Part shown: positions 1 to 64,000 of the stretch, piece after piece
Layout of the letters: each line of letters starts with the position of its first letter
How positions within the stretch are numbered: the first letter of the stretch is position 1
NCBI GenBank assembly: GCA_964420405.1
Contig: CAYQTL010000011.1
Coordinates: 268 to 64,267 of the forward strand
Reading direction: 5' to 3'
Length of the DNA stretch: 64,000 nucleotides
From: an uncultured Thermoanaerobaculia bacterium
GTDB taxonomy: Bacteria; Acidobacteriota; Thermoanaerobaculia; Thermoanaerobaculales; Sulfomarinibacteraceae
Notes under the pieces: model-generated
Told to the model about the DNA's origin: nothing
Seen by the model: only the letters and a program-made list of their open reading frames with translations
Databases searched by the model: none
Translations under genes and position numbers: made by a program

Positions 1-1
1 C

Positions 2-157
2 GTCGTGTTCGACGTCGAGACGATCTTCCTGTTCCCATGGGCGGTGACGTTCGACCGTCTGGCGCTGTTCGGCTTCATCGAGATGCTGGTGTTCCTGGCG
101 ATCCTCGTGGTCGGCTACGTCTACGCCTGGCGGAGGGGGGCGCTGGAATGGGCCTGA
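2..157 (+). CDS. nuoA: NADH-quinone oxidoreductase subunit A, C-terminal part (5' end outside window)
   Basis: The frame is open from the window edge and reads [50 protein letters not shown], a NuoA/ND3-type C-terminus. Stop is TGA 155-157, directly upstream of nuoB. Confidence 0.85.
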
Positions 158-636
158 TCGAGGATCGCTTCGAGCGCAACATCATCACCACCACCTACGA
201 CGCAGTCTTCAACTGGGCCAGGCGCTCGTCGCTGTGGCCGATGCAGTTCGGTCTGGCCTGCTGCGCCATCGAGATGATGGCGGTGCTCGACCCACGCTAC
301 GACATGGCCCGGTTCGGCGCCGAGGTGTTCCGTGGCACGCCGCGCCAGTCGGACATGATGATCGTCTCCGGCACCGTGACCGAGAAGATGGCGCCGATCG
401 TCAAGCGGCTGTACCAGCAGATGGCCGACCCCAAGTGGGTGATCGCGATGGGATCCTGCGCCACCTGCGGCGGTCCCTACCGGACCTACGCCGTCACCCA
501 GGGGGTGGACCGGATCATCCCGGTGGACGTCTACATCCCGGGATGTCCGCCGCGGCCGGAGGCGCTGCTGTACGGCCTGATGCAGCTGCAGCGCAAGATC
601 GACCGCGAGACCATCGCCCGCACGCGGGCGTCGTGA
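148..636 (+). CDS. nuoB: NADH-quinone oxidoreductase subunit B (20 kDa, N2 Fe-S)
   Basis: ATG 148 overlaps the nuoA end. Motifs [20 protein letters not shown] and [11 protein letters not shown] (cluster N2 cysteines) are present. The first 37 codons of track ORF 37..636 overlap nuoA in another frame, so they are rejected. Confidence 0.92.
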
Positions 637-643
637 GGCCGCC

Positions 644-1438
644 ATGAGCGACGACACGCCGACCCCGAAGGATCCGCAGGCGCCCGACAACGGCGGCGGC
701 GACGGCCAGCAGGCAGAGCACCGTTCCGAGCAGAAGACCGCGAAGCCGGGCCTGTCCGACGAGGAGAAGGCGGCCAAGGTCGCCGCCGCGAAGGCGAAGG
801 CCGCCGCCCGCACGGCGGCCGTGGAGTCCGCCCAGGGCGACGGCGACCCGGCACCGCCGAAGCCGCCGTGGGAGGACAAGCCGGTCGCGCCGGGCCATGA
901 GGACGCGGCCGGCGACCCGGATGTCGTCGCCCTCGCGGGCGGAGTCGAGGGCGCGGTGCTGGCGGCCGACCGCTTCGCCGGCGACGTCACGGTGACGGTG
1001 CCGCGCGAGCTGGTCCGCGACGCCTGCCGCTACCTCAAGCAGGAGCGCGGCTACCGCTTCCTGGTCGACCTCACCGCCGTCGACTGGACCGACCGCGAGG
1101 AGGGACGGTTCGACGTCGTGTACTGGATGCACCGGTTCGACGACTCCACACGGCTCAGGCTGCGCTGCGCCGTGCCCGAGGCCGACCCCACGGTGGACAG
1201 CGTCCAGCCGGTCTGGCGCACCGCCGACTGGATGGAGCGCGAGGTGTACGACATGTTCGGGATCACCTTCGAGGGCCACCCGAACCTGGAGCGGATCCTG
1301 ACCTGGGAGGGGTTCAACGGCCACCCGCTGCGCAAGGACTTCCCGGTCGAGGGGATCGACACCGGCGCCGCGATCTACCCCGAGGTGTACCCGGAGGGCG
1401 GCGGGCCGGTGGCCGAGGAGAAAGGGGACGAGGCGTGA
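644..1438 (+). CDS. nuoC: NADH-quinone oxidoreductase subunit C (30 kDa) with a ~95-aa low-complexity N-terminal extension
   Basis: The C-terminal 170 aa ([12 protein letters not shown]...[23 protein letters not shown]) are NuoC-like. The N-terminus is K/A/P/D-rich ([20 protein letters not shown]). There is a 4-nt overlap with nuoD. Confidence 0.85.
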   Translation: [264 protein letters not shown]

Positions 1439-2556
1439 CCGAGCCCACCTCGCCGCTGTTCGACGTGGAGGAGATGGAGGTCAACTTCGGCCCCCAGCAT
1501 CCCGCCACCCACGGCGTGCTGCGGGTCCAGATGCGGCTCGACGGCGAGAAGATCGTCGAGGCGCGGCCGATCATCGGCTACCTGCACCGCGGCACCGAGA
1601 AGCTGTTCGAGACGATGGCATTCCCCCAGTGCCTGCCGCACACCGACCGGATGGACTACGTCACGGCCGCGACCAACAACCAGGGGTTCTGCGTCGCGGT
1701 GGAGAAGCTGCTCGGCATCACGATCCCGCCGCGGGCCGCCTACATCCGGATGATCCTGGCCGAGCTGCAGCGGATCGCCTCGCACCTCGTGTGGCTGGCG
1801 ACCCATGCGGTCGACATCGGCGCCATCACCCCCTTCTTCTATACCTTCCGCGAGCGCGACGCGATCCTCGACCTGTTCGAGGAGTTCTGCGGCGCGCGGC
1901 TGACGCTGAACTGCATGCGGATCGGCGGCGTTCCCTACGACCTGCCCGACGGATGGACCGAACGCTGCAGGGCGTTCGTCGACGACTTCCCGCGCCACGT
2001 CCGGGAGTACGAGACACTGCTGACCACCAACCGGATCTGGAAGCAGCGCACGGTCGGCATCGGCGTCATCTCGGCCGACGACGCGATCGACTGGGGTCTG
2101 ACCGGGCCGCCGCTGCGCGGCTCGGGAGTGCGGTGGGACGTGCGCAAGGTGTTCCCCTACGACCGCTACGACGAGGTCGAGTTCGACGTCCCGGTCGGCG
2201 AGCACGGCGACACCTACGACCGCTACCTCGTGCGGATCGAGGAGATGCGCCAGTCGGTGCGGATCGTCCACCAGTGCCTCGACCGGCTGCCGGACGGCCC
2301 GTTCATGGCCAAGGTCCCCAAGATCCTGCGCGCCGGCGAGGGCATGGTGTACGCCTCGGTGGAGGGGCCCAAGGGCGAGCTCGGCTACTTCCTGGTCGCG
2401 ACCGACAAGGGGACCCAGCCGTACCGCTGCCACGTGCGGCCGCCGTCGTTCGTCAACCTCCAGACCCTGCCGCACATGGTCGAGGGCGGCCTGGTGGCGG
2501 ATCTCATGGCGGTCATCGGCACGCTCGACATCGTCCTCGGCGAGATCGACCGATGA
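1435..2556 (+). CDS. nuoD: NADH-quinone oxidoreductase subunit D (49 kDa)
   Basis: Motifs NFGPQHPATHGVLRV, RIASHLVWLATHA and RCHVRPPSFVNLQ. Position is between nuoC and nuoH. Confidence 0.93.
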   Translation: MTEPTSPLFDVEEMEVNFGPQHPATHGVLRVQMRLDGEKIVEARPIIGYLHRGTEKLFETMAFPQCLPHTDRMDYVTAATNNQGFCVAVEKLLGITIPPRAAYIRMILAELQRIASHLVWLATHAVDIGAITPFFYTFRERDAILDLFEEFCGARLTLNCMRIGGVPYDLPDGWTERCRAFVDDFPRHVREYETLLTTNRIWKQRTVGIGVISADDAIDWGLTGPPLRGSGVRWDVRKVFPYDRYDEVEFDVPVGEHGDTYDRYLVRIEEMRQSVRIVHQCLDRLPDGPFMAKVPKILRAGEGMVYASVEGPKGELGYFLVATDKGTQPYRCHVRPPSFVNLQTLPHMVEGGLVADLMAVIGTLDIVLGEIDR

Positions 2557-2570
2557 CCCTCCGGGCGAGC

Positions 2571-2601
2571 CCGCGTCCGCGTCCGTGCCAGTTCCCGAAG
2601 G
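2571..2601. repeat. 31-nt GC-rich intergenic motif ('module P') between nuoD and nuoH
   Basis: ccgcgtccgcgtccgtgccagttcccgaagg matches 27291..27321 (ccccgtccgcgtccgtgcccgtgcccgaagg) at 28 of 31 positions by my alignment. The core cgtccgcgtccgtgc recurs at about 61059..61075. Confidence 0.7.
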
Positions 2602-2617
2602 CGCTCGGGAGGACCGC

Positions 2618-3694
2618 ATGACCGATCCGCTCATCCAGTACCTCGTCATCCCGGCGGTCAAGATCACGGTGATCCTCGCCGCGCTCTGCCTGGTGGTGGC
2701 GTACATGACGTTCGCCGAGCGCAAGATCCTGGCCTACATGCAGGTCCGGATCGGACCGAACCGCGTCGGCCCGAAGGGCTGGCTGCAGCCGATCGCCGAC
2801 GGCCTCAAGCTGTTCGTCAAGGAGGACCTGGTCCCGGCCAATGCCCACCGGTGGGTGTTCCTGCTCGCGCCGTGCCTGATCTTCATTCCGGCCTTCCTGG
2901 TCTGGTCGGTGATCCCGTTCGCGCCGGCGACCGATCTCTTCGGGCTGCTGCCGGAGCCGGTCGAGCCGTTCATCGCCGACGTCAACATCGGCGTCCTGTT
3001 CATCCTCAGCGTGAGCTCGATCGGAATCTACGGCCTGATCCTCGGCGGCTGGGCGTCGAACAACAAGTTCTCGCTGATGGGCGGGCTGCGCTCCGGCGCG
3101 CAGATGATCTCCTACGAGCTGCCCCTCGGGTTCGCGGTCATCTCGGTCCTGCTGATGGGCGGGTCGCTGTCCCTGGTGGAGATCGTCGAGGTGCAGCAGG
3201 CGAGCGGCCAGTGGTTCGTCTTTCCGTGGCGATGGGCGCTCGGCCTGCCGGGCCTGCTGGCGTTCGGCATCTACTTCATCTGCGGCGTCGCGGAGACCAA
3301 CCGCAACCCGTTCGACCTGCCCGAGGCGGAGTCCGAGCTCGTGGCCGGCTTCCACACCGAGTACTCAGGGATGAAGTTCGCGCTGTTCTTCCTCGCCGAG
3401 TACGCCAACATGCTGGTGGTCTCCTCGCTCGCCGTGATCCTGTTCTTCGGTGGCTGGCTGCCGCCGTTCCCCAACCTGCTCGCGCCGCTGTGGGAGCTGC
3501 CGGTGCTCGGCTGGCCGTTCCTGTGGTACGCCGCCAAGGTGGGGCTGTTCATGTTCTGCTACATCTGGTTCCGCGGCACCTTTCCGCGGTACCGGTTCGA
3601 CCAGCTCATGCGAATCGGCTGGAAGTGGCTGCTGCCGCTGTCGCTGGCCAACGTGATGCTGGTGGCGCTCGGCGTCCTGCTGCTGAAGGGATGA
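2618..3694 (+). CDS. nuoH: NADH-quinone oxidoreductase subunit H
   Basis: Motifs GPKGWLQPIADGLKLFVKED and AETNRNPFDLPEAESELVAGFHTEYSGMKFALFFLAEY. ATG 2618 is preferred because GGGAGGA lies 4 nt upstream and the upstream part of the ORF is the repeat motif. The alternative start is 2585. Confidence 0.9.
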   Translation: MTDPLIQYLVIPAVKITVILAALCLVVAYMTFAERKILAYMQVRIGPNRVGPKGWLQPIADGLKLFVKEDLVPANAHRWVFLLAPCLIFIPAFLVWSVIPFAPATDLFGLLPEPVEPFIADVNIGVLFILSVSSIGIYGLILGGWASNNKFSLMGGLRSGAQMISYELPLGFAVISVLLMGGSLSLVEIVEVQQASGQWFVFPWRWALGLPGLLAFGIYFICGVAETNRNPFDLPEAESELVAGFHTEYSGMKFALFFLAEYANMLVVSSLAVILFFGGWLPPFPNLLAPLWELPVLGWPFLWYAAKVGLFMFCYIWFRGTFPRYRFDQLMRIGWKWLLPLSLANVMLVALGVLLLKG

Positions 3695-3698
3695 CGCC

Positions 3699-4241
3699 AT
3701 GCTGAGGGAGTTCCTGTCGCGGTTGGTGCCGGTCGAGCTCTTCAAGGGTCTCGCGCTCACCGGCGGCTACCTGTTCCGCCGCAAGGAGACGGTCCAGTAC
3801 CCGGAGAAGCGTCTCGAGCCGCCGGACCGGTTCCGGGGGATGTTCGGGTACGACGAGGAGCGCTGTATCGACTGCGGCCTGTGCGCCAAGGCGTGCCCGA
3901 TCGACATCATCCACATCGTCGACCACACCGAGGTCGAGGAGGTCGACGGCAAGAAGAGGAAGCGCAAGGTCATCGACCGCTACGACATCGACGTCAAGCG
4001 GTGTCTGTTCTGCGGTCTCTGCGAGGAGGCCTGCCCGACCGAGCCCAAGTCGGTGTGGCTGACCACCAAGACCTACGAGGCCGCGGTCTACGAGCGCGAC
4101 CACTCGCTGTACTTCACCAAGGAGCGGCTGCAGGGCTGGGACGGGGTGGTGCCGTTCCCGGGCGTCAGGACCCCGAAGGAGGGGCTCGACCCGGCCGACC
4201 CGCTCGGCCGCCGGCGGAAGGCGTCGGGGGAGGATGGGTGA
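3699..4241 (+). CDS. nuoI: NADH-quinone oxidoreductase subunit I (2x 4Fe-4S ferredoxin)
   Basis: Two CxxCxxCxxxCP motifs (CIDCGLCAKACP, CLFCGLCEEACP). A basic insert (GKKRKRK) lies between them and there is a C-terminal tail. Confidence 0.92.
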   Translation: MLREFLSRLVPVELFKGLALTGGYLFRRKETVQYPEKRLEPPDRFRGMFGYDEERCIDCGLCAKACPIDIIHIVDHTEVEEVDGKKRKRKVIDRYDIDVKRCLFCGLCEEACPTEPKSVWLTTKTYEAAVYERDHSLYFTKERLQGWDGVVPFPGVRTPKEGLDPADPLGRRRKASGEDG

Positions 4242-4804
4242 TGGACTTCCTGATCGCCAACTTCGCCGCGATCGTGTTCTACGTCCTCGCGGCGCTGGCG
4301 GTGGCCGGAGCGGCCGGGACGGTGATGCTGCGAAGCCCGGTCCACTCGGCGCTGGCGCTGCTGTGGACCTTCCTGATGGTCGCGGCGCTGTTCATCCTCC
4401 GCCACGCCGAGTTCCTCGCCGCGGTCCAGGTGCTGGTCTACGGCGGCGGCATCATGGTCCTGTTCCTGTTCGTCATCATGCTGGTCAACGTCCACAAGCG
4501 CCCCACCGAGGAGGCGTTCCTCGACCGGCTCGCGCCGTGGGCGGTGCTGGCCGGGGTCCTCGTCGGCGCCCTGATCGCCATCGGGCTGCTGCTCGGCACC
4601 ATGGGGGCCGCCGGCGGTGACCTCGACGCCCTGCGGACGGTCGACGGCGAGCTGCTCGGCAACACCGAGGCCGTGGGCGTGACCCTCTACACCCGCTACC
4701 TGGTGCCGTTCGAGATCGTCTCGGTGGTGCTGCTGGTGGCGATGATCGGGGCGATCGTGTTCGGACGGCGCGACGCCGCGTTGCGGGAGGAGGTCGAGCG
4801 GTGA
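4241..4804 (+). CDS. nuoJ: NADH-quinone oxidoreductase subunit J
   Basis: An internal ATG of track ORF 3881..4804 forms a TGATG overlap with the nuoI stop. The protein starts MDFLIANFAAIVFYVLAALAV and contains AEFLAAVQVLVYGGGIMVLFLFVIML. Confidence 0.85.
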   Translation: MDFLIANFAAIVFYVLAALAVAGAAGTVMLRSPVHSALALLWTFLMVAALFILRHAEFLAAVQVLVYGGGIMVLFLFVIMLVNVHKRPTEEAFLDRLAPWAVLAGVLVGALIAIGLLLGTMGAAGGDLDALRTVDGELLGNTEAVGVTLYTRYLVPFEIVSVVLLVAMIGAIVFGRRDAALREEVER

Positions 4805-5103
4805 TCACCGCCACCCACTACGTGGTGCTGTCGCTCATCCTGCTGCTGCTCGGGGTCGTCGGCGTGATGGTGCGCCGCAACTTCATCACCGTGCTGATGT
4901 CGCTGGAGCTGGTGTTCAACGCGGTCAACCTCAACCTGATCGCGTTCTCCCACCGGTTCGCGGACCTCGAGGGGCAGGTGCTGGCGATCTTCGTCATCAC
5001 CATCGCCGCCGCCGAGGCGGCGATCGGGCTCGGCCTCATCATCGCGCTGGTGCGGCTGAAGAACACCGTCGCCCTCGACGAGGCCGCCGAGATGCGGAGC
5101 TGA
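4801..5103 (+). CDS. nuoK: NADH-quinone oxidoreductase subunit K
   Basis: A 100-aa protein with 3 TM segments and LELVFNAVNLNLIAFS. GTGA overlap with nuoJ. Confidence 0.9.
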   Translation: MITATHYVVLSLILLLLGVVGVMVRRNFITVLMSLELVFNAVNLNLIAFSHRFADLEGQVLAIFVITIAAAEAAIGLGLIIALVRLKNTVALDEAAEMRS

Positions 5104-5107
5104 CGGG

Positions 5108-7219
<2,112 letters not shown>

Positions 7220-7228
7220 GGAGCGAAG

Positions 7229-8839
7229 ATGGACCTCCAGTACGGACTCGAGTACGGCTACCTCCTCAACCTGGTCGTGTACCTGCCGCTGGCCGGGGCC
7301 CTCGCGATCATGTTCTTCTTCAACAAGGAGAACACCAGGGGGATCAAGTACTTCGCGACGGCGGTGGCGGGGGTCGACTTCCTGCTCTCGCTGCCGTTGT
7401 GGTTCCTGTACAACCCGGACGGCGCCGAGTTCCAGTTCGCCACGAAGGTCGACTGGATTCCCGCGGTCGGGGTCCAGTACATCTTCGGCGTCGACGGGTT
7501 CTCGATCCTGCTGATCCTGCTGACGACCCTGCTCGGCGTCATCGCGGTCTACTCGTCGTTCACCGCCATCGCCGAGCGGGAGAAGGAGTACTACGTCTTC
7601 CTGCTGCTGCTGCAGGTCGGCATGCTCGGCGTGTTCTGCGCCCTCGACTTCATCCTGTTCTACGTCTTCTGGGAGGTCATGCTGGTCCCCATGTACTTCC
7701 TCATCGGGGTCTGGGGCGGACCGCGCAAGCTGTACGCAGCCATCAAGTTCTTCCTGTACACCCTGGCCGGCTCGGTGCTGATGCTGGTCGGCATCCTGGC
7801 CCTGTACTTCTACCGCGGGGACGGATTGGCGGCGGTGGGCCTGAAGGGGCTCGGTCTGGGTGCCACCTTCGAGATCCCGGTGCTGTACGAGATGGCGCCG
7901 ATGATCCCGGGCGGGATGCAGTTCTGGGTGTTCCTGGCGTTCTTCGTCGGCTTCGCGATCAAGGTGCCGATGTTCCCGTTCCATACGTGGCTGCCGGACG
8001 CCCACGTCGAGGCGCCCACCGCCGGCTCGGTGATCCTGGCGGGCGTCCTGCTGAAGATGGGGACCTACGGCTTCGTCCGGTTCTCGCTGCCGATGCTGCC
8101 CGACGCCACCGTCGACGCGGTCGGCTGGATCGGGGTACTGGCGATCATCGCCATCATCTACGGCGCGCTGGTGGCGATGGCCCAGAAGGACATGAAGAAG
8201 CTGGTGGCGTACTCCTCGGTCAGCCACATGGGGTTCGTGATGCTCGGCATGTTCGCCCTCAACGAGGCCGGGCTGCGCGGCTCGATCCTTCAGATGCTCA
8301 ACCACGGCATCTCCACCGGTGCGCTCTTCCTCCTGGTCGGCATCGTCTACGAGCGGCGCCACAACCGGCTGATATCCGAGTACGGCGGTCTCGCCAAGGT
8401 CATGCCCCTGTACGCCATGTTCTTCATGGTGATCACCATGTCGTCGATCGGCCTGCCGACCCTCAACGGTTTCGTCGGCGAGCTGACGATCCTGATCGGC
8501 GCCTTCCACCACTCGTGGGTGTGGGCGGTGTTCGCCGCCACCGGCATCGTGCTCGGCGCCGGCTACATGCTGTGGATGTACCAGCGGGTGTTCTTCGGCG
8601 AGCTGTCCAACGAGAAGAACAAGGCGCTGCCCGACCTCAACCTGCGCGAGCAGTGGACCCTGATCCCGCTGATCGTGATGGCGTTCTGGATCGGGCTGTA
8701 CCCGAAGCCGTTCTTCCGCATGATGGAGCCGACGGTGGCCCGCGTGATGGAGCGGATCGAGGCCGCGGCGCCCGAGCGGGAGACCCCTCCGGCCGTCGCC
8801 GCCGTCCCGGACGGCGCCGACCGCTCTCACGGGGAGTGA
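7229..8839 (+). CDS. nuoM: NADH-quinone oxidoreductase subunit M
   Basis: Motif HTWLPDAHVEAPTAGSVILAGVLLKMGTYG; antiporter-like. Confidence 0.93.
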   Translation: MDLQYGLEYGYLLNLVVYLPLAGALAIMFFFNKENTRGIKYFATAVAGVDFLLSLPLWFLYNPDGAEFQFATKVDWIPAVGVQYIFGVDGFSILLILLTTLLGVIAVYSSFTAIAEREKEYYVFLLLLQVGMLGVFCALDFILFYVFWEVMLVPMYFLIGVWGGPRKLYAAIKFFLYTLAGSVLMLVGILALYFYRGDGLAAVGLKGLGLGATFEIPVLYEMAPMIPGGMQFWVFLAFFVGFAIKVPMFPFHTWLPDAHVEAPTAGSVILAGVLLKMGTYGFVRFSLPMLPDATVDAVGWIGVLAIIAIIYGALVAMAQKDMKKLVAYSSVSHMGFVMLGMFALNEAGLRGSILQMLNHGISTGALFLLVGIVYERRHNRLISEYGGLAKVMPLYAMFFMVITMSSIGLPTLNGFVGELTILIGAFHHSWVWAVFAATGIVLGAGYMLWMYQRVFFGELSNEKNKALPDLNLREQWTLIPLIVMAFWIGLYPKPFFRMMEPTVARVMERIEAAAPERETPPAVAAVPDGADRSHGE

Positions 8840-8842
8840 GCG

Positions 8843-10300
8843 ATGCCGCTGGAGCAGTTCGTCCCGTTCGTCCCGGAGATCTTCCTCGCGGTGGCGGCGC
8901 TCGTGCTGCTCCTGGCGGGGATCCCGCTGGGTCGGCACCGCCGTCCCCACGCCGCGGTGGGGTTGGGGGTGGCGTCGCTGGCGGTGACGGCGGCGCTGGT
9001 GCTGTGGCTCGGGCGGCCCGAGGGCGTGCCGGCCGCGACCCTCGGCGGGATGCTGGTGTTCGACGGCCTGGCGGTGTACTTCAAGCTGCTGGTCCTGCTC
9101 GGCTCGGCGATGGCGCTGGCCATGGCGCCCGGTTACCTGGAGCGGGCCGGCTACGGAGGCGGCGAGTTCACCTCGCTGGTGCTGTGCGCGACCCTCGGGA
9201 TGTTCGTGATGGCGTCGGGCGCGAGCCTCGCGAGCCTGTACGTCGGCCTCGAGCTGATGGCGCTGTCGGTCTACGTCCTGGTCGGGTTCTTCAAGCTCGA
9301 GGTGCGCTCCAACGAAGGGGCCGTCAAGTACTTCGTCCTCGGCGCCCTGTCGTCGGGGATCCTGCTGTACGGCATCTCCCTGGTCTACGGTGCCCTCGGC
9401 ACCCTGGACCTGCCGGAGATCCACGCCATCCTGGCGAGCACGCCGAGCGACAACCCCATGCTGCTGCTCGGCATCGTGCTGGTGTCGTTCGGGATGCTGT
9501 TCAAGGTCGCGGCGGTGCCGTTCCACGTCTGGACCCCCGACGCGTACGAGGGCGCCCCGACGCCGGTGACCGCGTTCATCGCGGCGGCGCCGAAGGCGGC
9601 CGCCTTTGCCATGTTCGTGCGCCTGTTCGCCGGCGCGTTCGCTCCCCAGGTGGAGCACTGGCGTCTGATCCTGTGGATCGCGGCGGCGGCCACCATGATC
9701 TACGGCAACGTCGCCGCGCTGACCCAGTCCAACGTCAAGCGGATGCTCGCCTACTCGTCGATCGCCCACGCCGGCTACGCCCTGCTCGGCCTGGTGGCGG
9801 CGACCGCCATGGGCACCTGGTCCGTGCTGCTGTACCTGCTGGTGTACACCTTCATGAACCTCGGCGCGTTCGGGTTCGTGATCCTGCTCGAGACCCGCGG
9901 CTACGCCGGCGGGACGATCGAGGACTTCGCCGGCCTCGCACGGCGCCATCCGGCCGCGGCCGCCGGCATGCTGATCTTCATGCTGGCGCTGGCCGGGATC
10001 CCGCCGACCGCGGGGTTCATGGGCAAGCTGTACCTGTTCGCGGCGGCGGTGGAGGCCGGCTACGTGGGTCTGGTGGTCATCGCCGTCCTCATGTCGGCGG
10101 TGAGCCTGTTCTACTACTTCCGCATCGTCGTCCAGATGTACCTGCGGGAGAGCGAGGCGGTCGGTGCGGAGCCGGTCCGCGACCGGTGGGTGGAGGCGAT
10201 GATCGCCCTGTGTGCGGTGGCGACGATCCTGATCGGCGTCGCGCCCGCGCCGGTGGTCGCCTGGGCCCGGGGTGGGCTCGAGGCGCTGACGTTGATGTGA
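8843..10300 (+). CDS. nuoN: NADH-quinone oxidoreductase subunit N
   Basis: Motif PFHVWTPDAYEGAPTPVTAFIAAAPKAAAF; last gene of the nuo array. Confidence 0.9.
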   Translation: MPLEQFVPFVPEIFLAVAALVLLLAGIPLGRHRRPHAAVGLGVASLAVTAALVLWLGRPEGVPAATLGGMLVFDGLAVYFKLLVLLGSAMALAMAPGYLERAGYGGGEFTSLVLCATLGMFVMASGASLASLYVGLELMALSVYVLVGFFKLEVRSNEGAVKYFVLGALSSGILLYGISLVYGALGTLDLPEIHAILASTPSDNPMLLLGIVLVSFGMLFKVAAVPFHVWTPDAYEGAPTPVTAFIAAAPKAAAFAMFVRLFAGAFAPQVEHWRLILWIAAAATMIYGNVAALTQSNVKRMLAYSSIAHAGYALLGLVAATAMGTWSVLLYLLVYTFMNLGAFGFVILLETRGYAGGTIEDFAGLARRHPAAAAGMLIFMLALAGIPPTAGFMGKLYLFAAAVEAGYVGLVVIAVLMSAVSLFYYFRIVVQMYLRESEAVGAEPVRDRWVEAMIALCAVATILIGVAPAPVVAWARGGLEALTLM

Positions 10301-10369
10301 CGATGACGGCGGAGGACGGGGGAGGCCGGCGGGCGCGCCGTCCGGCCCGCCGAACGGGAGGCGACGCGG

Positions 10370-10666
10370 GTGGCGCCGGGAAGAAAGCAGCTGCGCACCG
10401 CCAGGACGTGGCTCGACGTCTCGATCGTCGGGATCCAGTTCCCGGTGGCGATCGCGATCGGCTTCTTCTGGGGCCGCTGGATGGACCGCGCCCTCGGCAC
10501 GGAACCGTGGCTGACGATCGTGTTCACCCTGTTCGGCGTGGCCGCAGGCTTCGTCAACCTGTTCCGGATCACCGCCGCCGCGACCCGGGCGGAGGAGCGG
10601 GAGGCCGCCGAGCGCGACGCCGCCGAGCGCGCGCGGGACGAGGACGGCCGGGATGGCGACGGGTGA
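10370..10666 (+). CDS. AtpZ / 'ATPase gene 1'-like small membrane protein
   Basis: GTG start with GGGAGG upstream. Two hydrophobic helices (VSIVGIQFPVAIAIGFFWGRWMD; WLTIVFTLFGVAAGFVNLF) and an acidic/Arg-rich tail. Position immediately upstream of atpI-atpB. Confidence 0.6.
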   Translation: MAPGRKQLRTARTWLDVSIVGIQFPVAIAIGFFWGRWMDRALGTEPWLTIVFTLFGVAAGFVNLFRITAAATRAEEREAAERDAAERARDEDGRDGDG

Positions 10667-11030
10667 GTTCTCGACCCGGCGGGTGCTGCGCACCGCGGGG
10701 GGGCTGGTGATCGCCGGCGCCGTGTTCGAGCTGGCTGTGCTGCGCTCGCCCGCGGGCGCGCTCAGCTTGACCCTGGCGGGGGCGGTGGCTATCATCAACT
10801 TCCACTGGCTCGAGGCGTTGTTGGAAGGGGTGATCCAGCCCGTCCGGCCACGTTTCGACCGCCGGTCGGTGTTCCGGTTCGCCGGGCGCATGACCCTCCT
10901 CGCCGGGGTGTTCACGTTGCTGCTCCTGGTACCACAGATCGACGCCGTCGCCGTTGCGCTCGGATTCTCCACCGTGGTGGTGGGCCTCGTGGCGGAGGGC
11001 ATCCGTGCGGCACGGGTGGAGGGAAGCTAG
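10653..11030 (+). CDS. atpI: ATP synthase protein I-like membrane protein
   Basis: A 125-aa hydrophobic protein overlapping the previous gene. It ends at the TAG immediately followed by the atpB ATG, which is the typical atpI position. Confidence 0.5.
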   Translation: MATGEFSTRRVLRTAGGLVIAGAVFELAVLRSPAGALSLTLAGAVAIINFHWLEALLEGVIQPVRPRFDRRSVFRFAGRMTLLAGVFTLLLLVPQIDAVAVALGFSTVVVGLVAEGIRAARVEGS

Positions 11031-11801
11031 ATGGAGCATCACTTCTCGTTCCTCTTCGAGCCGGTGAACCGCCTGCTGCTCGCTCTCTTCGGAACGCCGC
11101 CGGAGTGGTGGCAGCAGGGATTCGGGACCGCGGCCCACGGTGACCACCCGCCGTTCCCGACGGGCTACTGGATGCCCGACCACGTGATCATGGCGGTGCT
11201 CGCCGTCGCCATCATCGCCGCGATCCTGGTCCCCATCGGCCGGCGGCTGTCGGTCGAGCGGCCAGGCAAGCTCCAGCAGTCTCTCGAGCTGCTGATGACC
11301 GGGCTCGAGGACCTGGTGGAGGAGGTGGTGGGACACGGCGCGGGGCGCCGGTTCCTGCCGTTCATCCTCAGCCTCACGTTCTTCATCTTCGTCTGCAACA
11401 TCTTCGGCTTCTTCTACTTCCTGCAGCCGCCGACGCAGGTGACCTCGACCACCTTCGCGCTGTCCATCACAGCGTTCATCTTCTACAACGTGGCCGGCGT
11501 GCGGTCCAACGGGCTGCTGAAGTACCTCAAGCACTTCGCCGGGCCGCTGCCGCTGCTGGCGCCGCTGATGGTCCCGATCGAGATCATCTCCCACCTCGCG
11601 CGGATCCTGTCGCTGGCGCTGCGGCTGTTCGGCAACATCTTCGGAGAGCACACCGCGAAGGGGATCTTCGTTGCGATCTTCCCGTTCCTGCTGCCGTGGC
11701 CGATGATGGCGCTCGGGATCTTCGGTTCGCTGCTGCAGACGTTCATCTTCATCATGCTCACGATGGCGTACCTCAACGGAGCCGTCGCCGAAGAGCACTG
11801 A
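11031..11801 (+). CDS. atpB: F0F1 ATP synthase subunit a
   Basis: Motif LSLALRLFGNIFGEH with the conserved Arg; GGAGGG RBS; 5-6 TM segments. Confidence 0.9.
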   Translation: MEHHFSFLFEPVNRLLLALFGTPPEWWQQGFGTAAHGDHPPFPTGYWMPDHVIMAVLAVAIIAAILVPIGRRLSVERPGKLQQSLELLMTGLEDLVEEVVGHGAGRRFLPFILSLTFFIFVCNIFGFFYFLQPPTQVTSTTFALSITAFIFYNVAGVRSNGLLKYLKHFAGPLPLLAPLMVPIEIISHLARILSLALRLFGNIFGEHTAKGIFVAIFPFLLPWPMMALGIFGSLLQTFIFIMLTMAYLNGAVAEEH

Positions 11802-11832
11802 CGGATCGCACAGAAACTCGAGGAGGAATGGC

Positions 11833-12144
11833 ATGAATCGACGTCTGGCAACTCTGGCGGTGGTGATGGTCGCGCTGATGGCGGCCGCTCCGGCGATGGC
11901 GGCCGAGGAGGCCGGCGGTGGCGCCGGCAGCCCCTGGGGCCTGTTCGCCCCGGCGCTGGCGATCGGGCTCGCGGCGGCGTTCGGCGCCCTCGGCCAGGCC
12001 AAGGGCCTGGCGGCGGCGTGCGAGGCGATCGGCCGCAACCCGGGCGCGGTGGGCCCGATCCGCATCACCATGATCATCGGACTGGCGCTGATCGAGTCGC
12101 TGGTGATCTACGCGCTGATCATCGCGTTCCTGCTGCTGCCGTAA
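11833..12144 (+). CDS. atpE: F0F1 ATP synthase subunit c with an N-terminal signal-peptide-like extension
   Basis: GGAGGA lies 7 nt upstream of ATG 11833. The c-subunit hairpin reads GLAAAFGALGQAKG...RNP...GLALIESLVIYALIIAFLLL. About 25 extra N-terminal residues: MNRRLATLAVVMVALMAAAPAMA. Confidence 0.9.
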   Translation: MNRRLATLAVVMVALMAAAPAMAAEEAGGGAGSPWGLFAPALAIGLAAAFGALGQAKGLAAACEAIGRNPGAVGPIRITMIIGLALIESLVIYALIIAFLLLP

Positions 12145-12190
12145 GCCACCGTGTGCCCGCCCGCGGGCGGCGTGCACGATCGGACGGTTC

Positions 12191-12216
12191 ATCGGGGCCT
12201 CGGGGCCCCGATTTTT
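12191..12216 (+). terminator. Intrinsic terminator closing the nuo-atp array
   Basis: Stem atcggggcc / ggccccgat (9 bp), 4-nt loop, followed by ttttt. Confidence 0.8.
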
Positions 12217-12276
12217 CGTTGCTGGGGGTTTCGCCCATGAAACCATCAGCTTCATTCGGAGTTTTCCTCGGCCAGG

Positions 12277-12305
12277 TTGACAGTCATGTTTCAGGAATGT
12301 ATCAT
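12277..12305 (+). promoter_or_regulatory. sigma70-type promoter of the ECF sigma gene
   Basis: TTGACA (12277-12282), 17-nt spacer, TATCAT (12300-12305), in a locally AT-richer stretch. Confidence 0.7.
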
Positions 12306-12327
12306 CTCCCCAGCTGTGGAGGAACCC

Positions 12328-12993
12328 ATGACCCAGACCGCAGAGCCGAGAATGTGGGACTTCAGCTCCGGCAACCTGCCGTACCGGGACCAGCTGTTCA
12401 AGAGCGCCCTGCGGATGACGCGTTCGGTGGAGGACGCCGAGGACCTCATCCAGGAGACCTACCTGAAGGCGTACAAGTACTACGAGCGCTTCTCCGAGGG
12501 TACCAACTTCAAGGCGTGGCTGTTCAAGATCATGAAGAACACGTTCATCAACAGCTACCGTAAGCGCAAGCTCCAGCCTCCGAAGGTGGACTTCGACGAC
12601 GTCCAGGAGGGTCTCGAGGAGACTCTTCTCGACCAGACCCAGGAGTCGCTCGTCGACCCCGAGAGCGGCGTGATCGCGACCGAGATGGACACCGAGGTCA
12701 AGCGGACGCTGCTGAACCTGCCCCACGACTACAAGATGGTCGTGCTGCTCGCGGACCTCGAGGGCTTCTCCTACAAGGAGATCGCCGAGATCCTGTCGGT
12801 GCCGGTGGGTACGGTCATGTCGCGGCTGTACCGCGGCCGCCGCATGATGGAGCGTGCGCTGCTCACCTACGGCCGGCGCTACAACTACATCACCGCTCCG
12901 CCGGAGAAGCTCCGCGACGCCCGCATCGACCTCGGCGAGTTCTTCTCGCGGGAGCAGCTCGAGCGGATCTCGGAGGCGCAGGCGGCGAACTGA
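12328..12993 (+). CDS. ECF-family RNA polymerase sigma factor
   Basis: Region 2 ([41 protein letters not shown]) and region 4 ([29 protein letters not shown]) are present. ATG 12328 lies after GGAGGA and downstream of the promoter, so the track start 12277 is rejected. Confidence 0.88.
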
Positions 12994-13025
12994 GCGGACG
13001 GGGCGGCGCCAACGGAGAGCACGAC

Positions 13026-13055
13026 GGGAGGGCGAGAGCCCTCCCGCTTCCGTTT
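13026..13055 (+). terminator. Probable intrinsic terminator after the sigma gene
   Basis: Stem gggagggc / gccctccc with loop gaga, followed by gcttccgttt (a weak T tract). Confidence 0.5.
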
Positions 13056-13176
13056 GAGGGGAATCGGGGTCGGATCCGGGGGGTCGGGTCGGGCACGGCG
13101 CCGGCCCCTGCACGCTGATGGGCGGAGACCCCTGCGCGTCGGGTTGCGCGAGCACGCGGGATGCGCGACGTTTCGT

Positions 13177-13224
13177 CGGGATCGGGATCGGGATCGGGAT
13201 CGGGATCGGGATCGGGATCGGGAT
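13177..13224. repeat. Perfect hexanucleotide microsatellite (CGGGAT)x8, with one GATC every 6 bp
   Basis: Direct reading gives 8 uninterrupted units, 19 bp from the stop of the minus-strand DUF502 gene. Confidence 0.97.
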
Positions 13225-13242
13225 GGGCGCGGGCCGGGACCG

Positions 13243-13959
13243 TCAGTCGTCCGCCGTGGCTGAGGAGACCGCGTGGGGGGGATCGAGCAGCACGGCCGGG
13301 GTGAGGAGCCCGCCGGAGATGACGAGCTTGACCCCTTCCTCGACGGTGATCTCGAGGACCCGGATATCGCTCTGCTTGACGGCCACCAGGAAGCCCGAGG
13401 TCGGGTTGGGGGTCGTCGGCACGAACACCAGGGACACCGGTTGCTCGTGGAAACGGGTCGCGAAGCCGAACTCGCGGGTCACGAACCCGATCGACAGCAC
13501 CTCGGGATGGGGGAACGGCACCAGCACCACCTTGCGGAACTGGTTCGTCTCCCGGATCTGGATCGCCTCGGTGATCTGGCGCGCCCCCTGGTAGATGGGG
13601 CTGAGCAGAGGCAGCCGCGCGATCCGTCGCTCGAAGAAGTTCAGCAGCCGGCTGCCGAACACGTTGGTGGCGAACACCCCCAGCAGCAGCAGGCCGATGA
13701 CCGCGAGCAGCAGCCCCCCGCCCACGATCTGGTAGCCGAACAGGTGCCGCGAGATCGGCCGGAACCATCGGTCGAGCAGCTCGAAGATGAATCGCCCGAG
13801 GAAGATCGTGACCACCAGAGGAAAGGCCGCCAGGAACCCCACCAGCAGGCGGTTGCGCAGCCAGCTCCCGAAGCCCCGCGGCCGCTCCTCGCTGCGCCGG
13901 GCCAGCTCGGCCAGTCGCCGGAAGAAGCCGGTCTCGTTGGGGTCCCGCGACATCCTCAT
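13243..13959 (-). CDS. DUF502-family membrane protein
   Basis: Two N-terminal TM helices, then LPLLSPIYQGARQITEAI...FRKVVLVPFPHPEVLSIGFVT...GFLVAVKQSDIRVLEITVEEGVKLVISGG. Confidence 0.75.
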   Translation of the reverse strand: MRMSRDPNETGFFRRLAELARRSEERPRGFGSWLRNRLLVGFLAAFPLVVTIFLGRFIFELLDRWFRPISRHLFGYQIVGGGLLLAVIGLLLLGVFATNVFGSRLLNFFERRIARLPLLSPIYQGARQITEAIQIRETNQFRKVVLVPFPHPEVLSIGFVTREFGFATRFHEQPVSLVFVPTTPNPTSGFLVAVKQSDIRVLEITVEEGVKLVISGGLLTPAVLLDPPHAVSSATADD

Positions 13960-14051
13960 GCGCGCACGATTCTACCGCCACCCGCCCAGGGCCGGGGCGG
14001 CGACGGCCACGGTGCGGCGAAGGTAAACCGTTTGCCTGCAACGGTCGTCCC

Positions 14052-14080
14052 TTGGAGAACCCGTCGACAGAGGGTATGAT
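14052..14080 (+). promoter_or_regulatory. Candidate promoter of purA
   Basis: TTGGAG (14052-14057), 17 nt, TATGAT (14075-14080). GGAGG RBS at 14089-14093. Confidence 0.55.
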
Positions 14081-14099
14081 CCTCCGCCGGAGGTGCCCC

Positions 14100-15428
14100 G
14101 TGGCGCAGTCCTTGACCGTGGTGGGCGGGCAGTGGGGCGACGAGGGCAAGGGCAAGGTCGTCGACCTGCTGGCGGCCCGGTTCCCAGCCGTGGTGCGATA
14201 CAACGGCGGTCACAACGCGGGCCACACCGTGCGGTTCGCCGACCGGCGATTCGCCCTCCACCTGGTCCCCTCCGGCATCGTCCACCCGGAGGTGAACTGC
14301 TACATGGGCGCGGGCATGGTGGTCGACCCGACGGCCCTGGTGGCCGAGCTCGACCGCCTCGCAGGCGAGGGCGTCGACCACGCAGGCCGCCTGTGGCTGT
14401 CGCCCCGCGCGACCTTGATCGTGCCGACCCATCGCATCCTCGACGGCGCCCGCGAGGGGGCACGGGGCGACCACCCGATCGGGACCACCGGACGCGGCAT
14501 CGGTCCCGCCTACCAGGACCTGGCCGGCCGCCGCGCCCTGCGCGCGTTCGTCCTCGCCGAGCCCGACCGGCTGCGGACCGAGGCGACCGAGCTGATGATC
14601 GCCCACGCCCGCGAGCTCGAGCGGCTGTACGGGGACGACAGCTTCGAGCTCGAGGTCGCCCTGGACGACCTCCTCGCGGCCGCCGACCGGATCGCGCCGC
14701 TGGTGCGGGAGGTGGGCCCCGAGCTCCGGCGCCACGCCGCCGCGGGCGAGCCGATCCTGTTCGAGGGTGCCCAGGGGGTGCTGCTCGACCTGGCGTGGGG
14801 CACCTACCCGTTCGTCACCTCCTCGTCGTGCCTGCCGGGCTCGGCTGCGATCTCCTGCGGTGTCGGCCCGCGACTGCTCGGCCCGGTGCTCGGCATCATG
14901 AAGGCGTACGTCACCCGCGTCGGCGGGGGTCCGTTCCCGTCGGAGCTCGACGACGAGATGGGCGAGACCCTCCGCCGGCGGGGCGCCGAGTTCGGTACCA
15001 CCACCGGCCGGCCGCGGCGGTGCGGCTGGTTCGACGCCGTCGCGGCCCGTTTCGCCGTCGACGTCGCGGGGATCGAGGCGGTGGCGTTGATGAAGCTCGA
15101 CGTGCTCGACGGGCTCGACACCCTTCGCGTCGTGACCGCCTACGAGCTGCCCGACGGAACCAGGCTCGACACCGTGCCCGCCGACCACCGCCGGCTCGAG
15201 ACACTGCGACCGGTGCTCGAGGAGCTGCCGGGATGGTCGCAGCCGACCGTCGGCCTGACGGATGCCGCACGTCTGCCGGCCGCCGCCCTCGACTACATCG
15301 GCTTCCTCGAGCGGCAGATCGGCGTCCCCGTGGTGGTCGTGTCGACCGGCCCTCGCCGCGAGGAGACCCTCGTGCGCGGCGACGGTCCGGTGGCCGGGCG
15401 CCTGCGGGAGGTGCTCGGCGGCGCTTGA
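14100..15428 (+). CDS. purA: Adenylosuccinate synthetase
   Basis: Motifs GGQWGDEGKGKVVD, GGHNAGHTV and TTGRGIGPAY. GTG 14100 is preferred (RBS 6 nt upstream); the track start is 14052. Confidence 0.95.
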   Translation: MAQSLTVVGGQWGDEGKGKVVDLLAARFPAVVRYNGGHNAGHTVRFADRRFALHLVPSGIVHPEVNCYMGAGMVVDPTALVAELDRLAGEGVDHAGRLWLSPRATLIVPTHRILDGAREGARGDHPIGTTGRGIGPAYQDLAGRRALRAFVLAEPDRLRTEATELMIAHARELERLYGDDSFELEVALDDLLAAADRIAPLVREVGPELRRHAAAGEPILFEGAQGVLLDLAWGTYPFVTSSSCLPGSAAISCGVGPRLLGPVLGIMKAYVTRVGGGPFPSELDDEMGETLRRRGAEFGTTTGRPRRCGWFDAVAARFAVDVAGIEAVALMKLDVLDGLDTLRVVTAYELPDGTRLDTVPADHRRLETLRPVLEELPGWSQPTVGLTDAARLPAAALDYIGFLERQIGVPVVVVSTGPRREETLVRGDGPVAGRLREVLGGA

Positions 15429-15464
15429 CCCCCGCCGGGCCGGGCGATAGTTTGATTCCCGGGC

Positions 15465-15540
15465 GGGCCGTTAGCTCAGTTGGTAGAGCATCGGACTTTT
15501 AATCCGGTGGTCGCTGGTTCGAGTCCAGCACGGCTCACCA
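15465..15540 (+). tRNA. tRNA-Lys (anticodon UUU), CCA encoded
   Basis: Manual cloverleaf: acceptor GGGCCGT/ACGGCTC, D arm GCTC..GAGC, anticodon arm TCGGA-CTTTTAA-TCCGG, T arm GCTGG-TTCGAGT-CCAGC. Confidence 0.9.
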
Positions 15541-15579
15541 TCACCCCGACTGGACCCCTCGACCCTCGATCCGGAGCTG

Positions 15580-15750
15580 TCGGTGGTCGCTGGTTGCTCG
15601 CGGCCCCGGGGGCCGCGGCGACGCCCCCGGACGAGCGAGTGGGTGTAGCGCCGCCCCCCGCCCTCTCCGGTCGGCGGCCTCCCTGCGACCCCCCCGGCGA
15701 CACCCACGGATCGCTCCTCCGGGGACGTGCGAGTCCCGCACGGCTCACCA
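15580..15750 (+). pseudogene. Decayed duplicate of the tRNA-Lys 3' half, split by a 134-nt insertion
   Basis: tcggtggtcgctggtt (15580-15595) and cgagtcccgcacggctcacca (15730-15750) match the tRNA-Lys variable/T-arm/acceptor 3' part (ccggtggtcgctggtt|cgagtccagcacggctcacca). The interruption falls inside the T loop. Confidence 0.7.
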
Positions 15751-15832
15751 ACCCGTTGCGCCGGCAGGACTACCGGCCCACAGGCCGGTGTTGTACACTG
15801 CGGCGCGCCGCCCGGGGAGGCGGCGCCGGGCC

Positions 15833-15910
15833 GACCCCATCGTCTAGCCAGGTCTAGGACACCGGCCTTTCACGCCGGCAACGCGGGTTCAAATCCCGCT
15901 GGGGTCGCCA
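15833..15910 (+). tRNA. tRNA-Glu (anticodon UUC), CCA encoded
   Basis: Acceptor GACCCCA/TGGGGTC, anticodon arm CCGGC-CTTTCAC-GCCGG, T arm CGGGT-TCAAATC-CCGC. Confidence 0.88.
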
Positions 15911-15914
15911 TCCA

Positions 15915-15973
15915 ATTCGAGCCGAGAGCCGTACGGGCGGGTCGAACCCGCCCGCACGGCTCTCGGCTCGAAT
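15915..15973. repeat. 27-bp near-perfect hairpin directly after tRNA-Glu
   Basis: Arms attcgagccgagagccgtAcgggcggg / cccgcccgCacggctctcggctcgaat with loop tcgaa. There is a single A.C mismatch, which would be G.U on the minus strand. The apex gggTCGAAccc resembles a tRNA T arm. Confidence 0.85.
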
Positions 15974-16047
15974 CGGATTCGGATCCGCCGTTCCGGCGGC
16001 CCCGGTGAGGTTCCCCTCGCCACGGGGCGTGGAGACTGAGTCTGAGC

Positions 16048-16055
16048 TAGAATCG
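16048..16055 (+). promoter_or_regulatory. Candidate -10 box TAGAATCG upstream of the small ORF
   Basis: The same octamer is found at the coaD, YdiJ-like and XRE promoters in this window. No clear -35. Confidence 0.4.
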
Positions 16056-16126
16056 GGGTACGGGACGGGCGGGTTGGGTCTGGAAGCTCCAGACAGGCAC
16101 GATGGCGTCGGGATGGGAGGGTCGGG

Positions 16127-16339
16127 ATGACCATGAAGGCGCACCTCGAGGAGCTGCGGGGGCAGCTGAAGGAGAAGGATGTCTGCACGTGCGACGACGC
16201 GGTGCGGATCGTCGACGCGATGGTCATCCTCCAGACCGAGCTCGAGGTGCTGCTCGAGCGCATCCAGTCGATCGAGGCGCGTCTCGCACCGGAGTCCCCG
16301 TCGGGAGCCCACCAGGTCGTCCGTCCCGACAGCGCGTAG
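16127..16339 (+). CDS. Hypothetical 70-aa coiled-coil-like protein
   Basis: GC3-rich codon usage like neighbouring genes and GGGAGGG upstream. I recognise no family. Confidence 0.5.
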   Translation: MTMKAHLEELRGQLKEKDVCTCDDAVRIVDAMVILQTELEVLLERIQSIEARLAPESPSGAHQVVRPDSA

Positions 16340-16456
16340 CCGGCCTGCCGGAGCAGGCCTCGTCGGGGAGGACTTCCGAGGGCCCGACGAGCCGCGAGCG
16401 ACCGTCGGTGCGGACGGCGGGCTCGGCCGGGACCCGGGACGGCTTCGGCGGCGGGC

Positions 16457-18151
16457 CTATCCCCGGGTCGCGAGGTCCCGCTCGAGGTGGACGCGCTCGG
16501 GGGAGTCCATCGGCCCGACGCGGTCGACGCTCCGGAGCAGGTACAGGGCGAGGGCGTCGGCGGCGCCGGAGTCGACCCGCTCCCGCCGCTCCCACTCCGC
16601 CTGGTCGGCGAGGGCGACCACGTCGACCGCGGTGCACATCCGGTCGACGACCTCGCGGATCCACGCGCCCTGGGTCGGAGGGTCGGCCTCGAGCAGGCGC
16701 TCGATCCGCCGCGCGAGGTCGTCGACCATCGGCCGGGCCACCGCGCCGGCGTCGCCGATCCGCTCGACGTCCCGCTCCAGCTCGGCGAGCCACGGCCGGT
16801 GCAGACCCCGCACCGCGAAGTCTCGCAGCACCTGGGCGCAGAGCGTGTTGTGGGTGCCCTCCCAGCTCTCGATCACGATCGCGTCGCGGTACAGCCGCGG
16901 CAGCACCGAGAAGTCCTCGATGGTGCCGTTGCCGCCCAGCAGCTCGATGCCGTCGCGGGCGGTCGCCGTGGCGGCGAGGGCGGTCCAGTACTTGTTGACC
17001 ATGACGCCGATCCGGCGGGCGGCGGCGAGGTCGTCCGACGGCTCGGCGGCGAGCCGGTCGCTCTGCTCGAGGATCCTGAAGGTGCTCGCGAGCGCGGCCA
17101 TGCCGCGCACCCGCATGCCGGCGAGCAGGCTCTGCACCGCCGGGTAGTCCAGGATGCGGTGCTCGAACGCCCGGCGGTGGGCGGCGAAGTGCCGGCCCTC
17201 CACGAATGCCCGCCGCATCAGGCCGCAGGCGGCGACGGCGTTGTGGACCCTGGAGGTGTCGAGGACGATCCCGACCAGGTTGCGGAAGCCGTCGCCAGGC
17301 GGCCCGATCGGCTCGCCGAGGGCGCCGGCGAACTCGATCTCCCCGGTCGGCATCGAGCGCGTGCCGAGCTTGGTCTTGAGCCGCCGCAGCTGGAAGCCGT
17401 TGGGCACGCCGTCCACGTGGCGCGGGACGAGGAACAGGCCCAGCCCGCGGGTTCCCTCGGGCGCCCCCTCCAGCCGCGCACTGACCACGAACAGGCCGGC
17501 GTCGGCGACGGAGCAGAACCACTTTTCGCCGTGGATCCGGTAGCTGCCGGGCCGGTCGGGATCTGCCACCGCCCGGCACGAGTTGAGCCCCACGTCGGAG
17601 CCGCCCTGGACCTCGGTCACGAACTGGGCGGCGTGCAGGCGGTGGTCGTAGTCCCTGTCGAGGAGCGCGGGCAGGTAGCGCTGCCGCTGGTCGTCGCTGC
17701 CGACCCGTTGCAGCAGCTTGACGGCGCCGGCGGTGCACGCCACCGGGCAGGCGTGGCCGGCCTCGCCGTGGCGGTCGAGCAGGTAGGCGAGGGCGCCCGA
17801 GCGGACCTCGGCTCCCCCCTCCTCGCCGAGCACGGACAGCACGCCGCTGGCCCAGAACACCCGCCCGACGGCGTGGTGGGCGGGATGGAACACGACCTCC
17901 TCCCGCGCCCGCCCGAGCCCGTCGTGGCGCCGGACCGCCGGCAGGTTGTCGTCGCGGTTGCACTCGTTGACGAGGGCGTCGAGCTCCCCGCCCGCGGCCT
18001 CGTGCACCCGCCGCAGGTGTCCGAGGAAGTCGTCGTCGGCCACCAGTCGCCGCACCAGCCCCACGAAGAACCCGTCGTCGTCGAGCCGCTCCCCCCACAC
18101 ACCGTCTTCCCACGCTTCGAGGTCCTTCCGAGCCATCTCAGACCGGTCCAT
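16457..18151 (-). CDS. AidB-like acyl-CoA dehydrogenase family protein
   Basis: Motifs QFVTEVQGGSDVG, GEKWFCSVADAGLFVV and ESWEGTHNTL. ATG 18151 is preferred (GGGGAGGA 4 nt upstream); the track start is 18175. Confidence 0.85.
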   Translation of the reverse strand: MDRSEMARKDLEAWEDGVWGERLDDDGFFVGLVRRLVADDDFLGHLRRVHEAAGGELDALVNECNRDDNLPAVRRHDGLGRAREEVVFHPAHHAVGRVFWASGVLSVLGEEGGAEVRSGALAYLLDRHGEAGHACPVACTAGAVKLLQRVGSDDQRQRYLPALLDRDYDHRLHAAQFVTEVQGGSDVGLNSCRAVADPDRPGSYRIHGEKWFCSVADAGLFVVSARLEGAPEGTRGLGLFLVPRHVDGVPNGFQLRRLKTKLGTRSMPTGEIEFAGALGEPIGPPGDGFRNLVGIVLDTSRVHNAVAACGLMRRAFVEGRHFAAHRRAFEHRILDYPAVQSLLAGMRVRGMAALASTFRILEQSDRLAAEPSDDLAAARRIGVMVNKYWTALAATATARDGIELLGGNGTIEDFSVLPRLYRDAIVIESWEGTHNTLCAQVLRDFAVRGLHRPWLAELERDVERIGDAGAVARPMVDDLARRIERLLEADPPTQGAWIREVVDRMCTAVDVVALADQAEWERRERVDSGAADALALYLLRSVDRVGPMDSPERVHLERDLATRG

Positions 18152-18242
18152 GCCGTCCTCCCCGTGATGCCGCATCGCGTCAAGCGTACCACTTCGCGCA
18201 CCGGCTGGCCGGCTCTGGGTTGTCGTGATTCCCCAGAGCGAG

Positions 18243-18297
18243 AGAGGACGGCGGCGGCGCGCGGATGCCCGGCATCCGCGTGCCGCCGCCGTCCTCT
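18243..18297. repeat. 27-bp near-perfect GC hairpin between the Lon-N gene and the acyl-CoA dehydrogenase gene
   Basis: Arms agaggacggcggcggcGcgcggatgcc / ggcatccgcgTgccgccgccgtcctct, with a single G.T position. Confidence 0.85.
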
Positions 18298-18304
18298 GTC
18301 GCTG

Positions 18305-18352
18305 AAAAAAGGACCTCCGCCCCGCCCGGTGGGGGGTCGGGCGGGGCAGAGG
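18305..18352 (-). terminator. Intrinsic terminator of the Lon-N-domain gene
   Basis: On the minus strand: a 15-bp stem (cctctgccccgcccg / cgggcggggcggagg, 1 mismatch), a 9-nt loop, then tcc + tttttt. Confidence 0.6.
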
Positions 18353-18367
18353 GGAGGAGGAGTTGAG

Positions 18368-19075
18368 CTAGTTCAGCTGGCTCGGGTCGAGCTCGTCCAG
18401 ATCCGGGTGGATGTCGAGGTGGGTGTACAGGTCCTCGAACAGCATCAGGAAGCGGGCCGCCTGCGACGGCGCTTCCAGGATCGCCTGCTTGCGGTCGGCG
18501 CCGATCTCGAGGATCTGGGCCCCAAGCGCGAGCAGCTGGAGGTCGGTCACCTCCTGCATCTGCTCGAGCAGCTGGTCGCGGGTCGCCTCGTCCACCTCGA
18601 CCAGGTTCGGCAGGACAGATCGCAGCTCGTTGCGCAGCGGCTGGATGCCGGCGAGCTCGGCGGTGCTCTCCTCGGTCGGGGTGTAGGTCACGCGGGCCTG
18701 GCGGTAGCGCGCCGGCAGCTCCAGCTCCTCGTCGATCCGGAACCGCTCCAGGCCCACGAGCCACAGCAGGTACCGGCCGTCGGGCAGCTCCTGGTGCTGG
18801 CCGATGAAGCCCAGGCAGCCGACGTGCTCCACCTCCGGCCTGCCGAGCTCGTCGAGTGTCTCGTCGTCGTCGAGCGACACGATCCCGATCACGCGGTGCG
18901 ACGCCAGCGCATCCCGGACCATGTCGCGGTACCGCTGCTCGAAAACATGCAGCGGCAGCACCTCCCCCGGCAGCAGCACCGTCTGCGGCAGGGGGAAGAT
19001 CGGCACCACGTCGGGCACCTGGATCATCCCGGTCGGCGTCCCGGCCGAGCTGTCGGTGGATGTCGGGAACATCAT
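18368..19075 (-). CDS. LON substrate-binding (Lon N-terminal) domain protein
   Basis: Motif VPIFPLPQTVLLPGEVLPLHVFEQRYRDMV. No ATPase or protease domain. GGGAGG RBS lies before the GTG-ATG-ATG start cluster. Confidence 0.75.
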   Translation of the reverse strand: MMFPTSTDSSAGTPTGMIQVPDVVPIFPLPQTVLLPGEVLPLHVFEQRYRDMVRDALASHRVIGIVSLDDDETLDELGRPEVEHVGCLGFIGQHQELPDGRYLLWLVGLERFRIDEELELPARYRQARVTYTPTEESTAELAGIQPLRNELRSVLPNLVEVDEATRDQLLEQMQEVTDLQLLALGAQILEIGADRKQAILEAPSQAARFLMLFEDLYTHLDIHPDLDELDPSQLN

Positions 19076-19299
19076 CACGGCCTCCCTTCGCCGTCACAGC
19101 GGGAAACGGCGGTGACCCGCCGTCTGTTCCACATGTCGGTTCGTCGCCGGCGGCAGAGGGGTGACGCGGCGAACCGTCGCCGGACGACCCGCCACCGACA
19201 GCCAGTGCGGCAAGCGGCCGCGCCGCGCTCCGGTGCCCGCCCGCCGGCGGGCGGGCTACACTGTCGCCCGGGGAGCGCGTGGAGGTGGACGTGCGAACG

Positions 19300-21036
19300 A
19301 TGGCAAGCATCACGGCGGTGGCCCTCGTGCTGGCGGCGGCCGCCGTCGCGGCGGCCCAGGCGCCGCCGGCCCCGGCCCCCGAGCCGGAGCCCGTCGGCGG
19401 GCTCGGGTTCCGGGACGAGGTCCAGGTGACGGTGGTCAACGTCGACGTGTACGTGCGCGACGGCGACGGCAACCCGGTCCGGGGCCTGGAAAGGAGCGAC
19501 TTCCGGATCCTGCAGAACGGCGTCGAGATGGAGATCTCCAACTTCGCCGAGCTGGACCGGGAGGTGTTCGTGCAGCGCTTCGAGGAGCCGGCGGTCCCCG
19601 AGGCCGTGCCGCTGGCGAGGCCGGACGAGCCGCCGCCGGAGGAGCCCGAGGAGGTCGCCATCCAGCCGATCTGGATGGTCGTCTACATCGACAACGAGAA
19701 CATCCACCCGCTGCATCGCAATCGCGTGCTGCGTCAGGTGCGGGAGTTCGTGGTCGAGAACCTCCGGCCGCCCGTGCAGATGATGGTCGTGTCCTACCAG
19801 CGGTCGCTGAAGGTGCTGCAGCCGTTCACCGCCGACTCGCGGGCCGTGAACTCGGCGCTGCGGGAGGTGACGCTGTACACGGGCGCCCGGGTCGAGCGCG
19901 ACAGCTCGCGACGAGACCTGCTCGACGACATGATGGAGGCCGACGTCCAGGACTACGGGCGCCAGGGCGAGATCGACACCCGCACCGGCGCCTCGGGCAG
20001 GATCTTCCAGCAGATCATGTCGTGGGCCGAGGAGCAGGCCAACGACCTGCGCTTCACCCTCGACGCCATCGAGCAGGTGGTCGGGATGCTCTCGGGTCTG
20101 CCGGGACGCAAGTCGATCGTCTACGTCTCCTCGGGCCTGCCGATGACACCGGGGATCGGCCTGATGCACCAGTACGCCGTCACCTTCAACGACAACTCGA
20201 TCCTGTCGCGCCGCAGTCGGGTCGACCGGACGCGGGACTTCCGCTCCCTGACCTCGACCGCCAACGGCCAGGAGGTGACCTTCTACACCGTCGACGCGTC
20301 GGGTCTGGGCACCCTCGAGGGCTTCTCCGCCGAGGACCGGTACGGGATGGACCCGACCGCGGCGTCGATCGGCTCGCGCGACCTGCAATCGTCGCTGCGG
20401 TACATGGCCGACGCCACCGGTGGCCTCGCGATCGTCAACACCAACGACATCTCGGCGGGCCTCGGGCGGATCCGCGACGATCTCTTCAGCTACTACTCGG
20501 TCGGCTACGCCATCACGTCGGCCGGCCTGGACCGCGTCCACCGGATCGAGGTCGAGCTTCCGGGCCACAAGGGGTACGAGCTGCGCTACCGCCAGCGGTA
20601 CGTCGAGAAGTCGCTCGAGACGAAGATCCAGGAGCGCGTCTACTCGGCGCTGATGGTGGACCTGACGGACAACCCGATGGACCTCGAGCTGACGGTCGGC
20701 CAGCCGGCGCCGGCCACCGGCTCTCGCTGGACCGCTCCTGTCCACCTGTCGTTCCCTCTCGACCGCGTCGCGCTGATGCCCGTGGGAGAGGAGTACCTGG
20801 CGACGATCGTTCTCTTCGTCGGCGCCCGCGACGCCGACGGCCGCCAGTCGGAGATCCAGCGGCAGGAGCACGAGATCCGGATCCCCGCCGCCGACATCGA
20901 GGCGGCGCGCGGCACGCGGTTCGGGATCGACACCCAGCTGCTGCTCGACGAGGGCCGCCACCGGATCTCGATCGGGCTGATGGACAGCATCACCCGCCAG
21001 GCGTCCTACGAGCAGATGACGCTGAGCGTGCCGTAG
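19300..21036 (+). CDS. Secreted VWA-like protein (VWFA-related acidobacterial-type domain)
   Basis: Signal peptide MASITAVALVLAAAAVAAAQA. Then FRDEVQVTVVNVDVYVRDGDGNPVRGLERSDFRILQNGVEMEISNF followed by IWMVVYIDNENI..., the pattern I associate with the TIGR03436-type family. Confidence 0.7.
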   Translation: MASITAVALVLAAAAVAAAQAPPAPAPEPEPVGGLGFRDEVQVTVVNVDVYVRDGDGNPVRGLERSDFRILQNGVEMEISNFAELDREVFVQRFEEPAVPEAVPLARPDEPPPEEPEEVAIQPIWMVVYIDNENIHPLHRNRVLRQVREFVVENLRPPVQMMVVSYQRSLKVLQPFTADSRAVNSALREVTLYTGARVERDSSRRDLLDDMMEADVQDYGRQGEIDTRTGASGRIFQQIMSWAEEQANDLRFTLDAIEQVVGMLSGLPGRKSIVYVSSGLPMTPGIGLMHQYAVTFNDNSILSRRSRVDRTRDFRSLTSTANGQEVTFYTVDASGLGTLEGFSAEDRYGMDPTAASIGSRDLQSSLRYMADATGGLAIVNTNDISAGLGRIRDDLFSYYSVGYAITSAGLDRVHRIEVELPGHKGYELRYRQRYVEKSLETKIQERVYSALMVDLTDNPMDLELTVGQPAPATGSRWTAPVHLSFPLDRVALMPVGEEYLATIVLFVGARDADGRQSEIQRQEHEIRIPAADIEAARGTRFGIDTQLLLDEGRHRISIGLMDSITRQASYEQMTLSVP

Positions 21037-21072
21037 CCGCACCGCGACCCGCGGGCGCCTGCGGAGCGGGTT

Positions 21073-21219
21073 CCGATCCCGGACCGGGTCCCGATCCCGA
21101 TGTCGTGGACCGGGGGAGCCGGGCGACGCCGTACGCGTGCGTCCCGGCTCCCGGGCCGCCCGGCTCGCCTCCGTCGCTGGCCCGCGATGTCATCGGGATC
21201 GGGATCGGATGAGGGATCC
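21073..21219. repeat. Inverted GATC-hexamer arrays flanking an ~85-bp core
   Basis: Left arm ccgatcccggaccgggtcccgatcccgatg; right arm catcgggatcgggatcggatgagggatcc. The arms are reverse complements (cccgatcccgatg / catcgggatcggg). Confidence 0.85.
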
Positions 21220-21233
21220 GCGGCGTCGCGCGG

Positions 21234-22967
21234 CTACTCGTGGGAGGCCATGACGCGCCAGGCGACGAGGCGCTCGTTCATGGCGCGCAGTCGTCGGCAC
21301 AGCAGCCGGCACAGCAGCGACAGGAACTGCACCGCGGCGTCCGGGTCCATCGACAGGACCTCCTCGAGCAGGGCGCGGCTGATCGAGAACACGGTCGCCC
21401 CGTCGACGTGGGCCCTGGCGTCGGCCGAGCGGGGCTGCTCGTCGATCAGGGCCATCTCGCCGAACACCTCGCCGCGGCCGAGAATCGACAGGCACTCCTC
21501 GCCCATGCCGGGGACCATCCGCGAGATCCGGACCGCCCCGTCCACCACGATGTAGAGGCCGGCGCCGGGCTCGCCCTCGGCGAACACCAGCGCGCCGGGC
21601 GGGAACGCCTCCTCGGTGGAGTAGGTGGCGAGCAGCCGCAGCTCCTGGGCCGACAGCCCCTGCTCCCGCAGCAGGTCGACCTTGGCCTTCTCGGAGAGGC
21701 GGATCCGGTGGCCGGCGGAGGCGCCGGCGACCTCCCGCGCGGGCCGCATGGAGCCGTCCGGCACCCGCAGCAGCTCGCTCATCTGCGAGTTGGCGGAGCG
21801 CACCTTGGCCGCCAGCGTCTGCCAGAAGCTCCACAGCAGGCCGACCGCCAGCTCCCGGTTCTCCTGGGTCGCCTTCTCGAGCGCGTCGGACGGCACCACG
21901 AACACCGAGCCGCTGCCGACCCCGAAGGCGGTCGCCGAGCGCGGGCTGCGGTCGAGCCAGGACACCTCGCCGAACAGCGATCCGTAGCCGAGGGTGGTCA
22001 GGATCTGGGTTCCGACGGACGTCCGCCGGGTGATGTGGATCGTGCCGCGACGCACGACGTACAGGTCGCGGCCGTCGTCGCCCTCCCGGAACACCACCTC
22101 CGCGTGCTCGAACGCCCGGGGCTGGACGAGCTGCGCCAGCTGGATCAGCTGGTCGTCGCTGAAGTGGCGGAACAGCCCCATCGCCCGCAGCTCGGTGGCG
22201 TAGCGCAGCAGGTTGTCGTGCTGGCGGCCGGCGGGCCGGGTGGCGGGGCGGCGGTGGCGCAGCCGTGCGCCGGTGAACACGCGGGCGTGGCTCAGTGCGA
22301 CGTGGTCGCAGGCGCGCTGGAGGTGGCTCGTCCTGCCACGCACGATGGCGTCGAGCTCGCCCGGGGCGAGGTGGCACAGCCGGGCGAGGGTCTCCACGCG
22401 GCGGCGCTCCTGCTCCTGCTCGCGGGCCGACCGCCAGGTCGCGAGGAGCATCGCGTCGACGGCGTGCTCGAGGGCGGCGTCGAAGCTCTCGGTCTCGAGC
22501 GCGGCGCGGGACGCCTCCACCGCCAGCCGGTAGTCGAGGGGGTTGAGCCGCCGCGCCTGGACCAGCTCCTGGAACCCGGAGTCCGGGTCGTCGTGCCGCA
22601 GGTACAGGTAGCCGGCGGCGGCGTAGGCCAGGTAGCTGAACGGCGTCCGCACCTTGGCGAGGTCGATCATCTCCACGGCTCGCTGGAACTCGCCCCGCGC
22701 CTCGAAGATGTGGGCCATGCCGAGGGCGTGGGAGGCCTCGAGGTTGCGGCGCTTGAGCTCACGGTCGAAGTCCTCGAGCCCTTCCTCCTCCCGGACCTTG
22801 AGGGCCTCCTCGCGGAGCGCCGCCCCCTGGGGCGAGAGCACCGCCGCGATCTCGAGCAGCTCGGCGGCCTCGGTGGGCCGCCGCAGGTGCCGCAGCCGGC
22901 GGGCCAGCTCGACCAGCCGGTCGACCATCGAGGGATGGGGCAGGATCGACTCGGGCATCTGGACCAT
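21234..22967 (-). CDS. TPR-like N-terminal region plus two cyclic-nucleotide-binding domains
   Basis: Two CAP_ED-type motifs (LFGEVSWLDRSPRSATAFGV; VFGEMALIDEQPRSADARA). ATG 22967 (MVQMPES) lies next to an AT-richer upstream region. The track ORF extension to 24089 is P/A/S/R-rich and overlaps the opposite-strand peptidase gene, so it is rejected. Confidence 0.8.
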   Translation of the reverse strand: MVQMPESILPHPSMVDRLVELARRLRHLRRPTEAAELLEIAAVLSPQGAALREEALKVREEEGLEDFDRELKRRNLEASHALGMAHIFEARGEFQRAVEMIDLAKVRTPFSYLAYAAAGYLYLRHDDPDSGFQELVQARRLNPLDYRLAVEASRAALETESFDAALEHAVDAMLLATWRSAREQEQERRRVETLARLCHLAPGELDAIVRGRTSHLQRACDHVALSHARVFTGARLRHRRPATRPAGRQHDNLLRYATELRAMGLFRHFSDDQLIQLAQLVQPRAFEHAEVVFREGDDGRDLYVVRRGTIHITRRTSVGTQILTTLGYGSLFGEVSWLDRSPRSATAFGVGSGSVFVVPSDALEKATQENRELAVGLLWSFWQTLAAKVRSANSQMSELLRVPDGSMRPAREVAGASAGHRIRLSEKAKVDLLREQGLSAQELRLLATYSTEEAFPPGALVFAEGEPGAGLYIVVDGAVRISRMVPGMGEECLSILGRGEVFGEMALIDEQPRSADARAHVDGATVFSISRALLEEVLSMDPDAAVQFLSLLCRLLCRRLRAMNERLVAWRVMASHE

Positions 22968-23304
22968 CCATTCTATTTCGGACGGCCTGTGTGGGTCAAT
23001 TGCGGCTCGGTCGTCCCGTCGCGGATGCGTGACGTCGACTCCCGCATCCGCGCCGGCTGACGAGCCCCGACGGGAGCGGAGGGCCGGCGGCCTGGCGGAC
23101 CGGATCGGAAGCGGCGGCGCCCCGGCCGTCTTCTCGAGGGCACGCACGGACACCGACGCGGGTGCGGCGGCCGACTCGGCGGATGGGTTCGCGTTTCCGG
23201 CGGGATTTGCGAAACTCCCCTCGGGAACGCGACGTACGGCCCCCGTGTTGTGCAGCGCATGCGCCACCGCCGTGGCGCGAGCTCCACCGTCGAAGGGAAC
23301 CCGG

Positions 23305-25098
23305 GTGACGATCCACTCCGCCATCGTCCGCCTCGCCGCAGCCGCTGTCGGCGCCGCCGCCTTCGTGACCCCGGTCCGGGCCGCCGAGACCATGAGCCTC
23401 GCGGAGGTGCGTCCGGGCCAGCGGGGGGTGTGCGTCACGGAGATGGACGGCGGCGAGCGGGTCGAGCTCCCGGTGACGGTGCTCGGGACCACCGGCGCCG
23501 CGGCGCCGGAGAGTGAGCTGGTGCTCGTGCGGCTCGAGGACGAGCGGTTCCGGCACACCGGGATCATCGCCGGCATGAGCGGCTCGCCGGTGTACGTCGA
23601 CGGCCGCCTGCTCGGCGCGGTGGCGTACGGCTGGGCGTTCTCCAAAGAGCCGATCGCCGGGGTGACGCCGTTCGAGCGGATGGTCGGCCTCCGGCCGGAA
23701 GCGCCGGTCGGTTTCGCGGCCGCGCCTGCCGGCACGGCCCCCGGGGCGCGGCCGGAGCCGGAGGCGCTGGCGGCCGCGGTGCACGACGGCGGCGTCGGGC
23801 GGATGGTGCTCGACTGGCTCGTGCCGGAGGCGTCGGGCCCGGCCGAGCGGCTCCCGCTGGTGGTCGGCACGTCGGGCCTCGGCGAGCTCGGCGGATGGCT
23901 GTCCGACGGGTTCCGGCGGCTCGGCTGGATGGCGGCGCCGGCCGGCGGCGGTGCGCCGGTGGCGGGCGACGGGGGGCTGCGGCCGGGCGGCATGGTGGCG
24001 GGGGTCCTTGTGGACGGCGACGCGACGGTGGCGGTCGGCGGGACCGTGACCGAGGTTCGCGGCGAGGACGTGTGGGCGTTCGGCCACATGGTGTTCGGCG
24101 CCGGCAGGATCGTGCTCCCGTTGGCGCGCGCGTCGGTGGTGGCGGTGCTGCCCTCTCAGGCGCAGTCGTTCAAGTTCTTCCGCACCGGGGAGATGCTGGG
24201 CGCCTTCGGGGCGGACCGGCAGCACGGCGCCTGGGGCCGGCTCGGGGCCGATGCCCCCATGGTGCCCGTGTCGCTCGCGGTGGACGGCCGCGGCTACCGG
24301 TTCCGGGCGGTCCGGCACGAGGTGCTGACCCCCCTGCTGGTGGCCTACCTCGCCCAGACCGGCTACAGCGCACGCGGACGGACCTTCGGCGGTCAGACCG
24401 TGCGGCTGGGAGTCGACATCCACCTGGAGGACGGGCGATCGGCGTCCCTCGAGCAGGTCTTCGCCGGCGGCGACGCGGCGGCGCAGGCCTCGGCCTACGC
24501 GTCGGCGGTCGCGGCGTTCGTCACCACCAGCGCGTTCGAGCGGCCGCCGGTCGCGGCGGTGGACCTGCGGATGGACAGCCGCGAGGAGCTGGAGGGTAGC
24601 GAGCTGGTGGACGTGGTGCCGGCGCGCTGGACGGTGGCGCCCGGCGAGGAGCTCGAGGTGCGCGTACGGCTGCGGCCGAGAGGCGGGCCGGAGAGCGTCG
24701 AGCGGCTCACGGTGCGGGTTCCGGAACGGACCCCCGAGGGGCGGCTCGACCTGGTGGTGGCGGACGGAGCGTCGTGGAGCGCCTACGACCTGCGGATGCG
24801 GCCGCCGCGGCCGGCGTCCTTCGGCGACGAGCTGCGCCTGCTCGACCGGCTCGAGCCGGCCTCCCGGCTGGTGGCGGCGCTCGAGCGGCCAGAGGCCGGC
24901 GTGGCGATGGGGGCCGGCGTCCTGCCGGTGCCCGCCGGGGTCGCCCTGCAGCTCAAGGCGGGCCTCGGGCCCAACCTGGCGGCAACCGCCTGGGGCGTGG
25001 TGGGCCGCGCCGAGCGGGACCTGGGAGTGCCGGTGGTCGGCGCGGTACGGATTCGGCTGCAGGTCGACTCCGCGGCGGGCGACCGGCGGAACCGATGA
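23305..25098 (+). CDS. Secreted peptidase S55 (SpoIVB-like) domain protein
   Basis: GTG 23305 follows GAAGGGA. Signal peptide VTIHSAIVRLAAAAVGAAAFVTPVRA. Serine motif IIAGMSGSPVYVDGRLLGAVAYGW. Confidence 0.6.
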   Translation: MTIHSAIVRLAAAAVGAAAFVTPVRAAETMSLAEVRPGQRGVCVTEMDGGERVELPVTVLGTTGAAAPESELVLVRLEDERFRHTGIIAGMSGSPVYVDGRLLGAVAYGWAFSKEPIAGVTPFERMVGLRPEAPVGFAAAPAGTAPGARPEPEALAAAVHDGGVGRMVLDWLVPEASGPAERLPLVVGTSGLGELGGWLSDGFRRLGWMAAPAGGGAPVAGDGGLRPGGMVAGVLVDGDATVAVGGTVTEVRGEDVWAFGHMVFGAGRIVLPLARASVVAVLPSQAQSFKFFRTGEMLGAFGADRQHGAWGRLGADAPMVPVSLAVDGRGYRFRAVRHEVLTPLLVAYLAQTGYSARGRTFGGQTVRLGVDIHLEDGRSASLEQVFAGGDAAAQASAYASAVAAFVTTSAFERPPVAAVDLRMDSREELEGSELVDVVPARWTVAPGEELEVRVRLRPRGGPESVERLTVRVPERTPEGRLDLVVADGASWSAYDLRMRPPRPASFGDELRLLDRLEPASRLVAALERPEAGVAMGAGVLPVPAGVALQLKAGLGPNLAATAWGVVGRAERDLGVPVVGAVRIRLQVDSAAGDRRNR

Positions 25099-25113
25099 CA
25101 AAGGACGGCTGAG

Positions 25114-27204
25114 ATGTGGCGGACAGGGCGCGTGTGGGGGGCGACGGTGCTGCTGGCGGCGGGAACGGCCACCGCGGCGTCGACCGAGCGGTGGGTCGTG
25201 GACACGACCCCGCAGCTGCTCGGGGGAACCGGTCACGGAGTGGCCGTCACCACCGACGGTCGGCTCGAGGCGGTCGACGTGTGGCGCGACGGCCCCGCGT
25301 TCGAGGAGCCGGTGGTGTTGACGGCGGCGAGCTTGCCGGGCGGCGATCTCGTGGTCGGGACCGGCCACCCAGCGCGCCTGTATCGGGTCGACGGTGACCG
25401 ACGGGAGCTGCTGGCGGAGATCCCCGGCGACCAGGTCACGGCGCTGCTGGCCCTGCCCGACGGCGACCTTGTGGTGGCGGCGGCGACGCCAGCGGCCCTC
25501 TACCGGCTGCGCGGCGGCTCCCTCGAGCGGCTCGGCGGCCTGGACGACGGCGCGATCTGGGACCTGGCGGTGATGGACGGCGAGGTGGTCGCGGCCGGCG
25601 GCACGCCGGCGACCCTGTACCGGCTCGGGGAGAACGGGCTCGAGCGGTGGCTCGAGCTGCCGGACGCCCACGCCCGCTGCCTGCTGCCGGTGGACGGCGG
25701 CGTGGTCGTGGGGACCTCCGGCGAGGGCCTGGTGTTCCGCGTGACCGCCGGAGGCGTCCCGGTCCTGCTGGTGGACAGCGCCTTCACCGAGATCTCGGAC
25801 CTGGTGGCGGCCGCAGACGGCACGCTGTGGGCGACGGCCCTGGTGGGCGAGCCGGTGCGACCCTCCCGGCGCAGCGGCGACGGAAACGGCAGCGACGACG
25901 GTGACGGCGACGACGACACCGGCGCCGCTGCGACCGCCACCGTCGAGCTGGACCTGCCGAAGGTCAACGGCTCGACGGCCACCTCCGAGGTCGTGCGGCT
26001 GACTCCCGAGGGAGCGGTGCTCGGCGTCCACCGGTTCACCAGCCAGGTGGCGTCGGCGCTGGCGGTCGACGGCGACGGTGTGCTCGTCGGCACCGGCTTC
26101 GAGGGCGAGATCTGGCGGTTCGTGGAGTCGGGAGGAGCGCGACTGGCGACCGTCGACGCGGTGCAGGTCGTGGCGTTTGCCGACGGCGGACGGGCGGCCC
26201 TCACCCAGGGTCCGGGCGGCGTGCTGCGCCGCTCCGCGCCGGAGCGTCCGGCCACCTTCCGCGGGCCCGCCAACAGCTTCCCGCGGCCCGCCCGAATCGG
26301 GCGGTACGCGGTGTCGGTGGCTGCGGGAGACGCCCGGATCCGGTTCCGCTCGGGCGCGTCGGCGAAGCCCGACGACAGCTGGCTGCCGTGGTCCGAGTGG
26401 CTCGACGCCACCGCGGGAGCGGTGCCGGTGCCTCCGGTGGCGTCCCTGCAGTGGGAGCTGGAGCTCGGCCCGGGTGCGGTGGTGGAGGCGGTCGAGGTGG
26501 CGTACCGCGAGGTCAACCTCCCGCCGCGGTTCACGTCGGTGACGGTGGAGGAGCCCGGGGTCGTCTACCTGATGGCGCCGCCGCCCAGCGGCCCGGTGCT
26601 CGAGGCCGAGCATCCCGACGTCAGCGGCGTCTTCGCGGTGCTCGAGGATGGCGACCGGCGCTCCAGGGCCACCAAGGGCAAGAAGTTCTGGCGGGTCGGC
26701 TACCGCACCGTCAGCTGGGAGGTCGAGGACCCGAACCAGGACGCGCTGCGGTTCGAGATCGAAATCGAGCGCGAGGACGGCTTCGAGCTGCCGGTCCGGG
26801 ACCGGGTCGAGAGCACCCAGCTGGCGATCGACACCACGGCCGTGCCCGACGGGCGGTACCGGTTCCGGCTGCGGGCGAGCGACGCCGCTTCCAATCCCGG
26901 CAACGCGATGGTCGGCACCGCGGTCAGCGAGTGGTTCGAGGTCGACAACGGGCCGCCGGAGATCACGATCCGGCGCGACGGGGGGAGCTGGGAGGTCCGG
27001 GTGCGGGACGCCGGCAGCTCCGTCCGGCAGGTGGAGTACTCTCGCGACGGCGACCGCTGGCACCCGCTGGCGGCGGTGGACGGCGTGCTCGACGGCCCGG
27101 AGGAGCGGTTCCGGTTCCCGGCCGAGGACGGGCGGCATCTGGTGGTGGTGCGCGCCATCGACCGCCACCACAACCGGTCGACCGCGTCGGTCGTCGAGGA
27201 GTAG
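25114..27204 (+). CDS. Secreted repeat (propeller-like) protein with Ig-like C-terminal region, hypothetical
   Basis: Signal peptide MWRTGRVWGATVLLAAGTATAAS. Repeated DG.LVVGT / LYRL / DG.VVAAG strands. The C-terminus reads YRFRLRASDAASNPG...VRAIDRHHN. It lies 15 nt after the S55 gene. Confidence 0.6.
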   Translation: MWRTGRVWGATVLLAAGTATAASTERWVVDTTPQLLGGTGHGVAVTTDGRLEAVDVWRDGPAFEEPVVLTAASLPGGDLVVGTGHPARLYRVDGDRRELLAEIPGDQVTALLALPDGDLVVAAATPAALYRLRGGSLERLGGLDDGAIWDLAVMDGEVVAAGGTPATLYRLGENGLERWLELPDAHARCLLPVDGGVVVGTSGEGLVFRVTAGGVPVLLVDSAFTEISDLVAAADGTLWATALVGEPVRPSRRSGDGNGSDDGDGDDDTGAAATATVELDLPKVNGSTATSEVVRLTPEGAVLGVHRFTSQVASALAVDGDGVLVGTGFEGEIWRFVESGGARLATVDAVQVVAFADGGRAALTQGPGGVLRRSAPERPATFRGPANSFPRPARIGRYAVSVAAGDARIRFRSGASAKPDDSWLPWSEWLDATAGAVPVPPVASLQWELELGPGAVVEAVEVAYREVNLPPRFTSVTVEEPGVVYLMAPPPSGPVLEAEHPDVSGVFAVLEDGDRRSRATKGKKFWRVGYRTVSWEVEDPNQDALRFEIEIEREDGFELPVRDRVESTQLAIDTTAVPDGRYRFRLRASDAASNPGNAMVGTAVSEWFEVDNGPPEITIRRDGGSWEVRVRDAGSSVRQVEYSRDGDRWHPLAAVDGVLDGPEERFRFPAEDGRHLVVVRAIDRHHNRSTASVVEE

Positions 27205-27220
27205 CGCGGTCGTCGGGCGA

Positions 27221-27535
27221 CTCCGATTCCGGTCCCGATGGATGGCAACTCGGAGTCAGCGTCAGCCTCAGGGTCAGCGCCCGGCGACGGCCCCGTCCGC
27301 GTCCGTGCCCGTGCCCGAAGGGTGCCAGACATGGCCCGCGACACCGACCGGTCGCCGCTGTCGTCGAGGATGCTGTTGGGTGGGGCACGGACGAGGGCAC
27401 GGACGGGGACGCGGGAGGGGGCGACCGCGGTCGCCGTCGGGCTGCCGCTGTCGCTGACCCTGCCGCTGTCGCTGGACGCCACCGACTCCATCGGGAACGG
27501 GATCGGGAACGGGATCGGGATCGGAAAGACGGGGA
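27221..27535. repeat. ~315-bp composite palindromic intergenic element (modules H-S-P ... S'-H')
   Basis: Left arm ccgattccggtcccgatggatggcaactcggagtcagcgtcagcctcagggtcagcg. The right arm reverse complement reads cccgatcccgttcccgatggagtcggtggcgtccagcgacagcggcagggtcagcg. Inner inverted cgtccgtgcc motifs are also present. Confidence 0.8.
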
Positions 27536-27577
27536 CGAACGGCACGGACGATCCCGGCCGCGGCGGAGGGGATCGGA

Positions 27578-27585
27578 TAGAATCG
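27578..27585 (+). promoter_or_regulatory. -10 box TAGAATCG placed 7 nt before the coaD ATG (leaderless-type)
   Basis: gaTAGAATcgcgaccATG. No SD sequence fits in the 7-nt gap. Confidence 0.55.
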
Positions 27586-27590
27586 CGACC

Positions 27591-28106
27591 ATGGCAGCGG
27601 AGAAGCGTCCGGTCGCCGTCTACCCGGGGTCGTTCGACCCGTTCCACCTCGGGCACGTGGACATCGTCTCCCGGGCCACCCAGATCTTCGGCCGGGTGGT
27701 GGTGGGCGTGCTCGAGAACACCTCCAAGGACGCCCTGTTCACTCCCGCCGAGCGGGCGGAGATGCTGCGCGATCTGTACGCCGGCCACCCGCGGGTCGAG
27801 ATCCACTCCTTCAGCGGCCTGCTGGTGAAGTTCCTCGAGCAGATCGGGGCCACCATCATCGTCCGCGGCATGCGGGCCGTCTCGGACTTCGAGTACGAGT
27901 TCCAGATGGCGCTGATGAACCGCCGCCTCGACGCCCGGGTCGAAACTGTGTTCCTGACGCCCAAGGAGGAGTACACCTACCTGTCGTCGCGGCTGGTGCG
28001 GGAGGTGGTGGCGCTCGGCGGCGACGTCAGCGGTCTCGTCCCGGAGCCGATCCGGCTGCGCCTCGAGGCGCGGCTCCGCGGCCCCGACCGTCCGCCGAGC
28101 CCGTGA
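27591..28106 (+). CDS. coaD: Phosphopantetheine adenylyltransferase
   Basis: Motifs AVYPGSFDPFHLGHVDIV and RGMRAVSDFEYEFQMALMN. It uses an internal ATG of track ORF 26388..28106. Confidence 0.92.
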   Translation: MAAEKRPVAVYPGSFDPFHLGHVDIVSRATQIFGRVVVGVLENTSKDALFTPAERAEMLRDLYAGHPRVEIHSFSGLLVKFLEQIGATIIVRGMRAVSDFEYEFQMALMNRRLDARVETVFLTPKEEYTYLSSRLVREVVALGGDVSGLVPEPIRLRLEARLRGPDRPPSP

Positions 28107-28135
28107 GCCGTCGCGGCTGATCGGAGGATGGCACC

Positions 28136-29308
28136 GTGCGGCTGACGGTGCTCGGGCCCGGCCACCCGTTCCGGGGCGGGATCGCCACCACGACCACGCG
28201 CCTGGTGGCGGCGCTGCGCGACGGCGGACACGACGTCCGCTTCCTGGTTCCGACGCGGCAGTATCTCCGGTGGCTCTTTCCGGGCGCCGGCGACCGCGAT
28301 CCGGCGGCCTGCCCGCGGCTGGAGGGCACCGAGGACGCGTTGGATCCCATGTGGCCGCCGGCGTGGCCGCGGGGTCGCGCCGGGGCCCGGTCGCCAACGG
28401 CCGATGCGTGGCTCGTGCCGTACTGGACGTGGGCGTGGGCGGGATGGTGGCGCTATCTCCTCGGCACCGCGGACCGCCCGCCGGTGGTGGCGGTGGTCCA
28501 CAACCCTGCCGACCACGACGCCGGACCTCTCCAACGGCTCGCTGCTCGGCTCGTGCTGTCGCGCTGCGAGGGACTGTTCACCCACGGCCGGGCCCTCGCC
28601 GAGCGGCTGCGGGACGACTACCCGGGAACGCCGGCGTCGTCGTGCCCGCTGCCGCCGACCACGCGGTTCGAGCTGCCGCCTCGGGAGCAGGCGAGGGCAC
28701 AGCTCGGCCTGCCTGCCGGCGACCGGGTGGCCCTGTTCTGGGGCCTCGTCCGACCGTACAAGGGCGTCGACCTGCTGCTGGAGGCGCTCGCCGCGCTGCC
28801 GCGCGAGGCCGCCGATTGGCGGCTGGTGGTGGCCGGCGAGCCGTGGGGGGGCGCCGCGGCCGCGCTCCCCCGGCGGGCGGCCCGGCTCGGGATCGGGGAC
28901 CGGGTGCGCCTCGAGCTGCGCTGGGTGCCGGAGGCCGAGGTGCCGGCGCTGCTCGCGGCGGCGGACCTGCTGGTGCTGCCCTACCGCGCCGGCTCCCAGT
29001 CGGCGGTCGCGCCGATCGCCCTCGCCCACGGCGTGCCGGTCCTCGCGACCGCGGTCGGCGGCCTGCCGGAGCTGGTCCGGGACGGGGTCAACGGCGTCGT
29101 CGTGCCGCCCGGCGACCCGGCCGCCCTCGCCGGCGCCCTCGCCGGGCTGGACCGCGGGCGGCTGGCCGCGCTGGCGGCCGCCGCTCCGGCCACGGTGCCG
29201 ACGTGGTCCGAGTACGCCTCGCGCGTCGACGACCTCGTCACCCGCGTCGTCGAGCGTCGCTCCGGAGAGCCGCGTCCTCGTCCGGTCGGATCCGGCTGCC
29301 GGGGGTGA
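28136..29308 (+). CDS. Glycosyltransferase family 4 (GT1-type fold)
   Basis: GTG start 7 nt after GGAGGA. Motifs PYKGVDLLLEAL and GSQSAVAPIALAHGVPVLATAVGGLPELVRDGVNGVVVPPGD. Confidence 0.8.
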   Translation: MRLTVLGPGHPFRGGIATTTTRLVAALRDGGHDVRFLVPTRQYLRWLFPGAGDRDPAACPRLEGTEDALDPMWPPAWPRGRAGARSPTADAWLVPYWTWAWAGWWRYLLGTADRPPVVAVVHNPADHDAGPLQRLAARLVLSRCEGLFTHGRALAERLRDDYPGTPASSCPLPPTTRFELPPREQARAQLGLPAGDRVALFWGLVRPYKGVDLLLEALAALPREAADWRLVVAGEPWGGAAAALPRRAARLGIGDRVRLELRWVPEAEVPALLAAADLLVLPYRAGSQSAVAPIALAHGVPVLATAVGGLPELVRDGVNGVVVPPGDPAALAGALAGLDRGRLAALAAAAPATVPTWSEYASRVDDLVTRVVERRSGEPRPRPVGSGCRG

Positions 29309-29490
29309 TGGCGGAGGGGATCCGATCCGGCGATCGCGACCCGGTTGCTGCGGCCGATGCAGCGGCCGACATCGGGCACGGACGCGGACGCTTGGGGCTG
29401 GCGACGGGAATCCGTGGGGCGGGGAGCGGGCCGCGCGCGGCGCCGCCGCGACACGGTACTCCTCGGGGACGCCGGGCGGACCGGCGACGC

Positions 29491-29661
29491 GCTGGATGCT
29501 GCCGCTGCCGCTGGACGCGACCTGCACCATCGGGATCGGGATCGGGATCAGGATCGGGAACGGGAACGGGATCGGAGGCCGAGGCGACCGGGTGGCGGAG
29601 CTCGGGGGAGGTCCTTCGGCTCCCGCCACGCCTCCGGCGCGTCGCTCGCTCAGGATGACGG
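29491..29661. repeat. Repeat-family copy: module S' + hexamer array + module B
   Basis: gctgccgctgccgctggacgcgacctgcaccatc + (gggatc/gggaac) x8 + ggtccttcggctcccgccacgcctccggcgcgtcgctcgctcaggatgacgg. Confidence 0.85.
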
Positions 29662-29704
29662 TGCGGGGGTGAGAGCGAGCCGGCGAGTCGGAACGGCTCG
29701 ACGC

Positions 29705-29732
29705 GAAACGGCCCGCACCGGAGTGCGGGCCG
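29705..29732 (-). terminator. Intrinsic terminator of the XRE-TPR-secreted operon
   Basis: On the minus strand: cggcccgcac-tccg-gtgcgggccg followed by tttcg. Confidence 0.6.
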
Positions 29733-29757
29733 TCGAATCGCGTGGTGTGTCCGCGGC

Positions 29758-30765
29758 TCAGCGCACCAGGCTGCGGATCAGGTCGACGGCCCTCTCGTGG
29801 TCGAGGCCGTCGGTCAGAGGCAGCGAGCGGATGTCGGACCACAGCTCGCCTTCGAGCTGGATGTACTCGACCGCCTGGTCGGCGTCCCAGTGCAGCACCA
29901 CCGACAGGCCGTGGCCCACCTCGGCCTCGGCGGAGGCCAGCGGCAGGTCGGGGTTGACGTAGAGCATCTCCTGGGTGCGCAGGATGATCACGGTCCGGCG
30001 CCGCTTCGGGTCGAGGTCCGGCTCGTCGGCGAGGCCCGCCCGGAGCTCGAGGATCTGGATCAGGCAGTCGGCGAGGTCGGTCGCCATCACGTGGGGGTTG
30101 CCGCTCTGGGGGTCGACGAACAGCCTCGGCGAGGCCAGCTCGGTGACGTCGTCGATGCCCGGGCAGCCGATGCCGTAGGGCAGCAGCTCGGCGAGGGCCA
30201 CCGGGTCCCGGTCGCCGAGCGCCGGCACGCCGTCCTCGCCGACGGGGACCGACTGGTACATGGCGACGCCGGCGTCGTAGCCGCTGTCGCGCTGCCACCA
30301 GACCACGTGGAGGAACGCCATCTGCACGTCGACCGTCGTCGGGTTGCCGTCGTCGTCGAACCAGTCGGCGGTGACGGTGGTGCGGTGGAACAGCATCTCG
30401 GGGCTGTGGGCGACGGTGCCGTCGCCGCCGGCGAGCACGTACGGGCCGTACCAGGTCTCGTCGTGGTACCAGGCGAGCTCGACCCGGGTGTCGGGCTCGA
30501 TGCCGCTCTGCCAGACGACGTACAGGCCGCCGGTTGCGGCGTCGGCGTCGAGGTGGATGGCCGCGGCGTCGGTCGAGGCGGTCAGCGGGACGGTCAGGTC
30601 GCGGACCGTCCCGCCGGGCCCCCGCTCGGTGATCACGATACCGGCGTCGGCGGCGTAGGCGGCGCGGTACAGGGTGCCCTGACGGGTCAGGGCCATGTCC
30701 GCGGCGCCGGCGCCGGCGGCGACGGCGAGAAGCACAGCGACAAGCAGTGCGCGTCGCATGGTCAT
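29758..30765 (-). CDS. Secreted hypothetical protein (335 aa)
   Basis: The ATG 30765 (MTMRRALLVAVLLAVAAGAGAA, a signal peptide) overlaps the TPR gene stop by 4 nt. I recognise no family. The track ORF extension to 31296 is rejected. Confidence 0.7.
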   Translation of the reverse strand: MTMRRALLVAVLLAVAAGAGAADMALTRQGTLYRAAYAADAGIVITERGPGGTVRDLTVPLTASTDAAAIHLDADAATGGLYVVWQSGIEPDTRVELAWYHDETWYGPYVLAGGDGTVAHSPEMLFHRTTVTADWFDDDGNPTTVDVQMAFLHVVWWQRDSGYDAGVAMYQSVPVGEDGVPALGDRDPVALAELLPYGIGCPGIDDVTELASPRLFVDPQSGNPHVMATDLADCLIQILELRAGLADEPDLDPKRRRTVIILRTQEMLYVNPDLPLASAEAEVGHGLSVVLHWDADQAVEYIQLEGELWSDIRSLPLTDGLDHERAVDLIRSLVR

Positions 30766-31664
30766 CCCTTCAGGTTGACGACCTGCAGCAGGTCGGTCGC
30801 CAGGAAGACGTCGACGATCTCGTCGCTCAGCCCGACCTCGGGGTAGTACTGGGTGAGCTCGCGCAGCCGGCGGCGGGCACGGAAGGTGTCGCCGCGGCGG
30901 ATGGCGGTCTCCCCGAGGAGGAAGAGGCAGTTCTTGACGATCACGTCGTCGTCGTGGTGGAACGCCAGGTCGAGCGCCCGCTCGCCGCACTTCTCGGCGA
31001 GCTCCAGGCGGTCGTCCAGGATGTAGCCGTAGCACAGGTCCTGCAGGACCTCGTAGACGTAGTGGTCGGCGTCGAGCTCGTCGAGGGCGCGGCGCGCTTC
31101 CTCGCAATGCCCGATGCCGGACGCGAGCCGGTCGGTGCACATGTGGACGTAGCCGAGGTTGTCCCGCACCTGGGCGGCCATGATCGCTTCGAGGTCGGTG
31201 ACGCTGTCGTACAGCGCCAGCGCCTGCCGCAGGGACGTCTCGGCGTCGTCGAACTCCGCCGCCTTCATCGCGAGGATCCCGAACAGGTTGCAGCACGCCG
31301 CGCGGCGGCTGCGATCCGGCGAGCCTTCGGCGAGCCCGACAGCCCGGCGCGCGTACGAACGCGCCTGCTCGAGCTCGTCCTCGTGGTAGTACGCCTGGGC
31401 GACGTAGTAGGCGGCCTGGAGCTGGTTCTCGTGGTCCCCGCTCGACAGCAGCAGCCGTTTGAGGCCGACGATCTCGTCGTGACCCTCGCCGAGATCGATC
31501 CGGAACGCCGCCCGGTTGCAGACCGCCCGGTCGGCGAGGTCGCCGTCGCCGGCGGCGCGGGCGACCCGCTCGGCCTGGTCGGCGTGGGCGATGGCGGCGC
31601 GAAGGTCGCCGGCGACGAAGGCCTGCTCGGCCTGGCGCAGCAGCTCCCGTGCCTGCGCGCTCAC
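30762..31664 (-). CDS. TPR-like helical repeat protein
   Basis: Repeated A/L/Y-rich helix pairs (AAYYVAQAYYHEDELEQARSYARRAVGLAE; LRQALALYDS...). 4-nt overlaps on both sides. Confidence 0.55.
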   Translation of the reverse strand: MSAQARELLRQAEQAFVAGDLRAAIAHADQAERVARAAGDGDLADRAVCNRAAFRIDLGEGHDEIVGLKRLLLSSGDHENQLQAAYYVAQAYYHEDELEQARSYARRAVGLAEGSPDRSRRAACCNLFGILAMKAAEFDDAETSLRQALALYDSVTDLEAIMAAQVRDNLGYVHMCTDRLASGIGHCEEARRALDELDADHYVYEVLQDLCYGYILDDRLELAEKCGERALDLAFHHDDDVIVKNCLFLLGETAIRRGDTFRARRRLRELTQYYPEVGLSDEIVDVFLATDLLQVVNLKG

Positions 31665-32074
31665 GACGACGACTCCCCGCTGCGGCGGACCTCCGCCGCG
31701 CGCCGGTCCTGGCGCTCGCGGCGGAGCTTGAACTCGACGTACTCGTGGACCTCCTCGCGCGCCGCCGGGCTCAGCTCGCGCAGCATCTGCAGCATCTGCA
31801 TGTCGGCCTGGCTGAGGGGCTGGGCCGCCGGGCGGGCGGCCGGGGCCTCGTCGAAGAACTCGGAGATCTCGACCCCGAACACGCGCAGGATCCTGAAGAG
31901 GTTGTCGAGGGAGACGCGGTACTCGCCCTTCTCCATGCGCGACAGATCGGACTGTTGGATGCCGATTTGACGCGCCAGCTCCGCCTGGGTGAGCTGCCGC
32001 TGCTTGCGCAGCTTGCGCAGGCGGCTGCCGATGCTGGCGGCCTGCGGCACGGTCGGGGCGCTGCGTTGCGGCAT
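31661..32074 (-). CDS. XRE-family HTH transcriptional regulator with C-terminal extension
   Basis: Motif IGSRLRKLRKQRQLTQAELARQIGIQQSDLSRMEKGEYRVSLDNLFRILRVFG. Confidence 0.85.
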   Translation of the reverse strand: MPQRSAPTVPQAASIGSRLRKLRKQRQLTQAELARQIGIQQSDLSRMEKGEYRVSLDNLFRILRVFGVEISEFFDEAPAARPAAQPLSQADMQMLQMLRELSPAAREEVHEYVEFKLRRERQDRRAAEVRRSGESSS

Positions 32075-32096
32075 GTGGGTCCTTCGTCCTGTCTCG

Positions 32097-32114
32097 ATTC
32101 TACTACTCTACTAC
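32097..32114 (-). promoter_or_regulatory. TAGAATCG -10 box overlapped by a perfect tandem 8-mer (GTAGTAGA x2), candidate XRE operator
   Basis: The minus strand reads gGTAGTAGAGTAGTAGAATCGagac, 22 nt before the XRE ATG. The region is locally AT-rich. Confidence 0.5.
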
Positions 32115-32327
32115 CGTTTTCCTGCTTTGTCCGTGCCGTCCCGCCCGCCGCTTCCCCCGCGGGGGGCCGTCGTGTACCATCCACGCCGCGGCGGAGGCGC
32201 ACGGGCGTCTCTCGACTATAGTATGTGGTCGCAGCAAGACCGTCAACCGCGACCCGTCGTCCGCCGCGACGCGGCCGCGCGTCGCCCGGGCGACCGGCGC
32301 CCGGCCCGCCCCCCCGGAGGTCCACGC

Positions 32328-33182
32328 GTGACGCACGACAGCCGATGGCGACGGTACGGCCTGGCCTTCGCCCGCCTGCCGCTGGTCCTTTCCCGGCAGC
32401 GCTTCCTGCTCGCCCAGCTCGCCCGGCGCGCGTTCGCGGCGCGCCACGCCGGGCTCTACCTCGGGTGGCTGTGGACGCCGCTTTCGATCGTGGTCCAGTT
32501 CACCCTGTACCTGCTGGTGTTCTCGGTCATCCTGGAGCTCAAGGCCGAGAACCTTGGCATCGACCTTGCTAAGAGGGCGCCCGTGGGCTTCGGGGTGTTC
32601 CTGATCACCGGCATGGTGCCGTTCTTCGCCATCAACGACAGCGTCGTCCGGGCCGCGCGGGTGTTCCGCTCCCACTCGGCCCTGGTGCAGCGCATGCGGC
32701 TGCCGGCGGAGGTGCTGGTGGTGGGCGACATGGTGGGCGGGCTGGTCCACCACCTGGCGTCCCTGGCGCTGCTGGTGGGCTACTGCGTCTGGCAGGGGCA
32801 CATGATACCCTCGGACGCCGGCTGGCTGGCGCTCGCCTTCGTGGTGCTGTCGGTGTGGATCCTGGGCGTCGGGCTGGCGGTGGCGGTGGCCGGCGCGGTG
32901 CTGCCGGACCTGCCGGAGGTGCTGCAGCTCGGGCTGCAGGTGGCGTTCTTCGGGGCGCCGATCGTCTACCCGCTGGCGGCGGTCCCCGAGGGGCTGCTGC
33001 GGACGGCGGTGGAGCTGAACCCGGTGACCCAGATCGTGTCGCTGTGGCGCACGGCCCTGGTCGGCGCCGAGCCGCCGTCCGTGGCCGCGATCGCGGCGGT
33101 GGCGGTGATCGGCGTCGGCATCCTTGCGGTGGGTGCGGCGGCGCTCGAGCGGTGGCGGTACACCATCGCCGACCTGCTGTGA
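32328..33182 (+). CDS. ABC-2 type transporter permease (Wzm/TagG-like)
   Basis: GTG 32328 lies 7 nt after GGAGG. Motif LGWLWTPLSIVVQFTLYLLVFSVIL and 6 hydrophobic segments. The track start 31989 is rejected. Confidence 0.8.
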   Translation: MTHDSRWRRYGLAFARLPLVLSRQRFLLAQLARRAFAARHAGLYLGWLWTPLSIVVQFTLYLLVFSVILELKAENLGIDLAKRAPVGFGVFLITGMVPFFAINDSVVRAARVFRSHSALVQRMRLPAEVLVVGDMVGGLVHHLASLALLVGYCVWQGHMIPSDAGWLALAFVVLSVWILGVGLAVAVAGAVLPDLPEVLQLGLQVAFFGAPIVYPLAAVPEGLLRTAVELNPVTQIVSLWRTALVGAEPPSVAAIAAVAVIGVGILAVGAAALERWRYTIADLL

Positions 33183-33278
33183 GGGTGACGGTGCGAGGGT
33201 GAGCGAACGAGGACGACAGACGACGAGACCGCCGGGTGCGGGTGGGACCCCGACCCGGCGTCGGCAAGGGAGGCAGCG

Positions 33279-35057
33279 ATGATCGCGAAGCTGAGCAGCC
33301 CTGACGGTCGGCGACCGCACGGCATCGAGGACGAGATCACACCGGGATCCGGAGCCGCTCCGCGCTGGACGGGAGCGGTCCTGACGGCGGTCCTGTGCGC
33401 TGTGCTGGCGGCGGCGCCCGGCACAACGTGGGCCGACGAGGGCCCGGAGGAGACCGGTCAGGAGCCGGCCGCGGCCGAGACGCAGGCACCGGCAGCCGGC
33501 GAGGAGAACCCGCCCGTCGGCGGGGTCGACCTGGACATCATCCGCAAGGCGACCGAGCGCTCGTGGTCCGGCTTCCTCGAGCGCTGGCTGACGCCGATCC
33601 CGGTGCCGAAGAAGTCCGTGGTCTACCTCGAGGACGGCTACGCCCTGTCCCACCCGGCGGTGTCGTACAAGATGGAGGTCGTCCGCGAGGAGGGGGACAC
33701 CGTCTGGCTGCGCGGCCTGCCGCCGGAGGATCCCGAGTCGCCGCTGCATCCGCTCTGGCTGCAGCGCCAGCACAGCGAGATCCTCACCCAGGGCATCCAG
33801 GACTGGACCGCCGAGTACGGTGAGCCCTACTTCTTCCTCGACTTCACCGCCGAGCTGGTGCCGCCGCCGTTCGTCGACGGTTTCGAGTTCGTACCGACCG
33901 CAGAGGACCTGCCCAAGCGGGGCGGCTGGCAGATGAACATGGTCGTGGCGGACATGAACGGCGACGGCCACGCCGACCTCGTCCACCCGCCGACCCGCAA
34001 GGGCGAGGGACGGCCGTTCGTCTTCCTCGGTGACGGGGACGGCGGCTTCGAGCCGTGGGACGGCCAGATGTACTCGCGCAGGGTCCCGTTCGACTACGGC
34101 GGCGTGGCCGTGGCCGACTTCGACGGCGACGGCCACCGGGACATCGCCCTCGCGATCCACTTCAAGAGCCAGTGGGTGATGTACGGCGACGGGACCGGTG
34201 ACTTCACGCGGGTCGTCCGGCTGCCGAGCCCCGACCCGCGGATCACCTCGCGGGCGGTCACCGCGGCCGACTTCGACGGCGACGGCCGGGTCGACCTGGC
34301 GTTCCTGGCCGAGCTCGACCTCGACCTCGGCACCAACCTCCGCATCGACGACTCGCCGACGGTGTGGATCGCCCGCAACGGTCTCGACGGCTGGGGGCTC
34401 GTCAGCAAGGGGTTGGCCGGCCACCCGGTCATCGGCGACACGATCCGGTCCGCCGACTTCAACGGCGACGGCCTGCCGGACCTCGTGGTGTCCTCCAACG
34501 CCAACAACTACCGCGACCTGCTGCTGCTCAACCGGCCCGACGAGCCGTGGAAGTCGGCCGGCAGCCGGCTGGTGCTCGCCAGCGGGTACCACTTCGACAT
34601 CGCGCCGACCGTCGAGGGCGAGGGCGACGACGAGCAGGTGGTGGCCTATGCGACCTTCTCCCAGTTCCTCAAGGTCCTCGGCGACAACCAGACCCGCACC
34701 GGGATCATCCGGTACGTGGTCGGCGAGGAGGGCTTCGAGGCGCAGGGCGATCCGGTGGTGATGGACGACCAGCGGTACAACCCCTACTACCGGGTCACTT
34801 CCGGTGACATCAACGGCGACGGCCTCACCGACCTGGTGGCCGGCCGGAAGGGCGGCGGCCTGGAGGTCTACCTGCAGGTCTCGCCGGGAACCTGGTACCG
34901 CGAGCAGGCGCCCGAGCTCGCCGCCACCGGACGTCCCTACGACCTGCACCTCGTGGACCTCGACGGCGACGGGCGCGACGATCTGCTCGGCTGCTTCGCG
35001 GAAACCGAGAAGCACCCCGGCGGGGTGTGGGTGTGGATGACCCGTCCGAGGTCTTGA
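33279..35057 (+). CDS. Secreted FG-GAP/VCBS repeat protein
   Basis: Signal/TM segment AVLTAVLCAVLAAAPGTTWA. Six Ca-binding-type repeats (DMNGDGHADLV, DFDGDGHRDIA, DFDGDGRVDLA, DFNGDGLPDLV, DINGDGLTDLV, DLDGDGRDDLL). Confidence 0.85.
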   Translation: MIAKLSSPDGRRPHGIEDEITPGSGAAPRWTGAVLTAVLCAVLAAAPGTTWADEGPEETGQEPAAAETQAPAAGEENPPVGGVDLDIIRKATERSWSGFLERWLTPIPVPKKSVVYLEDGYALSHPAVSYKMEVVREEGDTVWLRGLPPEDPESPLHPLWLQRQHSEILTQGIQDWTAEYGEPYFFLDFTAELVPPPFVDGFEFVPTAEDLPKRGGWQMNMVVADMNGDGHADLVHPPTRKGEGRPFVFLGDGDGGFEPWDGQMYSRRVPFDYGGVAVADFDGDGHRDIALAIHFKSQWVMYGDGTGDFTRVVRLPSPDPRITSRAVTAADFDGDGRVDLAFLAELDLDLGTNLRIDDSPTVWIARNGLDGWGLVSKGLAGHPVIGDTIRSADFNGDGLPDLVVSSNANNYRDLLLLNRPDEPWKSAGSRLVLASGYHFDIAPTVEGEGDDEQVVAYATFSQFLKVLGDNQTRTGIIRYVVGEEGFEAQGDPVVMDDQRYNPYYRVTSGDINGDGLTDLVAGRKGGGLEVYLQVSPGTWYREQAPELAATGRPYDLHLVDLDGDGRDDLLGCFAETEKHPGGVWVWMTRPRS

Positions 35058-35118
35058 CGGGCCGGGATTCGTGTTGCCATAATGCCTGTCGTGTCGAAGC
35101 ACTTTGGATTTCCGGCTC

Positions 35119-35147
35119 TTGACGCGCCCCAGATGCGGTGCTATATT
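35119..35147 (+). promoter_or_regulatory. Strong sigma70-type promoter in an AT-rich island
   Basis: TTGACG (35119-35124), 17 nt, TATATT (35142-35147). It would give a ~150-nt leader before ATG 35301. Confidence 0.7.
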
Positions 35148-35300
35148 TTATGCTGTTACAGCATGAGATCGAGCTAAGATGAGTAGCTTCAAAAAGTTTC
35201 GGGAGGTGAGGCACAACGGAGGAGGGCAGGTTGGATCGCTCGCGTCGAACCTGAAAACGAGATCTCGAGAGGAAAATCGTTGAGAAGGAAGGAGTTGAGC

Positions 35301-36842
35301 ATGAAGAGGTTTCTGACCCTGGCGCTCGTGGCCGCGCTCGGACTGGGCGTGAGCAGCGCCGTGTACGCGAACGTGTGCGCGTTCGACCCGGTGCCGGCGG
35401 CGACGCTGCTGTTCCCGTTCGTGGCGTACGACTACGACGGCGGCTTCGGCGGCGACACCACGATCTTCTCGATCACCAACGTGTCGGCCGAGGCGCAGAT
35501 CGTCCACGTCACCCTGTGGACCGACTACTCGATCGCGATCCTCGACTTCAACATCCTGCTGACCGGCTACGACACCCAGCGGGTGAACATCCGCGACATC
35601 CTGGCCGACGGCCAGCTGCCGGTCACTGTGATCGCGACCCACGCGCAGACCCCGGGCAACGAGGGCGTGTTCCCCGACGGCCCGGTGTCGCCTGACAACG
35701 ACAACGGCGGCGGCGGTGCGAACACCGGTTCCTGGATCCAGGGCCTGCTGGAGTTCCCCGAGTCGACCAACGACCTCGGCAGCGACCGCTGCTCGACCAG
35801 CGACCAGGCCTACCCGGGTCTGTACGCCGACAACCTGATCCCGGCGACCCAGCTCGCGGCGTTCCAGGACTGGCTGCAGGCCAGCCAGACCGCGTCGCGC
35901 TCGCACGCCAACGACTGCAGCCCGCCGTACGGCCCGGCCTTCCAGATCAGCCCCGACCCGTGGTTCTACCTCCGGGATGAGACGGATCCGACCTGGATGT
36001 ACATCACGGCCGACGTGGTCGAGACCTGCAACCTCACCTTCCCGGACAACCCGGCGTACTACGTCGACGAGATCCGGTACGACAACGTCCTGATCGGCGA
36101 CGTGACCTGGCTGAACAACGACGAGCGGTTCTCCGAGGTGGACAACGCGATCCACATCGAGGCCGACATCGACCTCGCCCAGGTCGCCACCATCAACGCC
36201 GACAACGACCGTCCGGTGTCCTTCTACCACCGGTACTCGCAGAACGCGCAGTTCTCCGACTACCGCGAGCCGCTGCCGACCGCCTGGGCGTTCCGCTACC
36301 AGGGCGCGCAGGACGACGGCACCCTCGACACGCTCATCCGGGCGTGGAAGGGCAGCTCGCTGTGGCCGACCGTGTACGACCTCGAGTTCAACCCGCCCAA
36401 CGTGGGCCCGGACTCCTTCATCGCGAGCAACTGCTACGCGTACACCTACTACGCCTGGGATGAGGACGAGGACGTCATCACCGTGACCGACTTCCCGTGG
36501 TCGCAGCCCGGCGGCGGCCTCATCATCCCGAACCTCCTGCCGCTCGAGACCCAGGAAGTCTCGGTCGACGAGTTCGACACCGTCGACACCTTCGGCTGGA
36601 TGCTCTTCGTGTGGCCGGCGTCCAACTACGTCGGCATCCCCGGCGCCCCGGCGCCGCCGGACTTCTACCAGACCTGGATGGGCGTGAAGTACGTGAAGGC
36701 TGGCGACTACTCCGCCGCGACCAGCGGTGCGGTGATGGCCAACTTCAACTGCTTCTCCGACCAGGTGCTGCCGAACCTCGGCATCGACTACAACTACGTC
36801 GACCAGTTCGGCTACGTGTCCTCGCCGTCGCTCTTCGAGTAA
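35301..36842 (+). CDS. Secreted hypothetical protein (513 aa), no family recognised
   Basis: AAGGAG RBS and signal peptide MKRFLTLALVAALGLGVSSAVYA. GC3-rich host-like codons. Own promoter and terminator. Confidence 0.8.
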   Translation: MKRFLTLALVAALGLGVSSAVYANVCAFDPVPAATLLFPFVAYDYDGGFGGDTTIFSITNVSAEAQIVHVTLWTDYSIAILDFNILLTGYDTQRVNIRDILADGQLPVTVIATHAQTPGNEGVFPDGPVSPDNDNGGGGANTGSWIQGLLEFPESTNDLGSDRCSTSDQAYPGLYADNLIPATQLAAFQDWLQASQTASRSHANDCSPPYGPAFQISPDPWFYLRDETDPTWMYITADVVETCNLTFPDNPAYYVDEIRYDNVLIGDVTWLNNDERFSEVDNAIHIEADIDLAQVATINADNDRPVSFYHRYSQNAQFSDYREPLPTAWAFRYQGAQDDGTLDTLIRAWKGSSLWPTVYDLEFNPPNVGPDSFIASNCYAYTYYAWDEDEDVITVTDFPWSQPGGGLIIPNLLPLETQEVSVDEFDTVDTFGWMLFVWPASNYVGIPGAPAPPDFYQTWMGVKYVKAGDYSAATSGAVMANFNCFSDQVLPNLGIDYNYVDQFGYVSSPSLFE

Positions 36843-36865
36843 GCGACACCACGAGCGAGACCACA

Positions 36866-36895
36866 GCGGGGCGGCCTTCGGGCCGCCCCGCTTTT
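36866..36895 (+). terminator. Intrinsic terminator
   Basis: gcggggcggcc-ttcg-ggccgccccgc followed by tttt. Confidence 0.85.
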
Positions 36896-36965
36896 CGTCC
36901 TCCGGCTCGCCTTTGAAACAGGGCTCCAGAACCGTCCACCCCGATCCGGAGACGAGGCCGAACAA

Positions 36966-37013
36966 CTCAGGAATCGCTCTGATTCCTGAGATCCGAGGTG
37001 ACCGCGGTCACCT
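36966..37013. promoter_or_regulatory. Two perfect palindromes upstream of the giant-gene promoter
   Basis: ctcaggaatc-gctct-gattcctgag (36966-36990) and the 18-bp palindrome aggtgaccgcggtcacct (36996-37013), 58-105 bp upstream of the -35. Confidence 0.45.
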
Positions 37014-37070
37014 TCGCTTCGTCCATTCTAAGTTCCTGATTCACATAACGGTTCTACCACGTCGACGCGC

Positions 37071-37100
37071 TTGACAGCGGGAAACGGGCCTCCGTATAGT
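37071..37100 (+). promoter_or_regulatory. sigma70-type promoter of the giant gene
   Basis: TTGACA (37071-37076), 18 nt, TATAGT (37095-37100). GGAGG at 37109-37113. Confidence 0.65.
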
Positions 37101-37118
37101 GGAGCCGTGGAGGTGAGC

Positions 37119-40100
37119 ATGGCGTGCTCCCATTCCCCCGGATCGAGCTTCCTCCGGCGTCTCGCGTGGGCGTCGGTCCTGATCATGGCGGGGACGTCGG
37201 TCCCTGCGGCCGCCCAGGCGCCGTGTCTGGACTGGGTCGACGACCTGCACAACTCGTCGGACAACTGCCTGTCGCACCCGGCGATCCCCCGCTACCTCAT
37301 GAGCCACCTGCTCGACTGGAACGGGACGCCGTACTACGTGGTCGACAACGGCAACAACCTCGAGTTCTGGGACATCGGCACCAACCCGCTGGATCCGGTG
37401 CGGTGGGAGTTCAGCTCGTTCGGGGTCCCCAACCAGGGCGACTCGGACTACGACCTGCTCACCTTCTCGGTCTGCGACGGCTGCCGCTTCGGCACCGCGA
37501 GCTACAAGCTCGGCCTGGTCCTGTTCGACCTCGGCACCGGGACCCGGCCGCGGGTCGAGGGGAGCACCTTCCTGCAGGGCGCCCCGATCGGCGCGTTCAC
37601 CTTCGAGTCGGGCAGCTCGCAGTACGTCATCACCAAGGGGCTGCCGGACAGCTGCACCGGCGGCGGCTCGACGCTGTACGAGGTCTCCCGCGACGGCGCC
37701 GACGTCGTCCTCGACCGGCTCAGCTGCGTCGAGCTGCCCGGCGGGGCCACCTTCCAGCCGGCCGGTGGCGTCTCGATCGACGGGCCCGACGGCCAGTACC
37801 TGTACCTCGCCAAGACCACCTCCCCGATCTCGGTCTTCAAGGTGATCCCGGCGGGCGGCTCCATCAGCCTCCAGTACGTGGACGTGGGCGGCGACCCCCG
37901 GCTGCGGGCGGTGATGCAGTTCGGCAAGGGCATGTCCTACGACGAGTCCCGCGACCTGCTCGCGACGGCCTACGAGAGCCGCGGCCTGACGTTATGGGAC
38001 GTGTCCAACCCGGCGAGCCCCCAGGAGATCTGGTCGGATGCGAACCTCGTCGCGAGCCGGGTGGCCCTCGGGCCGGGCTTCATGCATGTCACGGGCCCGA
38101 GCCTGGGTGACGTCTACTCCTACGACATCTCCAACCTCTCCAACCCGGTGCTGGTGGACCCCGACTTCTGGGACCTCGACAACAGCTGGAACGAGAACTG
38201 CTCGCTCGCCACCAACTACGACGGCATCTTCCACCCGACGGAGCCGATCGCCTACGTGGCGCGGTTCGCCAAGGACCAGATCATCGACTACCGGCCGTGC
38301 GGCGGCGGCGTCGCCCCGACCGCGGCCGTGTCGCTCGAGCCCGCGATCGCCTTCCCGGGCGACACGGTGACGGTCGGCAACGTCTCGCTGGGGGCCTTCA
38401 CCCGCTCCGCGGTGTGGGTCACCAGCGGCGACGATCCCCACGGCACGGTGGTCGGAGGCTCGGACGACCTGTCGGCCGGGACCCCGTCGTCGCGGGTGTT
38501 CCCGCTCCCGCAGGACCTCCAGCAGGGCCTCGGCTTCTGGGCGCACGTGGCGGTCGAGTCGGACGAGTTCCCGTACACCCCGGGCGCGACCCCCGACCAG
38601 ATCGACTCGGTGACGGTGGGCATCGACCGCACCCCCGAGGTCGGCATCGACCAGAGCGACCCGGCGCCGATCACCGGCGAGACGGTGACGTTCACGGCCG
38701 TCGCCGAGGGCAATCCACCCTCGGACGCCTACCTGTGGACCGTGACCGAGCCCGGCGGCCAGCCCACGGCGCTGGACATCGTCGGACCCCAGGTGCAGGT
38801 GGAGCTCTCCGAGAGCGGGGAGTGGGCGGTCGACGTCAGCGTGAGCTACCTCCACCAGGGGCTGACGGGAGGGCCGTACGTGGCCACCGCCGGCCTCGAC
38901 CTCGACATCAGCTCGGTCGCCGCGGCCCTCGAGGTGCTGCCGGCGAGCCCGCTGCACAACGAGCCGATCACGCTCAACAACCTCTCGGCCGTGGCCTCCG
39001 GCGCGACCCTCGACCTCGACTTCGACGTGCTGAACGCCTCCGGGACGAGCGTCGTCAACGAGCTCTCGTTCTGCGACGGTGCCGGCACCATCTCCACCGA
39101 CTGCGAGATCCCGGCCGAGACCCTGACGCCGGCGACCTACACCTTCCAGCTCACGGTCACCAACACCGACACGGGCGACCTCTCCACCGCCTCCGAGCAG
39201 GTCCAGGTGCAGGACGGCAGCCTGCAGCCGGTGATCCAGGTGTCCGACGCGACCCCCGACATCGGCAAGGTCATCACGTTCACGATCGGCGGCGTGCCGT
39301 CGGTGGAGCGAACCACCTGGAACTTCGGCGGCCCGGGCTGCTCGCCCTACGCCGTCACCGAGGTCTGCGAGCCCGGGATCTTCGGCAACTGCCTCGCCCA
39401 GACCTACTCCTACGCCACCGCGGGGGCCAAGACGGCCCAGGTGACCATTCGCTACAACAGCAACGACTTCGGCCCCTACCAGATCAACCTCGACGTCAAC
39501 AACACCGGCAGCTGCACCGGCGGCGGCGGCGGTGGTGGTGGCGGCGGCGGCGGCGGGACCTGCACCTACACCATCAGCCCGACGTTCGGCTTCGCCGACG
39601 CCCCCGGCGGCAGCGGGGCCTTCTCGCTCTCCACCCAGAGCGGGTGCGGCTGGAACGCCTCGTCGAACCGCAGCTGGCTCACCGTCAGCCCGACCAGCGG
39701 CAACGGCTCGAGGACCATCAGCTGGCAGGCGGCGTCGAACCCGGCCGAGGAGCGCACCGGCACCATCACCGCCGGCGGCAAGAGCTATACCGTCACCCAG
39801 GGCGGCCAGCCGCAGTGCGAGTACACCCTGTCGGCGACCACCAGTACCGTCTCCGCGACCGCCGGCACCGGCACCGTCACGGTCTCCACCACCTCGGGGT
39901 GCGAGTGGACCGCCATCTCCAGGGACGGCTGGATCCGGGTGACGTCGCCGGCCGACGGCAGCGGCGTCGGTTCCGGCACGGTGCGCTTCGCCTACGACGA
40001 GAACCCGTGGCAGGGTGAGCGCGAGGGGATCCTCGAGATCGCCGGCAACACCTACACCCTGGTCCAGAACCCGGTGATCCCGGCCAACTTCCAGATCTCG

Positions 40101-42767
40101 AAGACCAACCCGGACATCGGCGAGACGGTGACCTTCACGGTCGACCCGCGGCTCGAGGTGGCCAGCTGGGACTTCGGCGGCCCCAACTGCGACGAGGAGC
40201 CGGCGTTCGTCGACTGCGACACCATGCCCCAGTCCATGTGCCAGACGATCCAGTGGAGCTGGACCGAGCGTGGCCCGAAGACCATCACCATGGAGACCGC
40301 CGACGGCGACGTGGCGGAGAAGACCGTCTGGGTCCAGAACGCGGGCACGTGCCCGTGCAAGGACTCGGCGCCGACGGCCTCGTTCGAGCTCTCGCCCGAG
40401 ATCGCCGAGTACGGTGACACCGTGACCTTCACCGCCACCACCGGCGGCATCCCGTCCGCCAAGGTGCTGGCGCTGGACTTCCGCTGGGATCCCGTCGAGC
40501 CGAGGATCGGCCAGGGCGTCGACTTCCGGGTCGAGGGCGTCGCCGGGATCGACGAGGTGCGGTGGAACTTCGGCGGCTCCGGCTGCTCGCCGTTCACCCA
40601 GACCGCCACCTGCACACCGGGCCTCTTCAGCGACTGCACCCTCGAGCAGTACCAGTACGCGACCGCCGGCGCCAAGACCGTCACCCTGACGGTGATCGCC
40701 GACGGCCAGACCTTCGGCCCCGTCTCCCAGAGCCTCACCGTCCTCAACGAGGGATCGTGCTCCGGCGGCGGCGGCGGTGGCGGCGGCGGTGGTGGCGGCG
40801 GCTGCACGTACTCGCTCGCGCCGACCTCCGCCAGCTACCCGGCCGCCGGAGACACCGGCACCTTTGACGTCACCACCCAGAGCGGCTGCGCGTGGACCGC
40901 GTCCTCCAACCGGTCCTGGGCCCGGATCACCTTCCCGGACCCGCCCTCGGGCAGCGGCTCCAGCACCGTCGAGTACGTGGTGGACCCCAACACCGGCCTG
41001 CAGCGCAGCGGTGCCATCACGATCAGCTACACGGGCGGCTCGAAGACCCACACCTTCAGCCAGGGCGCCACCGGCGGCGGTGGCGGCGGTGGCGGTGGCG
41101 GTGGCGGGGGTGGCGGTGGCGGTGGCGGGACCACCGGCGACTCGAACCCCGACGAGTGGCATTGGACGATCTGGCGCAACGGCTCGGTGGTCGTGACCTC
41201 CGACCAGCCGATCTTCCAACACGAGTTCACCCTGCCCGGCGTGTACGACGTCGAGCTCGAGGTGGTGAACTGCGCGGGCTCCGACACCGCTACCGGTACC
41301 TTCGAGGTACTGCCCCCTCCGATCACCGCGGCGGAGGACTACGTGGTGCCGTCGGCCGTCCACACGGCGGGCCTCAACGACACCCTGTGGAAGACGGACC
41401 TGCGGCTGTACAACCCATGCGGGGAGGCTGCCAACATCCGCATCCGCTACCTTCCGGAGGACGTCAACAACGCCAGCGGCCAGATCAGCTACGTCAGAAA
41501 CGACACCCTGTCGCCCAACGGCACCAAGGTGTACGACGACGTGGTCGACCTGTACCCCCTCGACGGCGACGACCACAAGGGCTCGCTGCGGATCACCTTC
41601 CCCGGCGCCGAGACCTGCCGGCCGATGATCATGTCGCGGACCTACAACGACACCCCCTACGGCTCGTTCGGCCAGTTCGTGCCGGCGGTGCCGGTGCTGC
41701 CGTCGGAGGGCGGCGAGGTCCACCTCACCGGGCTCGTCCACAACCTGTTCTACCGGACGAACATCGGCTTCGCGAACCTGTCCGAGGAGGACGTCTGGGG
41801 AATCGAGATCGACGTCCTCGACCAGGACGGCAACCAGCTCGGCAGCACCGTCACCCGGATGGTGCCCGGGTTCTCCAGCGCGCAGGTCGTCAAGATCGCC
41901 GAGGCCGCCGGCGTCACCGGCAACCTGAACGTGTTCTCGGTGAGGATCCGGACCTCGAGCCCGGACATCACGGCCTACGCCTCGGTGGTGGACAACATCA
42001 CCGGCGACCCGGTCTACCTGACGCAGTCGGACACCGTCGACGAAATGGTGTACGTGCCGGGCGTCGCCCACCTGCCGGGGTTCAACGACTCCCGCTGGCG
42101 GACCGACTTCGCCCTCTACAACCCCCACGACTCCGACATCGACGTGCTGGTCCACTACGTGCCCGACGCGCCCCTCGACGAGCCTCCGTTCGACATCGAG
42201 ATCGTCGGCATGTACCCGGGCGTCGAGCGCTCCTGGATCGACGTCCTCGACACCCTCGCCAGCGAGCAGGACACGAAGGGCTACTTCGTGGTGTCGGCGA
42301 TGGACGACACGCCGCTGCCCCAGGTGGCGGCCCGGACCTACAACCTGTCGCTGTCGGGCGGAACCTTCGGCCAGAACCTGAAGGTCTACGGCTCGCGGGA
42401 CCTGATCCAGATCGGCGAGGTGGCGATCCTGCCCGGGATCTCCAACTCCTCCGACCGCGACACCGGCTTCCGGACCAACCTCGGCCTGCTCAACACCGGC
42501 ACGGACACCGCGATGGACGCCGAGATCACGCTGTACGGCGGCTCGGGCCAGGTGCTCGCCACCATGTACCAGCAGCTCGCCGCCGGCGAGTTCAAGCAGA
42601 TCAACAACATCTTCCAGGCCGCCGGCGTCGGCGACCTCGACGTCCAGGGCTCGATCGAGGTCCGGATCACCACAGGTGGTCCGGCCGCGGTCTACGCCTC
42701 GGAGGTCGACAACCGCACCCAGGACCCGATCCTGATCCCCGCCGAGCGGCTCCCGCCACTCGAGTAG
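37119..42767 (+). CDS. Giant secreted multidomain protein (1,882 aa): LVIVD-like propeller, Ig/PKD-like modules, BACON-like domains, poly-Gly linkers, unassigned tandem C-terminal domain
   Basis: Signal peptide MACSHSPGSSFLRRLAWASVLIMAGTSVPAAAQA. LVIVD-like strands (LEFWDIGTNPLDPV, LTLWDVSNPASPQEIW, VYSYDISNLSNPVLV). BACON-like CTYTISP...GCGWNASSNRSWLTV. Gly13, Gly13 and Gly19 tracts. Uniform GC3-rich codons. Confidence 0.85.
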   Translation: MACSHSPGSSFLRRLAWASVLIMAGTSVPAAAQAPCLDWVDDLHNSSDNCLSHPAIPRYLMSHLLDWNGTPYYVVDNGNNLEFWDIGTNPLDPVRWEFSSFGVPNQGDSDYDLLTFSVCDGCRFGTASYKLGLVLFDLGTGTRPRVEGSTFLQGAPIGAFTFESGSSQYVITKGLPDSCTGGGSTLYEVSRDGADVVLDRLSCVELPGGATFQPAGGVSIDGPDGQYLYLAKTTSPISVFKVIPAGGSISLQYVDVGGDPRLRAVMQFGKGMSYDESRDLLATAYESRGLTLWDVSNPASPQEIWSDANLVASRVALGPGFMHVTGPSLGDVYSYDISNLSNPVLVDPDFWDLDNSWNENCSLATNYDGIFHPTEPIAYVARFAKDQIIDYRPCGGGVAPTAAVSLEPAIAFPGDTVTVGNVSLGAFTRSAVWVTSGDDPHGTVVGGSDDLSAGTPSSRVFPLPQDLQQGLGFWAHVAVESDEFPYTPGATPDQIDSVTVGIDRTPEVGIDQSDPAPITGETVTFTAVAEGNPPSDAYLWTVTEPGGQPTALDIVGPQVQVELSESGEWAVDVSVSYLHQGLTGGPYVATAGLDLDISSVAAALEVLPASPLHNEPITLNNLSAVASGATLDLDFDVLNASGTSVVNELSFCDGAGTISTDCEIPAETLTPATYTFQLTVTNTDTGDLSTASEQVQVQDGSLQPVIQVSDATPDIGKVITFTIGGVPSVERTTWNFGGPGCSPYAVTEVCEPGIFGNCLAQTYSYATAGAKTAQVTIRYNSNDFGPYQINLDVNNTGSCTGGGGGGGGGGGGGTCTYTISPTFGFADAPGGSGAFSLSTQSGCGWNASSNRSWLTVSPTSGNGSRTISWQAASNPAEERTGTITAGGKSYTVTQGGQPQCEYTLSATTSTVSATAGTGTVTVSTTSGCEWTAISRDGWIRVTSPADGSGVGSGTVRFAYDENPWQGEREGILEIAGNTYTLVQNPVIPANFQISKTNPDIGETVTFTVDPRLEVASWDFGGPNCDEEPAFVDCDTMPQSMCQTIQWSWTERGPKTITMETADGDVAEKTVWVQNAGTCPCKDSAPTASFELSPEIAEYGDTVTFTATTGGIPSAKVLALDFRWDPVEPRIGQGVDFRVEGVAGIDEVRWNFGGSGCSPFTQTATCTPGLFSDCTLEQYQYATAGAKTVTLTVIADGQTFGPVSQSLTVLNEGSCSGGGGGGGGGGGGGCTYSLAPTSASYPAAGDTGTFDVTTQSGCAWTASSNRSWARITFPDPPSGSGSSTVEYVVDPNTGLQRSGAITISYTGGSKTHTFSQGATGGGGGGGGGGGGGGGGGGGTTGDSNPDEWHWTIWRNGSVVVTSDQPIFQHEFTLPGVYDVELEVVNCAGSDTATGTFEVLPPPITAAEDYVVPSAVHTAGLNDTLWKTDLRLYNPCGEAANIRIRYLPEDVNNASGQISYVRNDTLSPNGTKVYDDVVDLYPLDGDDHKGSLRITFPGAETCRPMIMSRTYNDTPYGSFGQFVPAVPVLPSEGGEVHLTGLVHNLFYRTNIGFANLSEEDVWGIEIDVLDQDGNQLGSTVTRMVPGFSSAQVVKIAEAAGVTGNLNVFSVRIRTSSPDITAYASVVDNITGDPVYLTQSDTVDEMVYVPGVAHLPGFNDSRWRTDFALYNPHDSDIDVLVHYVPDAPLDEPPFDIEIVGMYPGVERSWIDVLDTLASEQDTKGYFVVSAMDDTPLPQVAARTYNLSLSGGTFGQNLKVYGSRDLIQIGEVAILPGISNSSDRDTGFRTNLGLLNTGTDTAMDAEITLYGGSGQVLATMYQQLAAGEFKQINNIFQAAGVGDLDVQGSIEVRITTGGPAAVYASEVDNRTQDPILIPAERLPPLE

Positions 42768-42796
42768 GACCAGCGGGCCGCGACGCAGAGCCACCA

Positions 42797-42824
42797 GGGG
42801 CGGCCCCGCGGGGCCGCCCCTTTC
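42797..42824 (+). terminator. Intrinsic terminator of the giant gene
   Basis: ggggcggcc ... ggccgcccc followed by tttcc. Confidence 0.75.
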
Positions 42825-42854
42825 CTGTCGAGGTTCTGCGGTCCCATCACGTGT

Positions 42855-43078
42855 CCGCCCCCGATCCCGATGGCAGCGACACTGTCAGGGTCAGCGGCGG
42901 CCGGGTCGCGGACAGAGGCAGAGGCGACCGGCCTGCGGGCATCGTGGGGGGTCCTTCGACTCCCGGCACGCCTCCGGCGTGCCGCTCGCTCAGGATGACG
43001 GCAGGAGAGGCGGCCTCCGGCGTGCCGCTCGCTCAGGATGACGGCAGGGGAGGCCGCCTCCGGCGAGGATGGCGGCGC
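42855..43078. repeat. Repeat-family copy (H-S-B) ending in a 43-bp tandem repeat of about 2.5 units
   Basis: cccgatcccgatggcagcgacactgtcagggtcagcg ... ggtccttcgactcccggcacgcctccggcgtgccgctcgctcaggatgacgg. The unit cctccggcgtgccgctcgctcaggatgacggcagg.gagg starts at 42971, 43014 and 43057. Confidence 0.85.
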
Positions 43079-43535
43079 CTGGGTGTCGCGCTCGGTCAGT
43101 GTCACGGGAGGGGGCCCTCTTTGAATGGTCCCTGCTCGCGAGGACGGCCCAGGGAGGGCCTCCGTCCGCGTCGACCGGTCACGGGACGTGCGGTGCGTCG
43201 CCGGGGTCCGACGGGCGCGAACGGCGGACCCACGTGTTTCCGCGCGCGACTCGAGACCCGTGCGCCCCGTGACGGTGTCTCGAGATGGCCCGTGAGCACC
43301 AGCGAGCACCGGAGTCGTGGTGTCCCCACCCCGGGACGCGCTTGCAGTGCTGCTGTCGCCCTTCTGGGGGCCAGATTCCCGTCGGCGATGACCCGAGACG
43401 GTGCGCCAGCGCCGGCGAGCCCTTCCGCGCAGCCGCCCCGCACAGGAGGCGCCAGCATCCTGGACGAGTGCCGGGGTGTCGCGTGACGCCGCCCGCCCTA
43501 TGGGACGGCGCCACGCGGCGACGTCCCGGCAGCCC

Positions 43536-44354
43536 TCAGAGCTCGCCCTCCTCGATCGCCTCGAGCCGCTCGGGGTGGACGAAGAGCGACGGGTCGAACG
43601 GGCCGAGCACCTCGGGCTCGATCTCGACGATCCGGTTGTGGCCGGTCGGCCCGCCCCCGACCGCGAACCCCTCCATGAGGATCTGGGTCGGCAGCCGGAC
43701 ACCGTCGACGCTCTTCGTCCGCAGCACCTTGTAGCGCATGCCTTCGTCGACCACGTCCTGCATCGTCTCGGGGGGCGTGACGGCGACCGTCAGCAGCTCG
43801 AGGGTCTCCTGGTCCACCTCGAGGGCCCAGCTTCCGCCGGCCATGCTCGGAGCGAGGAAGAACCCCGGCGGGATCGTGATCTGCGCCTGCCAGGTGGGCC
43901 GGCCCTGGCTCGTCGACGCCCTCACCTCGCCGAGGGCCACCCCGTCCATCTCGAGAGAGAACGGCAGCAGCATCGGGAAGACCTTCTGGTTCACGGTGCC
44001 GCGGCTCATCTTCGCCGCCTGCGGCCGCTCGTCGACCTCGCCCTTGACCAGCGCCCACGAGTCGCCCTCGTTGCGCACCACCGTGGCGCCGTTGCGGAAC
44101 TCGAGCCGCGCGTTGTCCGGGTTCGGCATGTACACGGTGAGGTCGAGCAGGGTCTGGAACTGGCGCCCGTCGGCCAGCGTCTCCTGCTCCTCGACGCCGA
44201 ACCGGACGGTACCCAGCCTGGCCAGCGCGTCGTGGCCGCCGGCCGCCTCGACGATCCTCTCCACCAGCTCCTCCGGGCTCGGCGGCGCAGCCAGCACCGG
44301 CGCCGCGACCACCATCGCGAGCACTGCCGTCATCGTCCACCGGCGGTAGTGCAT
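43536..44354 (-). CDS. Secreted hypothetical protein (272 aa)
   Basis: ATG 44354 gives the signal peptide MHYRRWTMTAVLAMVVAAPVLAAP. The N-terminal EELVERIVEAAGGHDALARL pattern is reminiscent of LolA-like/DUF secreted proteins, but this is weak. Confidence 0.65.
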   Translation of the reverse strand: MHYRRWTMTAVLAMVVAAPVLAAPPSPEELVERIVEAAGGHDALARLGTVRFGVEEQETLADGRQFQTLLDLTVYMPNPDNARLEFRNGATVVRNEGDSWALVKGEVDERPQAAKMSRGTVNQKVFPMLLPFSLEMDGVALGEVRASTSQGRPTWQAQITIPPGFFLAPSMAGGSWALEVDQETLELLTVAVTPPETMQDVVDEGMRYKVLRTKSVDGVRLPTQILMEGFAVGGGPTGHNRIVEIEPEVLGPFDPSLFVHPERLEAIEEGEL

Positions 44355-44455
44355 GTCGTCTCCTCCCTTTCTGCGGTGCCGTTCCGGCACCTTTCCGTCA
44401 CGGCCGGCGAGTATAAAGCAATCGTCGTGCCACCGCTGTGGTACTCTCCCGCCGC

Positions 44456-45670
44456 ATGCGCAGCGCCGGGTTCGGGCACGCCGTCGTCGTCGACAACGTC
44501 CACAAGTGGTACCGGGTCTACGCCTCCCCGTTCGAGCGGGTCAAGCGGGTCGTGGGCGCCCCCAGCCGCCACCTGGACTTCCGCGCCCTCGACGATGTGT
44601 CGTTCGCCATCCGTCGTGGCGCGGCGGTCGGCGTCATCGGCGAGAACGGCGCCGGCAAGTCCACCCTGCTCAAGCTGATCGCCGGCACGACCCGGCCGAC
44701 CGCGGGGACGGTCGAGGTCGAGGGCTCGGTGGCGGCGATCCTCGAGCTCGGGGCGGCGTTCCATCCGGAGTTCACCGGCCGCGACAACGCGATCCTGTAC
44801 GGCGCGATGCTCGGCATCGACCGTCCGGACATGGAGCGGCGCCTCGGCGACGTGTTCGGCTTCGCCGAGCTGGGCGAGTTCGTCGAGCACCCGATCAAGA
44901 GCTACTCCACCGGCATGCAGATGCGGCTCGCCTTCGCCGTCGCGACCCACGTCGATCCCGACGTCCTGGTGGTCGACGAGGCGCTGGCGGTGGGCGACGG
45001 CTACTTCCAGAAGAAGTGCGTCGACCGGATCCTCGAGATCCGCGAGCGCGGCACCACGATCCTGTTCTGCTCCCACTCCATGTACTACGTGTCCATGTTC
45101 TGCGAGCGCGTGATCTGGCTGCGCTCGGGGCGCGTCGTGGCCGACGGTCCGCCCCAGGAGGTGGTGACGGCCTACGAGGAGTTCCTCGTCAACCGCGAGC
45201 GCAGGCGGCTCGAAGGCGGCGCCGGGGAGGGAGCCGAGGCGCGGCCGGAGCGGCCCGGGCAGGCGGCGAGGATCGTCGCGCTGCGGGTGCTCGACGGCGA
45301 CGACCGCGAGCTCGGCGGCTACCGCCCCGGCGAGCCGGTGACGGTGGAGATCGAGTGGGAGGCGGCCGACCCTGACGCCGAGCTGCACCTGGGGGTCGCC
45401 CTGGAGCGGGGCGACGGCATGCGCCTGGTCGGGGTGGCGACGTTCCTGGACGGTCTGCCGCCGCTCCGCGGCGGCGGGATCCGCAAGGCCCGGGTCCGCT
45501 TCCCCGGCGTGCCTTTGGCCAAGGGGCACTACGCCGTCACCGGCTACCTGTTCGACCGCTCGGGGCTGCACATCTGGGACGAGGTGGTCGTGCCCGACCG
45601 GCTCAAGCCGGCCTCGGAGAAGTGGCAGCCGGCGGTGCTGCAGCTCGACCACCGGTGGGAGACGCCGTGA
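44456..45670 (+). CDS. ABC transporter ATP-binding protein, Wzt/TagH-like with ~160-aa C-terminal extension
   Basis: Walker A GENGAGKSTLLKLI, signature YSTGMQMRLAFA, Walker B VLVVDEALAVGD. Alternative start GTG 44438. Confidence 0.88.
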   Translation: MRSAGFGHAVVVDNVHKWYRVYASPFERVKRVVGAPSRHLDFRALDDVSFAIRRGAAVGVIGENGAGKSTLLKLIAGTTRPTAGTVEVEGSVAAILELGAAFHPEFTGRDNAILYGAMLGIDRPDMERRLGDVFGFAELGEFVEHPIKSYSTGMQMRLAFAVATHVDPDVLVVDEALAVGDGYFQKKCVDRILEIRERGTTILFCSHSMYYVSMFCERVIWLRSGRVVADGPPQEVVTAYEEFLVNRERRRLEGGAGEGAEARPERPGQAARIVALRVLDGDDRELGGYRPGEPVTVEIEWEAADPDAELHLGVALERGDGMRLVGVATFLDGLPPLRGGGIRKARVRFPGVPLAKGHYAVTGYLFDRSGLHIWDEVVVPDRLKPASEKWQPAVLQLDHRWETP

Positions 45671-46650
45671 GCGACCTCCTCCTGCGCCCGTTCCGCCCCG
45701 GCGACGAAGGCGCCGTCAACGACGGCTTCAACGAGGCGTTCGGCCTCGCCCGGCCGCTCGACGAGTGGGCGTGGAAGTTCCCGCCCGAGCCTGGTGGCCG
45801 GCTGATCATGCTCGCCGAGCAGGACGGCGAGATCCTGGCCCACTACGCCGGCTGTCCGGTCCGGTTCGAGATCGACGGCCGGGCGTGGCCGGCGGCGTTG
45901 ATCGGGGATGTCTACTCGCGTCGCTCCGCGCGGACGCGGTTCAGCCGTCGCGGGGTGTGGGTGCAGACGGTGGAGGCGTTCTTCGAGCGGTTCGGCGAGT
46001 CCGGCCGGGTGGCGATGCTGTACGGGTTCCCGAGCCCCCGCCCGTTGCGGCTCGGGGTCCTCCAGCTCGGCTACGACGCCATCGAGCCGCAGCCGATCCG
46101 ATACCTCCGACGGACGCCCGCCCGTCGTGCCTCCGCACCCGTCCGCCTGCTGTACCGGGCCGAGGTGGCGCCCGACTGGGAGCCGCGCCTCGACGGGCTG
46201 TGGCGGCGGGTCCGCCGGTCGTACCCGGCGGCAGCGGTGCGGGACGCCGACCGTGCCCTGCGCCGCCTCGCCGGCCACCCGTCGGTCCGTTACCACCGGT
46301 TCGTGGTCACGCCGCGGTTCGGGGACGCGGTGGTGGCGTTCGCGGCGTTCCGGACCGACGGGGGACGGGTCCGGTGGGTCGACCTGGTCTGGGACCACGG
46401 CCATCCCGGCGCGCTCGCGCTGCTCGCCCACCTCTCGGCGCGCCTCGCCGCCCAGGCCGGCGCGGAGATCGAGGAGATGTGGCTCAACGGCGACCCCGAG
46501 GGAGAGGGACGGCTCCTCCGGCGCGGTTTCGACGTCGCCCCCGAGCCCCTCGGCCTGGTCATGGTCGCCAAGGCGTTCGACCCCGCCCTCGACCTGTCCG
46601 CGCTCGACGGCCGGATCTACCTCACCATGGCCGACGCCGACCTGGTCTAG
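45667..46650 (+). CDS. GNAT-family acetyltransferase-like protein
   Basis: GTGA overlap with the ATPase stop. The protein starts LLLRPFRPGDEGAVNDGFNEAF...LAEQDGEILAHYAG. The stop TAG lies inside the terminal CTAG of the following element. Confidence 0.6.
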   Translation: MSDLLLRPFRPGDEGAVNDGFNEAFGLARPLDEWAWKFPPEPGGRLIMLAEQDGEILAHYAGCPVRFEIDGRAWPAALIGDVYSRRSARTRFSRRGVWVQTVEAFFERFGESGRVAMLYGFPSPRPLRLGVLQLGYDAIEPQPIRYLRRTPARRASAPVRLLYRAEVAPDWEPRLDGLWRRVRRSYPAAAVRDADRALRRLAGHPSVRYHRFVVTPRFGDAVVAFAAFRTDGGRVRWVDLVWDHGHPGALALLAHLSARLAAQAGAEIEEMWLNGDPEGEGRLLRRGFDVAPEPLGLVMVAKAFDPALDLSALDGRIYLTMADADLV

Positions 46651-46814
46651 GAGATCGTAGGGCATAGATCGCAGACGGATTTCGGTGCGTCGTGAGATGC
46701 GCGTCTGTGGCGGATTCGAGGAGCAGTACTCCGAGTACGGGCCGAGAATCCGCCGCGAACGGGCGCTCACGACGCCCGAAAGGCGTCGCCAATCGATGCC
46801 CTGCACCCTCCTGG
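46647..46814. mobile_element. 168-bp MITE-like palindromic element, copy 1
   Basis: ctaggagatcgtagggcatagat...atcgatgccctgcaccctcctgg. It aligns over its full length with the reverse complement of 60875..61042. Its own halves are inverted repeats of each other. Confidence 0.8.
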
Positions 46815-46899
46815 CGCGGCGATCCCACCACGTTCAGCCCGCGGCGGCCGATGGGCTGCGATCCGCGGGACTCGCGGTCTTCGCGGTGCTCGACGACCC

Positions 46900-47490
46900 T
46901 CAGCGCTCGCCATCTCCGGATGGCCTCTGGTGGATGAGCAGGAGGTTCCGCACGTAGATGATCCACCCGGTGCTCTGGCCGAGCACCCCGACGATGTCGC
47001 GCCGCCAGACGAAGTAGACGAGCAGCATCGAGGCTCCGCCGAGGCTCATCCACCAGAAGCCCACCGGCACGACGGACCGCCGGCGGTGCTCCGACACGAG
47101 CCACTGCAGAACCATCCGCCCTGTGAACAGCACCTGGCCCGTCAGCCCGAGCAGCACCCACAGGACTCCCACCGGGGAGGTGATGTTCAGGATCCGGTAC
47201 AGCCACTCCCGCCGGCGGGAATCCCGCTCCAGCCGCGCCACGAACGCGTCGGGGGTGAGTCGCTCGGTGGTCCCGTCCTCCCGCACGAGGAGCAACCACC
47301 CGCGTCCCGCGGCATCGGACTCGAGCCAGACGCGGCGGGTCTCGTCGGGCAGCGGCTCGAGCTGGAGCCGGATCCGGGTCGCCACCTCCGGTTCGGCGGC
47401 GTGGCGCGCGATCGCGACGGCGGCGCCCAACGTGACGGCCGCCGCCGCGAGCGCCAGCAGCGACACCGCCACGACGCGTGGCGGGGTCAC
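46900..47490 (-). CDS. Lipid-A-biosynthesis N-terminal (LAB_N) domain membrane protein
   Basis: Motif LGLTGQVLFTGRMVLQWLVSEHRRRSVVPVGFWWMSLGGASMLLVYFVWRRDIVGVLGQSTGWIIYVRNL. Confidence 0.8.
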   Translation of the reverse strand: MTPPRVVAVSLLALAAAAVTLGAAVAIARHAAEPEVATRIRLQLEPLPDETRRVWLESDAAGRGWLLLVREDGTTERLTPDAFVARLERDSRRREWLYRILNITSPVGVLWVLLGLTGQVLFTGRMVLQWLVSEHRRRSVVPVGFWWMSLGGASMLLVYFVWRRDIVGVLGQSTGWIIYVRNLLLIHQRPSGDGER

Positions 47491-48218
47491 CGCAGCCTCC
47501 AGCGGAGCCGGCGGTCCTGCAGCCAGCGTACGCCGAGGGCGTCCCGCAGACCCCGGAACGCGCGGTCAAGGGTGCCGTACTTGCTGCGGCCGTGGAGTCG
47601 GGGGGCGTGGCGGACCGGGACCTGGAGGACCGTGAACCCCTCCATCCGCAGCAGCGTCGGCAGGAAGCGGTGGGCGCCGTCGAACATCCGCACCGCGCGG
47701 ATCGCGTCGGCGCGGAGCACCTTGATCGGGCAGCCGGTGTCCACCACGTCCTCCCGCGTCAGCCGGTTGCGCACGTGGTTGGCGAACCAGGACGAGAACC
47801 TCTTCCAGCGGTCGTCGTGGCGCTCGACCCGCACCCCCACGACGGCGTCGACACCCTCCCGCTCGAGCACCCCGAGAAGACCCGGCAGGTCCTCGGGAAA
47901 GGTCTGCAGGTCCGCGTCGAGGATCGCCACCAGCCGCCCGCGGGCGTGCCGGAATCCGGCGTCGAGGGCGGCGGACTGGCCGCTCCGGGCCTCGAGGTGC
48001 AGCACCCGCAGCCGCGGTTCGTCGGCCCCGAGCTCGTCCAGACGGTCGCCGGAGCCGTCTCCGGAGCCGTCGTCCACCGCCACCAGCTCCCAACGGACCC
48101 CCGCGCCGTCCAGCGCTGCGCGCACCCGCCCGACGAGGGCGTCGACGCTGCCCCGCTCGTCGTACACCGGGGTCACCACCGACAGCTCGGGCCCGTCCTG
48201 GTCGTCCGGGGGGCTCAT
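47487..48218 (-). CDS. GT2 polyprenyl-phosphate glycosyltransferase-like (ArnC/DPM1-like)
   Basis: Motifs LSVVTPVYDERGSV, AVDDGSGDGS and LDADLQ. ATG 48218 overlaps the glpD stop by 4 nt. Confidence 0.82.
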   Translation of the reverse strand: MSPPDDQDGPELSVVTPVYDERGSVDALVGRVRAALDGAGVRWELVAVDDGSGDGSGDRLDELGADEPRLRVLHLEARSGQSAALDAGFRHARGRLVAILDADLQTFPEDLPGLLGVLEREGVDAVVGVRVERHDDRWKRFSSWFANHVRNRLTREDVVDTGCPIKVLRADAIRAVRMFDGAHRFLPTLLRMEGFTVLQVPVRHAPRLHGRSKYGTLDRAFRGLRDALGVRWLQDRRLRWRLR

Positions 48219-49846
48219 CGGGCGGAGGATAGCACCCCCCGAACGGTCCAGCCCTCGAGGGCGTCCTCGAACCGGTCGAGCTCGTCGGCGGTTCGGCCGG
48301 CGTCCCATCCGAGCTCGAGGGCGAGCTGCTCCGCCGCCGGCCCGGCGAGCTCCCGCGCCAGCTCAGGTCGCCACATCCCGAGCCGGATCCGACGCAGCAG
48401 CAGGTCCTCCAGATGCAGCACCGCGTTCCAGCGGGCGTGCGCCCGGATCTCCGCGGCGCACACGTCGACGTCCTCATTCACCGGGGCGAGCTCGGCCGGA
48501 TCCCGCGCCAGGGCGACGGCGGACCAGGCGAGGCCGGCCAGGCGGCGGGCCATGCCGGTGGCGACCTCGGTGTGGACGCCCGCCGCTTCCCGCAGCCGCC
48601 GCTCCAGGTCGGCCGGCGCCAGGTCGCCCACCGGCGTGCCCTCGGTGGCGCACGGCGCCGCATGCCGCGACCGGTCCTCGGGCAGCATCCTGAGGACCGC
48701 GTCCACCGCCTGCTCGGCGGTGCTGCGCCAGGTCGTGAGCTTGCCGCCGGCCACCGACAGGGCGCCGTCCTCCTCCCACAGGTCCTCCTCCCGGGTCGCC
48801 TCCGACGGGGTGTCGGCGTGGGTGTCGAGGATCGGCCGCAGCCCGGCGTATGCGGCGCGCACGTCGGTGGCGTCGATCGGCCGCCGTGGGAACGCCGCCG
48901 TCACCGCCCGCAACAGGTATCGCACCTCGTCGGCGGTCGGCCTGGGGTCGTCCAGGTCGCCGCCGTGGTACAGGTCGGTGGTGCCCACCAGGACGCCCTC
49001 CGGGTGGGGGATGAGGAACACCGGCCTGCCGTCGTCGGGCGAGGCGAGAGTGAGCGCCGCGCTCAGCGGCAGGCGCTCGGACGGCAGCACCAGGTGGGTG
49101 CCCCGGGAGGGCCGCAGCCGCGCACCGTCGAGCCCCAGGCGGCCGCGGACGACGTCGGTCCACACGCCGCCGGCGTTGACCACCACCGCCGCCTCGAGGA
49201 CGAGCTCGGCGCCGCTCTCGAGGTCGCGGATGACCACGCCCGCGATCTGTCCGGCCGCGTTCCGGCGCGCGCCGAGCAGCTCGGCCCGGGTCAGGATCCC
49301 GGCGCCGTAGCGGTGGGCGGTGGCCGCCACTGCCAGCGTGAGGCGGGCGTCGTCGGCCATGGCGTCGCCGAACTCGAGCGCCCGGTCGAGACCCTCGGTG
49401 CGCAGCCCGGGAGCCAGCGCGCGGACCGCACGGCGGTCGAGCTGGGTGTGCTTGTCGGGCCGGCCCGTGAGCTGGTCGTACATCCACAGCCCCACCTCGA
49501 TCTGCCAGCCGGGGGTGGCGTCGCCGTGGTAGGCCGGGTACAGGAACCGGATCGGGTGCACCAGGTGGGGGTCGAGGGCCACCATCCGGTCACGTTCACG
49601 GCACGCCTGGCGCGTGATCCGCAGCTGCATCTGCTTGAGGTAGCGCAGCCCGCCGTGGATCAGCTTCGACGACCGGGAGGACGTGCCGGACGCGATGTCG
49701 CCCCGCTCCGCCAGGATCACCCGCAGGCCCCGCTGGGCGGCGTCGAGAGCGATGCCGCAGCCGGTGATGCCGCCGCCCACCACCACCACGTCGAAGCGGC
49801 CGCGGTCGGCGAGCGCCAGCCCGCGCCAGCCCGGATGGAACATCAC
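48215..49846 (-). CDS. glpD: FAD-dependent glycerol-3-phosphate dehydrogenase
   Basis: Motifs DVVVVGGGITGCGIALDAAQRGLRV and GTSSRSSKLIHGGLRYL. Confidence 0.88.
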   Translation of the reverse strand: MMFHPGWRGLALADRGRFDVVVVGGGITGCGIALDAAQRGLRVILAERGDIASGTSSRSSKLIHGGLRYLKQMQLRITRQACRERDRMVALDPHLVHPIRFLYPAYHGDATPGWQIEVGLWMYDQLTGRPDKHTQLDRRAVRALAPGLRTEGLDRALEFGDAMADDARLTLAVAATAHRYGAGILTRAELLGARRNAAGQIAGVVIRDLESGAELVLEAAVVVNAGGVWTDVVRGRLGLDGARLRPSRGTHLVLPSERLPLSAALTLASPDDGRPVFLIPHPEGVLVGTTDLYHGGDLDDPRPTADEVRYLLRAVTAAFPRRPIDATDVRAAYAGLRPILDTHADTPSEATREEDLWEEDGALSVAGGKLTTWRSTAEQAVDAVLRMLPEDRSRHAAPCATEGTPVGDLAPADLERRLREAAGVHTEVATGMARRLAGLAWSAVALARDPAELAPVNEDVDVCAAEIRAHARWNAVLHLEDLLLRRIRLGMWRPELARELAGPAAEQLALELGWDAGRTADELDRFEDALEGWTVRGVLSSAR

Positions 49847-51471
49847 GCCTCCAGCCGGTCGCAGGCGTCAAGCAGGACGTGCGGGTTCAGGACGCCCGCG
49901 GGGTCCAGCTCGCGGGCAGCGGCGGCCACCAGCCGACGACCGTCCTCGCCGACCTCCCGGGGGTACCACGGCGCGTGCCACTGGCCGACGCCGTGGTGAT
50001 GGCTGATCGTCGCCCCGGCCGCCAGGAGCGCCTCGGTGGCGGCGCGTTTGACCCGCGCCCAGCGCGCGACGAGCTCGTCGGGGTCGCCGGCGGTGCGGAG
50101 GAAGAAGGTGAAGTACAGCGAGGTCCCGTCGCGGTAGGGATGGGAGACGTGGCACAGCACCGCGACCCGCTCGCCGTCGCCGGCGAGCGCGCCGGCGATG
50201 GCCGCACCGACCCGCTCTCGGGTCGCGGCGGCCGCCGACCAGGGCGCCGCCGTCTCGAGGGTGTCGGTGGCCCAGCCGAGCTCGAGAAGCTCCTCCCGCA
50301 GGTAGGGGTGGCGGAACCGGTCGCGAGCCCAGTGCCGGCCGGGCCGGCGGCCGAGGACCACGCCGCCGAGGCGGCGGATCGTCGACCGCGCGCAGCCGAG
50401 GGCGCCGGCGATCCCTTCCCGGTGGCCGGCGGCGCCCACCAGCAGCAGGCAGCCGTCGCGGCCGACTCCCTTCAGCCGCAGGTAGCCCCCCACCAGCGGC
50501 GCGAGCCGCGACGACGCCAGCCCGACCGCCATCGCCACCTCGGTCTCAGCGGCGTCTGACAGGCGCACCATGGCCAGCGGCAGACCGCACCAGACCATCT
50601 CCCGAACCGCGTCCAGGCCGGCTTCCAGGTTCGGTACCAGCGCCGCCTCGACAACCCTCTGCTCGGGTCGCGGGCGGACCCGCAGGGTGGCCGACGTGAT
50701 CACGCCGAGGCGTCCCTCGCTGCCGAGAACCAGCTGCCGCAGGTCGGGGCCGGCGGCCGAGGCCGGCAGCGCCGGCAGCTCGAGCCGGCCGTCCGGGGCG
50801 ACCAGCTCCAGGCCCGCCACCATGTCCCCGATGCGCCCGAAGCCGAGCGACTCCTGACCCGACGAGCGGGTCGCGATCCACCCCCCTACCGTCGCCAGCT
50901 CGAACGACTGGGGGAAGTGGCCGAGGGTCAGGCCGTGGGGCTCGAGCGCCGCCTCGACCGCCGGGCCGGGGGTGCCGGGCCCGAGCACCGCCAGCCGCGA
51001 GCCCAGGTCGAGACCGTTGAGACCTGTCATCCTCCCGAGGTCGAGGGACACCACCGGCCGGTCGGAGGGCAGCACGGTGACGCCGCCAGTGACCGAGGTG
51101 CCGCCGCCCCAGGGGATCACCGTCACGCCGTGGCGCCGGCAGGTCCCGAGGATTCCCTCCACCTCCGCCGCTTCGGTCGGGCGACAGACGGCGTCGGGCA
51201 GGGCGGCGATGCTGCCGCTGCGGACCCGGACGACGTCGACCAGGCCCTGCCCGCGCGCGTGGGCGAGCCGGTCGAGTGGATCCGTCGACGGGCTGCCGGA
51301 CAGCTCCGGCAACCGCCTCGCCGCCACGTCGGGTGGCCGGATACGGTCGCCCCCCAGGGGAGGGCCGGGCTCGCCGACGTGCTCCCGCAGCCATGCCACG
51401 AGCTGCTCGGACGGCGGGAAACGCTCGCCCTCGAACCCCCAGCCGCCGATCCGTCGCTGCCGTTGGTCCAT
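49843..51471 (-). CDS. FAD-linked oxidase, alkyl-dihydroxyacetonephosphate synthase (AGPS)-like
   Basis: N-terminal IGGWGFEGERF and VIPWGGGTSVTGG. ATG 51471 is preferred because TATACT lies exactly 7 nt upstream; the track start is 51516. Confidence 0.7.
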   Translation of the reverse strand: MDQRQRRIGGWGFEGERFPPSEQLVAWLREHVGEPGPPLGGDRIRPPDVAARRLPELSGSPSTDPLDRLAHARGQGLVDVVRVRSGSIAALPDAVCRPTEAAEVEGILGTCRRHGVTVIPWGGGTSVTGGVTVLPSDRPVVSLDLGRMTGLNGLDLGSRLAVLGPGTPGPAVEAALEPHGLTLGHFPQSFELATVGGWIATRSSGQESLGFGRIGDMVAGLELVAPDGRLELPALPASAAGPDLRQLVLGSEGRLGVITSATLRVRPRPEQRVVEAALVPNLEAGLDAVREMVWCGLPLAMVRLSDAAETEVAMAVGLASSRLAPLVGGYLRLKGVGRDGCLLLVGAAGHREGIAGALGCARSTIRRLGGVVLGRRPGRHWARDRFRHPYLREELLELGWATDTLETAAPWSAAAATRERVGAAIAGALAGDGERVAVLCHVSHPYRDGTSLYFTFFLRTAGDPDELVARWARVKRAATEALLAAGATISHHHGVGQWHAPWYPREVGEDGRRLVAAAARELDPAGVLNPHVLLDACDRLEA

Positions 51472-51478
51472 CGCCGCC

Positions 51479-51484
51479 AGTATA
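51479..51484 (-). promoter_or_regulatory. -10 box TATACT 7 nt before the AGPS-like ATG (leaderless-type)
   Basis: The minus strand reads ggaTATACTggcggcgATGgac. Confidence 0.5.
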
Positions 51485-51553
51485 TCCGCGGCGGGATTGC
51501 CGCAACGCGGAAACAAATCTGCCGCAGCGCGGTATTATCGATGCAGGGGTGCC

Positions 51554-52075
51554 GTGAGCGACGCAGCCGTCCTCGAGCTCGAAACCAGGTCCGACGCCGC
51601 GGCGGAGGAGCGCGCGACCGCGTACCACGAGGCGGGGCACGCCGTGATCGCGGCCCTGTGCGGCGAGCGGGTGACGGCGATCGAGATCCGGGGAGACGAC
51701 GAGCACTGGGGTTCGGTGCGCGCCCTGCGCTTCGAGTCCGGGCCCCGCGCCGAGGTCGACCCCAGGGTGCCCACCGCCCACCTCGAGCGCCGGATCCTGT
51801 GCGCCCTCGCCGGCATGGTGGCCGAGTCGATCGCCACCGGCCGCGCCGGCTGGGACGACCGCTCCGAGGACCTCGACGTCGCGGTGCGGCTCGCCATCCG
51901 CGTCGTGGGCGACTGTGAGCGCGTGCTGCCGTACCTCGAGACCGCCCGCGACCACCTCGAGGACCTGCTGTGCCGCCACTGGACCGCAGTCGAGGCGGTC
52001 GCGCTCGAGCTGATGGCCAGCCGCGAGGTGTCCGGCGACGGGCTCCGCAGGATGCTGGGCCGGCTGCTGCCCTGA
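51554..52075 (+). CDS. Stand-alone peptidase-M41-like (FtsH C-terminal domain-like) protein, 173 aa
   Basis: Motif AYHEAGHAVIAAL (HEXXH) followed by LAGMVAESIATG. GTG 51554 is the only in-frame start downstream of a TATTAT box (51533-51538). No AAA or TM region. Confidence 0.6.
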   Translation: MSDAAVLELETRSDAAAEERATAYHEAGHAVIAALCGERVTAIEIRGDDEHWGSVRALRFESGPRAEVDPRVPTAHLERRILCALAGMVAESIATGRAGWDDRSEDLDVAVRLAIRVVGDCERVLPYLETARDHLEDLLCRHWTAVEAVALELMASREVSGDGLRRMLGRLLP

Positions 52076-52080
52076 ACGTC

Positions 52081-53241
52081 TCAGCCGAGCAGGGTCGCGA
52101 CCCGCCCGACCATCCGCCTCGCCCCTTCGGCGAACGCCTCTTCGGGCGCGAGCAGGCTGACCACCAGCCAGCCGTCGGCTGGCATGTCGAACAGGTAGCC
52201 GGGATGGACGGCGACGCCGTCGCGCTCGAGCAGGTCGAGCGCCAGCGCCTCGTCGGAGACCACCGCCGGGAAGCGTACCGGCGCCGACCAGCCGCCGCCG
52301 ACCGCGGGGACGCTCATCGACGGCTGCGCGGCGACGAGCCCGCGGAGGGCGGCGAGGTTCGAGGCGCAGCGACGCCGGATCGTCGCCCGCAGGGGCTCGG
52401 ACGCCGCCAGCAGGTCGGCGGCCGCCTCGGCGGCGGGAGTTGCCACCGACAGCGCGGCGTCCGCGATCCAGTCGAGCCGCTCGAGGGCCCGTGCGACCGT
52501 CCGGTCGTCGCCCGTCACCGCGATCCACCCCAGCTTGACCTGGGGAAGGCCGGCGCGTTTGGAGAGCCCCCCGAGCGTGAACCGCAGACCCGGACCGGGC
52601 CGGGCGAGGGACCGCTCGCCGGGGTCGTCCAGCGGGTAGGGGAGGAACACCTCGTCGACAACCTGCGCCCATCCCCGCCGGCGGCACACCTCGTCCACCG
52701 CGGCCGCGTCGGCCGGCGCCACGTGGCTGCCGGTGGGGTTGTTGGGATGTACCAGCACCACCGCCCGGACGTCCGAGGGGGCCCGCTCGAGGTCGGCCAG
52801 GTCCGGCCCCCAGCCGGTCTCGGGCCGGAGGGCGAAGGCCGCGGTCGCGACCCCCTCGCAGCGGGCGATGTCCTCGAGGAGGGGGTACGACGGAGTCGGC
52901 ACCAAGACCCGCTCGCCGGGGTCGCACAGCAGCTTGAACAGCATCCCGTACGCCTCGCTGGTGGAAGCGGTGAGCACGATCCGATCGGCCTCCACCGCGC
53001 CGCCCCATCGCGCCAGCTCGGCCGCCACCGCGTCTCGCGCGGCGAGCGGTCCGCGCGGCTCCGGCCGGTAGGTCCTTCCCCGCGGGTGGGCGAGGCAGGA
53101 CAGCAGGTCGCCGGGGAGATCGAAGCCCGCCCGTGTGGGGTTGGACAGCGTCAGGTCGAACGCCGGCTCGCCGAGCCGCCGGCGGGCGAGCGCCAGCCGG
53201 TTCGGCCGGAGGTCGTCCGGAACCCGGCCCGAGAACCGCAT
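52081..53241 (-). CDS. Class I/II PLP-dependent aminotransferase
   Basis: Motifs LVHPNNPTGS and FTLGGLSKRAGLPQVKLGW. ATG 53241 is preferred because a perfect 16-bp hairpin occupies 53259-53295. Alternative start 53298. Confidence 0.82.
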   Translation of the reverse strand: MRFSGRVPDDLRPNRLALARRRLGEPAFDLTLSNPTRAGFDLPGDLLSCLAHPRGRTYRPEPRGPLAARDAVAAELARWGGAVEADRIVLTASTSEAYGMLFKLLCDPGERVLVPTPSYPLLEDIARCEGVATAAFALRPETGWGPDLADLERAPSDVRAVVLVHPNNPTGSHVAPADAAAVDEVCRRRGWAQVVDEVFLPYPLDDPGERSLARPGPGLRFTLGGLSKRAGLPQVKLGWIAVTGDDRTVARALERLDWIADAALSVATPAAEAAADLLAASEPLRATIRRRCASNLAALRGLVAAQPSMSVPAVGGGWSAPVRFPAVVSDEALALDLLERDGVAVHPGYLFDMPADGWLVVSLLAPEEAFAEGARRMVGRVATLLG

Positions 53242-53258
53242 TGGTGGATCTTCCCACA

Positions 53259-53295
53259 GCGAGCGACGAGGCGGAGGAACCGCCTCGTCGCTCGC
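53259..53295. other. Perfect 16-bp hairpin in the divergent intergenic region
   Basis: gcgagcgacgaggcgg-aggaa-ccgcctcgtcgctcgc. Confidence 0.85.
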
Positions 53296-53388
53296 CATGG
53301 AAACGGAGAACGCGACTTCGCCGGGACCTTGATCGGAGCGGGCCGGACGGCACGGCTGTCGGCTCACGGGCGCGCTCGTGGTGGAAGA

Positions 53389-53396
53389 TAGAATCG
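53389..53396 (+). promoter_or_regulatory. -10 box TAGAATCG 7 nt before the YdiJ-like ATG (leaderless-type)
   Basis: gaTAGAATcgggcggATG, the same geometry as coaD. Confidence 0.55.
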
Positions 53397-53401
53397 GGCG
53401 G

Positions 53402-56287
53402 ATGGCAGACGACGGAAAGCGGCGGGCGTTCGAGGGGAGCGGGTGCGAGGTGCGGTGGGACCGGCTGACGCGGGAGCTGTACGCGACCGACGCCTCGCTG
53501 TACCGGGTGGAGCCGTCGGCGGTGGCGTTCCCGGCGGACTCCGCCGAGGCCGCCGCCGCGATCCGGGCGGCGGGCGAAGCCGGGTTGGCGGTGACGCCGC
53601 GCGGGGCGGGAACCGGGCTGGCCGGCGGCGCCCTCGGCGAGGGGCTGGTGGTCGAGATGGCACGCCGGGCGACCGCGATCGGGCCCCTCGACCGGGAGAC
53701 ATCCACGGTGCGCGTCGGCGCGGGTGTGGTGCTCGACCACCTCAACCGGTTCCTCCAGCCCGACGGCCTGTGGTTCGGGCCCGACATCGCGACGTCGTCG
53801 CGGGCGACCCTCGGCGGCATGATCGCCAACGACTCCTCCGGCGCCCACGCCCTGGTCTACGGCACCACCGCCGACCACGTGGTGGCCCTCGAGGCGGTGC
53901 TCGCCGACGGCACGGTGGCGTGGCTCGGCGCCGGCCGCGACGACCTTCCCGAGCTGCGGCAGGCGGCCGACGCCGTCATCTCCCGTCACGCGGAGGAGAT
54001 CGAGCGCCAGCTCCCGCCGGGACTGGTCAAGCGGTGGCCGGGCTACGGCCTGGACCGGGCACTGGGCGCGCCCGGCGACCTGTCCCGGCTGGTGGCGGGC
54101 AGCGAGGGGACCCTCGTGGCTCTGACCTCGGCGGTGCTGCGGGTGGTGCCCCGGCCCCGCCGGCGGGACCTGGTGGTGGTCTGCTTCGGCTCGGTGGAGG
54201 ACGCCCTCGAGGCTGCCGCTGAGCTGCTCGACCTGGAGCCGGCGGCGGTCGAGCACGTCGACCGGATCCTGCTCGACCAGACCCGCGGCAACCCGGCCTA
54301 CCGGCGCGCCCGGGAGCTGCTCGGGCTCGACGAGGCGCCGTGCGAGGCGGCGCTGCTGGTCGAGCTGTTCGACGACGACGGCGGCCGCGCGGCGGAGATC
54401 GGGCGCCGCGACCCGGGCCTGCGGACGGTGGTCTGTGCCGGTGCGGAGGAGCAGCGGCTGGTGTGGGAGGTCCGCCGGGCCGGCCTGTCGCTGCTCACCG
54501 GCCGTCCGGGTCCCCGCAAGGCGACCACGGGGATCGAGGACGTCTGCGTCCGGCCCGGACAGCTCGCCGACTACGTGCGCGCGCTGCGGGAGCTGCTCGA
54601 GCCCCGCGGCCTCGAGGCGTCGTTCTACGGCCACGCCGGCTCGGGGCTGCTGCACGTGCGGCCGGCGCTCGACCTCGGGGGAGCGGACGGGCCGGAGCTG
54701 CTCGCGGCCCTGGCCGAGGAGGTGTCCGAGCTGTGCCGCCGGTTCCGGGGCTCGTTCGCCTCCGAGCACGGCGTCGGCATCGCCCGCACCGCCCACCTGC
54801 GCGACCACCTCGGCGACGAGCTGACGGCGGCGACCGCGGAGCTGAAGCGGTGCTTCGACCCCGCCGGCCGGCTCAACCCCGGCAAGATCGTCGACACCGG
54901 GCGGTACCGGGTCGACCGCGACCTGCGGCCCGACGTCGCCGGCGCGCCGCTGCGGCTGCCGGTGGCCGAGGCATGGGCCTACCGCGAGACCGGCGGCGGC
55001 TTCCTGACGAACCTGCGGCAGTGCAACGGCAACGGCGCGTGCCGGAAGTCGACGCCCGTGATGTGCCCGACCTTCATCGCCACCGGCGAGGAGATCATGT
55101 CCACCCGAGGGCGGGCCTCCACCATCCGTGCCGCCCTCGAGGGCCGCTTCGGCGAGCCGGCGGCGGCGCTCGCCTCCGACGAGCTCGACGCTGCGCTCGG
55201 GCCCTGCCTGGCGTGCAAGGCGTGCAAGTCCGAGTGTCCGACCGGGGTCGACCTGGCGCTGCTCAAGTCCGACCTGCTGTGGGCCCGCCACCGCCACCGC
55301 GGCGTGCCCCTCGTGGATCGGGTGATCGCCGCCGCCGACACCCTCGGCCGCCTCGGCTCTGCGACCGCCCCGATCGCGAACCGCAGCCTCCGCTTCCGCC
55401 CGCTGCGGCGGCTGATGGAGCGGGTGCTCGGGATCGACGCCGAGCGGCCGCTTCCGAGCTACGCCGGCGACAGGTTCGACCGCTGGTTCGACCGCCGATC
55501 CGCGACCACGGACGGCCCCCGCGGCCGGGTCGTGCTGTGGGACGACACCTGGGTCCGCTACCACGAGCCGTCGATCGGCCGCGCCGCCGTGCGGGTGCTC
55601 GAGGCGGCCGGCTTCGAGGTCGTGCGGCCGGCGGGCCGGGCGTGCTGCGGGCGACCGGCGGCGAGCCGCGGTCTGCTCGACCGCGTGCAGCGGGCGGCGG
55701 CGCACAACCTGCCGCTGCTCGACCGCCTCGCGCCCGAGGCGGCGATCGTGTTCCTCGAGCCGTCCTGCTGGTCCATGTTCGTCGACGAGTACCGCCAGCT
55801 CGGAGTCGACGGCGCCGACCGGGTGGCGTCCCGGTGCACCACCTTCGAGCGCTTCCTGGTCGAGCTGCTCGACCGGGATCCGGACGCGCTGCCCCTCGCG
55901 GCGGGACCCTTCGAGGTGGCGGTCCACGCCCACTGCCACGCCGCCGCCCTCGACGCCGCCGACGCCGCCGTGGAGCTGGCGCGGCGGATCCCGGGCGTGC
56001 GGGCGCACCGGCTGGACAGCGCCTGCTGCGGCATGGCCGGCGCCTACGGCATGATGCGCGAGCACCGCGAGCTGTCCCGGAAGGTGGCGGCGCCGTTGCT
56101 CGACCGGGTCGCGTCGCTGCCCACGGGCGCCGAGCTGGTCGCCGCCGGGACCAGCTGCCGCCACCAGGTGGAGCAGCTCGGGGGCCGGCTACCGCTGCAC
56201 CCGGCCGAGCTGCTCGAGCGGTCGCTGCGGCCCGGGCGGGTGAGCGCCCGTGAACCCGGCGGGCCCGGTTGCCGTTGTACCCGATGA
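53402..56287 (+). CDS. FAD-binding plus Fe-S-binding oxidoreductase (GlcD-GlcF fusion, YdiJ-like)
   Basis: Motifs PRGAGTGLAGGALG, CNGNGACRK and CLACKACKSECPTGVD, plus C-terminal CCG-type cysteines (CCGRPA, CCGMAG). Confidence 0.85.
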   Translation: MADDGKRRAFEGSGCEVRWDRLTRELYATDASLYRVEPSAVAFPADSAEAAAAIRAAGEAGLAVTPRGAGTGLAGGALGEGLVVEMARRATAIGPLDRETSTVRVGAGVVLDHLNRFLQPDGLWFGPDIATSSRATLGGMIANDSSGAHALVYGTTADHVVALEAVLADGTVAWLGAGRDDLPELRQAADAVISRHAEEIERQLPPGLVKRWPGYGLDRALGAPGDLSRLVAGSEGTLVALTSAVLRVVPRPRRRDLVVVCFGSVEDALEAAAELLDLEPAAVEHVDRILLDQTRGNPAYRRARELLGLDEAPCEAALLVELFDDDGGRAAEIGRRDPGLRTVVCAGAEEQRLVWEVRRAGLSLLTGRPGPRKATTGIEDVCVRPGQLADYVRALRELLEPRGLEASFYGHAGSGLLHVRPALDLGGADGPELLAALAEEVSELCRRFRGSFASEHGVGIARTAHLRDHLGDELTAATAELKRCFDPAGRLNPGKIVDTGRYRVDRDLRPDVAGAPLRLPVAEAWAYRETGGGFLTNLRQCNGNGACRKSTPVMCPTFIATGEEIMSTRGRASTIRAALEGRFGEPAAALASDELDAALGPCLACKACKSECPTGVDLALLKSDLLWARHRHRGVPLVDRVIAAADTLGRLGSATAPIANRSLRFRPLRRLMERVLGIDAERPLPSYAGDRFDRWFDRRSATTDGPRGRVVLWDDTWVRYHEPSIGRAAVRVLEAAGFEVVRPAGRACCGRPAASRGLLDRVQRAAAHNLPLLDRLAPEAAIVFLEPSCWSMFVDEYRQLGVDGADRVASRCTTFERFLVELLDRDPDALPLAAGPFEVAVHAHCHAAALDAADAAVELARRIPGVRAHRLDSACCGMAGAYGMMREHRELSRKVAAPLLDRVASLPTGAELVAAGTSCRHQVEQLGGRLPLHPAELLERSLRPGRVSAREPGGPGCRCTR

Positions 56288-56334
56288 CCGCCGGCGTCAC
56301 CCGGCGGCCGCCGGCGTCGCGCCAGGGAGGATCC

Positions 56335-57237
56335 ATGCGGATCGGCTACATCGCACCCCTCGAGAGGGCCTGGGACCGGGTCGGCACCGTGCTGCTGCGG
56401 CCGTTCGACCCGGTCAAGTGGCTGGTGATCGGGTTCGCGGCGTGGCTCGCCGGGCTCGCCGGCAACTTCGGCGCCGCGTTCGGCTGGAAGGGCGACGACG
56501 TCGGGCTGGCCGATCTCGGTCGGATGGGCGACGGCGGCGGCGTGCTGGCATGGGCGTGGGCGATCCCGCTGGCGGTCGTGGTCCTGATGGTGGTGCTGGC
56601 AATCGTCGTGCTGCTGCTCTGGCTGTCGTCGCGGGCCAAGTTCATCTTTCTCGACAACGTCGTCCGCGACGAGGCGGCCGTCGCGGTGCCCTGGGCGCGC
56701 TACCGCCGGCTCGGCGACTCGTTGTTCCTGTGGCGGCTCGCGTTCGCCGCGGTCACGCTGGTGGCGATGCTCGCCGCGGTGCTCGTGCTGCTCGGGCCGG
56801 CGGCGCTGCTGGCGGCCGACGACGCGTTCCATGGCCTGTCCTTCGTCGGGATCTTCCTTGGCGCCGGGATCTTGCTGGTGCTCGGTCTCGCCGCCGGCTT
56901 CGTGCTGCTGCTCCTCGACTCGTTCGTGGTCCCCGTCATGTACCGCTTCGACCTCACGGCCACCGAGGCCTGGCGCGCCTTCCTGCCGTGGTTCAAGGCG
57001 CGGCCGGGGAGCTTCGTGCTGTACGCGCTGGTGGTGGTGGCGATCTCGATCCCGGTCATGGTGGCGTACTCGATCGTGTGCGTGCTGACCTGCTGCATCG
57101 CGGCGCTGCCGTACGTGGGAACGGTGGTGCTGCTGCCGGTGTGGGTCGGCTACCGGGCGTTCAGTGTCGAGTTCCTCGCCCAGATGCACCCCGACTTCGA
57201 CCTGTTCCGTCCGGGGGTCGTGGTCCGCACCGGCTGA
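56335..57237 (+). CDS. Polytopic membrane protein, hypothetical
   Basis: GGGAGG RBS. Six or more hydrophobic segments. No family recognised. Confidence 0.65.
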   Translation: MRIGYIAPLERAWDRVGTVLLRPFDPVKWLVIGFAAWLAGLAGNFGAAFGWKGDDVGLADLGRMGDGGGVLAWAWAIPLAVVVLMVVLAIVVLLLWLSSRAKFIFLDNVVRDEAAVAVPWARYRRLGDSLFLWRLAFAAVTLVAMLAAVLVLLGPAALLAADDAFHGLSFVGIFLGAGILLVLGLAAGFVLLLLDSFVVPVMYRFDLTATEAWRAFLPWFKARPGSFVLYALVVVAISIPVMVAYSIVCVLTCCIAALPYVGTVVLLPVWVGYRAFSVEFLAQMHPDFDLFRPGVVVRTG

Positions 57238-57276
57238 TCCCGAGGCGGCGGCGGCCCGCCGTGCCACACTGTCGCC

Positions 57277-58437
57277 GTGCCCCGGCTGCCGAGGACGGTC
57301 TACGCGCTCGGGGCCGTCAGTCTGCTGACGGACCTCTCGAGCGAGATGATCTACCCGCTGCTGCCGGTGTTCCTGACCACCGTGCTCGGCGCTGGCGCGG
57401 TCTCCCTCGGGCTGATCGAGGGGGTCGCCGAGTCGGTCGCGGCGGCGGTCAAGCTGGCGGCCGGGCGCTGGTCGGACCGCACCCGCGGCCGGCGCGGCTT
57501 CGTTCTCGCCGGCTACGGCCTGTCGGGGCTGGCGCGGCCGGTGATCGGCGTCGCCGCCGGCTGGCCGGCGGTGCTGCTGCTGCGGTTCCTTGACCGGATC
57601 GGCAAGGGCGTGCGCGGCGCCCCGCGCGACGCGCTCATCGCCGACGTGGTGTCACCCGCCGAACGCGGCCGCGCGTTCGGCGTCCACCGCGCCATGGACC
57701 ACGCCGGCGCGGTGCTCGGACCGCTCGCGGCGGCCGCCCTGCTGGGTCTCGGGCTCGGTCTGCGGGAGGTGTTCGTGGCGTCGCTGGTGCCGGCGATCGT
57801 CGTGATGGCGGTGATCCTGGGGTTCGTGCGCGAGCCCCGGCCGGCCTCCGCCGCCCCGCCCGCCGACGTCCGTTCGCCGACCGCGGCCGGGCCAGGCTTC
57901 ACGCGCCTGATGGTGGCGCTCGTCCTGTTCGGCCTCGGCGCCTCGACCGACGCCTTCCTGCTGCTCGCCCTGACCACCGCCGGGGTGCCCGCCGCCGGCG
58001 TCGCCCTGCTGTGGGCGTTGCACCACGTCGTCAAGATGACGGCCACCGCGATCGGCGGGCGGCTGTCGGACCGGCGTGGCCGCAAGCCGCTCCTGCTGGC
58101 GGGCTGGGCGCTGTACGCGGCGGTCTACGTCGGCTTCGCGACCGCCCCCTCCGCCGGCTGGGTGATCGCCTGGTTCCTGGTCTACGGCCTCTCCTTCGGC
58201 TGCACCGAGCCGGTCGAGAAGGCGCTGGTGGCGGACCTCGCGTCGGCGGGCCGGCGCGGCGGTGCCTTCGGCGTGTACCACGCGGTCGTCGCCGCCACGG
58301 CGCTGCCGGCCAGCCTCCTGTTCGGGGCGCTGTGGACGGCGGTGTCGCCGGCCGCGGCGTTCGCGACCGGCGCCGGGCTGGCCGCCGTCGCCGCCATCGT
58401 GCTGGCCGGTGTCCCGGAGCCGCAGGCACGCGTCTGA
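57277..58437 (+). CDS. MFS transporter
   Basis: About 12 hydrophobic segments. Two MFS motif-A-like loops (GRWSDRTRGRRGFVLAG; GRLSDRRGRKPLLLAG). Confidence 0.8.
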   Translation: MPRLPRTVYALGAVSLLTDLSSEMIYPLLPVFLTTVLGAGAVSLGLIEGVAESVAAAVKLAAGRWSDRTRGRRGFVLAGYGLSGLARPVIGVAAGWPAVLLLRFLDRIGKGVRGAPRDALIADVVSPAERGRAFGVHRAMDHAGAVLGPLAAAALLGLGLGLREVFVASLVPAIVVMAVILGFVREPRPASAAPPADVRSPTAAGPGFTRLMVALVLFGLGASTDAFLLLALTTAGVPAAGVALLWALHHVVKMTATAIGGRLSDRRGRKPLLLAGWALYAAVYVGFATAPSAGWVIAWFLVYGLSFGCTEPVEKALVADLASAGRRGGAFGVYHAVVAATALPASLLFGALWTAVSPAAAFATGAGLAAVAAIVLAGVPEPQARV

Positions 58438-58468
58438 CCCGACGGCGGACCCAGCCGCGTCCGGGACG

Positions 58469-58733
58469 CCACCCTGTGCGAGCGACACGCCGGAGGCGCG
58501 GCGGGAGTCGAAGGACATCCTCCGAGCTCCGGAGCCACGTCGCCTTTGCCTCAGATCCCGATCCCGATGGTGTCGGTCGCGTTCAGCGACAGCGGGACCG
58601 GCGTACTCGTCGGGAGCAGGAACCGGATCGGGATCGGGATCGGAACGGAGGCGGACGGCCTGCGGATCCCGGGGAGCTCCTCCGACTCCGCCCTCCCCCA
58701 CGGGGGTGTCCGCTCAGCAGGACGATGCCGGGG
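58469..58733. repeat. Complete composite palindromic repeat element (B'-H-S ... H'-B)
   Basis: Reverse-complement module B (ccaccctgtgcgagcgacacgccggaggcgcggcgggagtcgaaggac), then gatcccgatcccgatggtgtcggtcgcgttcagcgacagcggg, then ccggatcgggatcgggatcgg, then a degenerate forward module B. Confidence 0.8.
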
Positions 58734-58764
58734 CGGACGACAGCGATCGGTGGTGGGGCCGGCA

Positions 58765-60003
58765 TCAGCCGCCGGCACCGTCCTCCGCGAGCGCTGTGGC
58801 GAGCCGCCGGCAGCCCTCGTCGATCTCGTCCATGGTGGCGAAGGTGAAGCACAGCCGCGCGAACCGGCGGCCGTCGACCGGCGCCGCCACCTGCTCGTCG
58901 GCCGACGGGTAGAACGCCGGCCCCGGCACGAACGCCACCGCGGCCTCCACCGCCCGCCGGAACGCGGCGTCGGCCTCGTGCCGGGCGAGGCGCAGCCAGT
59001 AGAAGAAGCCGCCCTCCGGCTCGTGCCAGTCGGCGACGTCCGGCCCGAGGTGCCGCACGAGGGCCGTCCCCATCGCCGCACAGCGTCCGGCGTAGGTCGC
59101 GATCACATGCTCGAGGTGGCGCTCGAGGAGACCCCGCCGGCAGTACTCGGCCACCAGCGCCTGGGTCACGGTGGAGGTGCAGAGGTCCTCGCCCTGGCGG
59201 ACCATGACCATGGCGCGGACGAGGGTCGGGTCGGCGACGGTCCACGCGACCCGGACCCCCGGCGCGAGCACCTTCGAGAACGACCCGGCGTAGACCACGT
59301 GGGGTGCGCCGGCGGCGAGCCGCATCAGGCTGGGCAGCGCCTCGCCGCGGTAGCGGAGCTGGCCGTACGGGTCGTCCTCGAGCACCGGCACGCCGAGCTC
59401 GGCGGCGAGCTGCACGAGCTGTCGCCGGCGCTCGAGAGCGAGGCACGCCCCCGACGGGTTGGAGAAATCCGGCACCGTGTAGACCAGCTTGGGCGTCCGG
59501 CCCGTGGCCCGCTCGACCTCGGCGACCACCCGCGGCAGCTCCTCGACCACCATCCCGGCGGCGTCGGCGGGGACCGCGGCGAATCGCGCGCCGGCGTTGC
59601 GCAGGCAGTGCAGCGAGCCCGGGTAGGTCGGCGCCTCGACCACCACCACGTCACCGGGGTCGAGCAGCGCCCGCCCGAGCAGGTCGACGGCCTGCTGGGA
59701 GCCGGATGTGACCAGCAGCTCCTCGGGGCGGACCGAGCGTCCGAGGCGCTCCGACATCCGCTCCAGCAGGACCTCGCGCAGCGGCGGGTAGCCCTCGCTC
59801 GCGGAGTACTGCAGCACCGCGGGCCCGTCACGGCGGAGCACCTCGGCGCAGTCGGCGAAGGCCTCGACCGGGAACGCGGCCGGGTCCGGCAGCCCGCCGG
59901 CGAACGAGATCATGCCCGGCTGTTGGATGACCCGGAACAGCTCGCGGATCGGAGACGGTTGCATACGGGCGGCGGACGCGGACAGGCGGTACGGTGCCGG
60001 CAT
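58765..60003 (-). CDS. PLP-dependent aminotransferase (2-aminoadipate/aromatic aminotransferase-like)
   Basis: Motifs YTVPDFSNPSG and YAGSFSKVLAPGVRV. Confidence 0.82.
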   Translation of the reverse strand: MPAPYRLSASAARMQPSPIRELFRVIQQPGMISFAGGLPDPAAFPVEAFADCAEVLRRDGPAVLQYSASEGYPPLREVLLERMSERLGRSVRPEELLVTSGSQQAVDLLGRALLDPGDVVVVEAPTYPGSLHCLRNAGARFAAVPADAAGMVVEELPRVVAEVERATGRTPKLVYTVPDFSNPSGACLALERRRQLVQLAAELGVPVLEDDPYGQLRYRGEALPSLMRLAAGAPHVVYAGSFSKVLAPGVRVAWTVADPTLVRAMVMVRQGEDLCTSTVTQALVAEYCRRGLLERHLEHVIATYAGRCAAMGTALVRHLGPDVADWHEPEGGFFYWLRLARHEADAAFRRAVEAAVAFVPGPAFYPSADEQVAAPVDGRRFARLCFTFATMDEIDEGCRRLATALAEDGAGG

Positions 60004-60080
60004 CGGACCTCCTCGACGGTCCGGGATTGTAGCGCCGGCGGCGCGTTCCGCGACGCGCCGCAGGCGGCGCGCGAGGTGAC

Positions 60081-60878
60081 ATGGCGACCTGGATCATCGG
60101 CGACGTCCACGGCTGCTGGCGGACCCTGCAGCTGCTGCTGCGACGGATCGACTTCCGGACCGGCCGCGACCGGATCCGGCTCGTCGGCGACCTGGTCAAC
60201 AAGGGCGCGGGCTCGCTCGAGGTGCTCCGCTGGGCCGCCGGGCACGACGGCGTGGTGGACGCGGTGCTCGGCAACCACGACCTGCTGCTGATCGCGCAGG
60301 CCGACGGCGCCGTACCGCGCCGCGACGAGGACACCCTCGACCGGCTGCTCGACGCCCCGGACGCCGACGGGCTGGTCGACTGGCTGCGGCGGCGTCCGCT
60401 GCTGGCGCGGTACGACGACCTGGTGGTGGTGCACGCCGCGGTATGGCCCGGCTGGACGTGGCAGCGGGCGCGGGACGCGGCGGACGCGGTGTCGCAGGCC
60501 GTCGTCGACCCAGGGCGGCTCGCCGAGGTGTACCAGCGCCGCCGGACGCCCTGGCGGGACGACCTCGAGGGGTTCGACCGGGTGGCCGCCGCCGCGGCCG
60601 TGTTCACCCGGCTGCGGATGCTCGACCGCGACGGCGTCGCCCGCCTGACGGTCACCGACCATCCCGACGCCGTCGCCGACGAGCTGGTTCCGTGGTACCG
60701 GACCGCACGCATCCTGGAGGAGGGGCTCCGGGTGGTGTTCGGCCACTGGGCTCAGCTCGGCCTCCTCCGGGACGGCGCCGTCACGTGCGTCGACTCGGCG
60801 TGCGTCTACGGCGGCCCCCTCACCGCCATGCGCGCCGCGGACGGTTTCCTCGTCCAGCAGGAGAACGCGGAGGGCTAG
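60081..60878 (+). CDS. apaH: Symmetrical bis(5'-nucleosyl)-tetraphosphatase
   Basis: Motifs IIGDVHGC, LVGDLVNKGAGSLEVL and GNHDLLLIA. The stop TAG lies inside the terminal CTAG of the following element. Confidence 0.85.
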   Translation: MATWIIGDVHGCWRTLQLLLRRIDFRTGRDRIRLVGDLVNKGAGSLEVLRWAAGHDGVVDAVLGNHDLLLIAQADGAVPRRDEDTLDRLLDAPDADGLVDWLRRRPLLARYDDLVVVHAAVWPGWTWQRARDAADAVSQAVVDPGRLAEVYQRRRTPWRDDLEGFDRVAAAAAVFTRLRMLDRDGVARLTVTDHPDAVADELVPWYRTARILEEGLRVVFGHWAQLGLLRDGAVTCVDSACVYGGPLTAMRAADGFLVQQENAEG

Positions 60879-61042
60879 GAGGGCGTAGGGCATAGACTGA
60901 CGGCGCCTTTCGGGCGTCGTGAGCGCCCGTTTCCGGCGGATTCTCGGCCCGTACTCAGAGTACTGCGCCTCGAATCCGCCGAAAACGGGCATCTCACGAC
61001 GCTCCGAAATCCATCCGCCATCTATGCCCTACGACCTCCTAG
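60875..61042. mobile_element. 168-bp MITE-like palindromic element, copy 2 (inverted relative to copy 1)
   Basis: Terminal inverted repeats ctaggagggcgtagggcataga / tctatgccctacgacctcctag (21 of 22 match). CTAG at both ends. Confidence 0.85.
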
Positions 61043-61056
61043 TCGCCTCCCCCTCT

Positions 61057-61320
61057 CCGCGTCCGCGTCCGTGCAGCGGCAGCGCCAGGGAGAGCGACAG
61101 CATCAGCGCCGGCAGCGGCGACGGGGTCGGCGGTGCGGGCGTGCCGCGACGGCCGCTCGCACGCGTCGGGATCGGGGGCGGGGACGGGTTCGGGAGCGGA
61201 ACGGAGGCGTGCGACGGGCGGAGGCCGAAGGGGGTCCTGCGACCCCCGCCACGCCTCCCGGCATGGCGCTCGCCCCGGATGACGTCGCGGAGGCGATCGT
61301 CTCCCCCGGCGTCATCCTGG
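61057..61320. repeat. Degenerate repeat-family copy (P-S-H-B plus hairpin)
   Basis: ccgcgtccgcgtccgtgc, a degenerate gggatcggggg array, gggtcctgcgacccccgccacgcctcccggcatggcgctcgccccggatgacg, then the inverted cgtcatcctgg. Confidence 0.6.
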
Positions 61321-61355
61321 GCGATCGGAGCGCCCGAGAGGGCGCCGCCCGAACC

Positions 61356-61865
61356 TCACTCGTCGCCCGGCACGAGCTGCCGGAGCAGCTTGGGAACGAC
61401 CAGCCAGCGCAGCTCGGCGACGCCCTCCGCAGGGGTCCGCCAGGTGTCGCGATCGATGGAGACGCACGCCACCGCGGCGGTCGGGAAACGCACGACCGCC
61501 CCCGTCAGGCGGGCGATCGTGGCCGAGAGCGTCGGCTCGTGGCCAACCACCATCACCCGGACGAGGCTGCGGTCGAGGCGCGCGACCACGGCCAGCACGC
61601 CCTCCGGGTCGGCCTCGTAGAGGGCGGCCTCGAGGGTCAGCGGGCACTCCCAGTCGCCGGCGGCGGCGGCGAGCTCGGCGGTACGGCGGGCGCGCACGGC
61701 GGTGGACGACACCACCAGCTCCGGCACCAGCCCCGAGCGGGCCAGGAACCGCCCCGTCCGGCGGGCCGCCTGGACCCCGCGGGGCGCCAGCGGCCGGTCG
61801 TGGTCGGCGACCGTCGCGTCGCCCCACTCGGACTTGGCGTGGCGCATGACGAGCAGGCGTCTCAT
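61356..61865 (-). CDS. sixA: Histidine phosphatase family protein (SixA-like)
   Basis: Motif LLVMRHAKSEW...DHDRPLAPRG. ATG 61865 is preferred because a TATGAT box at 61883-61888 excludes the GTG at 61880. Confidence 0.75.
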   Translation of the reverse strand: MRRLLVMRHAKSEWGDATVADHDRPLAPRGVQAARRTGRFLARSGLVPELVVSSTAVRARRTAELAAAAGDWECPLTLEAALYEADPEGVLAVVARLDRSLVRVMVVGHEPTLSATIARLTGAVVRFPTAAVACVSIDRDTWRTPAEGVAELRWLVVPKLLRQLVPGDE

Positions 61866-62024
61866 GGAGCTTCCGTGCACACATCATACTCCGCGGTCCG
61901 TCCAGCGCACGGCGTCGCCGGTGTCGTCGGGTGCCGGCGGACGGTCTGCGGCAGGGCGACGGCTCCGGCGGCGGTCCGGGTTAGAATGATCGCCGCCGGC
62001 GGGCGCCCCGCCGGACCGCCACCG

Positions 62025-63626
62025 ATGACGTCGTCCTCGTTCCCCGACTCGGCTCCGGACGCCGGGAACGCCGCGTTCCCGCTGCGGCTGGCGTGCGTCG
62101 ACATGGGCTCCAACGCGATCCGCTTCCTGGCGGCCGAGTTCACCTCCGAGGCGGAGTCCAGTCGGCTCGCGGTCGAGCGCGAGGCCGTCCGGCTGGGCCA
62201 CGGCGCCTACCTGTCGGGGCGGCTGGACGGCGCCGCCATGGACCGGGCGGTGGCCGCGCTGGTGCGCTACCGGGAGCAGATGGACGCCCTCGGCGTGGTG
62301 GCCCACCGGGCGGTGGCGACCAGCGCCGTGCGCGAGAGCTCCAACGGCGACGAGTTCGCCGCGCGCATCCATCGAGAGGCCGGCATCCAGCTGGAGGTCA
62401 TCTCCGGCTCGGAGGAGGCGAGGCTGGTCCACCTGGCGGTGTCGCGGCGGGTCCACCTGGGCTCCCGGCAGTGGCTGCTGGTCGACCTGGGCGGCGGCTC
62501 GGTGGAGGTGTCGCTGGTCGACGCCGACGGCACCTTCTGGTCCGAGTCCCACACCATGGGCTCGGTCCGGCTGCTCGAGGAGCTGACCGAGGCCGGCGGC
62601 GATCCGGGACGGTTCCGGCGCCTGCTGGAGGAGTACATCTCGGTGCTGAAGGTCCCCGCGGCGGCGCAGCACCGGCAGGTGGCGGGCTACATCGCCACCG
62701 GCGGCAACATCGAGACCCTCGCCAAGCTGGCCGGCTCGCCCGACGACGAGGGCGTCACCTCCCTGCCGGTGGACACGCTCGACACGGTCATCGACCAGCT
62801 CGCCCGGATGAGCTTCCGCCAGCGGGTGGACGAGCTCGGGCTGCGGGAGGACCGCGCCGACGTGGTGCTGCCGGCCGCGCTGGTCTACCGCCGGCTCGCC
62901 GAGCTGTCGGGTGTCGACGAGATCGTCGTCCCCCACGTCGGCATCAAGGAGGGGGTGCTGTACGACCTCGTCAGCCGACTCGCGCGCCACCGCGACCACG
63001 AGGACCGGCAGGCTCGCGACGTCCTCGCCGGCGCCCTCACCATCGGCCGCAAGTACATGTTCGACGAGGCCCACGCCCGCCACGTCGCCGCCCTGTCGGT
63101 GACGATCTTCGACCAGACGCGCCAGCTCCACGAGCTCGGCTCGGCCGATCGCAAGATCCTGCAGGCGGCGGCGTTGCTGCACGACATCGGCCAGTTCGTC
63201 TCCTACCAGGGACACCACAAGCACTCCCTGTACCTGATCTCGAACACCGAGCTGCCCAACTTCAGCCAGCACGAGATGGTGCTGGTGGCCAACGTCGCCC
63301 GCTACCATCGCAAGGGCGAGCCCTCGCCCCACCACCCCGCGTATGCCGCCCTCGGCGAGCCCGACAAGCGGCGGGTGCTGCGCCTGGCCGCGATCCTGCG
63401 GCTCGGCGACTCCCTCGACCGCGAGCACGTCCAGCGGGTCCGCCACGTCAGCGTGCGGGTCGGCGACGACGAGGTCACCCTGTGGCTCGAGGGCTCAGGC
63501 GGGCTGCTGCTCGAGGGCTGGTCGCTGAAGAAGAAGGCGCAGCTGTTCACCAAGGTCTTCGGGCGCAAGGTGCGGCTGAAGTTCGTCGACGACGAGCCGG
63601 CCCGGGTCAACGGCGGTGCGGGATGA
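62025..63626 (+). CDS. ppx: Exopolyphosphatase / guanosine pentaphosphate phosphohydrolase
   Basis: Motifs DMGSNAIRFL, GSEEARL and the HD region LLHDIGQFVSYQGHHKHSLYLI. Alternative ATG 61986. Confidence 0.87.
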   Translation: MTSSSFPDSAPDAGNAAFPLRLACVDMGSNAIRFLAAEFTSEAESSRLAVEREAVRLGHGAYLSGRLDGAAMDRAVAALVRYREQMDALGVVAHRAVATSAVRESSNGDEFAARIHREAGIQLEVISGSEEARLVHLAVSRRVHLGSRQWLLVDLGGGSVEVSLVDADGTFWSESHTMGSVRLLEELTEAGGDPGRFRRLLEEYISVLKVPAAAQHRQVAGYIATGGNIETLAKLAGSPDDEGVTSLPVDTLDTVIDQLARMSFRQRVDELGLREDRADVVLPAALVYRRLAELSGVDEIVVPHVGIKEGVLYDLVSRLARHRDHEDRQARDVLAGALTIGRKYMFDEAHARHVAALSVTIFDQTRQLHELGSADRKILQAAALLHDIGQFVSYQGHHKHSLYLISNTELPNFSQHEMVLVANVARYHRKGEPSPHHPAYAALGEPDKRRVLRLAAILRLGDSLDREHVQRVRHVSVRVGDDEVTLWLEGSGGLLLEGWSLKKKAQLFTKVFGRKVRLKFVDDEPARVNGGAG

Positions 63627-64000
63627 GCGTTCTCCGCTGCGCCTGGTGCGGCGATGACCCCCTGTACGTCGCCTACCACGACCGCGAGTGGGGCGTGCCG
63701 GTGCGGGATGACCGCACCCTGTTCGAGTTCCTGCTCCTCGAGAGCGCCCAGGCCGGGCTCGCCTGGATCACGATCCTGCGCAAGCGCGAGGGCTACCGGC
63801 GGGCGTTCGACGGTTTCGACCCCGGGAACGTGGCGCGCTATGACGACGCGAGGATCGCGTCGCTGCTCGACGACCCCGGGATCGTGCGCAACCGGGCCAA
63901 GATCAGGGCCGCCGTCGGCAACGCGCGGGCGTTTCTCGACCTGGTCGAGCGCGAGGGCAGCTTCGGCGACTGGATCTGGCGGTTCGTCGACGGCCGGCCG
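63623..64000 (+). CDS. tag: DNA-3-methyladenine glycosylase I, N-terminal part (runs off the window)
   Basis: ATGA overlap with the ppx stop. The protein starts MSVLRCAWCGDDPLYVAYHDREWGVPVRDDRTLFEFLLLESAQAGLAWITIL. It is not in the ORF track because no stop lies in the window. Confidence 0.9.
   Translation, partial: MSVLRCAWCGDDPLYVAYHDREWGVPVRDDRTLFEFLLLESAQAGLAWITILRKREGYRRAFDGFDPGNVARYDDARIASLLDDPGIVRNRAKIRAAVGNARAFLDLVEREGSFGDWIWRFVDGRP

Follow-up and report, generated by a model that had tools for sequence, protein, structure and literature searches.

A candidate lineage-restricted family of mosaic intergenic repeats combining hexanucleotide arrays with a REP-like hairpin module in an uncultured high-GC bacterium

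Heterocystous cyanobacteria carry STRR, heptamers repeated in short tandem arrays that are dispersed through intergenic DNA. In E. coli, BIMEs are defined as extragenic mosaics in which GC-rich REP hairpins and other motifs occur in variable number and orientation, and REPs are biased towards convergent genes (PMC3184786). The BOX elements of Streptococcus also favour convergent junctions and vary between strains in module number (PMC3049150), and the NIMEs of Neisseria are intergenic mosaics of blocks interleaved with a short CGTC-type inverted repeat, dRS3. In PMC3733652, dRS3 is equated with CGTC-1, and CGTC-tagged REPs are described as occurring in multiple phyla without a dedicated transposase. 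Here we describe repeats in a 64,000-nt stretch of DNA (the window) from an uncultured, high-GC, soil-type lineage without previously described interspersed repeats. On balance, the evidence tips modestly towards a lineage-restricted, non-coding mosaic family of intergenic repeats of the BIME/NIME/BOX kind. Hexanucleotide arrays joined in fixed order to a REP-like hairpin are a distinctive architecture for bacterial interspersed repeats.

The preliminary description had proposed four recurring modules, H, S, P and B, and all four were located where it had reported them, with a recurrence far above shuffle expectation. Within the window, H, represented by (GGGATC)3 with at most 3 mismatches, matched 24 times (0.32 expected from shuffles), the B core CGCTCGCTCAGGATGACGG 5 times (0.08 expected) and the P motif CGTCCGCGTCCGTGCC 7 times (0.88 expected). 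The exact 26-mer of S occurred only once in the window; as a CTG array of period 6, S gave 3 runs of at least 4 units compared to 0.015 expected, one of which (11607-11630) falls in a coding region, and further runs were present in two relatives. Modules common to several loci were 76-90% identical. BLASTN aligned E3 (29561-29654) with E2 (58473-58566) at 84% over 94 nt, E3 (29575-29661) with E4 (42915-43001) at 85% over 87 nt, E1 (27460-27524) with E3 (29499-29563) at 86% over 65 nt, and E3 with E6 (61166-61284) at 76% over 120 nt. The modules are real, but the original scheme had missed that each of H, (GGGAWC)n, S, (CTGNCN)n, and P, (CGTSCS)n, is a tandem array of a degenerate hexanucleotide, with a period of 6 detected by TRF at 13176, 27255, 27303, 27441, 27490, 29498, 29529, 58554, 58610 and 61056.

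The modules follow a preferred order, P'-C-S'-H-link-B, in a basic unit whose right end is sharp (…GGATGACGG) and whose left end fades into arrays of variable length. Copies are arranged as single units, tandem units or inverted dimers. E3 (29375-29661, + strand) is one full unit made of P' (29375-29392), a spacer, S' (29495-29528), H (29529-29576, 8 hexamers), link (29577-29610) and B (29611-29661). E1, E2 and E5, to which no strand was assigned, are inverted dimers of parts of this unit. E1 (27221-27553), recognised by motif matches and TRF period-6 arrays, is an imperfect palindromic composite flanked by a 696-aa gene that stops at 27204 and by coaD (ATG at 27591). Its left side comprises H' (27224-27239), S (27240-27285) and P (27292-27324, ending in CCCGAAGG), its centre is M (27325-27380), and its right side comprises P' (27381-27415), C (27416-27440), S' (27441-27489), H (27490-27527) and a P'-like stretch (27529-27553); module C is a perfect palindrome, GGCGACCGCGGTCGCC. 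E2 (58466-58733), with convergent MFS transporter and aminotransferase genes on either side, consists of B' (58473-58520), link', H' (58554-58568), S (58569-58595), H (58610-58645), link and a diverged B (58680-58726). E5 (21057-21222) is a hairpin that occupies a convergent junction, with arms H' (21073-21101) and H (21192-21209) and a unique GC-rich core.

The remaining copies are on the + strand. E4 (42855-43078), downstream of an 1887-aa gene and its hairpin (42808-42822), has a short H'-S (42855-42900) followed by link-B (42915-43001), and the 3' part of its B is repeated in tandem (TRF, period 43, 2.3 copies, 42969-43065). E6 (61057-61327) starts with P (61057-61075), a CAG array of period 6 (61076-61130) and a degenerate H (61164-61199), and continues with link-B (61200-61285) and B' (61309-61327), an inverted copy pairing with B; the element adjoins an unrelated 169-nt palindrome (60874-61042). 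E7 (13176-13224), between convergent ECF sigma factor and DUF502 genes, is a solitary, perfect (TCGGGA)8 array (TRF score 98, 100% matches). The fragment at 2571-2601 is genuinely a P module standing alone, CCGCGTCCGCGTCCGTGCC-AGTT-CCCGAAGG; it lies in the 61 bp that separate two genes of the same orientation, and has an exact 16-mer match and 93% identity to E1 over 28 nt by BLAST. A second proposed fragment, at 15596-15729, had no significant similarity to the family and was removed from it, since BLAST matched only a duplicated tRNA-Lys 3' end. The copies are not consistently bounded by defined terminal inverted repeats, and E3, E4 and E7 have no inverted partner. In all unpaired H arrays the G-rich strand is the + strand.

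The elements lie almost only downstream of genes, as expected from the earlier account of an intergenic family found mostly at 3' ends and between convergent genes. In the window, 6 of the 9 convergent junctions hold an element compared to 2 of the 39 other junctions (Fisher p=1.7e-4). Summed element lengths, compared with the gaps in the gene map, amount to roughly one fifth of the window's intergenic DNA. E3 sits between the stop codon of a GT4 gene (29306-29308) and a conserved hairpin (29709-29740), and in the relatives L013 and L014 the hairpin follows the stop directly, with no element. This position, after stop codons and ahead of downstream hairpins, makes it probable that copies are transcribed as part of 3' UTRs.

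Gene callers place ORFs on the copies of a close strain, L010 (~92% nucleotide identity to the window). The CTG-NCN frame reads as Leu plus a small residue, and an ATG precedes several S' arrays, which together would suit a cryptic or decayed coding sequence for dipeptide repeats, for example (Leu-Ser/Pro/Thr)n followed by (Ile/Asn-Gly)n. Codon usage argues strongly otherwise, as CTC fills the 'Leu' position of the elements in 5 of 117 codons compared to 39% in genes (p=8e-19), and codons that are rare in genes, such as CCA, TCA and GGG, are overused and dominate the element frames. The best frames have a GC3 of 0.80-0.86 and a GC2 of ~0.7, compared to 0.94 and 0.5 in genes. In-frame TGA codons interrupt two L010 copies, and in the more distant relative L009 the array is preceded, at a distance of two codons, by a TGA, and no start codon intervenes. 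Translation showed that the reading frame of the left arm of E1 does not carry over into its right arm, and a protein search with an L010 element-derived ORF found no relatives. Codon usage and stop codons rule out the coding hypothesis for practical purposes, and we give it almost no credence. The elements are non-coding, in agreement with the earlier statement that no copy encodes a plausible protein.

Three readings had been offered previously, a REP/BIME-like system, a non-autonomous mobile element and a set of structured RNAs. The first fits best because the elements are mosaics around a CGTC-tagged module, lie at 3' ends and vary between strains. Like BIMEs, they are extragenic mosaics in which a GC-rich REP-like hairpin is combined with motifs whose number and orientation vary, here with P, C, S, H, link and B mixed in single, tandem and inverted layouts, and they occur mostly at 3' ends and between convergent genes, where they are probably transcribed. 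Unlike BIMEs, they consist mostly of hexanucleotide arrays, their B module is 50 nt with a ~27-nt loop compared to a 20-40-nt REP, and no RAYT was found among the 30 window proteins scanned. There is no sequence similarity to enterobacterial REPs, and the host belongs to another phylum with ~72% GC. The NIMEs share the intergenic mosaic of blocks interleaved with a short CGTC-type inverted repeat, but their blocks are 70-200-bp RS sequences rather than hexamer arrays, and NIMEs are linked to pilin recombination loci, an association that was not seen for the window elements. STRR, a genome-wide family, are similar in being short-unit tandem arrays dispersed in intergenic DNA, but are heptamers from another phylum without a REP-like module in fixed order. 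BOX elements are likewise modular, with an internal tandem module in variable number (boxA-boxB(n)-boxC), and differ in length from strain to strain, the larger copies more strongly; folding is predicted for them too, and a clear autonomous partner is lacking (PMC3049150). BOX modules are ~50 nt in contrast to the 6-nt units here, the two have no sequence relation, and the terminal inverted repeats and target duplications of BOX were not found. The variable number of internal modules between strains is thus BOX-type behaviour and not homology.

Module B connects the elements to a wider group of repeats, a relation missed in the original scheme. At both ends it matches a REP-like repeat of ~37 nt that bears the CGTC tag and is also present in unrelated phyla and even on viral contigs. 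The end sequence is CCGTC-ATCCTGAGC...GCCGAAGGA, with the loop enlarged in the window copies (27 nt, compared to 11 nt in an L010 short form); B' starts with CCGTC-ATCCTGAGC and ends with GCCGAAGGAC. The B unit is ~50 nt and the link-B module ~50-85 nt. On the basis of the text description in PMC3733652 rather than consensus sequences, B resembles the CGTC superfamily in that its reverse strand reads CCGTC-AT..., in which the stem opens with AT; both the tag and this opening are seen in E3, E4 and L010. It also resembles the superfamily in that its 9-nt arms ATCCTGAGC and GCCGAAGGA pair if tandem G.A mismatches are allowed, and in forming inverted doublets in E6 and L010. The superfamily is described there with an 8-9 bp stem that begins with A-T pairs, a 4-5 nt loop, a CCA-like tail and mostly head-to-head dimers. 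Apart from the AT start, B departs from this pattern, with a stem that is not fully complementary, a loop of 11-27 nt, a CCT/CTC tail in place of CCA, and tags that lie inside the E6 and L010 doublets, an orientation described there as rare (PMC3733652). Literature text matches to the B sequence or its canonical form were to primers only.

The analysis covered about 75 kb of DNA from the lineage. The E1 orthologue in L010 (6800-7130) is 94% identical. Compared to the window, L010 has an S' 18 nt longer (3 hexamers more) and an H 12 nt shorter (2 hexamers fewer), and the E3 locus has one unit in the window and two in L010. L010 also carries a composite of ~800 bp that is missing from the window, with CACGGAC at both junctions. 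Of all loci fetched, those of the window and of the L010-L012 lineage alone contained the composite element. L009 (84% CoaD identity) has arrays of a related type, (CACTGC)n and (CGGACG)n, at orthologous sites, and relatives with 77-79% CoaD identity have empty sites without arrays; divergence at the empty sites of L013 and L014 is too great for junctions to be placed. Used as a family probe, (GGGAWC)4 detected 120 metagenome loci on contigs of 33-77% GC, none of which had link-B or the S'-H junction; many of the arrays flanking these loci read as Gly-Asn-type codons and look coding. The probe was rejected, as the array alone is not specific to the family. Scanning genome contigs with the S-module pattern returned only 8 chance-level matches.

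Several of these results could be produced by non-autonomous transposable elements of the MITE or REPIN type, in which the inverted H, S and P arrays would be terminal or subterminal transposase-binding repeats and B a REP that a RAYT-type or other enzyme, with its gene elsewhere in the genome, would mobilise in single-stranded form. Dispersed copies that are 76-90% identical, inverted module pairs in E1, E2 and E5, the ~800 bp present or absent between close strains with CACGGAC at both junctions, and the empty sites of distant relatives are consistent with this model. So are the REP-like CGTC tag of B, the B/B' doublets of E6 and L010, and the strand bias of unpaired units, which would suit single-strand transposition. 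Nevertheless, copies lack common precise termini, with left ends fading into variable arrays. No target duplication was found at their ends; the 7-bp CACGGAC itself belongs to the P' hexamer array, so that deletion between direct P' repeats explains the ~800 bp equally well. No transposase, integrase or Y1 (RAYT) domain was found in the 30 window proteins scanned, and CGTC REPs are themselves reported to be without a dedicated transposase (PMC3733652). The different hexamers of L009 at orthologous sites favour in-place evolution over repeated insertion. We regard a mobile-element origin as unlikely.

The elements had been predicted to fold into very long hairpins by inverted pairing, and this was borne out, imperfectly, for E1, E2 and E5 and not for E3, E4, E6 and E7. 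As RNA, E1 folds at -191.5 kcal/mol on the + strand (z -3.3) and -175.5 on the - strand (z -3.6); E2 gave z-scores of -2.5 and -3.5, E5 of -2.4 and -2.7, E3 of -0.98 and E6 of -1.8. The palindrome arms of E1, E2 and E5 are only 70-75% complementary. Aligned arms contained 100 Watson-Crick, 6 G:T, 5 A:C and 24 other pairs in E1, and 96 Watson-Crick, 4 G:T and 5 A:C pairs in E2, with no excess of G:T over A:C on either strand. No compensatory change was found among paralogues, and substitutions between orthologues were not compensatory. For link-B, the RNAalifold covariation term was unfavourable (+2.25), with double changes in only 3 of 21 pairs. In a search of Rfam 15, only two tRNAs reached the gathering score and no element matched at E<=5; the family does not correspond to any described Rfam family. 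Alignment folding, mapping of orthologue substitutions and wobble asymmetry all failed to support the structured-RNA hypothesis, the z-scores are modest, and nothing supports a conserved RNA fold. A classical intrinsic terminator was ruled out as well, since no hairpin followed by a T-run was found in 20500-30500 and the long element hairpins have no T tails.

Stabilisation of upstream mRNAs by a barrier to exonucleases is established for some REPs. The elements might similarly act as functional 3' UTR RNA or DNA structures, predicted to be long GC-rich hairpins or G-quadruplexes formed by (GGGAUC)n, that would terminate transcription or insulate convergent genes from each other, or would block 3' exonucleases. 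Their position directly after stop codons and upstream of conserved hairpins would suit such a role, as would the better-than-shuffled folding of E1, E2 and E5. By regular expression, (G3+N1-7)x4 motifs occur in E7, E1 (H and P'), E3 and E6, and 5 of the 11 + strand G4 motifs of the window lie in elements, counted as sequence motifs only. Simple (GWTCCC)n-loop-(GGGAWC)n hairpins are present in 5 unrelated metagenome contigs, in 4 of them just 3' of a gene, and L014 has an unrelated AT-rich palindrome at the site equivalent to E1. Divergence between strains is 0.07-0.10 in elements, compared to 0.16-0.18 at codon third positions and 0.12-0.13 in other intergenic DNA, and thus slower than at synonymous sites. 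The incomplete arms, the parity of G:T and A:C, the lack of compensatory orthologue changes, the unfavourable link-B term and the missing T-run terminators count against a selected structure, as does the failure of E3, E4 and E7 to form long hairpins. At E3 and E4 the genes are already followed by compact hairpins distinct from the elements, and the 169-nt palindrome beside E6 (z -13.5) illustrates the appearance of a selected or young hairpin in this DNA. A 3' UTR function of this kind seems rather unlikely. The right arm of E1 and the coaD promoter region had 0 differences in 153 nt between strains, a result that function, gene conversion or a tract of recent recombination could each explain.

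The S arrays are conserved in a position-dependent manner, with C at 84%, T at 73%, G at 90%, a variable fourth position (top base 38%), C at 70% and a variable sixth position (49%). In L009, eleven consecutive CTG triplets (11722-11787) are separated by ten different spacers. Retention of CTG with a random fourth position is not predicted by neutral decay of a slipped array, and hints at sequence-specific constraint on the S arrays. One explanation suggested by the sequence pattern is that the arrays, in which CTG-N-C-N or GGGAWC recurs at 6-nt intervals, would offer multiple binding sites to an oligomeric DNA- or RNA-binding protein, analogous to TRAP on spaced NAG triplets or a transposase on subterminal hexamers. 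The S conservation profile and the L009 triplets would fit such binding, the conserved wobble-position G rules out a coding cause, and arrays of the same type persist at orthologous L009 sites although their sequence differs. No candidate protein is known, however, array length varies freely between strains, the 6-bp spacing is mismatched to the DNA helical repeat, and complementary inverted pairs would sequester single-stranded RNA sites. Higher-order duplications of 18 and 30 nt indicate that much of the pattern was copied rather than independently maintained. We consider the multi-site target model improbable. The same low standing applies to its extension, in which the arrays, those of CGTSCS included, would be periodic platforms for a putative oligomeric nucleic-acid-binding protein or recombinase of the lineage, with B as a cleavage or entry site. 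If true, a platform protein would nucleate on inverted arrays and organise, move or process 3' intergenic regions.

For the BIME/NIME/BOX-like mosaic family that we favour, persistence and spread as tolerated or selfish DNA would proceed through replication slippage in arrays, unequal or ectopic recombination between copies and possibly a putative transposase. Between close strains, whole hexamers are gained or lost, units are duplicated, and one large insertion or deletion is present. Accumulation at gene 3' ends would follow from insertions being least harmful there. As a side effect, exonucleases or polymerases may be hindered by the imperfect hairpins and G3N3 tracts, but nothing in the present data shows that such hindrance is a selected function. 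CTG retention in S arrays, the slower divergence of the elements, the identity of the E1 right arm and coaD promoter region between strains, and the strand bias of unpaired H arrays run against the mosaic-family reading. The position-specific conservation of the arrays is a small but concrete puzzle, and the link of B to a ~37-nt repeat across phyla and on viral contigs is another. In practical terms, the repeats could serve as strain-typing markers, and they account for contigs that break off and for small ORFs that are wrongly called in MAGs of this kind. They break short-read assemblies of the lineage, three short related contigs of which end inside arrays.

The modules proposed to make up a recurring palindromic repeat were found in the window well above expectation, with 24 matches to (GGGATC)3 at ≤3 mismatches (0.32 expected), five to the B core (0.08 expected) and seven to the P core (0.88 expected). 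BLASTN between intergenic regions aligned copy E3 (29375-29661) with E2 (58466-58733; 84% over 94 nt), E4 (42855-43078; 85% over 87 nt), E1 (27221-27553; 86% over 65 nt) and E6 (61057-61327; 76% over 120 nt). Together, these results confirm that the modular family is real. The exact 26-mer by which module S had been defined occurred only once, and S was therefore redefined as an array of CTG-N-C-N hexamers, in which form it does recur. Tandem Repeats Finder returned a period of 6 for every array-like module, H being (GGGAWC)n and P being (CGTCCG/CGTGCC)n. Across 124 S hexamers, positions 1-3 were conserved at 84%, 73% and 90%, position 4 was essentially random (top base 38%), position 5 was C in 70% and position 6 was mixed. 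Runs of at least four CTG at 6-nt spacing numbered three in the window against 0.015 expected, one of them (11607-11630) within a coding region; there were five in L010, a contig of a close strain, three in the relative L009 and none in the relatives L013 and L014. In a periodicity scan, the window and its two closest relatives had hexamer arrays in intergenic DNA only, and 53 kb from remoter relatives had none.

Alignment of the copies gave the unit S'-GGACGCGACC..CACCATC-H-GGAGGCNGAGGCGACC...-B, with a sharp end at GGATGACGG, and comparison with L010 and E1 added, on its left, P' and the small perfect palindrome C (GGCGACCGCGGTCGCC). E3 consists of a single full unit and E4 of a link-B whose 3' part is repeated with a period of 43; E6 is a diverged unit with an inverted B' after it, E7 (13176-13224) is a bare (TCGGGA)8, and E1, E2 and E5 (21057-21222) are inverted dimers of unit parts. 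Of the two fragments listed in the preliminary description, 2571-2601 is a true solo P module, and 15596-15729 does not resemble the family and contains only a duplicated 3' end of tRNA-Lys. The last 21 nt of the tRNA-Lys (15520-15540) recur at 15730-15750 with 20/21 identities, separated by ~190 bp of GC-rich DNA with its own inverted repeat, GTGGGTGT...ACACCCAC, and the arrangement looks like a scar of integration at a tRNA 3' end. Long (CGG)n/(GGCGGT)n arrays also lie inside an 1887-aa gene (37107-42767), at 39518-39556, 40763-40802 and 41072-41129; these would encode glycine-rich linkers, giving simple-repeat expansion in this genome a coding counterpart.

The window has ~72% GC and carries core genes (nuo, atp, purA, coaD, several FAD oxidases, an ECF sigma factor and two tRNAs), and the named proteins nearest to its CoaD are MAG proteins labelled Methylomirabilota or Acidobacteria. 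On a GC3-based gene map, on which all statements of context rest, family members occupied 6 of 9 convergent junctions and 2 of 39 tandem or divergent ones (Fisher p=1.7e-4), the latter being E1 and the solo P, in agreement with the intergenic, 3'-end placement first described. E3 lies between the stop codon of a glycosyltransferase gene and a compact hairpin that, in relatives without E3, directly follows the stop codon; E3 thus very probably belongs to the 3' UTR. E1 ends ~40 nt upstream of a conserved TAGAAT box. This -10-like box (TAGAAT/TACAAT/TAGAAT) stands 7-8 nt 5' of the coaD ATG in three lineages (window 27570-27593, L009 9985-10003, L014 9985-10003), which suggests a leaderless promoter and a leaderless coaD mRNA. 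No transposase, integrase or Y1 domain was detected among the 30 window proteins scanned. This answers for those proteins the earlier suggestion to look for a transposase, and a true transposable element whose transposase lies outside the sequence seen is an unlikely reading.

A protein-coding reading was rejected, as the preliminary description had anticipated. GC3 was ≤0.86 and GC2 ~0.7 in all frames of all elements, compared to 0.94 and ~0.5 in window genes. The CTG-NCN frame resembles Leu plus a small residue, yet conservation is highest at the 'wobble' G of CTG, and CTC made up 5/117 in the arrays against 39% of CTG+CTC in genes (p=8e-19). Array codons were dominated by CCA and TCA, both very rare in genes, and GGG, which makes up 21% of the genes' Gly codons. 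An in-frame TGA separates S' from H in two L010 copies, an 11-unit L009 array has a TGA upstream with no start codon between, and no protein relatives were found for an ORF that a gene caller had placed on an L010 copy.

The elements had also been described as able to form very long hairpins and possibly as a set of structured RNAs. E1, E2 and E5 folded modestly better than shuffled sequences on either strand (z -2.4 to -3.6), but E3 (z -1.0) and E6 (z -1.8) were unremarkable; in contrast, an unrelated 169-nt palindrome in the window folded with z -13.5. Only 70-75% of arm positions in E1, E2 and E5 were Watson-Crick pairs. Arm mismatches were equally often G:T and A:C (6 vs 5, 4 vs 5 and 3 vs 3), suggesting that neither strand is under wobble-tolerant selection. 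No compensatory pair was present among 23 substitutions between E1 orthologues, the RNAalifold covariation term for eight link-B copies was unfavourable, and Rfam recognised only two tRNAs at the gathering score, with nothing in the elements up to E 5. Collectively, these results demonstrate no fold for a conserved structured RNA, and that reading is not supported. A selected role as terminator or stabiliser, acting as a hairpin or G-quadruplex, gains no support from the substitution pattern and seems distinctly unlikely.

Other hairpins in the window are of different kinds. The 169-nt near-perfect palindrome is present in two opposite copies (46647-46815 and 60874-61042; 88% identical) with ~39-nt terminal inverted repeats (CTAGGAGGGCGTAGGGCATAGA...); both begin at the upstream gene's TAG stop codon, in a convergent junction, and one abuts E6. 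It resembles a MITE/REPIN-type element containing GTAG and has no relation to the hexamer family. Two compact, almost perfect hairpins (15910-15978 and 18237-18303), with 33-nt arms, 94% complementarity and loops of 3 and 1 nt, lie directly after tRNA-Glu and between two minus-strand genes, respectively, and are candidates for the genome's real terminators.

Syntenic loci were recovered via CoaD homologues. L010 is ~92% identical to the window at the nucleotide level, and its E1 orthologue is 94% identical. At E3, L010 has 18 nt more in S' and 12 nt less in H, both whole hexamers, and next come a short B' in inverted orientation and a second unit absent from the window. A ~800-bp composite specific to L010 (S'-H-link-B, a 47-bp tandem repeat, P-M-P' and C-S', M being the E1 centre) occupies a divergent intergenic region in which the window has only a P'-like remnant. 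The composite's junctions share CACGGAC, and because this is itself part of P', insertion is indistinguishable from deletion between direct repeats. The 47-bp unit, CGCCAGGTTCCAGCCGGAGGGCTTCGCAGGCCGACTCGTAG, is present in ~3.3 tandem copies (L010 2225-2370) and has no window counterpart. In L009 (84% CoaD identity), the same two intergenic sites contain arrays of different hexamers, (CACTGC)n/(CAGNGN)n and (CGGACG)n, and neither H nor B was found in L009. A PemK-type toxin gene with a small upstream ORF (L009 8636-9147), seen in L009 only, lies between the upstream gene cluster and coaD, adjoining the array element. L013 and L014/L015 (77-79% CoaD identity) have no arrays, the sites being empty or otherwise occupied. 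At the E1-equivalent site (window 27205-27590), L014 (79%), whose genome is otherwise GC-rich, has an AT-rich palindrome of ~110 nt (GAGTTCTCAATTCTCAGCTCTTAATTCTCG...; 9850-9960), indicating that one intergenic spot hosts unrelated hairpin elements across lineages.

Paralogues differed by ~15%, more than orthologues, suggesting that most copies predate the strain split and that duplication went on afterwards. The short contigs L011 and L012 of the close strain's lineage begin, and L010 and L011 end, within arrays or B, as expected for multi-copy repeats. We somewhat favour a lineage-restricted mosaic repeat of the BIME/NIME/BOX type that does not encode protein, is tolerated at 3' ends and has a REP-like module at its core, which comes closest to the REP/BIME-like option raised at the outset; it would grow, shrink and rearrange through hexamer slippage, tandem duplication, inversion and inter-copy recombination. 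Divergence of L010 from the window was 0.07-0.10 in elements, 0.12-0.13 in other intergenic DNA and 0.16-0.18 at third codon positions, and the 153 nt of the E1 right arm and promoter were identical. This slower-than-synonymous divergence, the position-specific conservation within S and the unpaired G-rich arrays all on one strand are unexplained by simple neutral slippage and keep alive an outside chance that the arrays are a protein-binding platform. Interspersed mosaic intergenic repeats are well known (PMC3184786, PMC3049150, PMC3733652), which places the mosaic family within a known kind of element. No description of this module combination was found in the literature searched, nor a match in Rfam.

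The ingredients were also encountered elsewhere. Metagenome contigs of every GC content commonly contain arrays of (GGGAWC)4 or more (at least 120 loci), and many listed loci are flanked by Gly-Asn-type codon repeats and look putatively coding. At five listed loci the array is part of a simple (GWTCCC)n-loop-(GGGAWC)n hairpin, which in four cases directly follows the 3' end of a gene or lies between convergent genes. None of the 120 matches listed contained link-B or the S'-H junction, suggesting that the composite family is narrow in distribution while its parts, the REP-like B and arrays of G3N3 hexamers, are widespread. On the reverse strand, B reads CCGTC-ATCCTGAGC-[27 nt]-GCCGAAGGAC. L010 (~9285-9320) has a short form whose loop measures 11 nt, two viral contigs (53-56% GC) have near-identical 37-nt forms and a Gemmatimonadaceae MAG has a related form; judged from these sequences, B derives locally, by loop expansion, from a repeat found across phyla. 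This ~37-nt repeat, CCGTCATCCTGAGCGAGCG(N)GCGAGCCGAAGGATC with variants such as GTCATTCTAAGCGCAGCGAAGAATC, is found in unrelated lineages, often as inverted pairs (L010 9285-9320; L136 ~6225-6330; L137 ~1838-1950 and ~9622-9700; L003 3100-3200; L006 1940-2030). Its arms can pair, provided that tandem G.A mismatches are tolerated, and it has no Rfam match. By the available text of Di Nocera et al. (PMC3733652), B shares the CGTC tag and AT-initial arms of CGTC-tagged REPs but differs from their definition there in loop size, tail and dimer orientation; the ~37-nt repeat may correspond to these REPs, a likeness drawn from that textual description. Its presence across phyla and on viral contigs merits separate study. 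Finally, a segment of ~360 bp that ends in the widespread B-like repeat is near-identical between L003 2800-3160 and L006 1640-2000, two contigs of the same Gemmatimonadaceae MAG, suggesting that this genome has a further family of dispersed repeats.

Follow-up and report, generated by a model that had tools for sequence, protein, structure and literature searches.

Wzm-like and Wzt-like exporter genes at opposite ends of a secreted-protein gene block in an uncultured Thermoanaerobaculia bacterium

Genes and signals at the split exporter locus

The window analysed is a 64-kb stretch (64,000 nt) of contig CAYQTL010000011.1 from an uncultured Thermoanaerobaculia bacterium. Genes were called by GC3 frame analysis together with Pfam searches. 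The features of the locus and its flanks, by coordinates and strand, are as follows.

27,591–29,308, plus: coaD (NCBIfam 185 bits, over cut-off) and a GT4 glycosyltransferase gene (Pfam Glyco_trans_1_4)
29,758–30,765, minus: u325, conserved secreted protein (GC3 frame; signal-like N-terminus) MTMRRALLVAVLL
30,762–31,664, minus: TPR protein, 300 aa, cytoplasmic (Pfam TPR_12, TPR_MalT)
31,661–32,074, minus: XRE-type HTH regulator, divergent from the permease (Pfam HTH_3, 58.8 bits)
32,246–32,218, minus: promoter-like site on the HTH side (promoter scan)
32,328–33,182, plus: Wzm-like ABC-2 permease, 284 aa (Pfam, NCBIfam and PDB matches, GC3 frame)
33,279–35,057, plus: FG-GAP/VCBS beta-propeller protein with signal-like segment (Pfam FG-GAP_3 127 bits, FG-GAP 88 bits)
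35,054–35,083 and 35,119–35,147, plus: two promoter-like sites 5' of ORPH (TTGACG-18-CATAAT and TTGACG-17-TATATT; 10/12 each)
35,301–36,842, plus: ORPH, 513-aa secreted protein (signal peptide; predicted beta-sandwich domains)
36,865–36,896, plus: intrinsic-terminator hairpin 3' of ORPH (RNA fold)
37,071–37,100, plus: near-consensus promoter-like site 5' of the giant gene (TTGACA-18-TATAGT, 11/12)
37,119–42,767, plus: giant secreted protein, 1,882 aa (Pfam BACON_2, BACON, PKD)
42,768–43,535, no strand: non-coding spacer, 768 bp (one 43-nt tandem duplication, 42,970–43,055)
42,796–42,826, plus: GC-rich terminator-like hairpin 3' of the giant gene (hairpin 42,796–42,821 followed by TTT)
43,536–44,354, minus: P272, periplasmic LolA-superfamily protein by predicted fold, 272 aa (SPI signal, without lipobox)
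44,456–45,670, plus: Wzt-like ABC ATPase, 404 aa, with C-terminal Wzt_C domain (Pfam, PDB)
45,667–46,650, plus: GNAT-like protein, 327 aa (Pfam Acetyltransf_9, 29.9 bits)
46,900–48,218, minus: LAB_N membrane protein and ArnC-like GT2 (Pfam LAB_N 101 bits, Glycos_transf_2 102 bits)

The genes for the two halves of the ABC exporter are not neighbours but flank a block of four secreted-protein genes. The gap between them is 11,273 bp and is filled by these four genes, in agreement with an earlier note on this DNA, which had placed permease and ATPase about 11.3 kb apart with this gene content. The permease (P0121 at 100% match) has six to seven hydrophobic segments; its Pfam ABC2_membrane score of 26.4 bits is just below the cut-off of 26.9, its homologues bear PF01061, and its matches to NCBIfam KpsM and Wzm/RfbD are weak. 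Its top PDB match is Aquifex aeolicus Wzm (E = 5e-11), and KpsM, TagG and TarG are also matched. The ATPase matches ABC_tran (79 bits) and Wzt_C (PF14524, 46 bits, cut-off 30.4), the latter corresponding to the Wzt-type C-terminal extension described earlier, and scores under the cut-offs of NCBIfam TagH and Wzt/RfbE; in the PDB it matches TarH, then full-length A. aeolicus Wzt in second rank, and TagH. A six-frame motif scan across the 64 kb gave a single Walker A plus ABC signature (YSTGM, in this ATPase), which bears out its description as the only ABC ATPase of the window, and neither a second ABC ATPase nor a second ABC-2 permease was found there.

All four intervening proteins carry signal-like hydrophobic segments at the N-terminus, as had been proposed. 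ORPH, the best-conserved protein of the cassette, had been called an orphan, a label that has to be withdrawn: its family is large, if unannotated, with 1,547 representative clusters. Its sequence has no match in Pfam, NCBIfam or the PDB, and its AF2 model (pLDDT 89, pTM 0.89) returned no significant fold match in the PDB, only a TM1070-like sub-domain. The giant protein combines an LVIVD-type propeller in its N-terminal part (Pfam LVIVD, 22.7 bits) with PKD/Ig-like repeats and three BACON domains with poly-Gly linkers between them, and ends in two unannotated repeats of ~230 aa; for the C-terminal part, neither Pfam nor the PDB gave a match. P272 does not match the Pfam LolA families at the sequence level. 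Its AF2 model (pLDDT 88.6), however, matched the LolA-superfamily protein NE2245 in a Foldseek search of the PDB (E = 7e-10), with further matches to LolA3 of P. gingivalis, DUF1329, 3bk5 and many LolA/LolB proteins, and its predicted fold is that of the LolA superfamily.

Four promoter-like sites were observed, compared with 0.3 expected from shuffles. The terminator of ORPH (stem 36,865–36,892 plus TTTT) has a 12-bp GC stem, a UUCG loop and a U tract, and the hairpin after the giant gene is identical in the relative L001. ORPH and the giant gene thus have candidate promoters and terminators of their own, as had been claimed for two of the gap genes, which suggests that wzm and wzt have no common transcript in this genome. 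A minimum of five transcription units can be drawn for the block: permease-FG-GAP, ORPH, giant, P272 and ATPase-GNAT. Of a stretch earlier described as 700 bp, non-coding and repeat-filled, the first part stands (it is the 768-bp spacer) and the last does not, since repeats other than the 43-nt duplication are short and at chance level. The spacer has no Rfam match and is ~535 bp longer than its counterpart in the 91%-identical L001.

On the left flank, u325 is the last gene of a divergent HTH-TPR-u325 operon and overlaps the TPR gene by 4 bp; it has no match in Pfam, NCBIfam or the PDB. On the right, the start of the GNAT-like gene overlaps the ATPase stop by 4 bp (GTGA), the coupling noticed earlier, and the pair encoding LAB_N and the ArnC-like GT2 (polyprenyl-phosphate sugar synthase type; NCBIfam ArnC-type 116 bits, under cut-off) is convergent with it. 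Lipid-type oxidoreductase genes (DAO/GlpD-like, FAD_binding_4) also occur downstream in the window. Among the window genes scanned there was none for an enzyme that terminates the polymer, for an initiating phosphoglycosyl transferase or a ligase, or for a component of outer-membrane export.

Conservation of the layout in relatives

The gene order recurs, at amino acid identities as low as ~35%, in 28 species-level Acidobacteriota metagenome-assembled genomes (MAGs) and in metagenome contigs, the genome matches being to Thermoanaerobaculia and relatives. The common order is HTH-TPR-u325 (divergent), then permease-FG-GAP-ORPH-giant-(P272)-ATPase-(GT4-GT2)-GNAT-like-YfhO-like. Counts were drawn from 108 loci, with assessable loci as denominators. 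A synteny comparison of the kind suggested in the earlier note found adjacent permease and ATPase genes in none of the 108 loci; the two share a contig in at least 17, at a distance of 8.5–12.9 kb. FG-GAP lies directly upstream of ORPH in 58 of 60 loci, the permease is upstream of FG-GAP in 44 of 54 (with a spacing of 38–96 bp in all lineages), and the ATPase follows the giant gene in 20 of 26. No permease was found in eight loci, and in L100 and L104 the gene has been relocated beyond u325.

The order is kept in L002 and L004, in L008–L011 at ~57% identity, and in metagenome loci where ORPH is only 30–45% identical. Single-gene inversions of P272 or the ATPase leave gene position unchanged; in L011, for example, P272 is on the plus strand, 22 bp ahead of the ATPase. 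The whole set is co-directional with gaps of 20–60 bp in L011 and L041, the latter (35–42% identity) lacking P272 and showing a 60-bp giant-ATPase gap and a 4-bp ATPase-GNAT overlap. The ATPase is missing behind the cassette in a clade of five loci (L026, L027, L028, L032 and L040), and in L006 and L007 an ATPase-GNAT-YfhO block is located away from it; L007 and L040 come from one sample, with a correlation of 0.96 between their tetranucleotide profiles.

In the flanks, u325 adjoins the cluster in nearly all relatives and the TPR protein is invariant in length and position. The GNAT-like gene follows the ATPase in relatives including L041 (37% identity), directly or behind GT4-GT2. Glycan genes of relatives comprise GT4b-GT2b coupled to the ATPase, a WbaP-like enzyme and a YfhO-like membrane protein of 730 aa encoded after the GNAT gene, one of which has a weak Wzy_C match; the YfhO-like gene is absent from the 64-kb window. 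Upstream, coaD and the GT4 gene flank the cluster in most close relatives, and the presence of a housekeeping gene in this conserved flank indicates that part of the synteny is inertia. The GC3 of the cassette genes (0.94–0.97) equals that of their neighbours, and neither window GC nor GC3 gave a compositional signal of foreign origin. As judged from gene order and composition, the layout is that of a long-standing gene cluster, widespread and conserved in Acidobacteria, and not that of a recent insertion.

A putative envelope-glycoconjugate cluster

The conserved linkage favours the earlier suggestion that exporter, GNAT and secreted proteins form one surface-structure locus; from the same linkage we infer its functional half, a coupling of exporter and secreted proteins. 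The locus is probably (at about 0.6) one copy of an old, conserved Acidobacteriota envelope-glycoconjugate cluster, in which a split Wzm/Wzt pair and the secreted proteins embedded in it act together. The two halves would assemble as a Wzm2Wzt2-type exporter carrying a polyprenyl-diphosphate-linked glycan, made by the neighbouring GT4/GT2 enzymes, over the inner membrane, with the Wzt C-terminal domain (carbohydrate-binding type) recognising the polymer end and the translationally coupled GNAT-like enzyme working on the cytoplasmic side. In the periplasm, the ArnC-like GT2 with LAB_N, plus (in relatives only) the YfhO-like GT-C enzyme, may decorate the product, while P272 may shield its lipid anchor in transit. 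The FG-GAP propeller, ORPH and the giant protein would be extracytoplasmic partners that bind or retain the polymer at the surface, or carry it as decoration, and the set is probably under the control of the divergent HTH-TPR-u325 operon.

Observations in support of a single locus are the match of permease and ATPase to the A. aeolicus Wzm-Wzt complex, the glycan genes on both sides (GT4 and GT2/LAB_N in the window), the BACON and PKD domains of the giant protein and the LolA fold of P272. Counting against it are the ATPase-less cassettes of one clade, the permease missing or moved in 10 loci, the separate promoters and terminators of ORPH and the giant gene, the absence of P272 from L041, and a window without terminating enzyme, initiating transferase, ligase or outer-membrane component.

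The FG-GAP, ORPH, giant and LolA-like genes may instead be passengers, an independent surface module (with HTH-TPR-u325 as regulators) that lodged long ago between partners wzm and wzt exporting an O-antigen-like polymer, and was kept there by inertia. The most invariant core is indeed HTH-TPR-u325 plus FG-GAP-ORPH-giant, ORPH and the giant gene have their own signals, cassettes of clade D have no ATPase beside them and those of eight loci no permease, ATPase-GNAT-YfhO blocks exist without the cassette, and deletion of intervening genes in Synechocystis had no phenotype (PMC3769361). Inertia is, however, hard to accept for an order kept at 35–42% identity across single-gene inversions, and the constant, short permease-FG-GAP gap and the tightly packed, co-directional L011 and L041 also speak against it, so that this reading is unlikely, if worth serious consideration.

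It is improbable that the exporter has a lipid or glycolipid as its substrate, or is of service to the cassette proteins in some other way, passing hydrophobic cargo to the LolA-like protein in place of a classical polyprenyl-linked polysaccharide. P272 does adjoin the ATPase, LolA2/LolB2 of flexirubin loci are pathway-specific, and the window is poor in glycosyltransferases and has lipid-type oxidoreductase genes downstream; but the ATPase has a Wzt_C domain, clades B and C couple it translationally to GT4-GT2, clade D has WbaP-like, GT4 and GT2 genes behind the cassette, and L041 dispenses with P272. Equally hard to credit is a coincidental co-location of permease and ATPase, each pairing with an unlinked ABC component. 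Their separate transcription units 11.3 kb apart, their apparent unlinking in one clade and the sub-threshold Pfam score of the permease would fit, yet the 64 kb contain no other candidate, no different ABC partner lies beside either gene in any examined locus, both match one solved Wzm-Wzt complex (the permease at the top, the ATPase second after TarH), and at least 17 loci have the two on one contig. The other suggestion of the earlier note, a glycan-export operon into which a surface-gene cassette was inserted, is as a recent horizontal event effectively refuted: separate promoters and terminators for the cassette and GC dips to 0.64–0.65 at 35–37 kb would fit, but the dips fall in AT-rich promoter regions between genes, gene GC3 is normal, and every examined relative, to ~35% identity, has the layout and none a contiguous wzm-wzt.

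Comparison with known systems

The envelope-glycoconjugate cluster proposed here shares with the Wzm-Wzt O-antigen ABC transporter (A. aeolicus, E. coli O9a type) an ABC-2 permease, an NBD with a YSxGM motif and a Wzt_C-type domain. It differs in its gene layout, the two genes being 11.3 kb apart in separate transcription units, with four genes for secreted proteins in the interval, and the window showed no WbdD- or WbbB-like chain terminator, WaaL or WecA. In the slg clusters for S-layer glycosylation of Geobacillus and Paenibacillus, a Wzm/Wzt pathway (with binding domain) stands beside abundant surface-protein genes, as here, but the present cluster is without a recognised S-layer protein, SLH domain or WsaB-type oligosaccharyltransferase. 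Three-component periplasmic glycosylation consists of a GtrB/CsbB-type GT2, a flippase and a GT-C such as YfhO; the counterparts here are the ArnC-like GT2 and its LAB_N partner, with a YfhO-like protein only in relatives. A pathway-specific LolA has a precedent in LolA2/LolB2 of flexirubin loci (PMC11885536). P272 resembles such paralogues (LolA2/LolB2, LolA3) in fold, SPI signal and place inside a biosynthesis/export cluster, but is without a LolB-like partner or LolCDE and neighbours a Wzt-type ATPase.

That wzm and wzt are normally adjacent, as the earlier note put it, is true as a rule and not as an absolute, the split itself being already known from mycobacteria and Synechocystis. In Synechocystis PCC 6803, hypothetical genes lie between slr0977 (wzm/kpsM) and slr0982 (wzt/kpsT), followed by sugar-nucleotide genes, and strains deleted for the hypothetical genes had no phenotype (PMC3769361). 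This cluster, likened by its published layout only, is split by several genes as here, but these are small hypotheticals. The mycobacterial wzt-glfT1-wzm galactan exporter locus, an 'unusual organization' according to its authors (PMC13018209), is likewise split; it has one cytoplasmic glycosyltransferase gene between the two, in a single operon, whereas the present locus has four exported-protein genes (11 kb) and terminators.

Gene map and exporter genes

Because the G+C content of the window is about 72%, genes were called by third-position GC. The cluster was mapped with its flanks over 29.7-48.2 kb, a region that starts with a three-gene minus-strand operon from which a Wzm-like permease gene diverges. 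Four genes (the cassette) lie between this permease and the Wzt-like ATPase.

Features of the cluster and its surroundings (nt, strand, description)
29758-30765, minus: u325, secreted protein of 335 aa, translationally coupled member of the HTH-TPR-u325 operon
30762-31664, minus: TPR protein, translationally coupled member of the same operon
31661-32074, minus: HTH protein, first of the three coupled genes
32328-33182, plus: ABC-2 permease, divergent from the HTH-TPR-u325 operon
33279-35057, plus: FG-GAP protein
35301-36842, plus: ORPH, protein of 513 aa
37119-42767, plus: giant, protein of 1,882 aa
42768-43535: spacer of 768 bp between giant and P272
43536-44354, minus: P272, protein of 272 aa
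44456-45670, plus: ABC ATPase
45667-46650, plus: GNAT-like gene, its GTG start overlapping the ATPase stop
46900-48218, minus: LAB_N and ArnC-like GT2, convergent with the ATPase-GNAT side
48215-51471, minus: GlpD-like gene, then FAD-oxidase gene, beyond LAB_N/ArnC-like GT2

The map bears out the earlier note's description of a split exporter, with four secreted-protein genes in the gap and a GNAT gene coupled to the ATPase through a GTGA overlap. The 11,273 bp that part the two exporter genes contain terminator hairpins as well as separate promoter-like sites, an arrangement that departs from adjacent or co-transcribed wzm/wzt genes. Four promoter-like sites were found (0.3 expected), located before ORPH, the giant and the HTH operon, and a strong GC hairpin with a U tract lies directly 3' of ORPH and likewise of the giant. 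The promoters and terminators that had been proposed for two of the intervening genes are thus present as predictions; in L001, a 91%-identical relative, the giant is followed by an identical hairpin. The spacer that follows, previously called 'repeat-filled', holds one 43-nt tandem duplication (42970-43055), no coding signal and no RNA gene (no Rfam match), so that description was an overstatement. It is 233 bp long in L001, and the ~535 bp extra in the window carry the duplication.

Elsewhere in the window, a housekeeping core (581-12144 and 14076-15907) includes the nuo (complex I) operon and genes for ATP synthase subunit a, PurA and two tRNAs (15465-15537, 15833-15907), which identifies the window as chromosomal core and not an island. 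The VWA-domain protein encoded at 19279-21036 scores 198 bits with TIGR03436, a model specific to acidobacteria, in support of the assignment to this phylum. On the plus strand ahead of coaD-GT4 (22654-27204) are genes for a protein weakly similar to SpoIVB/S55 and for one of 696 aa that weakly matches an OmpL47-type barrel, the synteny of which is kept in many relatives. The pair at 48215-51471, DAO/DAO_C (GlpD-like) and FAD_binding_4/FAD-oxidase_C, is likewise conserved downstream of the cluster in many relatives, including L001, L002, L004, L010 and L011, and may be lipid-related, for example in ether-lipid or glycerol-phosphate metabolism.

The permease has six to seven hydrophobic segments, as expected of an ABC-2 permease (about six transmembrane helices), and scored 26.4 bits with PF01061 (ABC2_membrane), a domain that its homologues carry; this score is 0.5 bits short of the cut-off. 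It is 100% identical to one NCBI protein, the named homologues are from Thermoanaerobaculales MAGs, and the top match among PDB sequences is Wzm of A. aeolicus (E 5e-11). The ATPase, for which an exact-sequence look-up returned no match, carries Walker A and YSxGM signature motifs in a nucleotide-binding domain closest to those of Wzt/TagH/TarH, and its nearest PDB sequences are TarH, full-length A. aeolicus Wzt and TagH. Pfam places ABC_tran and Wzt_C in this protein, the latter (PF14524, residues 276-377, 46.4 bits against a cut-off of 30.4) being a carbohydrate-binding-type domain by sequence, which agrees with the C-terminal extension noticed earlier and with the exporter subclass for capped polymers. 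It was also correctly taken for the only ABC ATPase of the window: a six-frame motif scan of the 64 kb found a single occurrence of Walker A plus ABC signature, and among the remaining genes of the window, which include nuo, atpB, purA and aminotransferase genes, Pfam showed no further ABC parts.

The only glycosyltransferases in the window are a GT4 and the ArnC-like GT2; relatives carry GT4b-GT2b and a WbaP-like enzyme. Homologues of GT4b, GT2b and YfhO were sought elsewhere in the window and none was found, nor was a chain-terminating enzyme recognised among the genes scanned. A profile search with the GNAT against PDB sequences returned nothing useful.

Other exporter classes were considered. 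A TagGH/TarGH teichoic-acid exporter, represented by the TagH-like ATPase, a cytidylyltransferase-like gene and the GlpD-like gene, was rejected: the TagH models fall well short of their cut-offs (228 and 197 bits, cut-offs 538 and 320), and CoaD is what the cytidylyltransferase-like gene encodes; Glyphos_transf, expected of a CDP-glycerol/ribitol pathway, was not found. Nor do the genes match a KpsMT capsule exporter, the KpsM model giving 39 bits against a cut-off of 300 and no KpsE- or KpsD-like gene being present among the scanned window genes. In a comparison with S-layer glycosylation (slg) loci, which pair an S-layer structural gene with a WsaB-type O-oligosaccharyltransferase, ORPH and the giant are unannotated, and the single Wzy_C match, to the YfhO-like protein of L007, is weak (E 0.007).

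Gene order in related loci

In L001, L002 and L004, in which the ATPase is 91%, 78% and 70% identical to that of the window, the order is ORPH-giant-P272(-)-ATPase-GNAT. Two long contigs at ~57% identity (L008+L010, L009+L011) keep the whole series, HTH-TPR-u325 followed by permease-FG-GAP-ORPH-giant-P272-ATPase-GT4-GT2-GNAT-YfhO-like-(LAB_N)/GT2. In L011, P272 is encoded on the plus strand and lies 22 bp upstream of the ATPase, so that permease through GNAT are all co-directional. After the ATPase, other lineages carry GT4-GT2 and a YfhO-like gene, which are absent from the window and L001. At 35-47% protein identity, L041, which bears a distant ORPH relative (P0398), has the order u341-TPR-HTH followed by permease-FG-GAP-ORPH-giant-ATPase-GNAT-YfhO-like, with all genes from permease to YfhO in the same direction, only 60 bp between giant and ATPase, and no LolA-like gene in the locus.

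When genomes were scanned with an ORPH alignment, 28 loci were obtained, all from MAGs and at species level, with nearly all in the same order. Their labels are Acidobacteriota, Thermoanaerobaculia, Holophagae or Sulfomarinibacteraceae, apart from two odd ones that are probably due to mis-binning. In one MAG the cluster occurs twice, the second time as a partial or degenerate copy that includes pieces of the permease, ORPH and giant genes (L036, CAVQBD01 contig_13628; L038, contig_8997). In the metagenome scan, 587 of 600 pattern-matched stretches among the matches listed encode a relative, and the 80 loci kept from these matches show the same pattern down to an ORPH identity of 30%.

Counts were taken over 108 non-duplicate loci. 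FG-GAP is directly upstream of ORPH in 58/60 loci and the permease directly upstream of FG-GAP in 44/54, while the ATPase follows the giant in 20/26. The earlier note had proposed examining whether wzm and wzt adjoin in relatives; permease and ATPase are adjacent in none of the 108, and their spacing is 8.5-12.9 kb in 17 loci. These counts and the recurrent order indicate that the split is the defining layout of a conserved cluster and not a local accident.

Exceptions are of several kinds. The ATPase is inverted in L085, L088 and L115, and the permease is relocated beyond u325 in L100 and L104. P272 is fixed in position but flips in strand (L011, L026-L028, L032, L040 and L075 versus the window, L001-L004, L010 and L013-L015). 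The P272 and ATPase flips are single-gene inversions within an otherwise fixed order. In clade D (L026, L027, L028, L032, L040), the cassette ends with P272(+), followed by convergent genes for a WbaP-like enzyme, GT4 and GT2, and there is no ATPase. L006 and L007 have ATPase-GNAT-YfhO-GT2 behind unrelated upstream genes, yet their ATPases fall within the clade of the window's. L007 and L040, which share a sample of origin, show a tetranucleotide correlation of 0.96, equal to that of two pieces of one contig, which is only suggestive of exporter halves unlinked within one genome. In eight loci no permease was found at all.

Secreted proteins of the cassette

All four intervening proteins have signal-like N-termini, as had been claimed for them. 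ORPH is the best conserved, at ~60% identity where the giant shows ~40%, and is not the orphan it was first thought to be: its family comprises 1,547 representative clusters, and some members have tandem modules or fusions to PKD, BACON or P-domains. Among P0394-P0458, ORPH-like modules occur twice in tandem in proteins of 650-1,200 aa, within PKD-rich proteins of 1,800-1,900 aa, and in fusions to BACON or a proprotein-convertase P-domain. They represent a widespread extracellular domain family without a Pfam model. Homologues of P272 and ORPH for modelling were gathered with a chimeric query of P272 and an ORPH fragment. The ORPH model (81 sequences; pLDDT 89, pTM 0.89) predicts a multi-beta-sandwich with no significant PDB match to the fold, only a TM1070-like sub-domain aligning. 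Profile searches of PDB sequences with ORPH, P272 and u325 found nothing useful.

P272, modelled by AF2 from 8 sequences (pLDDT 88.6), matched LolA-superfamily structures in Foldseek with probability 1.0, E-values down to 7e-10 and TM-scores of 0.53-0.64 (NE2245, LolA3, DUF1329, 3bk5 and many LolA/LolB). The predicted open beta-barrel with helical plug and the SPI-type signal without lipobox are those of a periplasmic LolA-type protein, while no Pfam, NCBIfam or PDB sequence match places P272 in a LolA family. Genes for LolCDE or LolB were not found in the window. Flexirubin loci provide known cases of LolA paralogues dedicated to a pathway (PMC11885536).

The N-terminal domain of the giant is of LVIVD type; the protein also has PKD/Ig-like repeats, three BACON domains set apart by poly-Gly linkers and, at its C-terminal end, two unannotated repeats, a part for which profile searches found nothing useful. 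Homology of ORPH to these repeats was ruled out, and ORPH is unrelated to the window's giant.

Function of the cluster and known systems

The best-supported reading is a single functional unit with Wzm and Wzt as its exporter, since glycan genes flank it on both sides, gaps are tight in several lineages, and gene order survives at 35-42% identity through single-gene inversions and the loss or gain of accessory genes. The main rival treats the cassette as an autonomous surface-protein module, to which the predicted promoters and terminators of its own would be suited. The ATPase-less clade D, the ATPase blocks of L006/L007 and the eight loci without permease also favour this, as does Synechocystis, in which deletion of the genes between wzm and wzt gave no phenotype (PMC3769361); the persistence of order argues against it. 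Of the two alternatives originally offered, the single locus stands as the better supported; a recent insertion of the cassette between wzm and wzt is effectively excluded by the conserved order and by a third-position GC like that of the neighbouring genes.

The product of the single unit and the roles of its secreted proteins are inferred. The BACON and PKD domains point to binding of glycans at the cell surface, the modelled LolA fold of P272 suggests that it may handle a lipid anchor, and the ArnC-like GT2/LAB_N and YfhO-like proteins suggest periplasmic decoration. Tentatively (probability roughly 0.3), the cluster could be an undescribed, lineage-wide envelope system of Acidobacteriota, in which an O-antigen-type exporter is hard-wired to FG-GAP, ORPH, the BACON/PKD giant and dedicated XRE-TPR regulators, with the LolA-like carrier and YfhO-like GT-C as frequent accessories. 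It would build a protein-glycan coat, such as a glycosylated or glycan-tethered surface layer, and not a classical LPS O-antigen or capsule.

Soils and sediments are rich in Acidobacteriota, which are hard to culture and about whose envelope biology almost nothing is, to our knowledge, established. Among their multi-gene units this cluster is one of the better conserved, and it links a well-understood glycan exporter to unannotated families: ORPH (~1,500 clusters), u325 and the C-terminal domains of the giant. If the coupling is real, it provides a genetic handle on surface building in this phylum, and a natural case of type V ABC exporter halves expressed from separate promoters or even separate loci.

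Split wzm/wzt genes are reported from mycobacteria, where the authors call the organisation unusual (PMC13018209), and from Synechocystis. Literature searches on non-adjacent wzm/wzt and on Thermoanaerobaculia with Wzt turned up no account of this cluster or its protein families. The transporter is of a known kind; its conserved association with secreted proteins and with a LolA-like protein makes it a new variant.

Follow-up and report, generated by a model that had tools for sequence, protein, structure and literature searches.

The analysed DNA, referred to here as the window, is a stretch of 64,000 nucleotides from an uncultured Thermoanaerobaculia bacterium (Acidobacteriota; contig CAYQTL010000011.1), and all positions given below refer to it. 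On its forward strand a coding sequence for a protein of 1,882 amino acids, hereafter the giant protein, extends from the ATG at 37119 to the TAG at 42765-42767 (37119..42767, stop included). The frame is intact and GC3 is 0.96 throughout, a value typical of genuine genes in the window, which has 70% G+C. The first 33 residues (37119..37217, forward strand), ending in ...PAAAQA and followed by PC, constitute a Sec-type signal peptide as read from the sequence. An equivalent N-terminus was found in all homologues, where it ends in AQ before a conserved Cys, and no lipobox is present in the signal peptide of the giant protein. Twin-arginine export was considered and rejected, as the RR of the signal peptide is not conserved among orthologues. 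The secreted multidomain ORF and its signal peptide, both proposed in an earlier sequence-only reading, were confirmed.

A Shine-Dalgarno motif (GGAGG, 37109..37113, forward strand) was read from the sequence 5 nt 5' of the ATG. Further upstream, a sigma-70-like promoter match (TTGACA-18-TATAGT, 37071..37100, forward strand) agrees with the consensus at 11 of 12 positions; sites of that quality number three in 9.6 kb, where 0.2 would be expected, and transcription from this one would give an mRNA leader of only ~12 nt. Downstream of the gene, a G+C-rich hairpin followed by UUU (42796..42824, forward strand) is predicted as a possible intrinsic terminator, with an 11-bp G+C stem at 42796-42821 (-29.6 kcal/mol, z = -2.3). 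A strict terminator scan did not call this hairpin because only UUU comes after it. The gene upstream of the giant gene ends in a hairpin of its own (36865-36892, z = -5.0). Judged from these signals, the giant gene is plausibly a monocistronic unit, and of the promoter and terminator initially assigned to it, the former has a putative counterpart in the 11/12 match and the latter in a hairpin that fails the strict scan.

The giant gene lies within a cassette with the order Wzm, FG-GAP protein, ~510-aa protein, giant protein, 272-aa protein (opposite strand) and Wzt, and it occupies this place in 15 or more loci belonging to different metagenome-assembled genomes (MAGs). The upstream flank is a Wzm-like ABC-2 permease gene (32400..33182, forward strand, start approximate; Pfam ABC2_membrane, NCBIfam KpsM/Wzm), syntenic in at least 12 loci. 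It is followed by a gene for an FG-GAP repeat protein with an N-terminal hydrophobic segment (33279..35057, forward strand; Pfam FG-GAP_3 at 4e-37; 49% mean identity across loci) and by a gene for a 513-aa secreted protein (35301..36842, forward strand), which was recognised as a cassette partner by synteny, invariably precedes the giant gene as its immediate neighbour, shows 58% mean identity and gave no Pfam or NCBIfam match. On the other side, a 272-aa secreted protein is encoded on the reverse strand (43536..44354; syntenic in at least 12 loci), likewise matching no family in Pfam or NCBIfam. The downstream flank, again by synteny, is a gene for a Wzt-like ABC ATPase with a Wzt_C glycan-recognition domain (44438..45670, forward strand; ABC_tran, Wzt_C 5e-12, NCBIfam TagH/Wzt). 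The whole cassette is part of a glycan-biosynthesis region containing GT4, GNAT, ArnC-like GT2 with LAB_N, and a Wzt_C domain. In ABC-transporter-dependent glycan export wzm and wzt are normally adjacent, whereas in this case many genomes carry the same four genes between the two, despite protein identities of 32-58%.

Directly after the signal peptide, residues 34-400 (37218..38318, forward strand) form a disulfide-rich, seven-bladed beta-propeller of the LVIVD type according to AF2, Foldseek and Pfam. The AF2 model (pLDDT 93.3) contains 28 strands and was matched by Foldseek to seven-bladed propellers of the generic WD40 type (probability 1.0, TM 0.55-0.65). When the propeller was scanned alone, Pfam LVIVD (PF08309) recognised a single repeat with 22.5 bits (cut-off 20.2); in the scan of the full-length protein it reached only 16.4 bits, and it matched 5 of 13 propeller-family members. 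The propeller had at first been estimated at about 430 aa; its LVIVD-type nature was upheld and its length corrected to about 365 aa (34-400). Conserved in this domain are the motifs GDSDYD and CDxCRYG and eight Cys residues which, together with four in each of the Cys-rich PKD modules described below, indicate disulfides. About 45 close relatives of the propeller carry no precomputed Pfam domain, while its distant relatives are annotated LVIVD proteins, some of which also match the SBP56 family. LVIVD repeats were originally reported from Methanosarcina surface proteins (PMC2447325), and this repeat description from 2004 was the only relevant paper found in the literature on LVIVD. The giant protein shares with those proteins a weak, above-threshold LVIVD match and the propeller fold; it differs in that its propeller belongs, with the close relatives, to a distinct disulfide-rich subfamily marked by GDSDYD and CDxCRYG, with one recognised repeat.

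The propeller is followed by three Ig/PKD-like beta-sandwich modules (aa 401-505, 506-600 and 601-699; 38319..39215, forward strand). The run of such modules announced by the earlier reading is present, with weak Pfam similarity: matches were sub-threshold only (Ig_3, PKD and K319L-like_PKD, E 0.009-0.08). All three are kept one-for-one in the orthologues. Next come the Cys-rich modules with the W[ND]FGG motif, at aa 700-800 (39216..39518; by alignment, Pfam and PDB profile), aa 985-1080 (40071..40358; by self-BLAST, alignment and Pfam/PDB profile) and aa 1116-1215 (40464..40763; by self-BLAST, alignment and Pfam), all on the forward strand; self-BLAST delimited them as aa 697-799, 982-1078 and 1113-1210. 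Their family alignment contains four conserved Cys residues. The copies of the giant protein itself are below the Pfam threshold (best PKD_4 score 16.7 bits versus 27; E 0.0078 for copy 3), Pfam PKD or PKD_4 matched 8-10 of 23 orthologous modules (best E 3.2e-9), and the best PDB matches to the module profile were PKD domains of proteases and collagenases. These modules thus appear to be PKD domains carrying an insertion, an assignment supported at the family level; three are indeed present, as first noticed, but the orthologue and profile searches relate them to PKD and do not define a new module type. Between copies 2 and 3, about 35 residues (aa 1081-1115, 40359..40463, forward strand) resemble the first strands of the PKD modules, may be a partial remnant or a linker, and have a counterpart in the relatives P0002, P0004 and P0011.

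Three BACON domains are located at aa 814-898 and 899-984 (39558..40070, forward strand) and at aa 1229-1318 (40803..41072, forward strand), found by Pfam and by self-BLAST (repeats at aa 815-895, 900-983 and 1230-1316). All three, as initially recognised by eye, scored above the Pfam cut-off of 25 (BACON_2 58.4 bits over three stretches, BACON 41.7 bits). BACON proteins of Bacteroidota and crAss-like phages (PF13004, PF19190) resemble the giant protein in the Ig-like sandwich and in their multimodular, extracytoplasmic nature. Of all BACON proteins, 87% belong to Bacteroidota; the domain usually stands N-terminal after a lipoprotein signal, and a role as membrane-bound spacer has been proposed for it (PMC11216935). 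In the giant protein, BACON domains are instead internal (aa 814-1318), alternating with PKD modules behind a Sec signal, and found in Acidobacteriota; the N-terminal context after a lipoprotein signal is a typical and not a defining feature of BACON. Given the proposed spacer function, the presence of BACON is not strong evidence for glycan binding.

Three poly-Gly tracts, all encoded by (GGY)n on the forward strand, interrupt the chain: linker 1 (13 Gly, (GGY)13, 39519..39557), linker 2 (13 Gly, 40764..40802) and hinge 3 (19 Gly, 41073..41129). These tracts had been described as Cys-bracketed spacers. All three exist, but the first two give way in orthologues to linkers of GGS or Pro/Thr type, with short Gly linkers as a further variant at the position of linker 1, while the position of the third is conserved: orthologous loci have 9-25 Gly at exactly this junction, in most of them followed by DT[TS]PTE, before the PKD-CT-CT unit. 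This unit begins with a short PKD domain (aa 1338-1400, 41130..41318, forward strand), for which Pfam PKD gave 25.1 bits (cut-off 23.5) over profile positions 32-80 only. The order PKD then CT is common among relatives.

The C-terminal part consists of two tandem domains of ~235 aa, CT1 (aa 1401-1636, 41319..42026) and CT2 (aa 1637-1882, 42027..42764), both on the forward strand; self-BLAST delimited the copies as aa 1403-1634 and 1639-1873, and CT2 was also recovered by HMM (E 6.5e-83). The AF2 model of CT1 (pLDDT 92.6) comprises two CARDB/TM1070-like beta-sandwiches. Foldseek matched it to TM1070 (PDB 1nc7) with half-domain coverage (TMt 0.71, probability 1.0), and hhalign indicated that the two halves are homologous (probability 95%, E 3.9e-8). 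On this model, each CT copy contains a CARDB/TM1070-like sandwich twice over, by internal duplication, and is not a new fold. The claim of two unassigned C-terminal copies therefore holds for the number of copies and not for their novelty, as the duplicated sandwich belongs to a family of ~10,000 clusters at 50% identity. Foldseek against viral structures returned only generic sandwiches (TM <=0.32). The CT copies of the giant protein matched no sequence in Pfam, NCBIfam or PDB, and a CT profile searched against PDB was likewise empty; CARDB (PF07705) reached 10.2 bits (E 0.93, cut-off 22.7), and DUF5719 (PF18986) gave no match. Some distant members of the CT family pass the CARDB threshold and DUF5719 is marginal, both matches falling within the CT domain, so that the relation to these families, judged by sequence, appears to be one of superfamily and not of membership. 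Each CT half superposes on 1nc7 and one CT relative is named "CARDB domain-containing protein" by NCBI; the CT domain differs from CARDB, DUF5719 and TM1070 in being a fixed two-sandwich unit with invariant motifs of its own, usually in a heterotypic pair. No mention of DUF5719 was found in the literature.

CT1 and CT2 are distinct subtypes, each conserved separately. Their invariant motifs are [WY]RT[DN]LxLxN, SRTYN, GTxGQ and AYASVVDNxTGDP, and some 25 polar positions, among them H, D, N, R-T-x-N, G-Q, R-T-N and D-N-x-x-G-D-P, are nearly invariant even across very distant members. This polar set exceeds the needs of a passive sandwich and could mark an active site, which would speak against a non-enzymatic reading. 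Ester-bond and isopeptide adhesin domains are marked by an HxDxxDxxQ-type motif; such an identity was rejected for CT, since no motif of this type was seen by eye in the alignment, and the sole structure of this kind in the CT Foldseek list had a TM of 0.17. In 98 of the best 147 representatives the CT pair is at the extreme C-terminus, while in a third of them it is N-terminal or internal, which does not fit a strictly C-terminal anchor. Its passengers are PKD, BACON, LVIVD or Kelch propellers, FGE-sulfatase-type domains and S8 peptidases. The CT pair is a portable module, and in its position and varied passengers it behaves as modules for anchoring or targeting do.

The absence of a recognisable C-terminal sorting signal, noted earlier, was borne out by Pfam and NCBIfam scans: no model for PEP-CTERM, LPXTG, T9SS Por_Secre_tail, GlyGly-CTERM or others matched at E up to 1, and the C-terminus (...DPILIPAERLPPLE) has no hydrophobic helix. 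Nor did Pfam and NCBIfam reveal an outer-membrane secretion route. RTX or type I secreted adhesins have no N-terminal signal peptide and carry C-terminal RTX nonapeptide repeats. Unlike these, the giant protein has a signal peptide, and it gave no Pfam or NCBIfam match to RTX, HemolysinCabind or VCBS.

Comparison with homologues revealed that the architecture, apparently a one-off at first sight, recurs, each module included, in 15 or more independent MAG loci of Acidobacteriota, mostly of Thermoanaerobaculia. The number of BACON and PKD modules differs between orthologues. Over 12 syntenic orthologues, identity rises along the protein from 32% in the propeller through 39-46% in the stalk modules to 48.5% in the PKD and 50.9% in CT1. 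Public names of relatives are limited to "PKD repeat protein", "CARDB domain-containing protein" and "hypothetical", and the full-length search against PDB sequences returned only poly-Gly artefacts (scFv linkers, parvovirus VP1). A look-up of the exact sequence retrieved no recorded copy of the giant protein itself. The suggestion that this combination is unmatched among characterised proteins was upheld, with no full-length match to any characterised protein or solved structure. Domain annotation and per-domain AF2 models found the repeats that had been listed and resolved the parts mostly into known folds. On sequence comparison, the giant protein represents a conserved Acidobacteriota family whose modules are nearly all of known binding or spacer folds. 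P0006 (L003/L015), which among the full-length relatives has diverged furthest, is not encoded in the Wzm/Wzt cassette. A propeller (P0301) and a CT protein (P0047), each standing alone but encoded on one contig, were considered as a "Rosetta stone" pair and rejected; they are not independent evidence because this locus (L026) is the same cassette with a frameshifted giant gene. The gene context of a stand-alone PKD-CT protein (P0070) was uninformative.

The known binding and spacer folds and the place between the exporter genes make a surface or matrix protein acting with the polymer the most likely role. We tentatively favour, at somewhat less than even confidence, a Sec-exported, non-enzymatic, glycan-associated protein of the surface or matrix that works with the glycan exported by Wzm/Wzt. 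No catalytic family was matched in its modules in Pfam, NCBIfam or PDB. The conserved C-terminal unit (short PKD and two double-sandwich CT domains) would be the base, in contact with a partner that is itself conserved; the surface glycan of the cell, or one of the three secreted proteins conserved alongside, is the most likely candidate. The poly-Gly tract kept in front of it would act as a free hinge, the BACON, PKD and Ig-like sandwiches would form a stalk stiffened by disulfides, and the fast-evolving propeller would be an exposed head binding an external ligand. Surface location, glycan binding and this polarity of base and head are what we infer from the observed export signal, folds, synteny and conservation gradient. 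In the way it might work, the giant protein can be compared with Bap1 and RbmC of Vibrio cholerae, modular matrix adhesins with a beta-propeller and domains that target glycans or bind other surfaces (PMC10102183; PMC11451748); in Vibrio, biofilm matrix clusters that accompany the vps polysaccharide clusters contain the rbm genes (PMC11451748). All are secreted, modular and propeller-bearing, a functional comparison in which glycan binding by the giant protein is presumed. The Vibrio proteins have an eight-bladed propeller and beta-prism lectin domains without sequence relation to the giant protein, in which a seven-bladed LVIVD-like propeller precedes PKD, BACON and CARDB-like sandwiches.

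The conserved gene order could have been inherited vertically in a single class of Acidobacteriota, the giant protein being a generic environmental adhesin without a functional tie to the glycan exporter. Since every syntenic locus belongs to related Acidobacteriota MAGs, common descent may account for part of the synteny; relatives of the P0006 type and N-half paralogues occur elsewhere in the genome; and adhesin-like proteins often contain PKD, BACON and CARDB modules. Nevertheless, gene order that is stable at such divergence usually means co-function, and the same four genes split the exporter pair in spite of it, which makes a generic adhesin unlikely, although it deserves consideration. 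Somewhat less convincing to us, and improbable, is a glycan-processing enzyme in which the propeller or the CT double sandwich would act on the exported polymer as a lyase, hydrolase or modifying enzyme, targeted or spaced by the other modules. Polymer-processing enzymes are encoded in many exopolysaccharide loci, and the embedding in a glycan locus, the invariant acidic and Cys motifs of the propeller, the near-invariant polar CT residues and the SBP56-matching distant propeller relatives would all agree with this. Against it, no enzyme family was matched in Pfam, NCBIfam or PDB, the fold matches are generic WD40-type propellers and the uncharacterised sandwich TM1070, the propeller shows the lowest conservation, contrary to what is usual in a catalytic core, and the CT pair is added to proteins that have enzyme domains of their own (S8, FGE-sulfatase).

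A more far-reaching version of the favoured surface-protein reading, which we regard as speculative and quite unlikely in this form, is that short PKD-CT-CT is a very widespread, hitherto unrecognised Acidobacteriota retention module tethering passengers through the hinge to the Wzm/Wzt glycan, with the FG-GAP, 513-aa and 272-aa proteins as export or attachment machinery. The passengers would include propellers, peptidases and FGE-type domains. Glycan-anchored surface proteins are exemplified by SLH domains on secondary cell-wall polymer, T9SS cargo on A-LPS and Caulobacter RsaA on O-antigen. The hypothetical CT anchor would share with them a portable module holding diverse passengers on a surface glycan, a principle consistent with the mostly C-terminal place of the CT pair, its varied passengers and the glycan locus, but it is not homologous to SLH, the T9SS CTD or RsaA. 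If this reading were true, it would be the Acidobacteriota counterpart of SLH-SCWP or T9SS-CTD-A-LPS anchoring. Few bacteria of soils and sediments are as abundant as Acidobacteriota, yet to our knowledge their cell surfaces are almost unstudied. A C-terminal unit acting as glycan anchor would explain the display of many of their large extracellular proteins; otherwise the giant protein would be one more PKD/BACON-type surface protein. Three concrete handles on this subject are the conserved cassette of six genes, four of them coding for secreted proteins and separating the two genes of a glycan exporter, a giant modular protein with a clear family of orthologues, and a beta-sandwich domain family of ~10,000 clusters with a confident model, absent from Pfam and NCBIfam.

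It is very doubtful that the giant protein is an S-layer-like subunit of a regular layer or sheath, self-assembling via CT pairs and anchored on an O-antigen-like glycan in the manner of glycan-anchored S-layers. It is very large, secreted, all-beta and tied to a surface-glycan locus, and the conserved heterotypic pairing of CT1 and CT2 suggests a defined packing unit; the poly-Gly hinges and the beads-on-a-string modules, however, fit a flexible fibre and not a lattice, and the variable BACON and PKD module number among orthologues also argues against it. Finally, an assembly chimera or pseudogene, into which (GGY)n tracts might in principle have misled an assembler and the first of which had been named as grounds for discarding the claim, has a negligible probability and was refuted by sequence comparison, as the frame and GC3 are sound all along, the gene has no DNA repeats above about 71% identity other than (GGY)n and hence no hint of mis-assembly, and the same module order recurs on independent contigs from many samples.

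The giant protein, a secreted multidomain protein of 1,882 aa, is composed of known folds and its family is conserved; as the sequence-only reading had claimed, no characterised protein with this architecture is known. The full architecture recurs at 34-46% identity in the homologous proteins P0001 and P0003-P0006, the relative P0002 being N-terminally truncated, and the numbers of BACON and PKD modules differ among relatives. New here are the defined orthologous family of this protein, the gene cassette that parts wzm from wzt and a C-terminal (CT) domain family of ~10,000 clusters that is missing from domain databases.

Housekeeping genes, nuoH/L/M/N among them, mark the window as chromosomal. 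The forward-strand frame is open from 37032 and runs intact from an ATG at 37119 to a TAG at 42765-42767; a GGAGG stands just ahead of the ATG (37109-37113), and the GC3 of 0.96 resembles that of other real genes in the ~70% G+C window, which confirmed the ORF at 37119-42767 as real. The gene encodes an export signal. For the proposed promoter of its own, TTGACA-18-TATAGT at 37071-37100 matched 11 of 12 positions and would leave a leader of only ~12 nt (promoter-like sites around the gene: 3 in 9.6 kb vs 0.2 in shuffles). A G+C hairpin of 11 bp is present 28 bases past the stop (-29.6 kcal/mol, z = -2.3), but it is followed by only UUU and was not called by a strict terminator scan. The gene upstream ends in a separate hairpin (36865-36892, z = -5.0). 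Judged from these signals, a separate transcription unit is plausible.

For the N-terminus, LVIVD-like propeller strands had been proposed. The predicted fold of aa 34-400 (43-sequence alignment, pLDDT 93.3, 28 strands) superposed on seven-bladed propellers with probability 1.0 and TM 0.55-0.65, and Pfam LVIVD, scanned on the propeller alone, was just above threshold (22.5 vs 20.2 bits). LVIVD matched five of 13 members of the propeller family, and more distant relatives carry this annotation; eight Cys are conserved across the subfamily, which is further marked by the motifs GDSDYD and CDxCRYG. All Ig/PKD matches in aa 401-699 were sub-threshold.

Self-comparison recovered every repeat listed in the sequence-only reading: Cys-rich modules (aa 697-799, 982-1078 and 1113-1210), BACON domains (aa 815-895, 900-983 and 1230-1316) and the C-terminal tandem (aa 1403-1634 and 1639-1873). 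The three Cys-rich modules, which had been defined by W[ND]FGG, would be PKD domains with an insertion. Three Cys lie between WDFGDG-like and HTY-like motifs, in addition to a terminal Cys; Pfam PKD/PKD_4 matched 8-10 of 23 orthologous modules (best E 3.2e-9), and the best PDB matches of the module profile were PKD domains of proteases and collagenases. The BACON assignment is solid (58.4 and 41.7 bits vs a Pfam cut-off of 25). A short PKD (aa 1338-1400), over the Pfam threshold, directly precedes the CT pair.

Pfam, NCBIfam and the PDB sequences gave no match for either CT copy. A profile HMM built from 15 copies, searched exhaustively, nevertheless retrieved 9,974 cluster representatives (E <= 1e-3), 3,478 of them at E <= 1e-30. 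Among the best 147 representatives, 142 had two copies, and the pair was located at the extreme C-terminus (98), near the N-terminus (29) or internally (20). The AF2 model (87-sequence alignment, pLDDT 92.6) is all-beta with ~16 strands, and its one real Foldseek match in the PDB, spanning half of the domain, was 1nc7, the uncharacterised Thermotoga TM1070 (TMt 0.71, probability 1.0). By hhalign the two halves of the domain are homologues (probability 95%, E 3.9e-8), and both carry a [WY]RT[DN]LxLxN strand motif. Some relatives exceed the Pfam CARDB threshold in the second half and match DUF5719 marginally within the domain; one is listed at NCBI as 'CARDB domain-containing protein'. Because of the TM1070 half-match, the homologous halves and the CARDB-matching relatives, the 480 C-terminal residues are read as four CARDB/TM1070-like sandwiches in two fixed double units. 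The CT domain is thus an unannotated family without a new fold, and the novel domain once supposed here is a duplicated CARDB-like sandwich. At locus L003, a 665-aa PKD protein with a CT-type domain is encoded at 20867-22864 (+), ~6 kb downstream of the P0006 gene, both outside a Wzm/Wzt cassette; a single genome may therefore encode several proteins with this domain.

The poly-Gly tracts of 13, 13 and 19 Gly correspond to (GGY)n arrays of 39, 39 and 57 nt (39519-39557, 40764-40802 and 41073-41129); besides these, no DNA repeat above ~71% identity was found in the gene. The third tract, directly before the short PKD and CT pair, is kept in orthologues at 9-25 residues and in most is followed by DT[TS]PTE. 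In place of the first two tracts, other orthologues have GGS, GGGTT or Pro/Thr linkers, in every case bounded by a PKD module's terminal Cys and a BACON domain's first Cys. Tract length varies widely among orthologues (0 to 25 Gly), and the arrays may vary through in-frame slippage.

The gene neighbourhood is strikingly constant between loci. The genes wzm and wzt, for an ABC exporter of glycan, are adjacent as a rule; four genes separate them in this cassette. A GT4 glycosyltransferase gene precedes wzm, as do, in the window, genes for an XRE-type HTH regulator (137 aa) and a TPR protein (300 aa), which may regulate the cassette; L002 and L026 also have an HTH gene. In the window the two genes occupy 30765-32074 (-), just upstream of wzm, so the listed Wzm start at 31989 is too far upstream. 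The Wzm-like ABC-2 permease gene is followed by an FG-GAP protein with an N-terminal hydrophobic segment (33279-35057, +), whose short matches to NCBIfam XAC2610_fam and Pfam TcdB_toxin_midN at ~aa 387-414 probably reflect a shared Ca2+-binding loop motif. The secreted 513-aa protein (35301-36842, +), between the FG-GAP gene and the giant gene, is the best-conserved cassette member (58% identity); it matched no Pfam or NCBIfam family, and aa 292-377 weakly resemble the Xanthomonas type IV secretion protein VirB7 and related proteins (6gyb_a, E 0.0024; 2l4w, E 0.0088). After the giant gene come an oppositely oriented gene for a secreted 272-aa protein and the gene for the Wzt-like ATPase with a Wzt_C domain, and past wzt GNAT, ArnC-like GT2 and LAB_N genes. 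The small LAB_N membrane protein adjoins the ArnC-like polyprenyl-phosphate glycosyltransferase at 46903-48308 (-), and a YfhO-like protein is encoded near them in L001; the gene content suggests a three-component system for periplasmic glycan modification beside the exporter. A 701-aa ORF (25099-27204, +) had no Pfam family and a sub-threshold C-terminal OmpL47-type beta-barrel match; it is kept in L002 at 58%, upstream of the GT4 gene.

In a comparison of 12 syntenic orthologues, mean identity climbs along the protein from the propeller (32%) through the Ig, PKD and BACON modules (39-46%) and the short PKD (48.5%) to CT1 (50.9%), CT2 being at 42.7%. As to location, binding and polarity, we infer, tentatively, that the secreted protein belongs to the cell surface or matrix, is not an enzyme and is tied to the glycan that Wzm/Wzt exports. 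The short PKD and CT pair would form a conserved base contacting a conserved partner (glycan or cassette protein). The poly-Gly tract would serve as a hinge, the sandwiches, stiffened by disulfides, as a stalk and the fast-evolving propeller as an exposed ligand-binding head. BACON has been proposed as a membrane-bound spacer (PMC11216935), which fits the stalk role. The nearest functional analogy, without homology, is with RbmC and Bap1, matrix adhesins of Vibrio cholerae that combine a propeller with glycan-targeting domains (PMC10102183, PMC11451748). A generic adhesin without a tie to the exporter is rather unlikely; in its favour, P0006, the most divergent full-length relative, is located away from a Wzm/Wzt cassette. 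That the protein processes glycan as an enzyme is doubtful; in favour of it, ~25 polar positions are near-invariant in the CT domain, even among very distant members. An S-layer-like subunit is very improbable. The earlier statement that a known sorting signal is absent agrees with the lack of a match in Pfam and NCBIfam. An artefact is hardly conceivable: an assembly chimera was ruled out because the same module order is found in at least 15 Acidobacteriota MAG loci (labelled Thermoanaerobaculales/Thermoanaerobaculia, Holophagae and Sulfomarinibacteraceae, with one bin Methylomirabilota).

In L013, L016 and L026 the giant gene and other genes of the cassette are split over several frames, owing either to pseudogenisation or to indels from sequencing; P0047 and P0301 are fragment gene calls from such loci. 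Paralogues sharing only the N-terminal two-thirds carry a different repeat propeller in place of the CT pair. The CT-less paralogues P0007-P0012 have a conserved tail, FxDGFE[ST]GDxxxW plus ~5 residues, at the very C-terminus. No match of this tail to a known sorting motif was found; it has the look of a short tag or sorting motif, and also forms the last ~20 residues of ~400-aa stand-alone propeller proteins in the propeller alignment.
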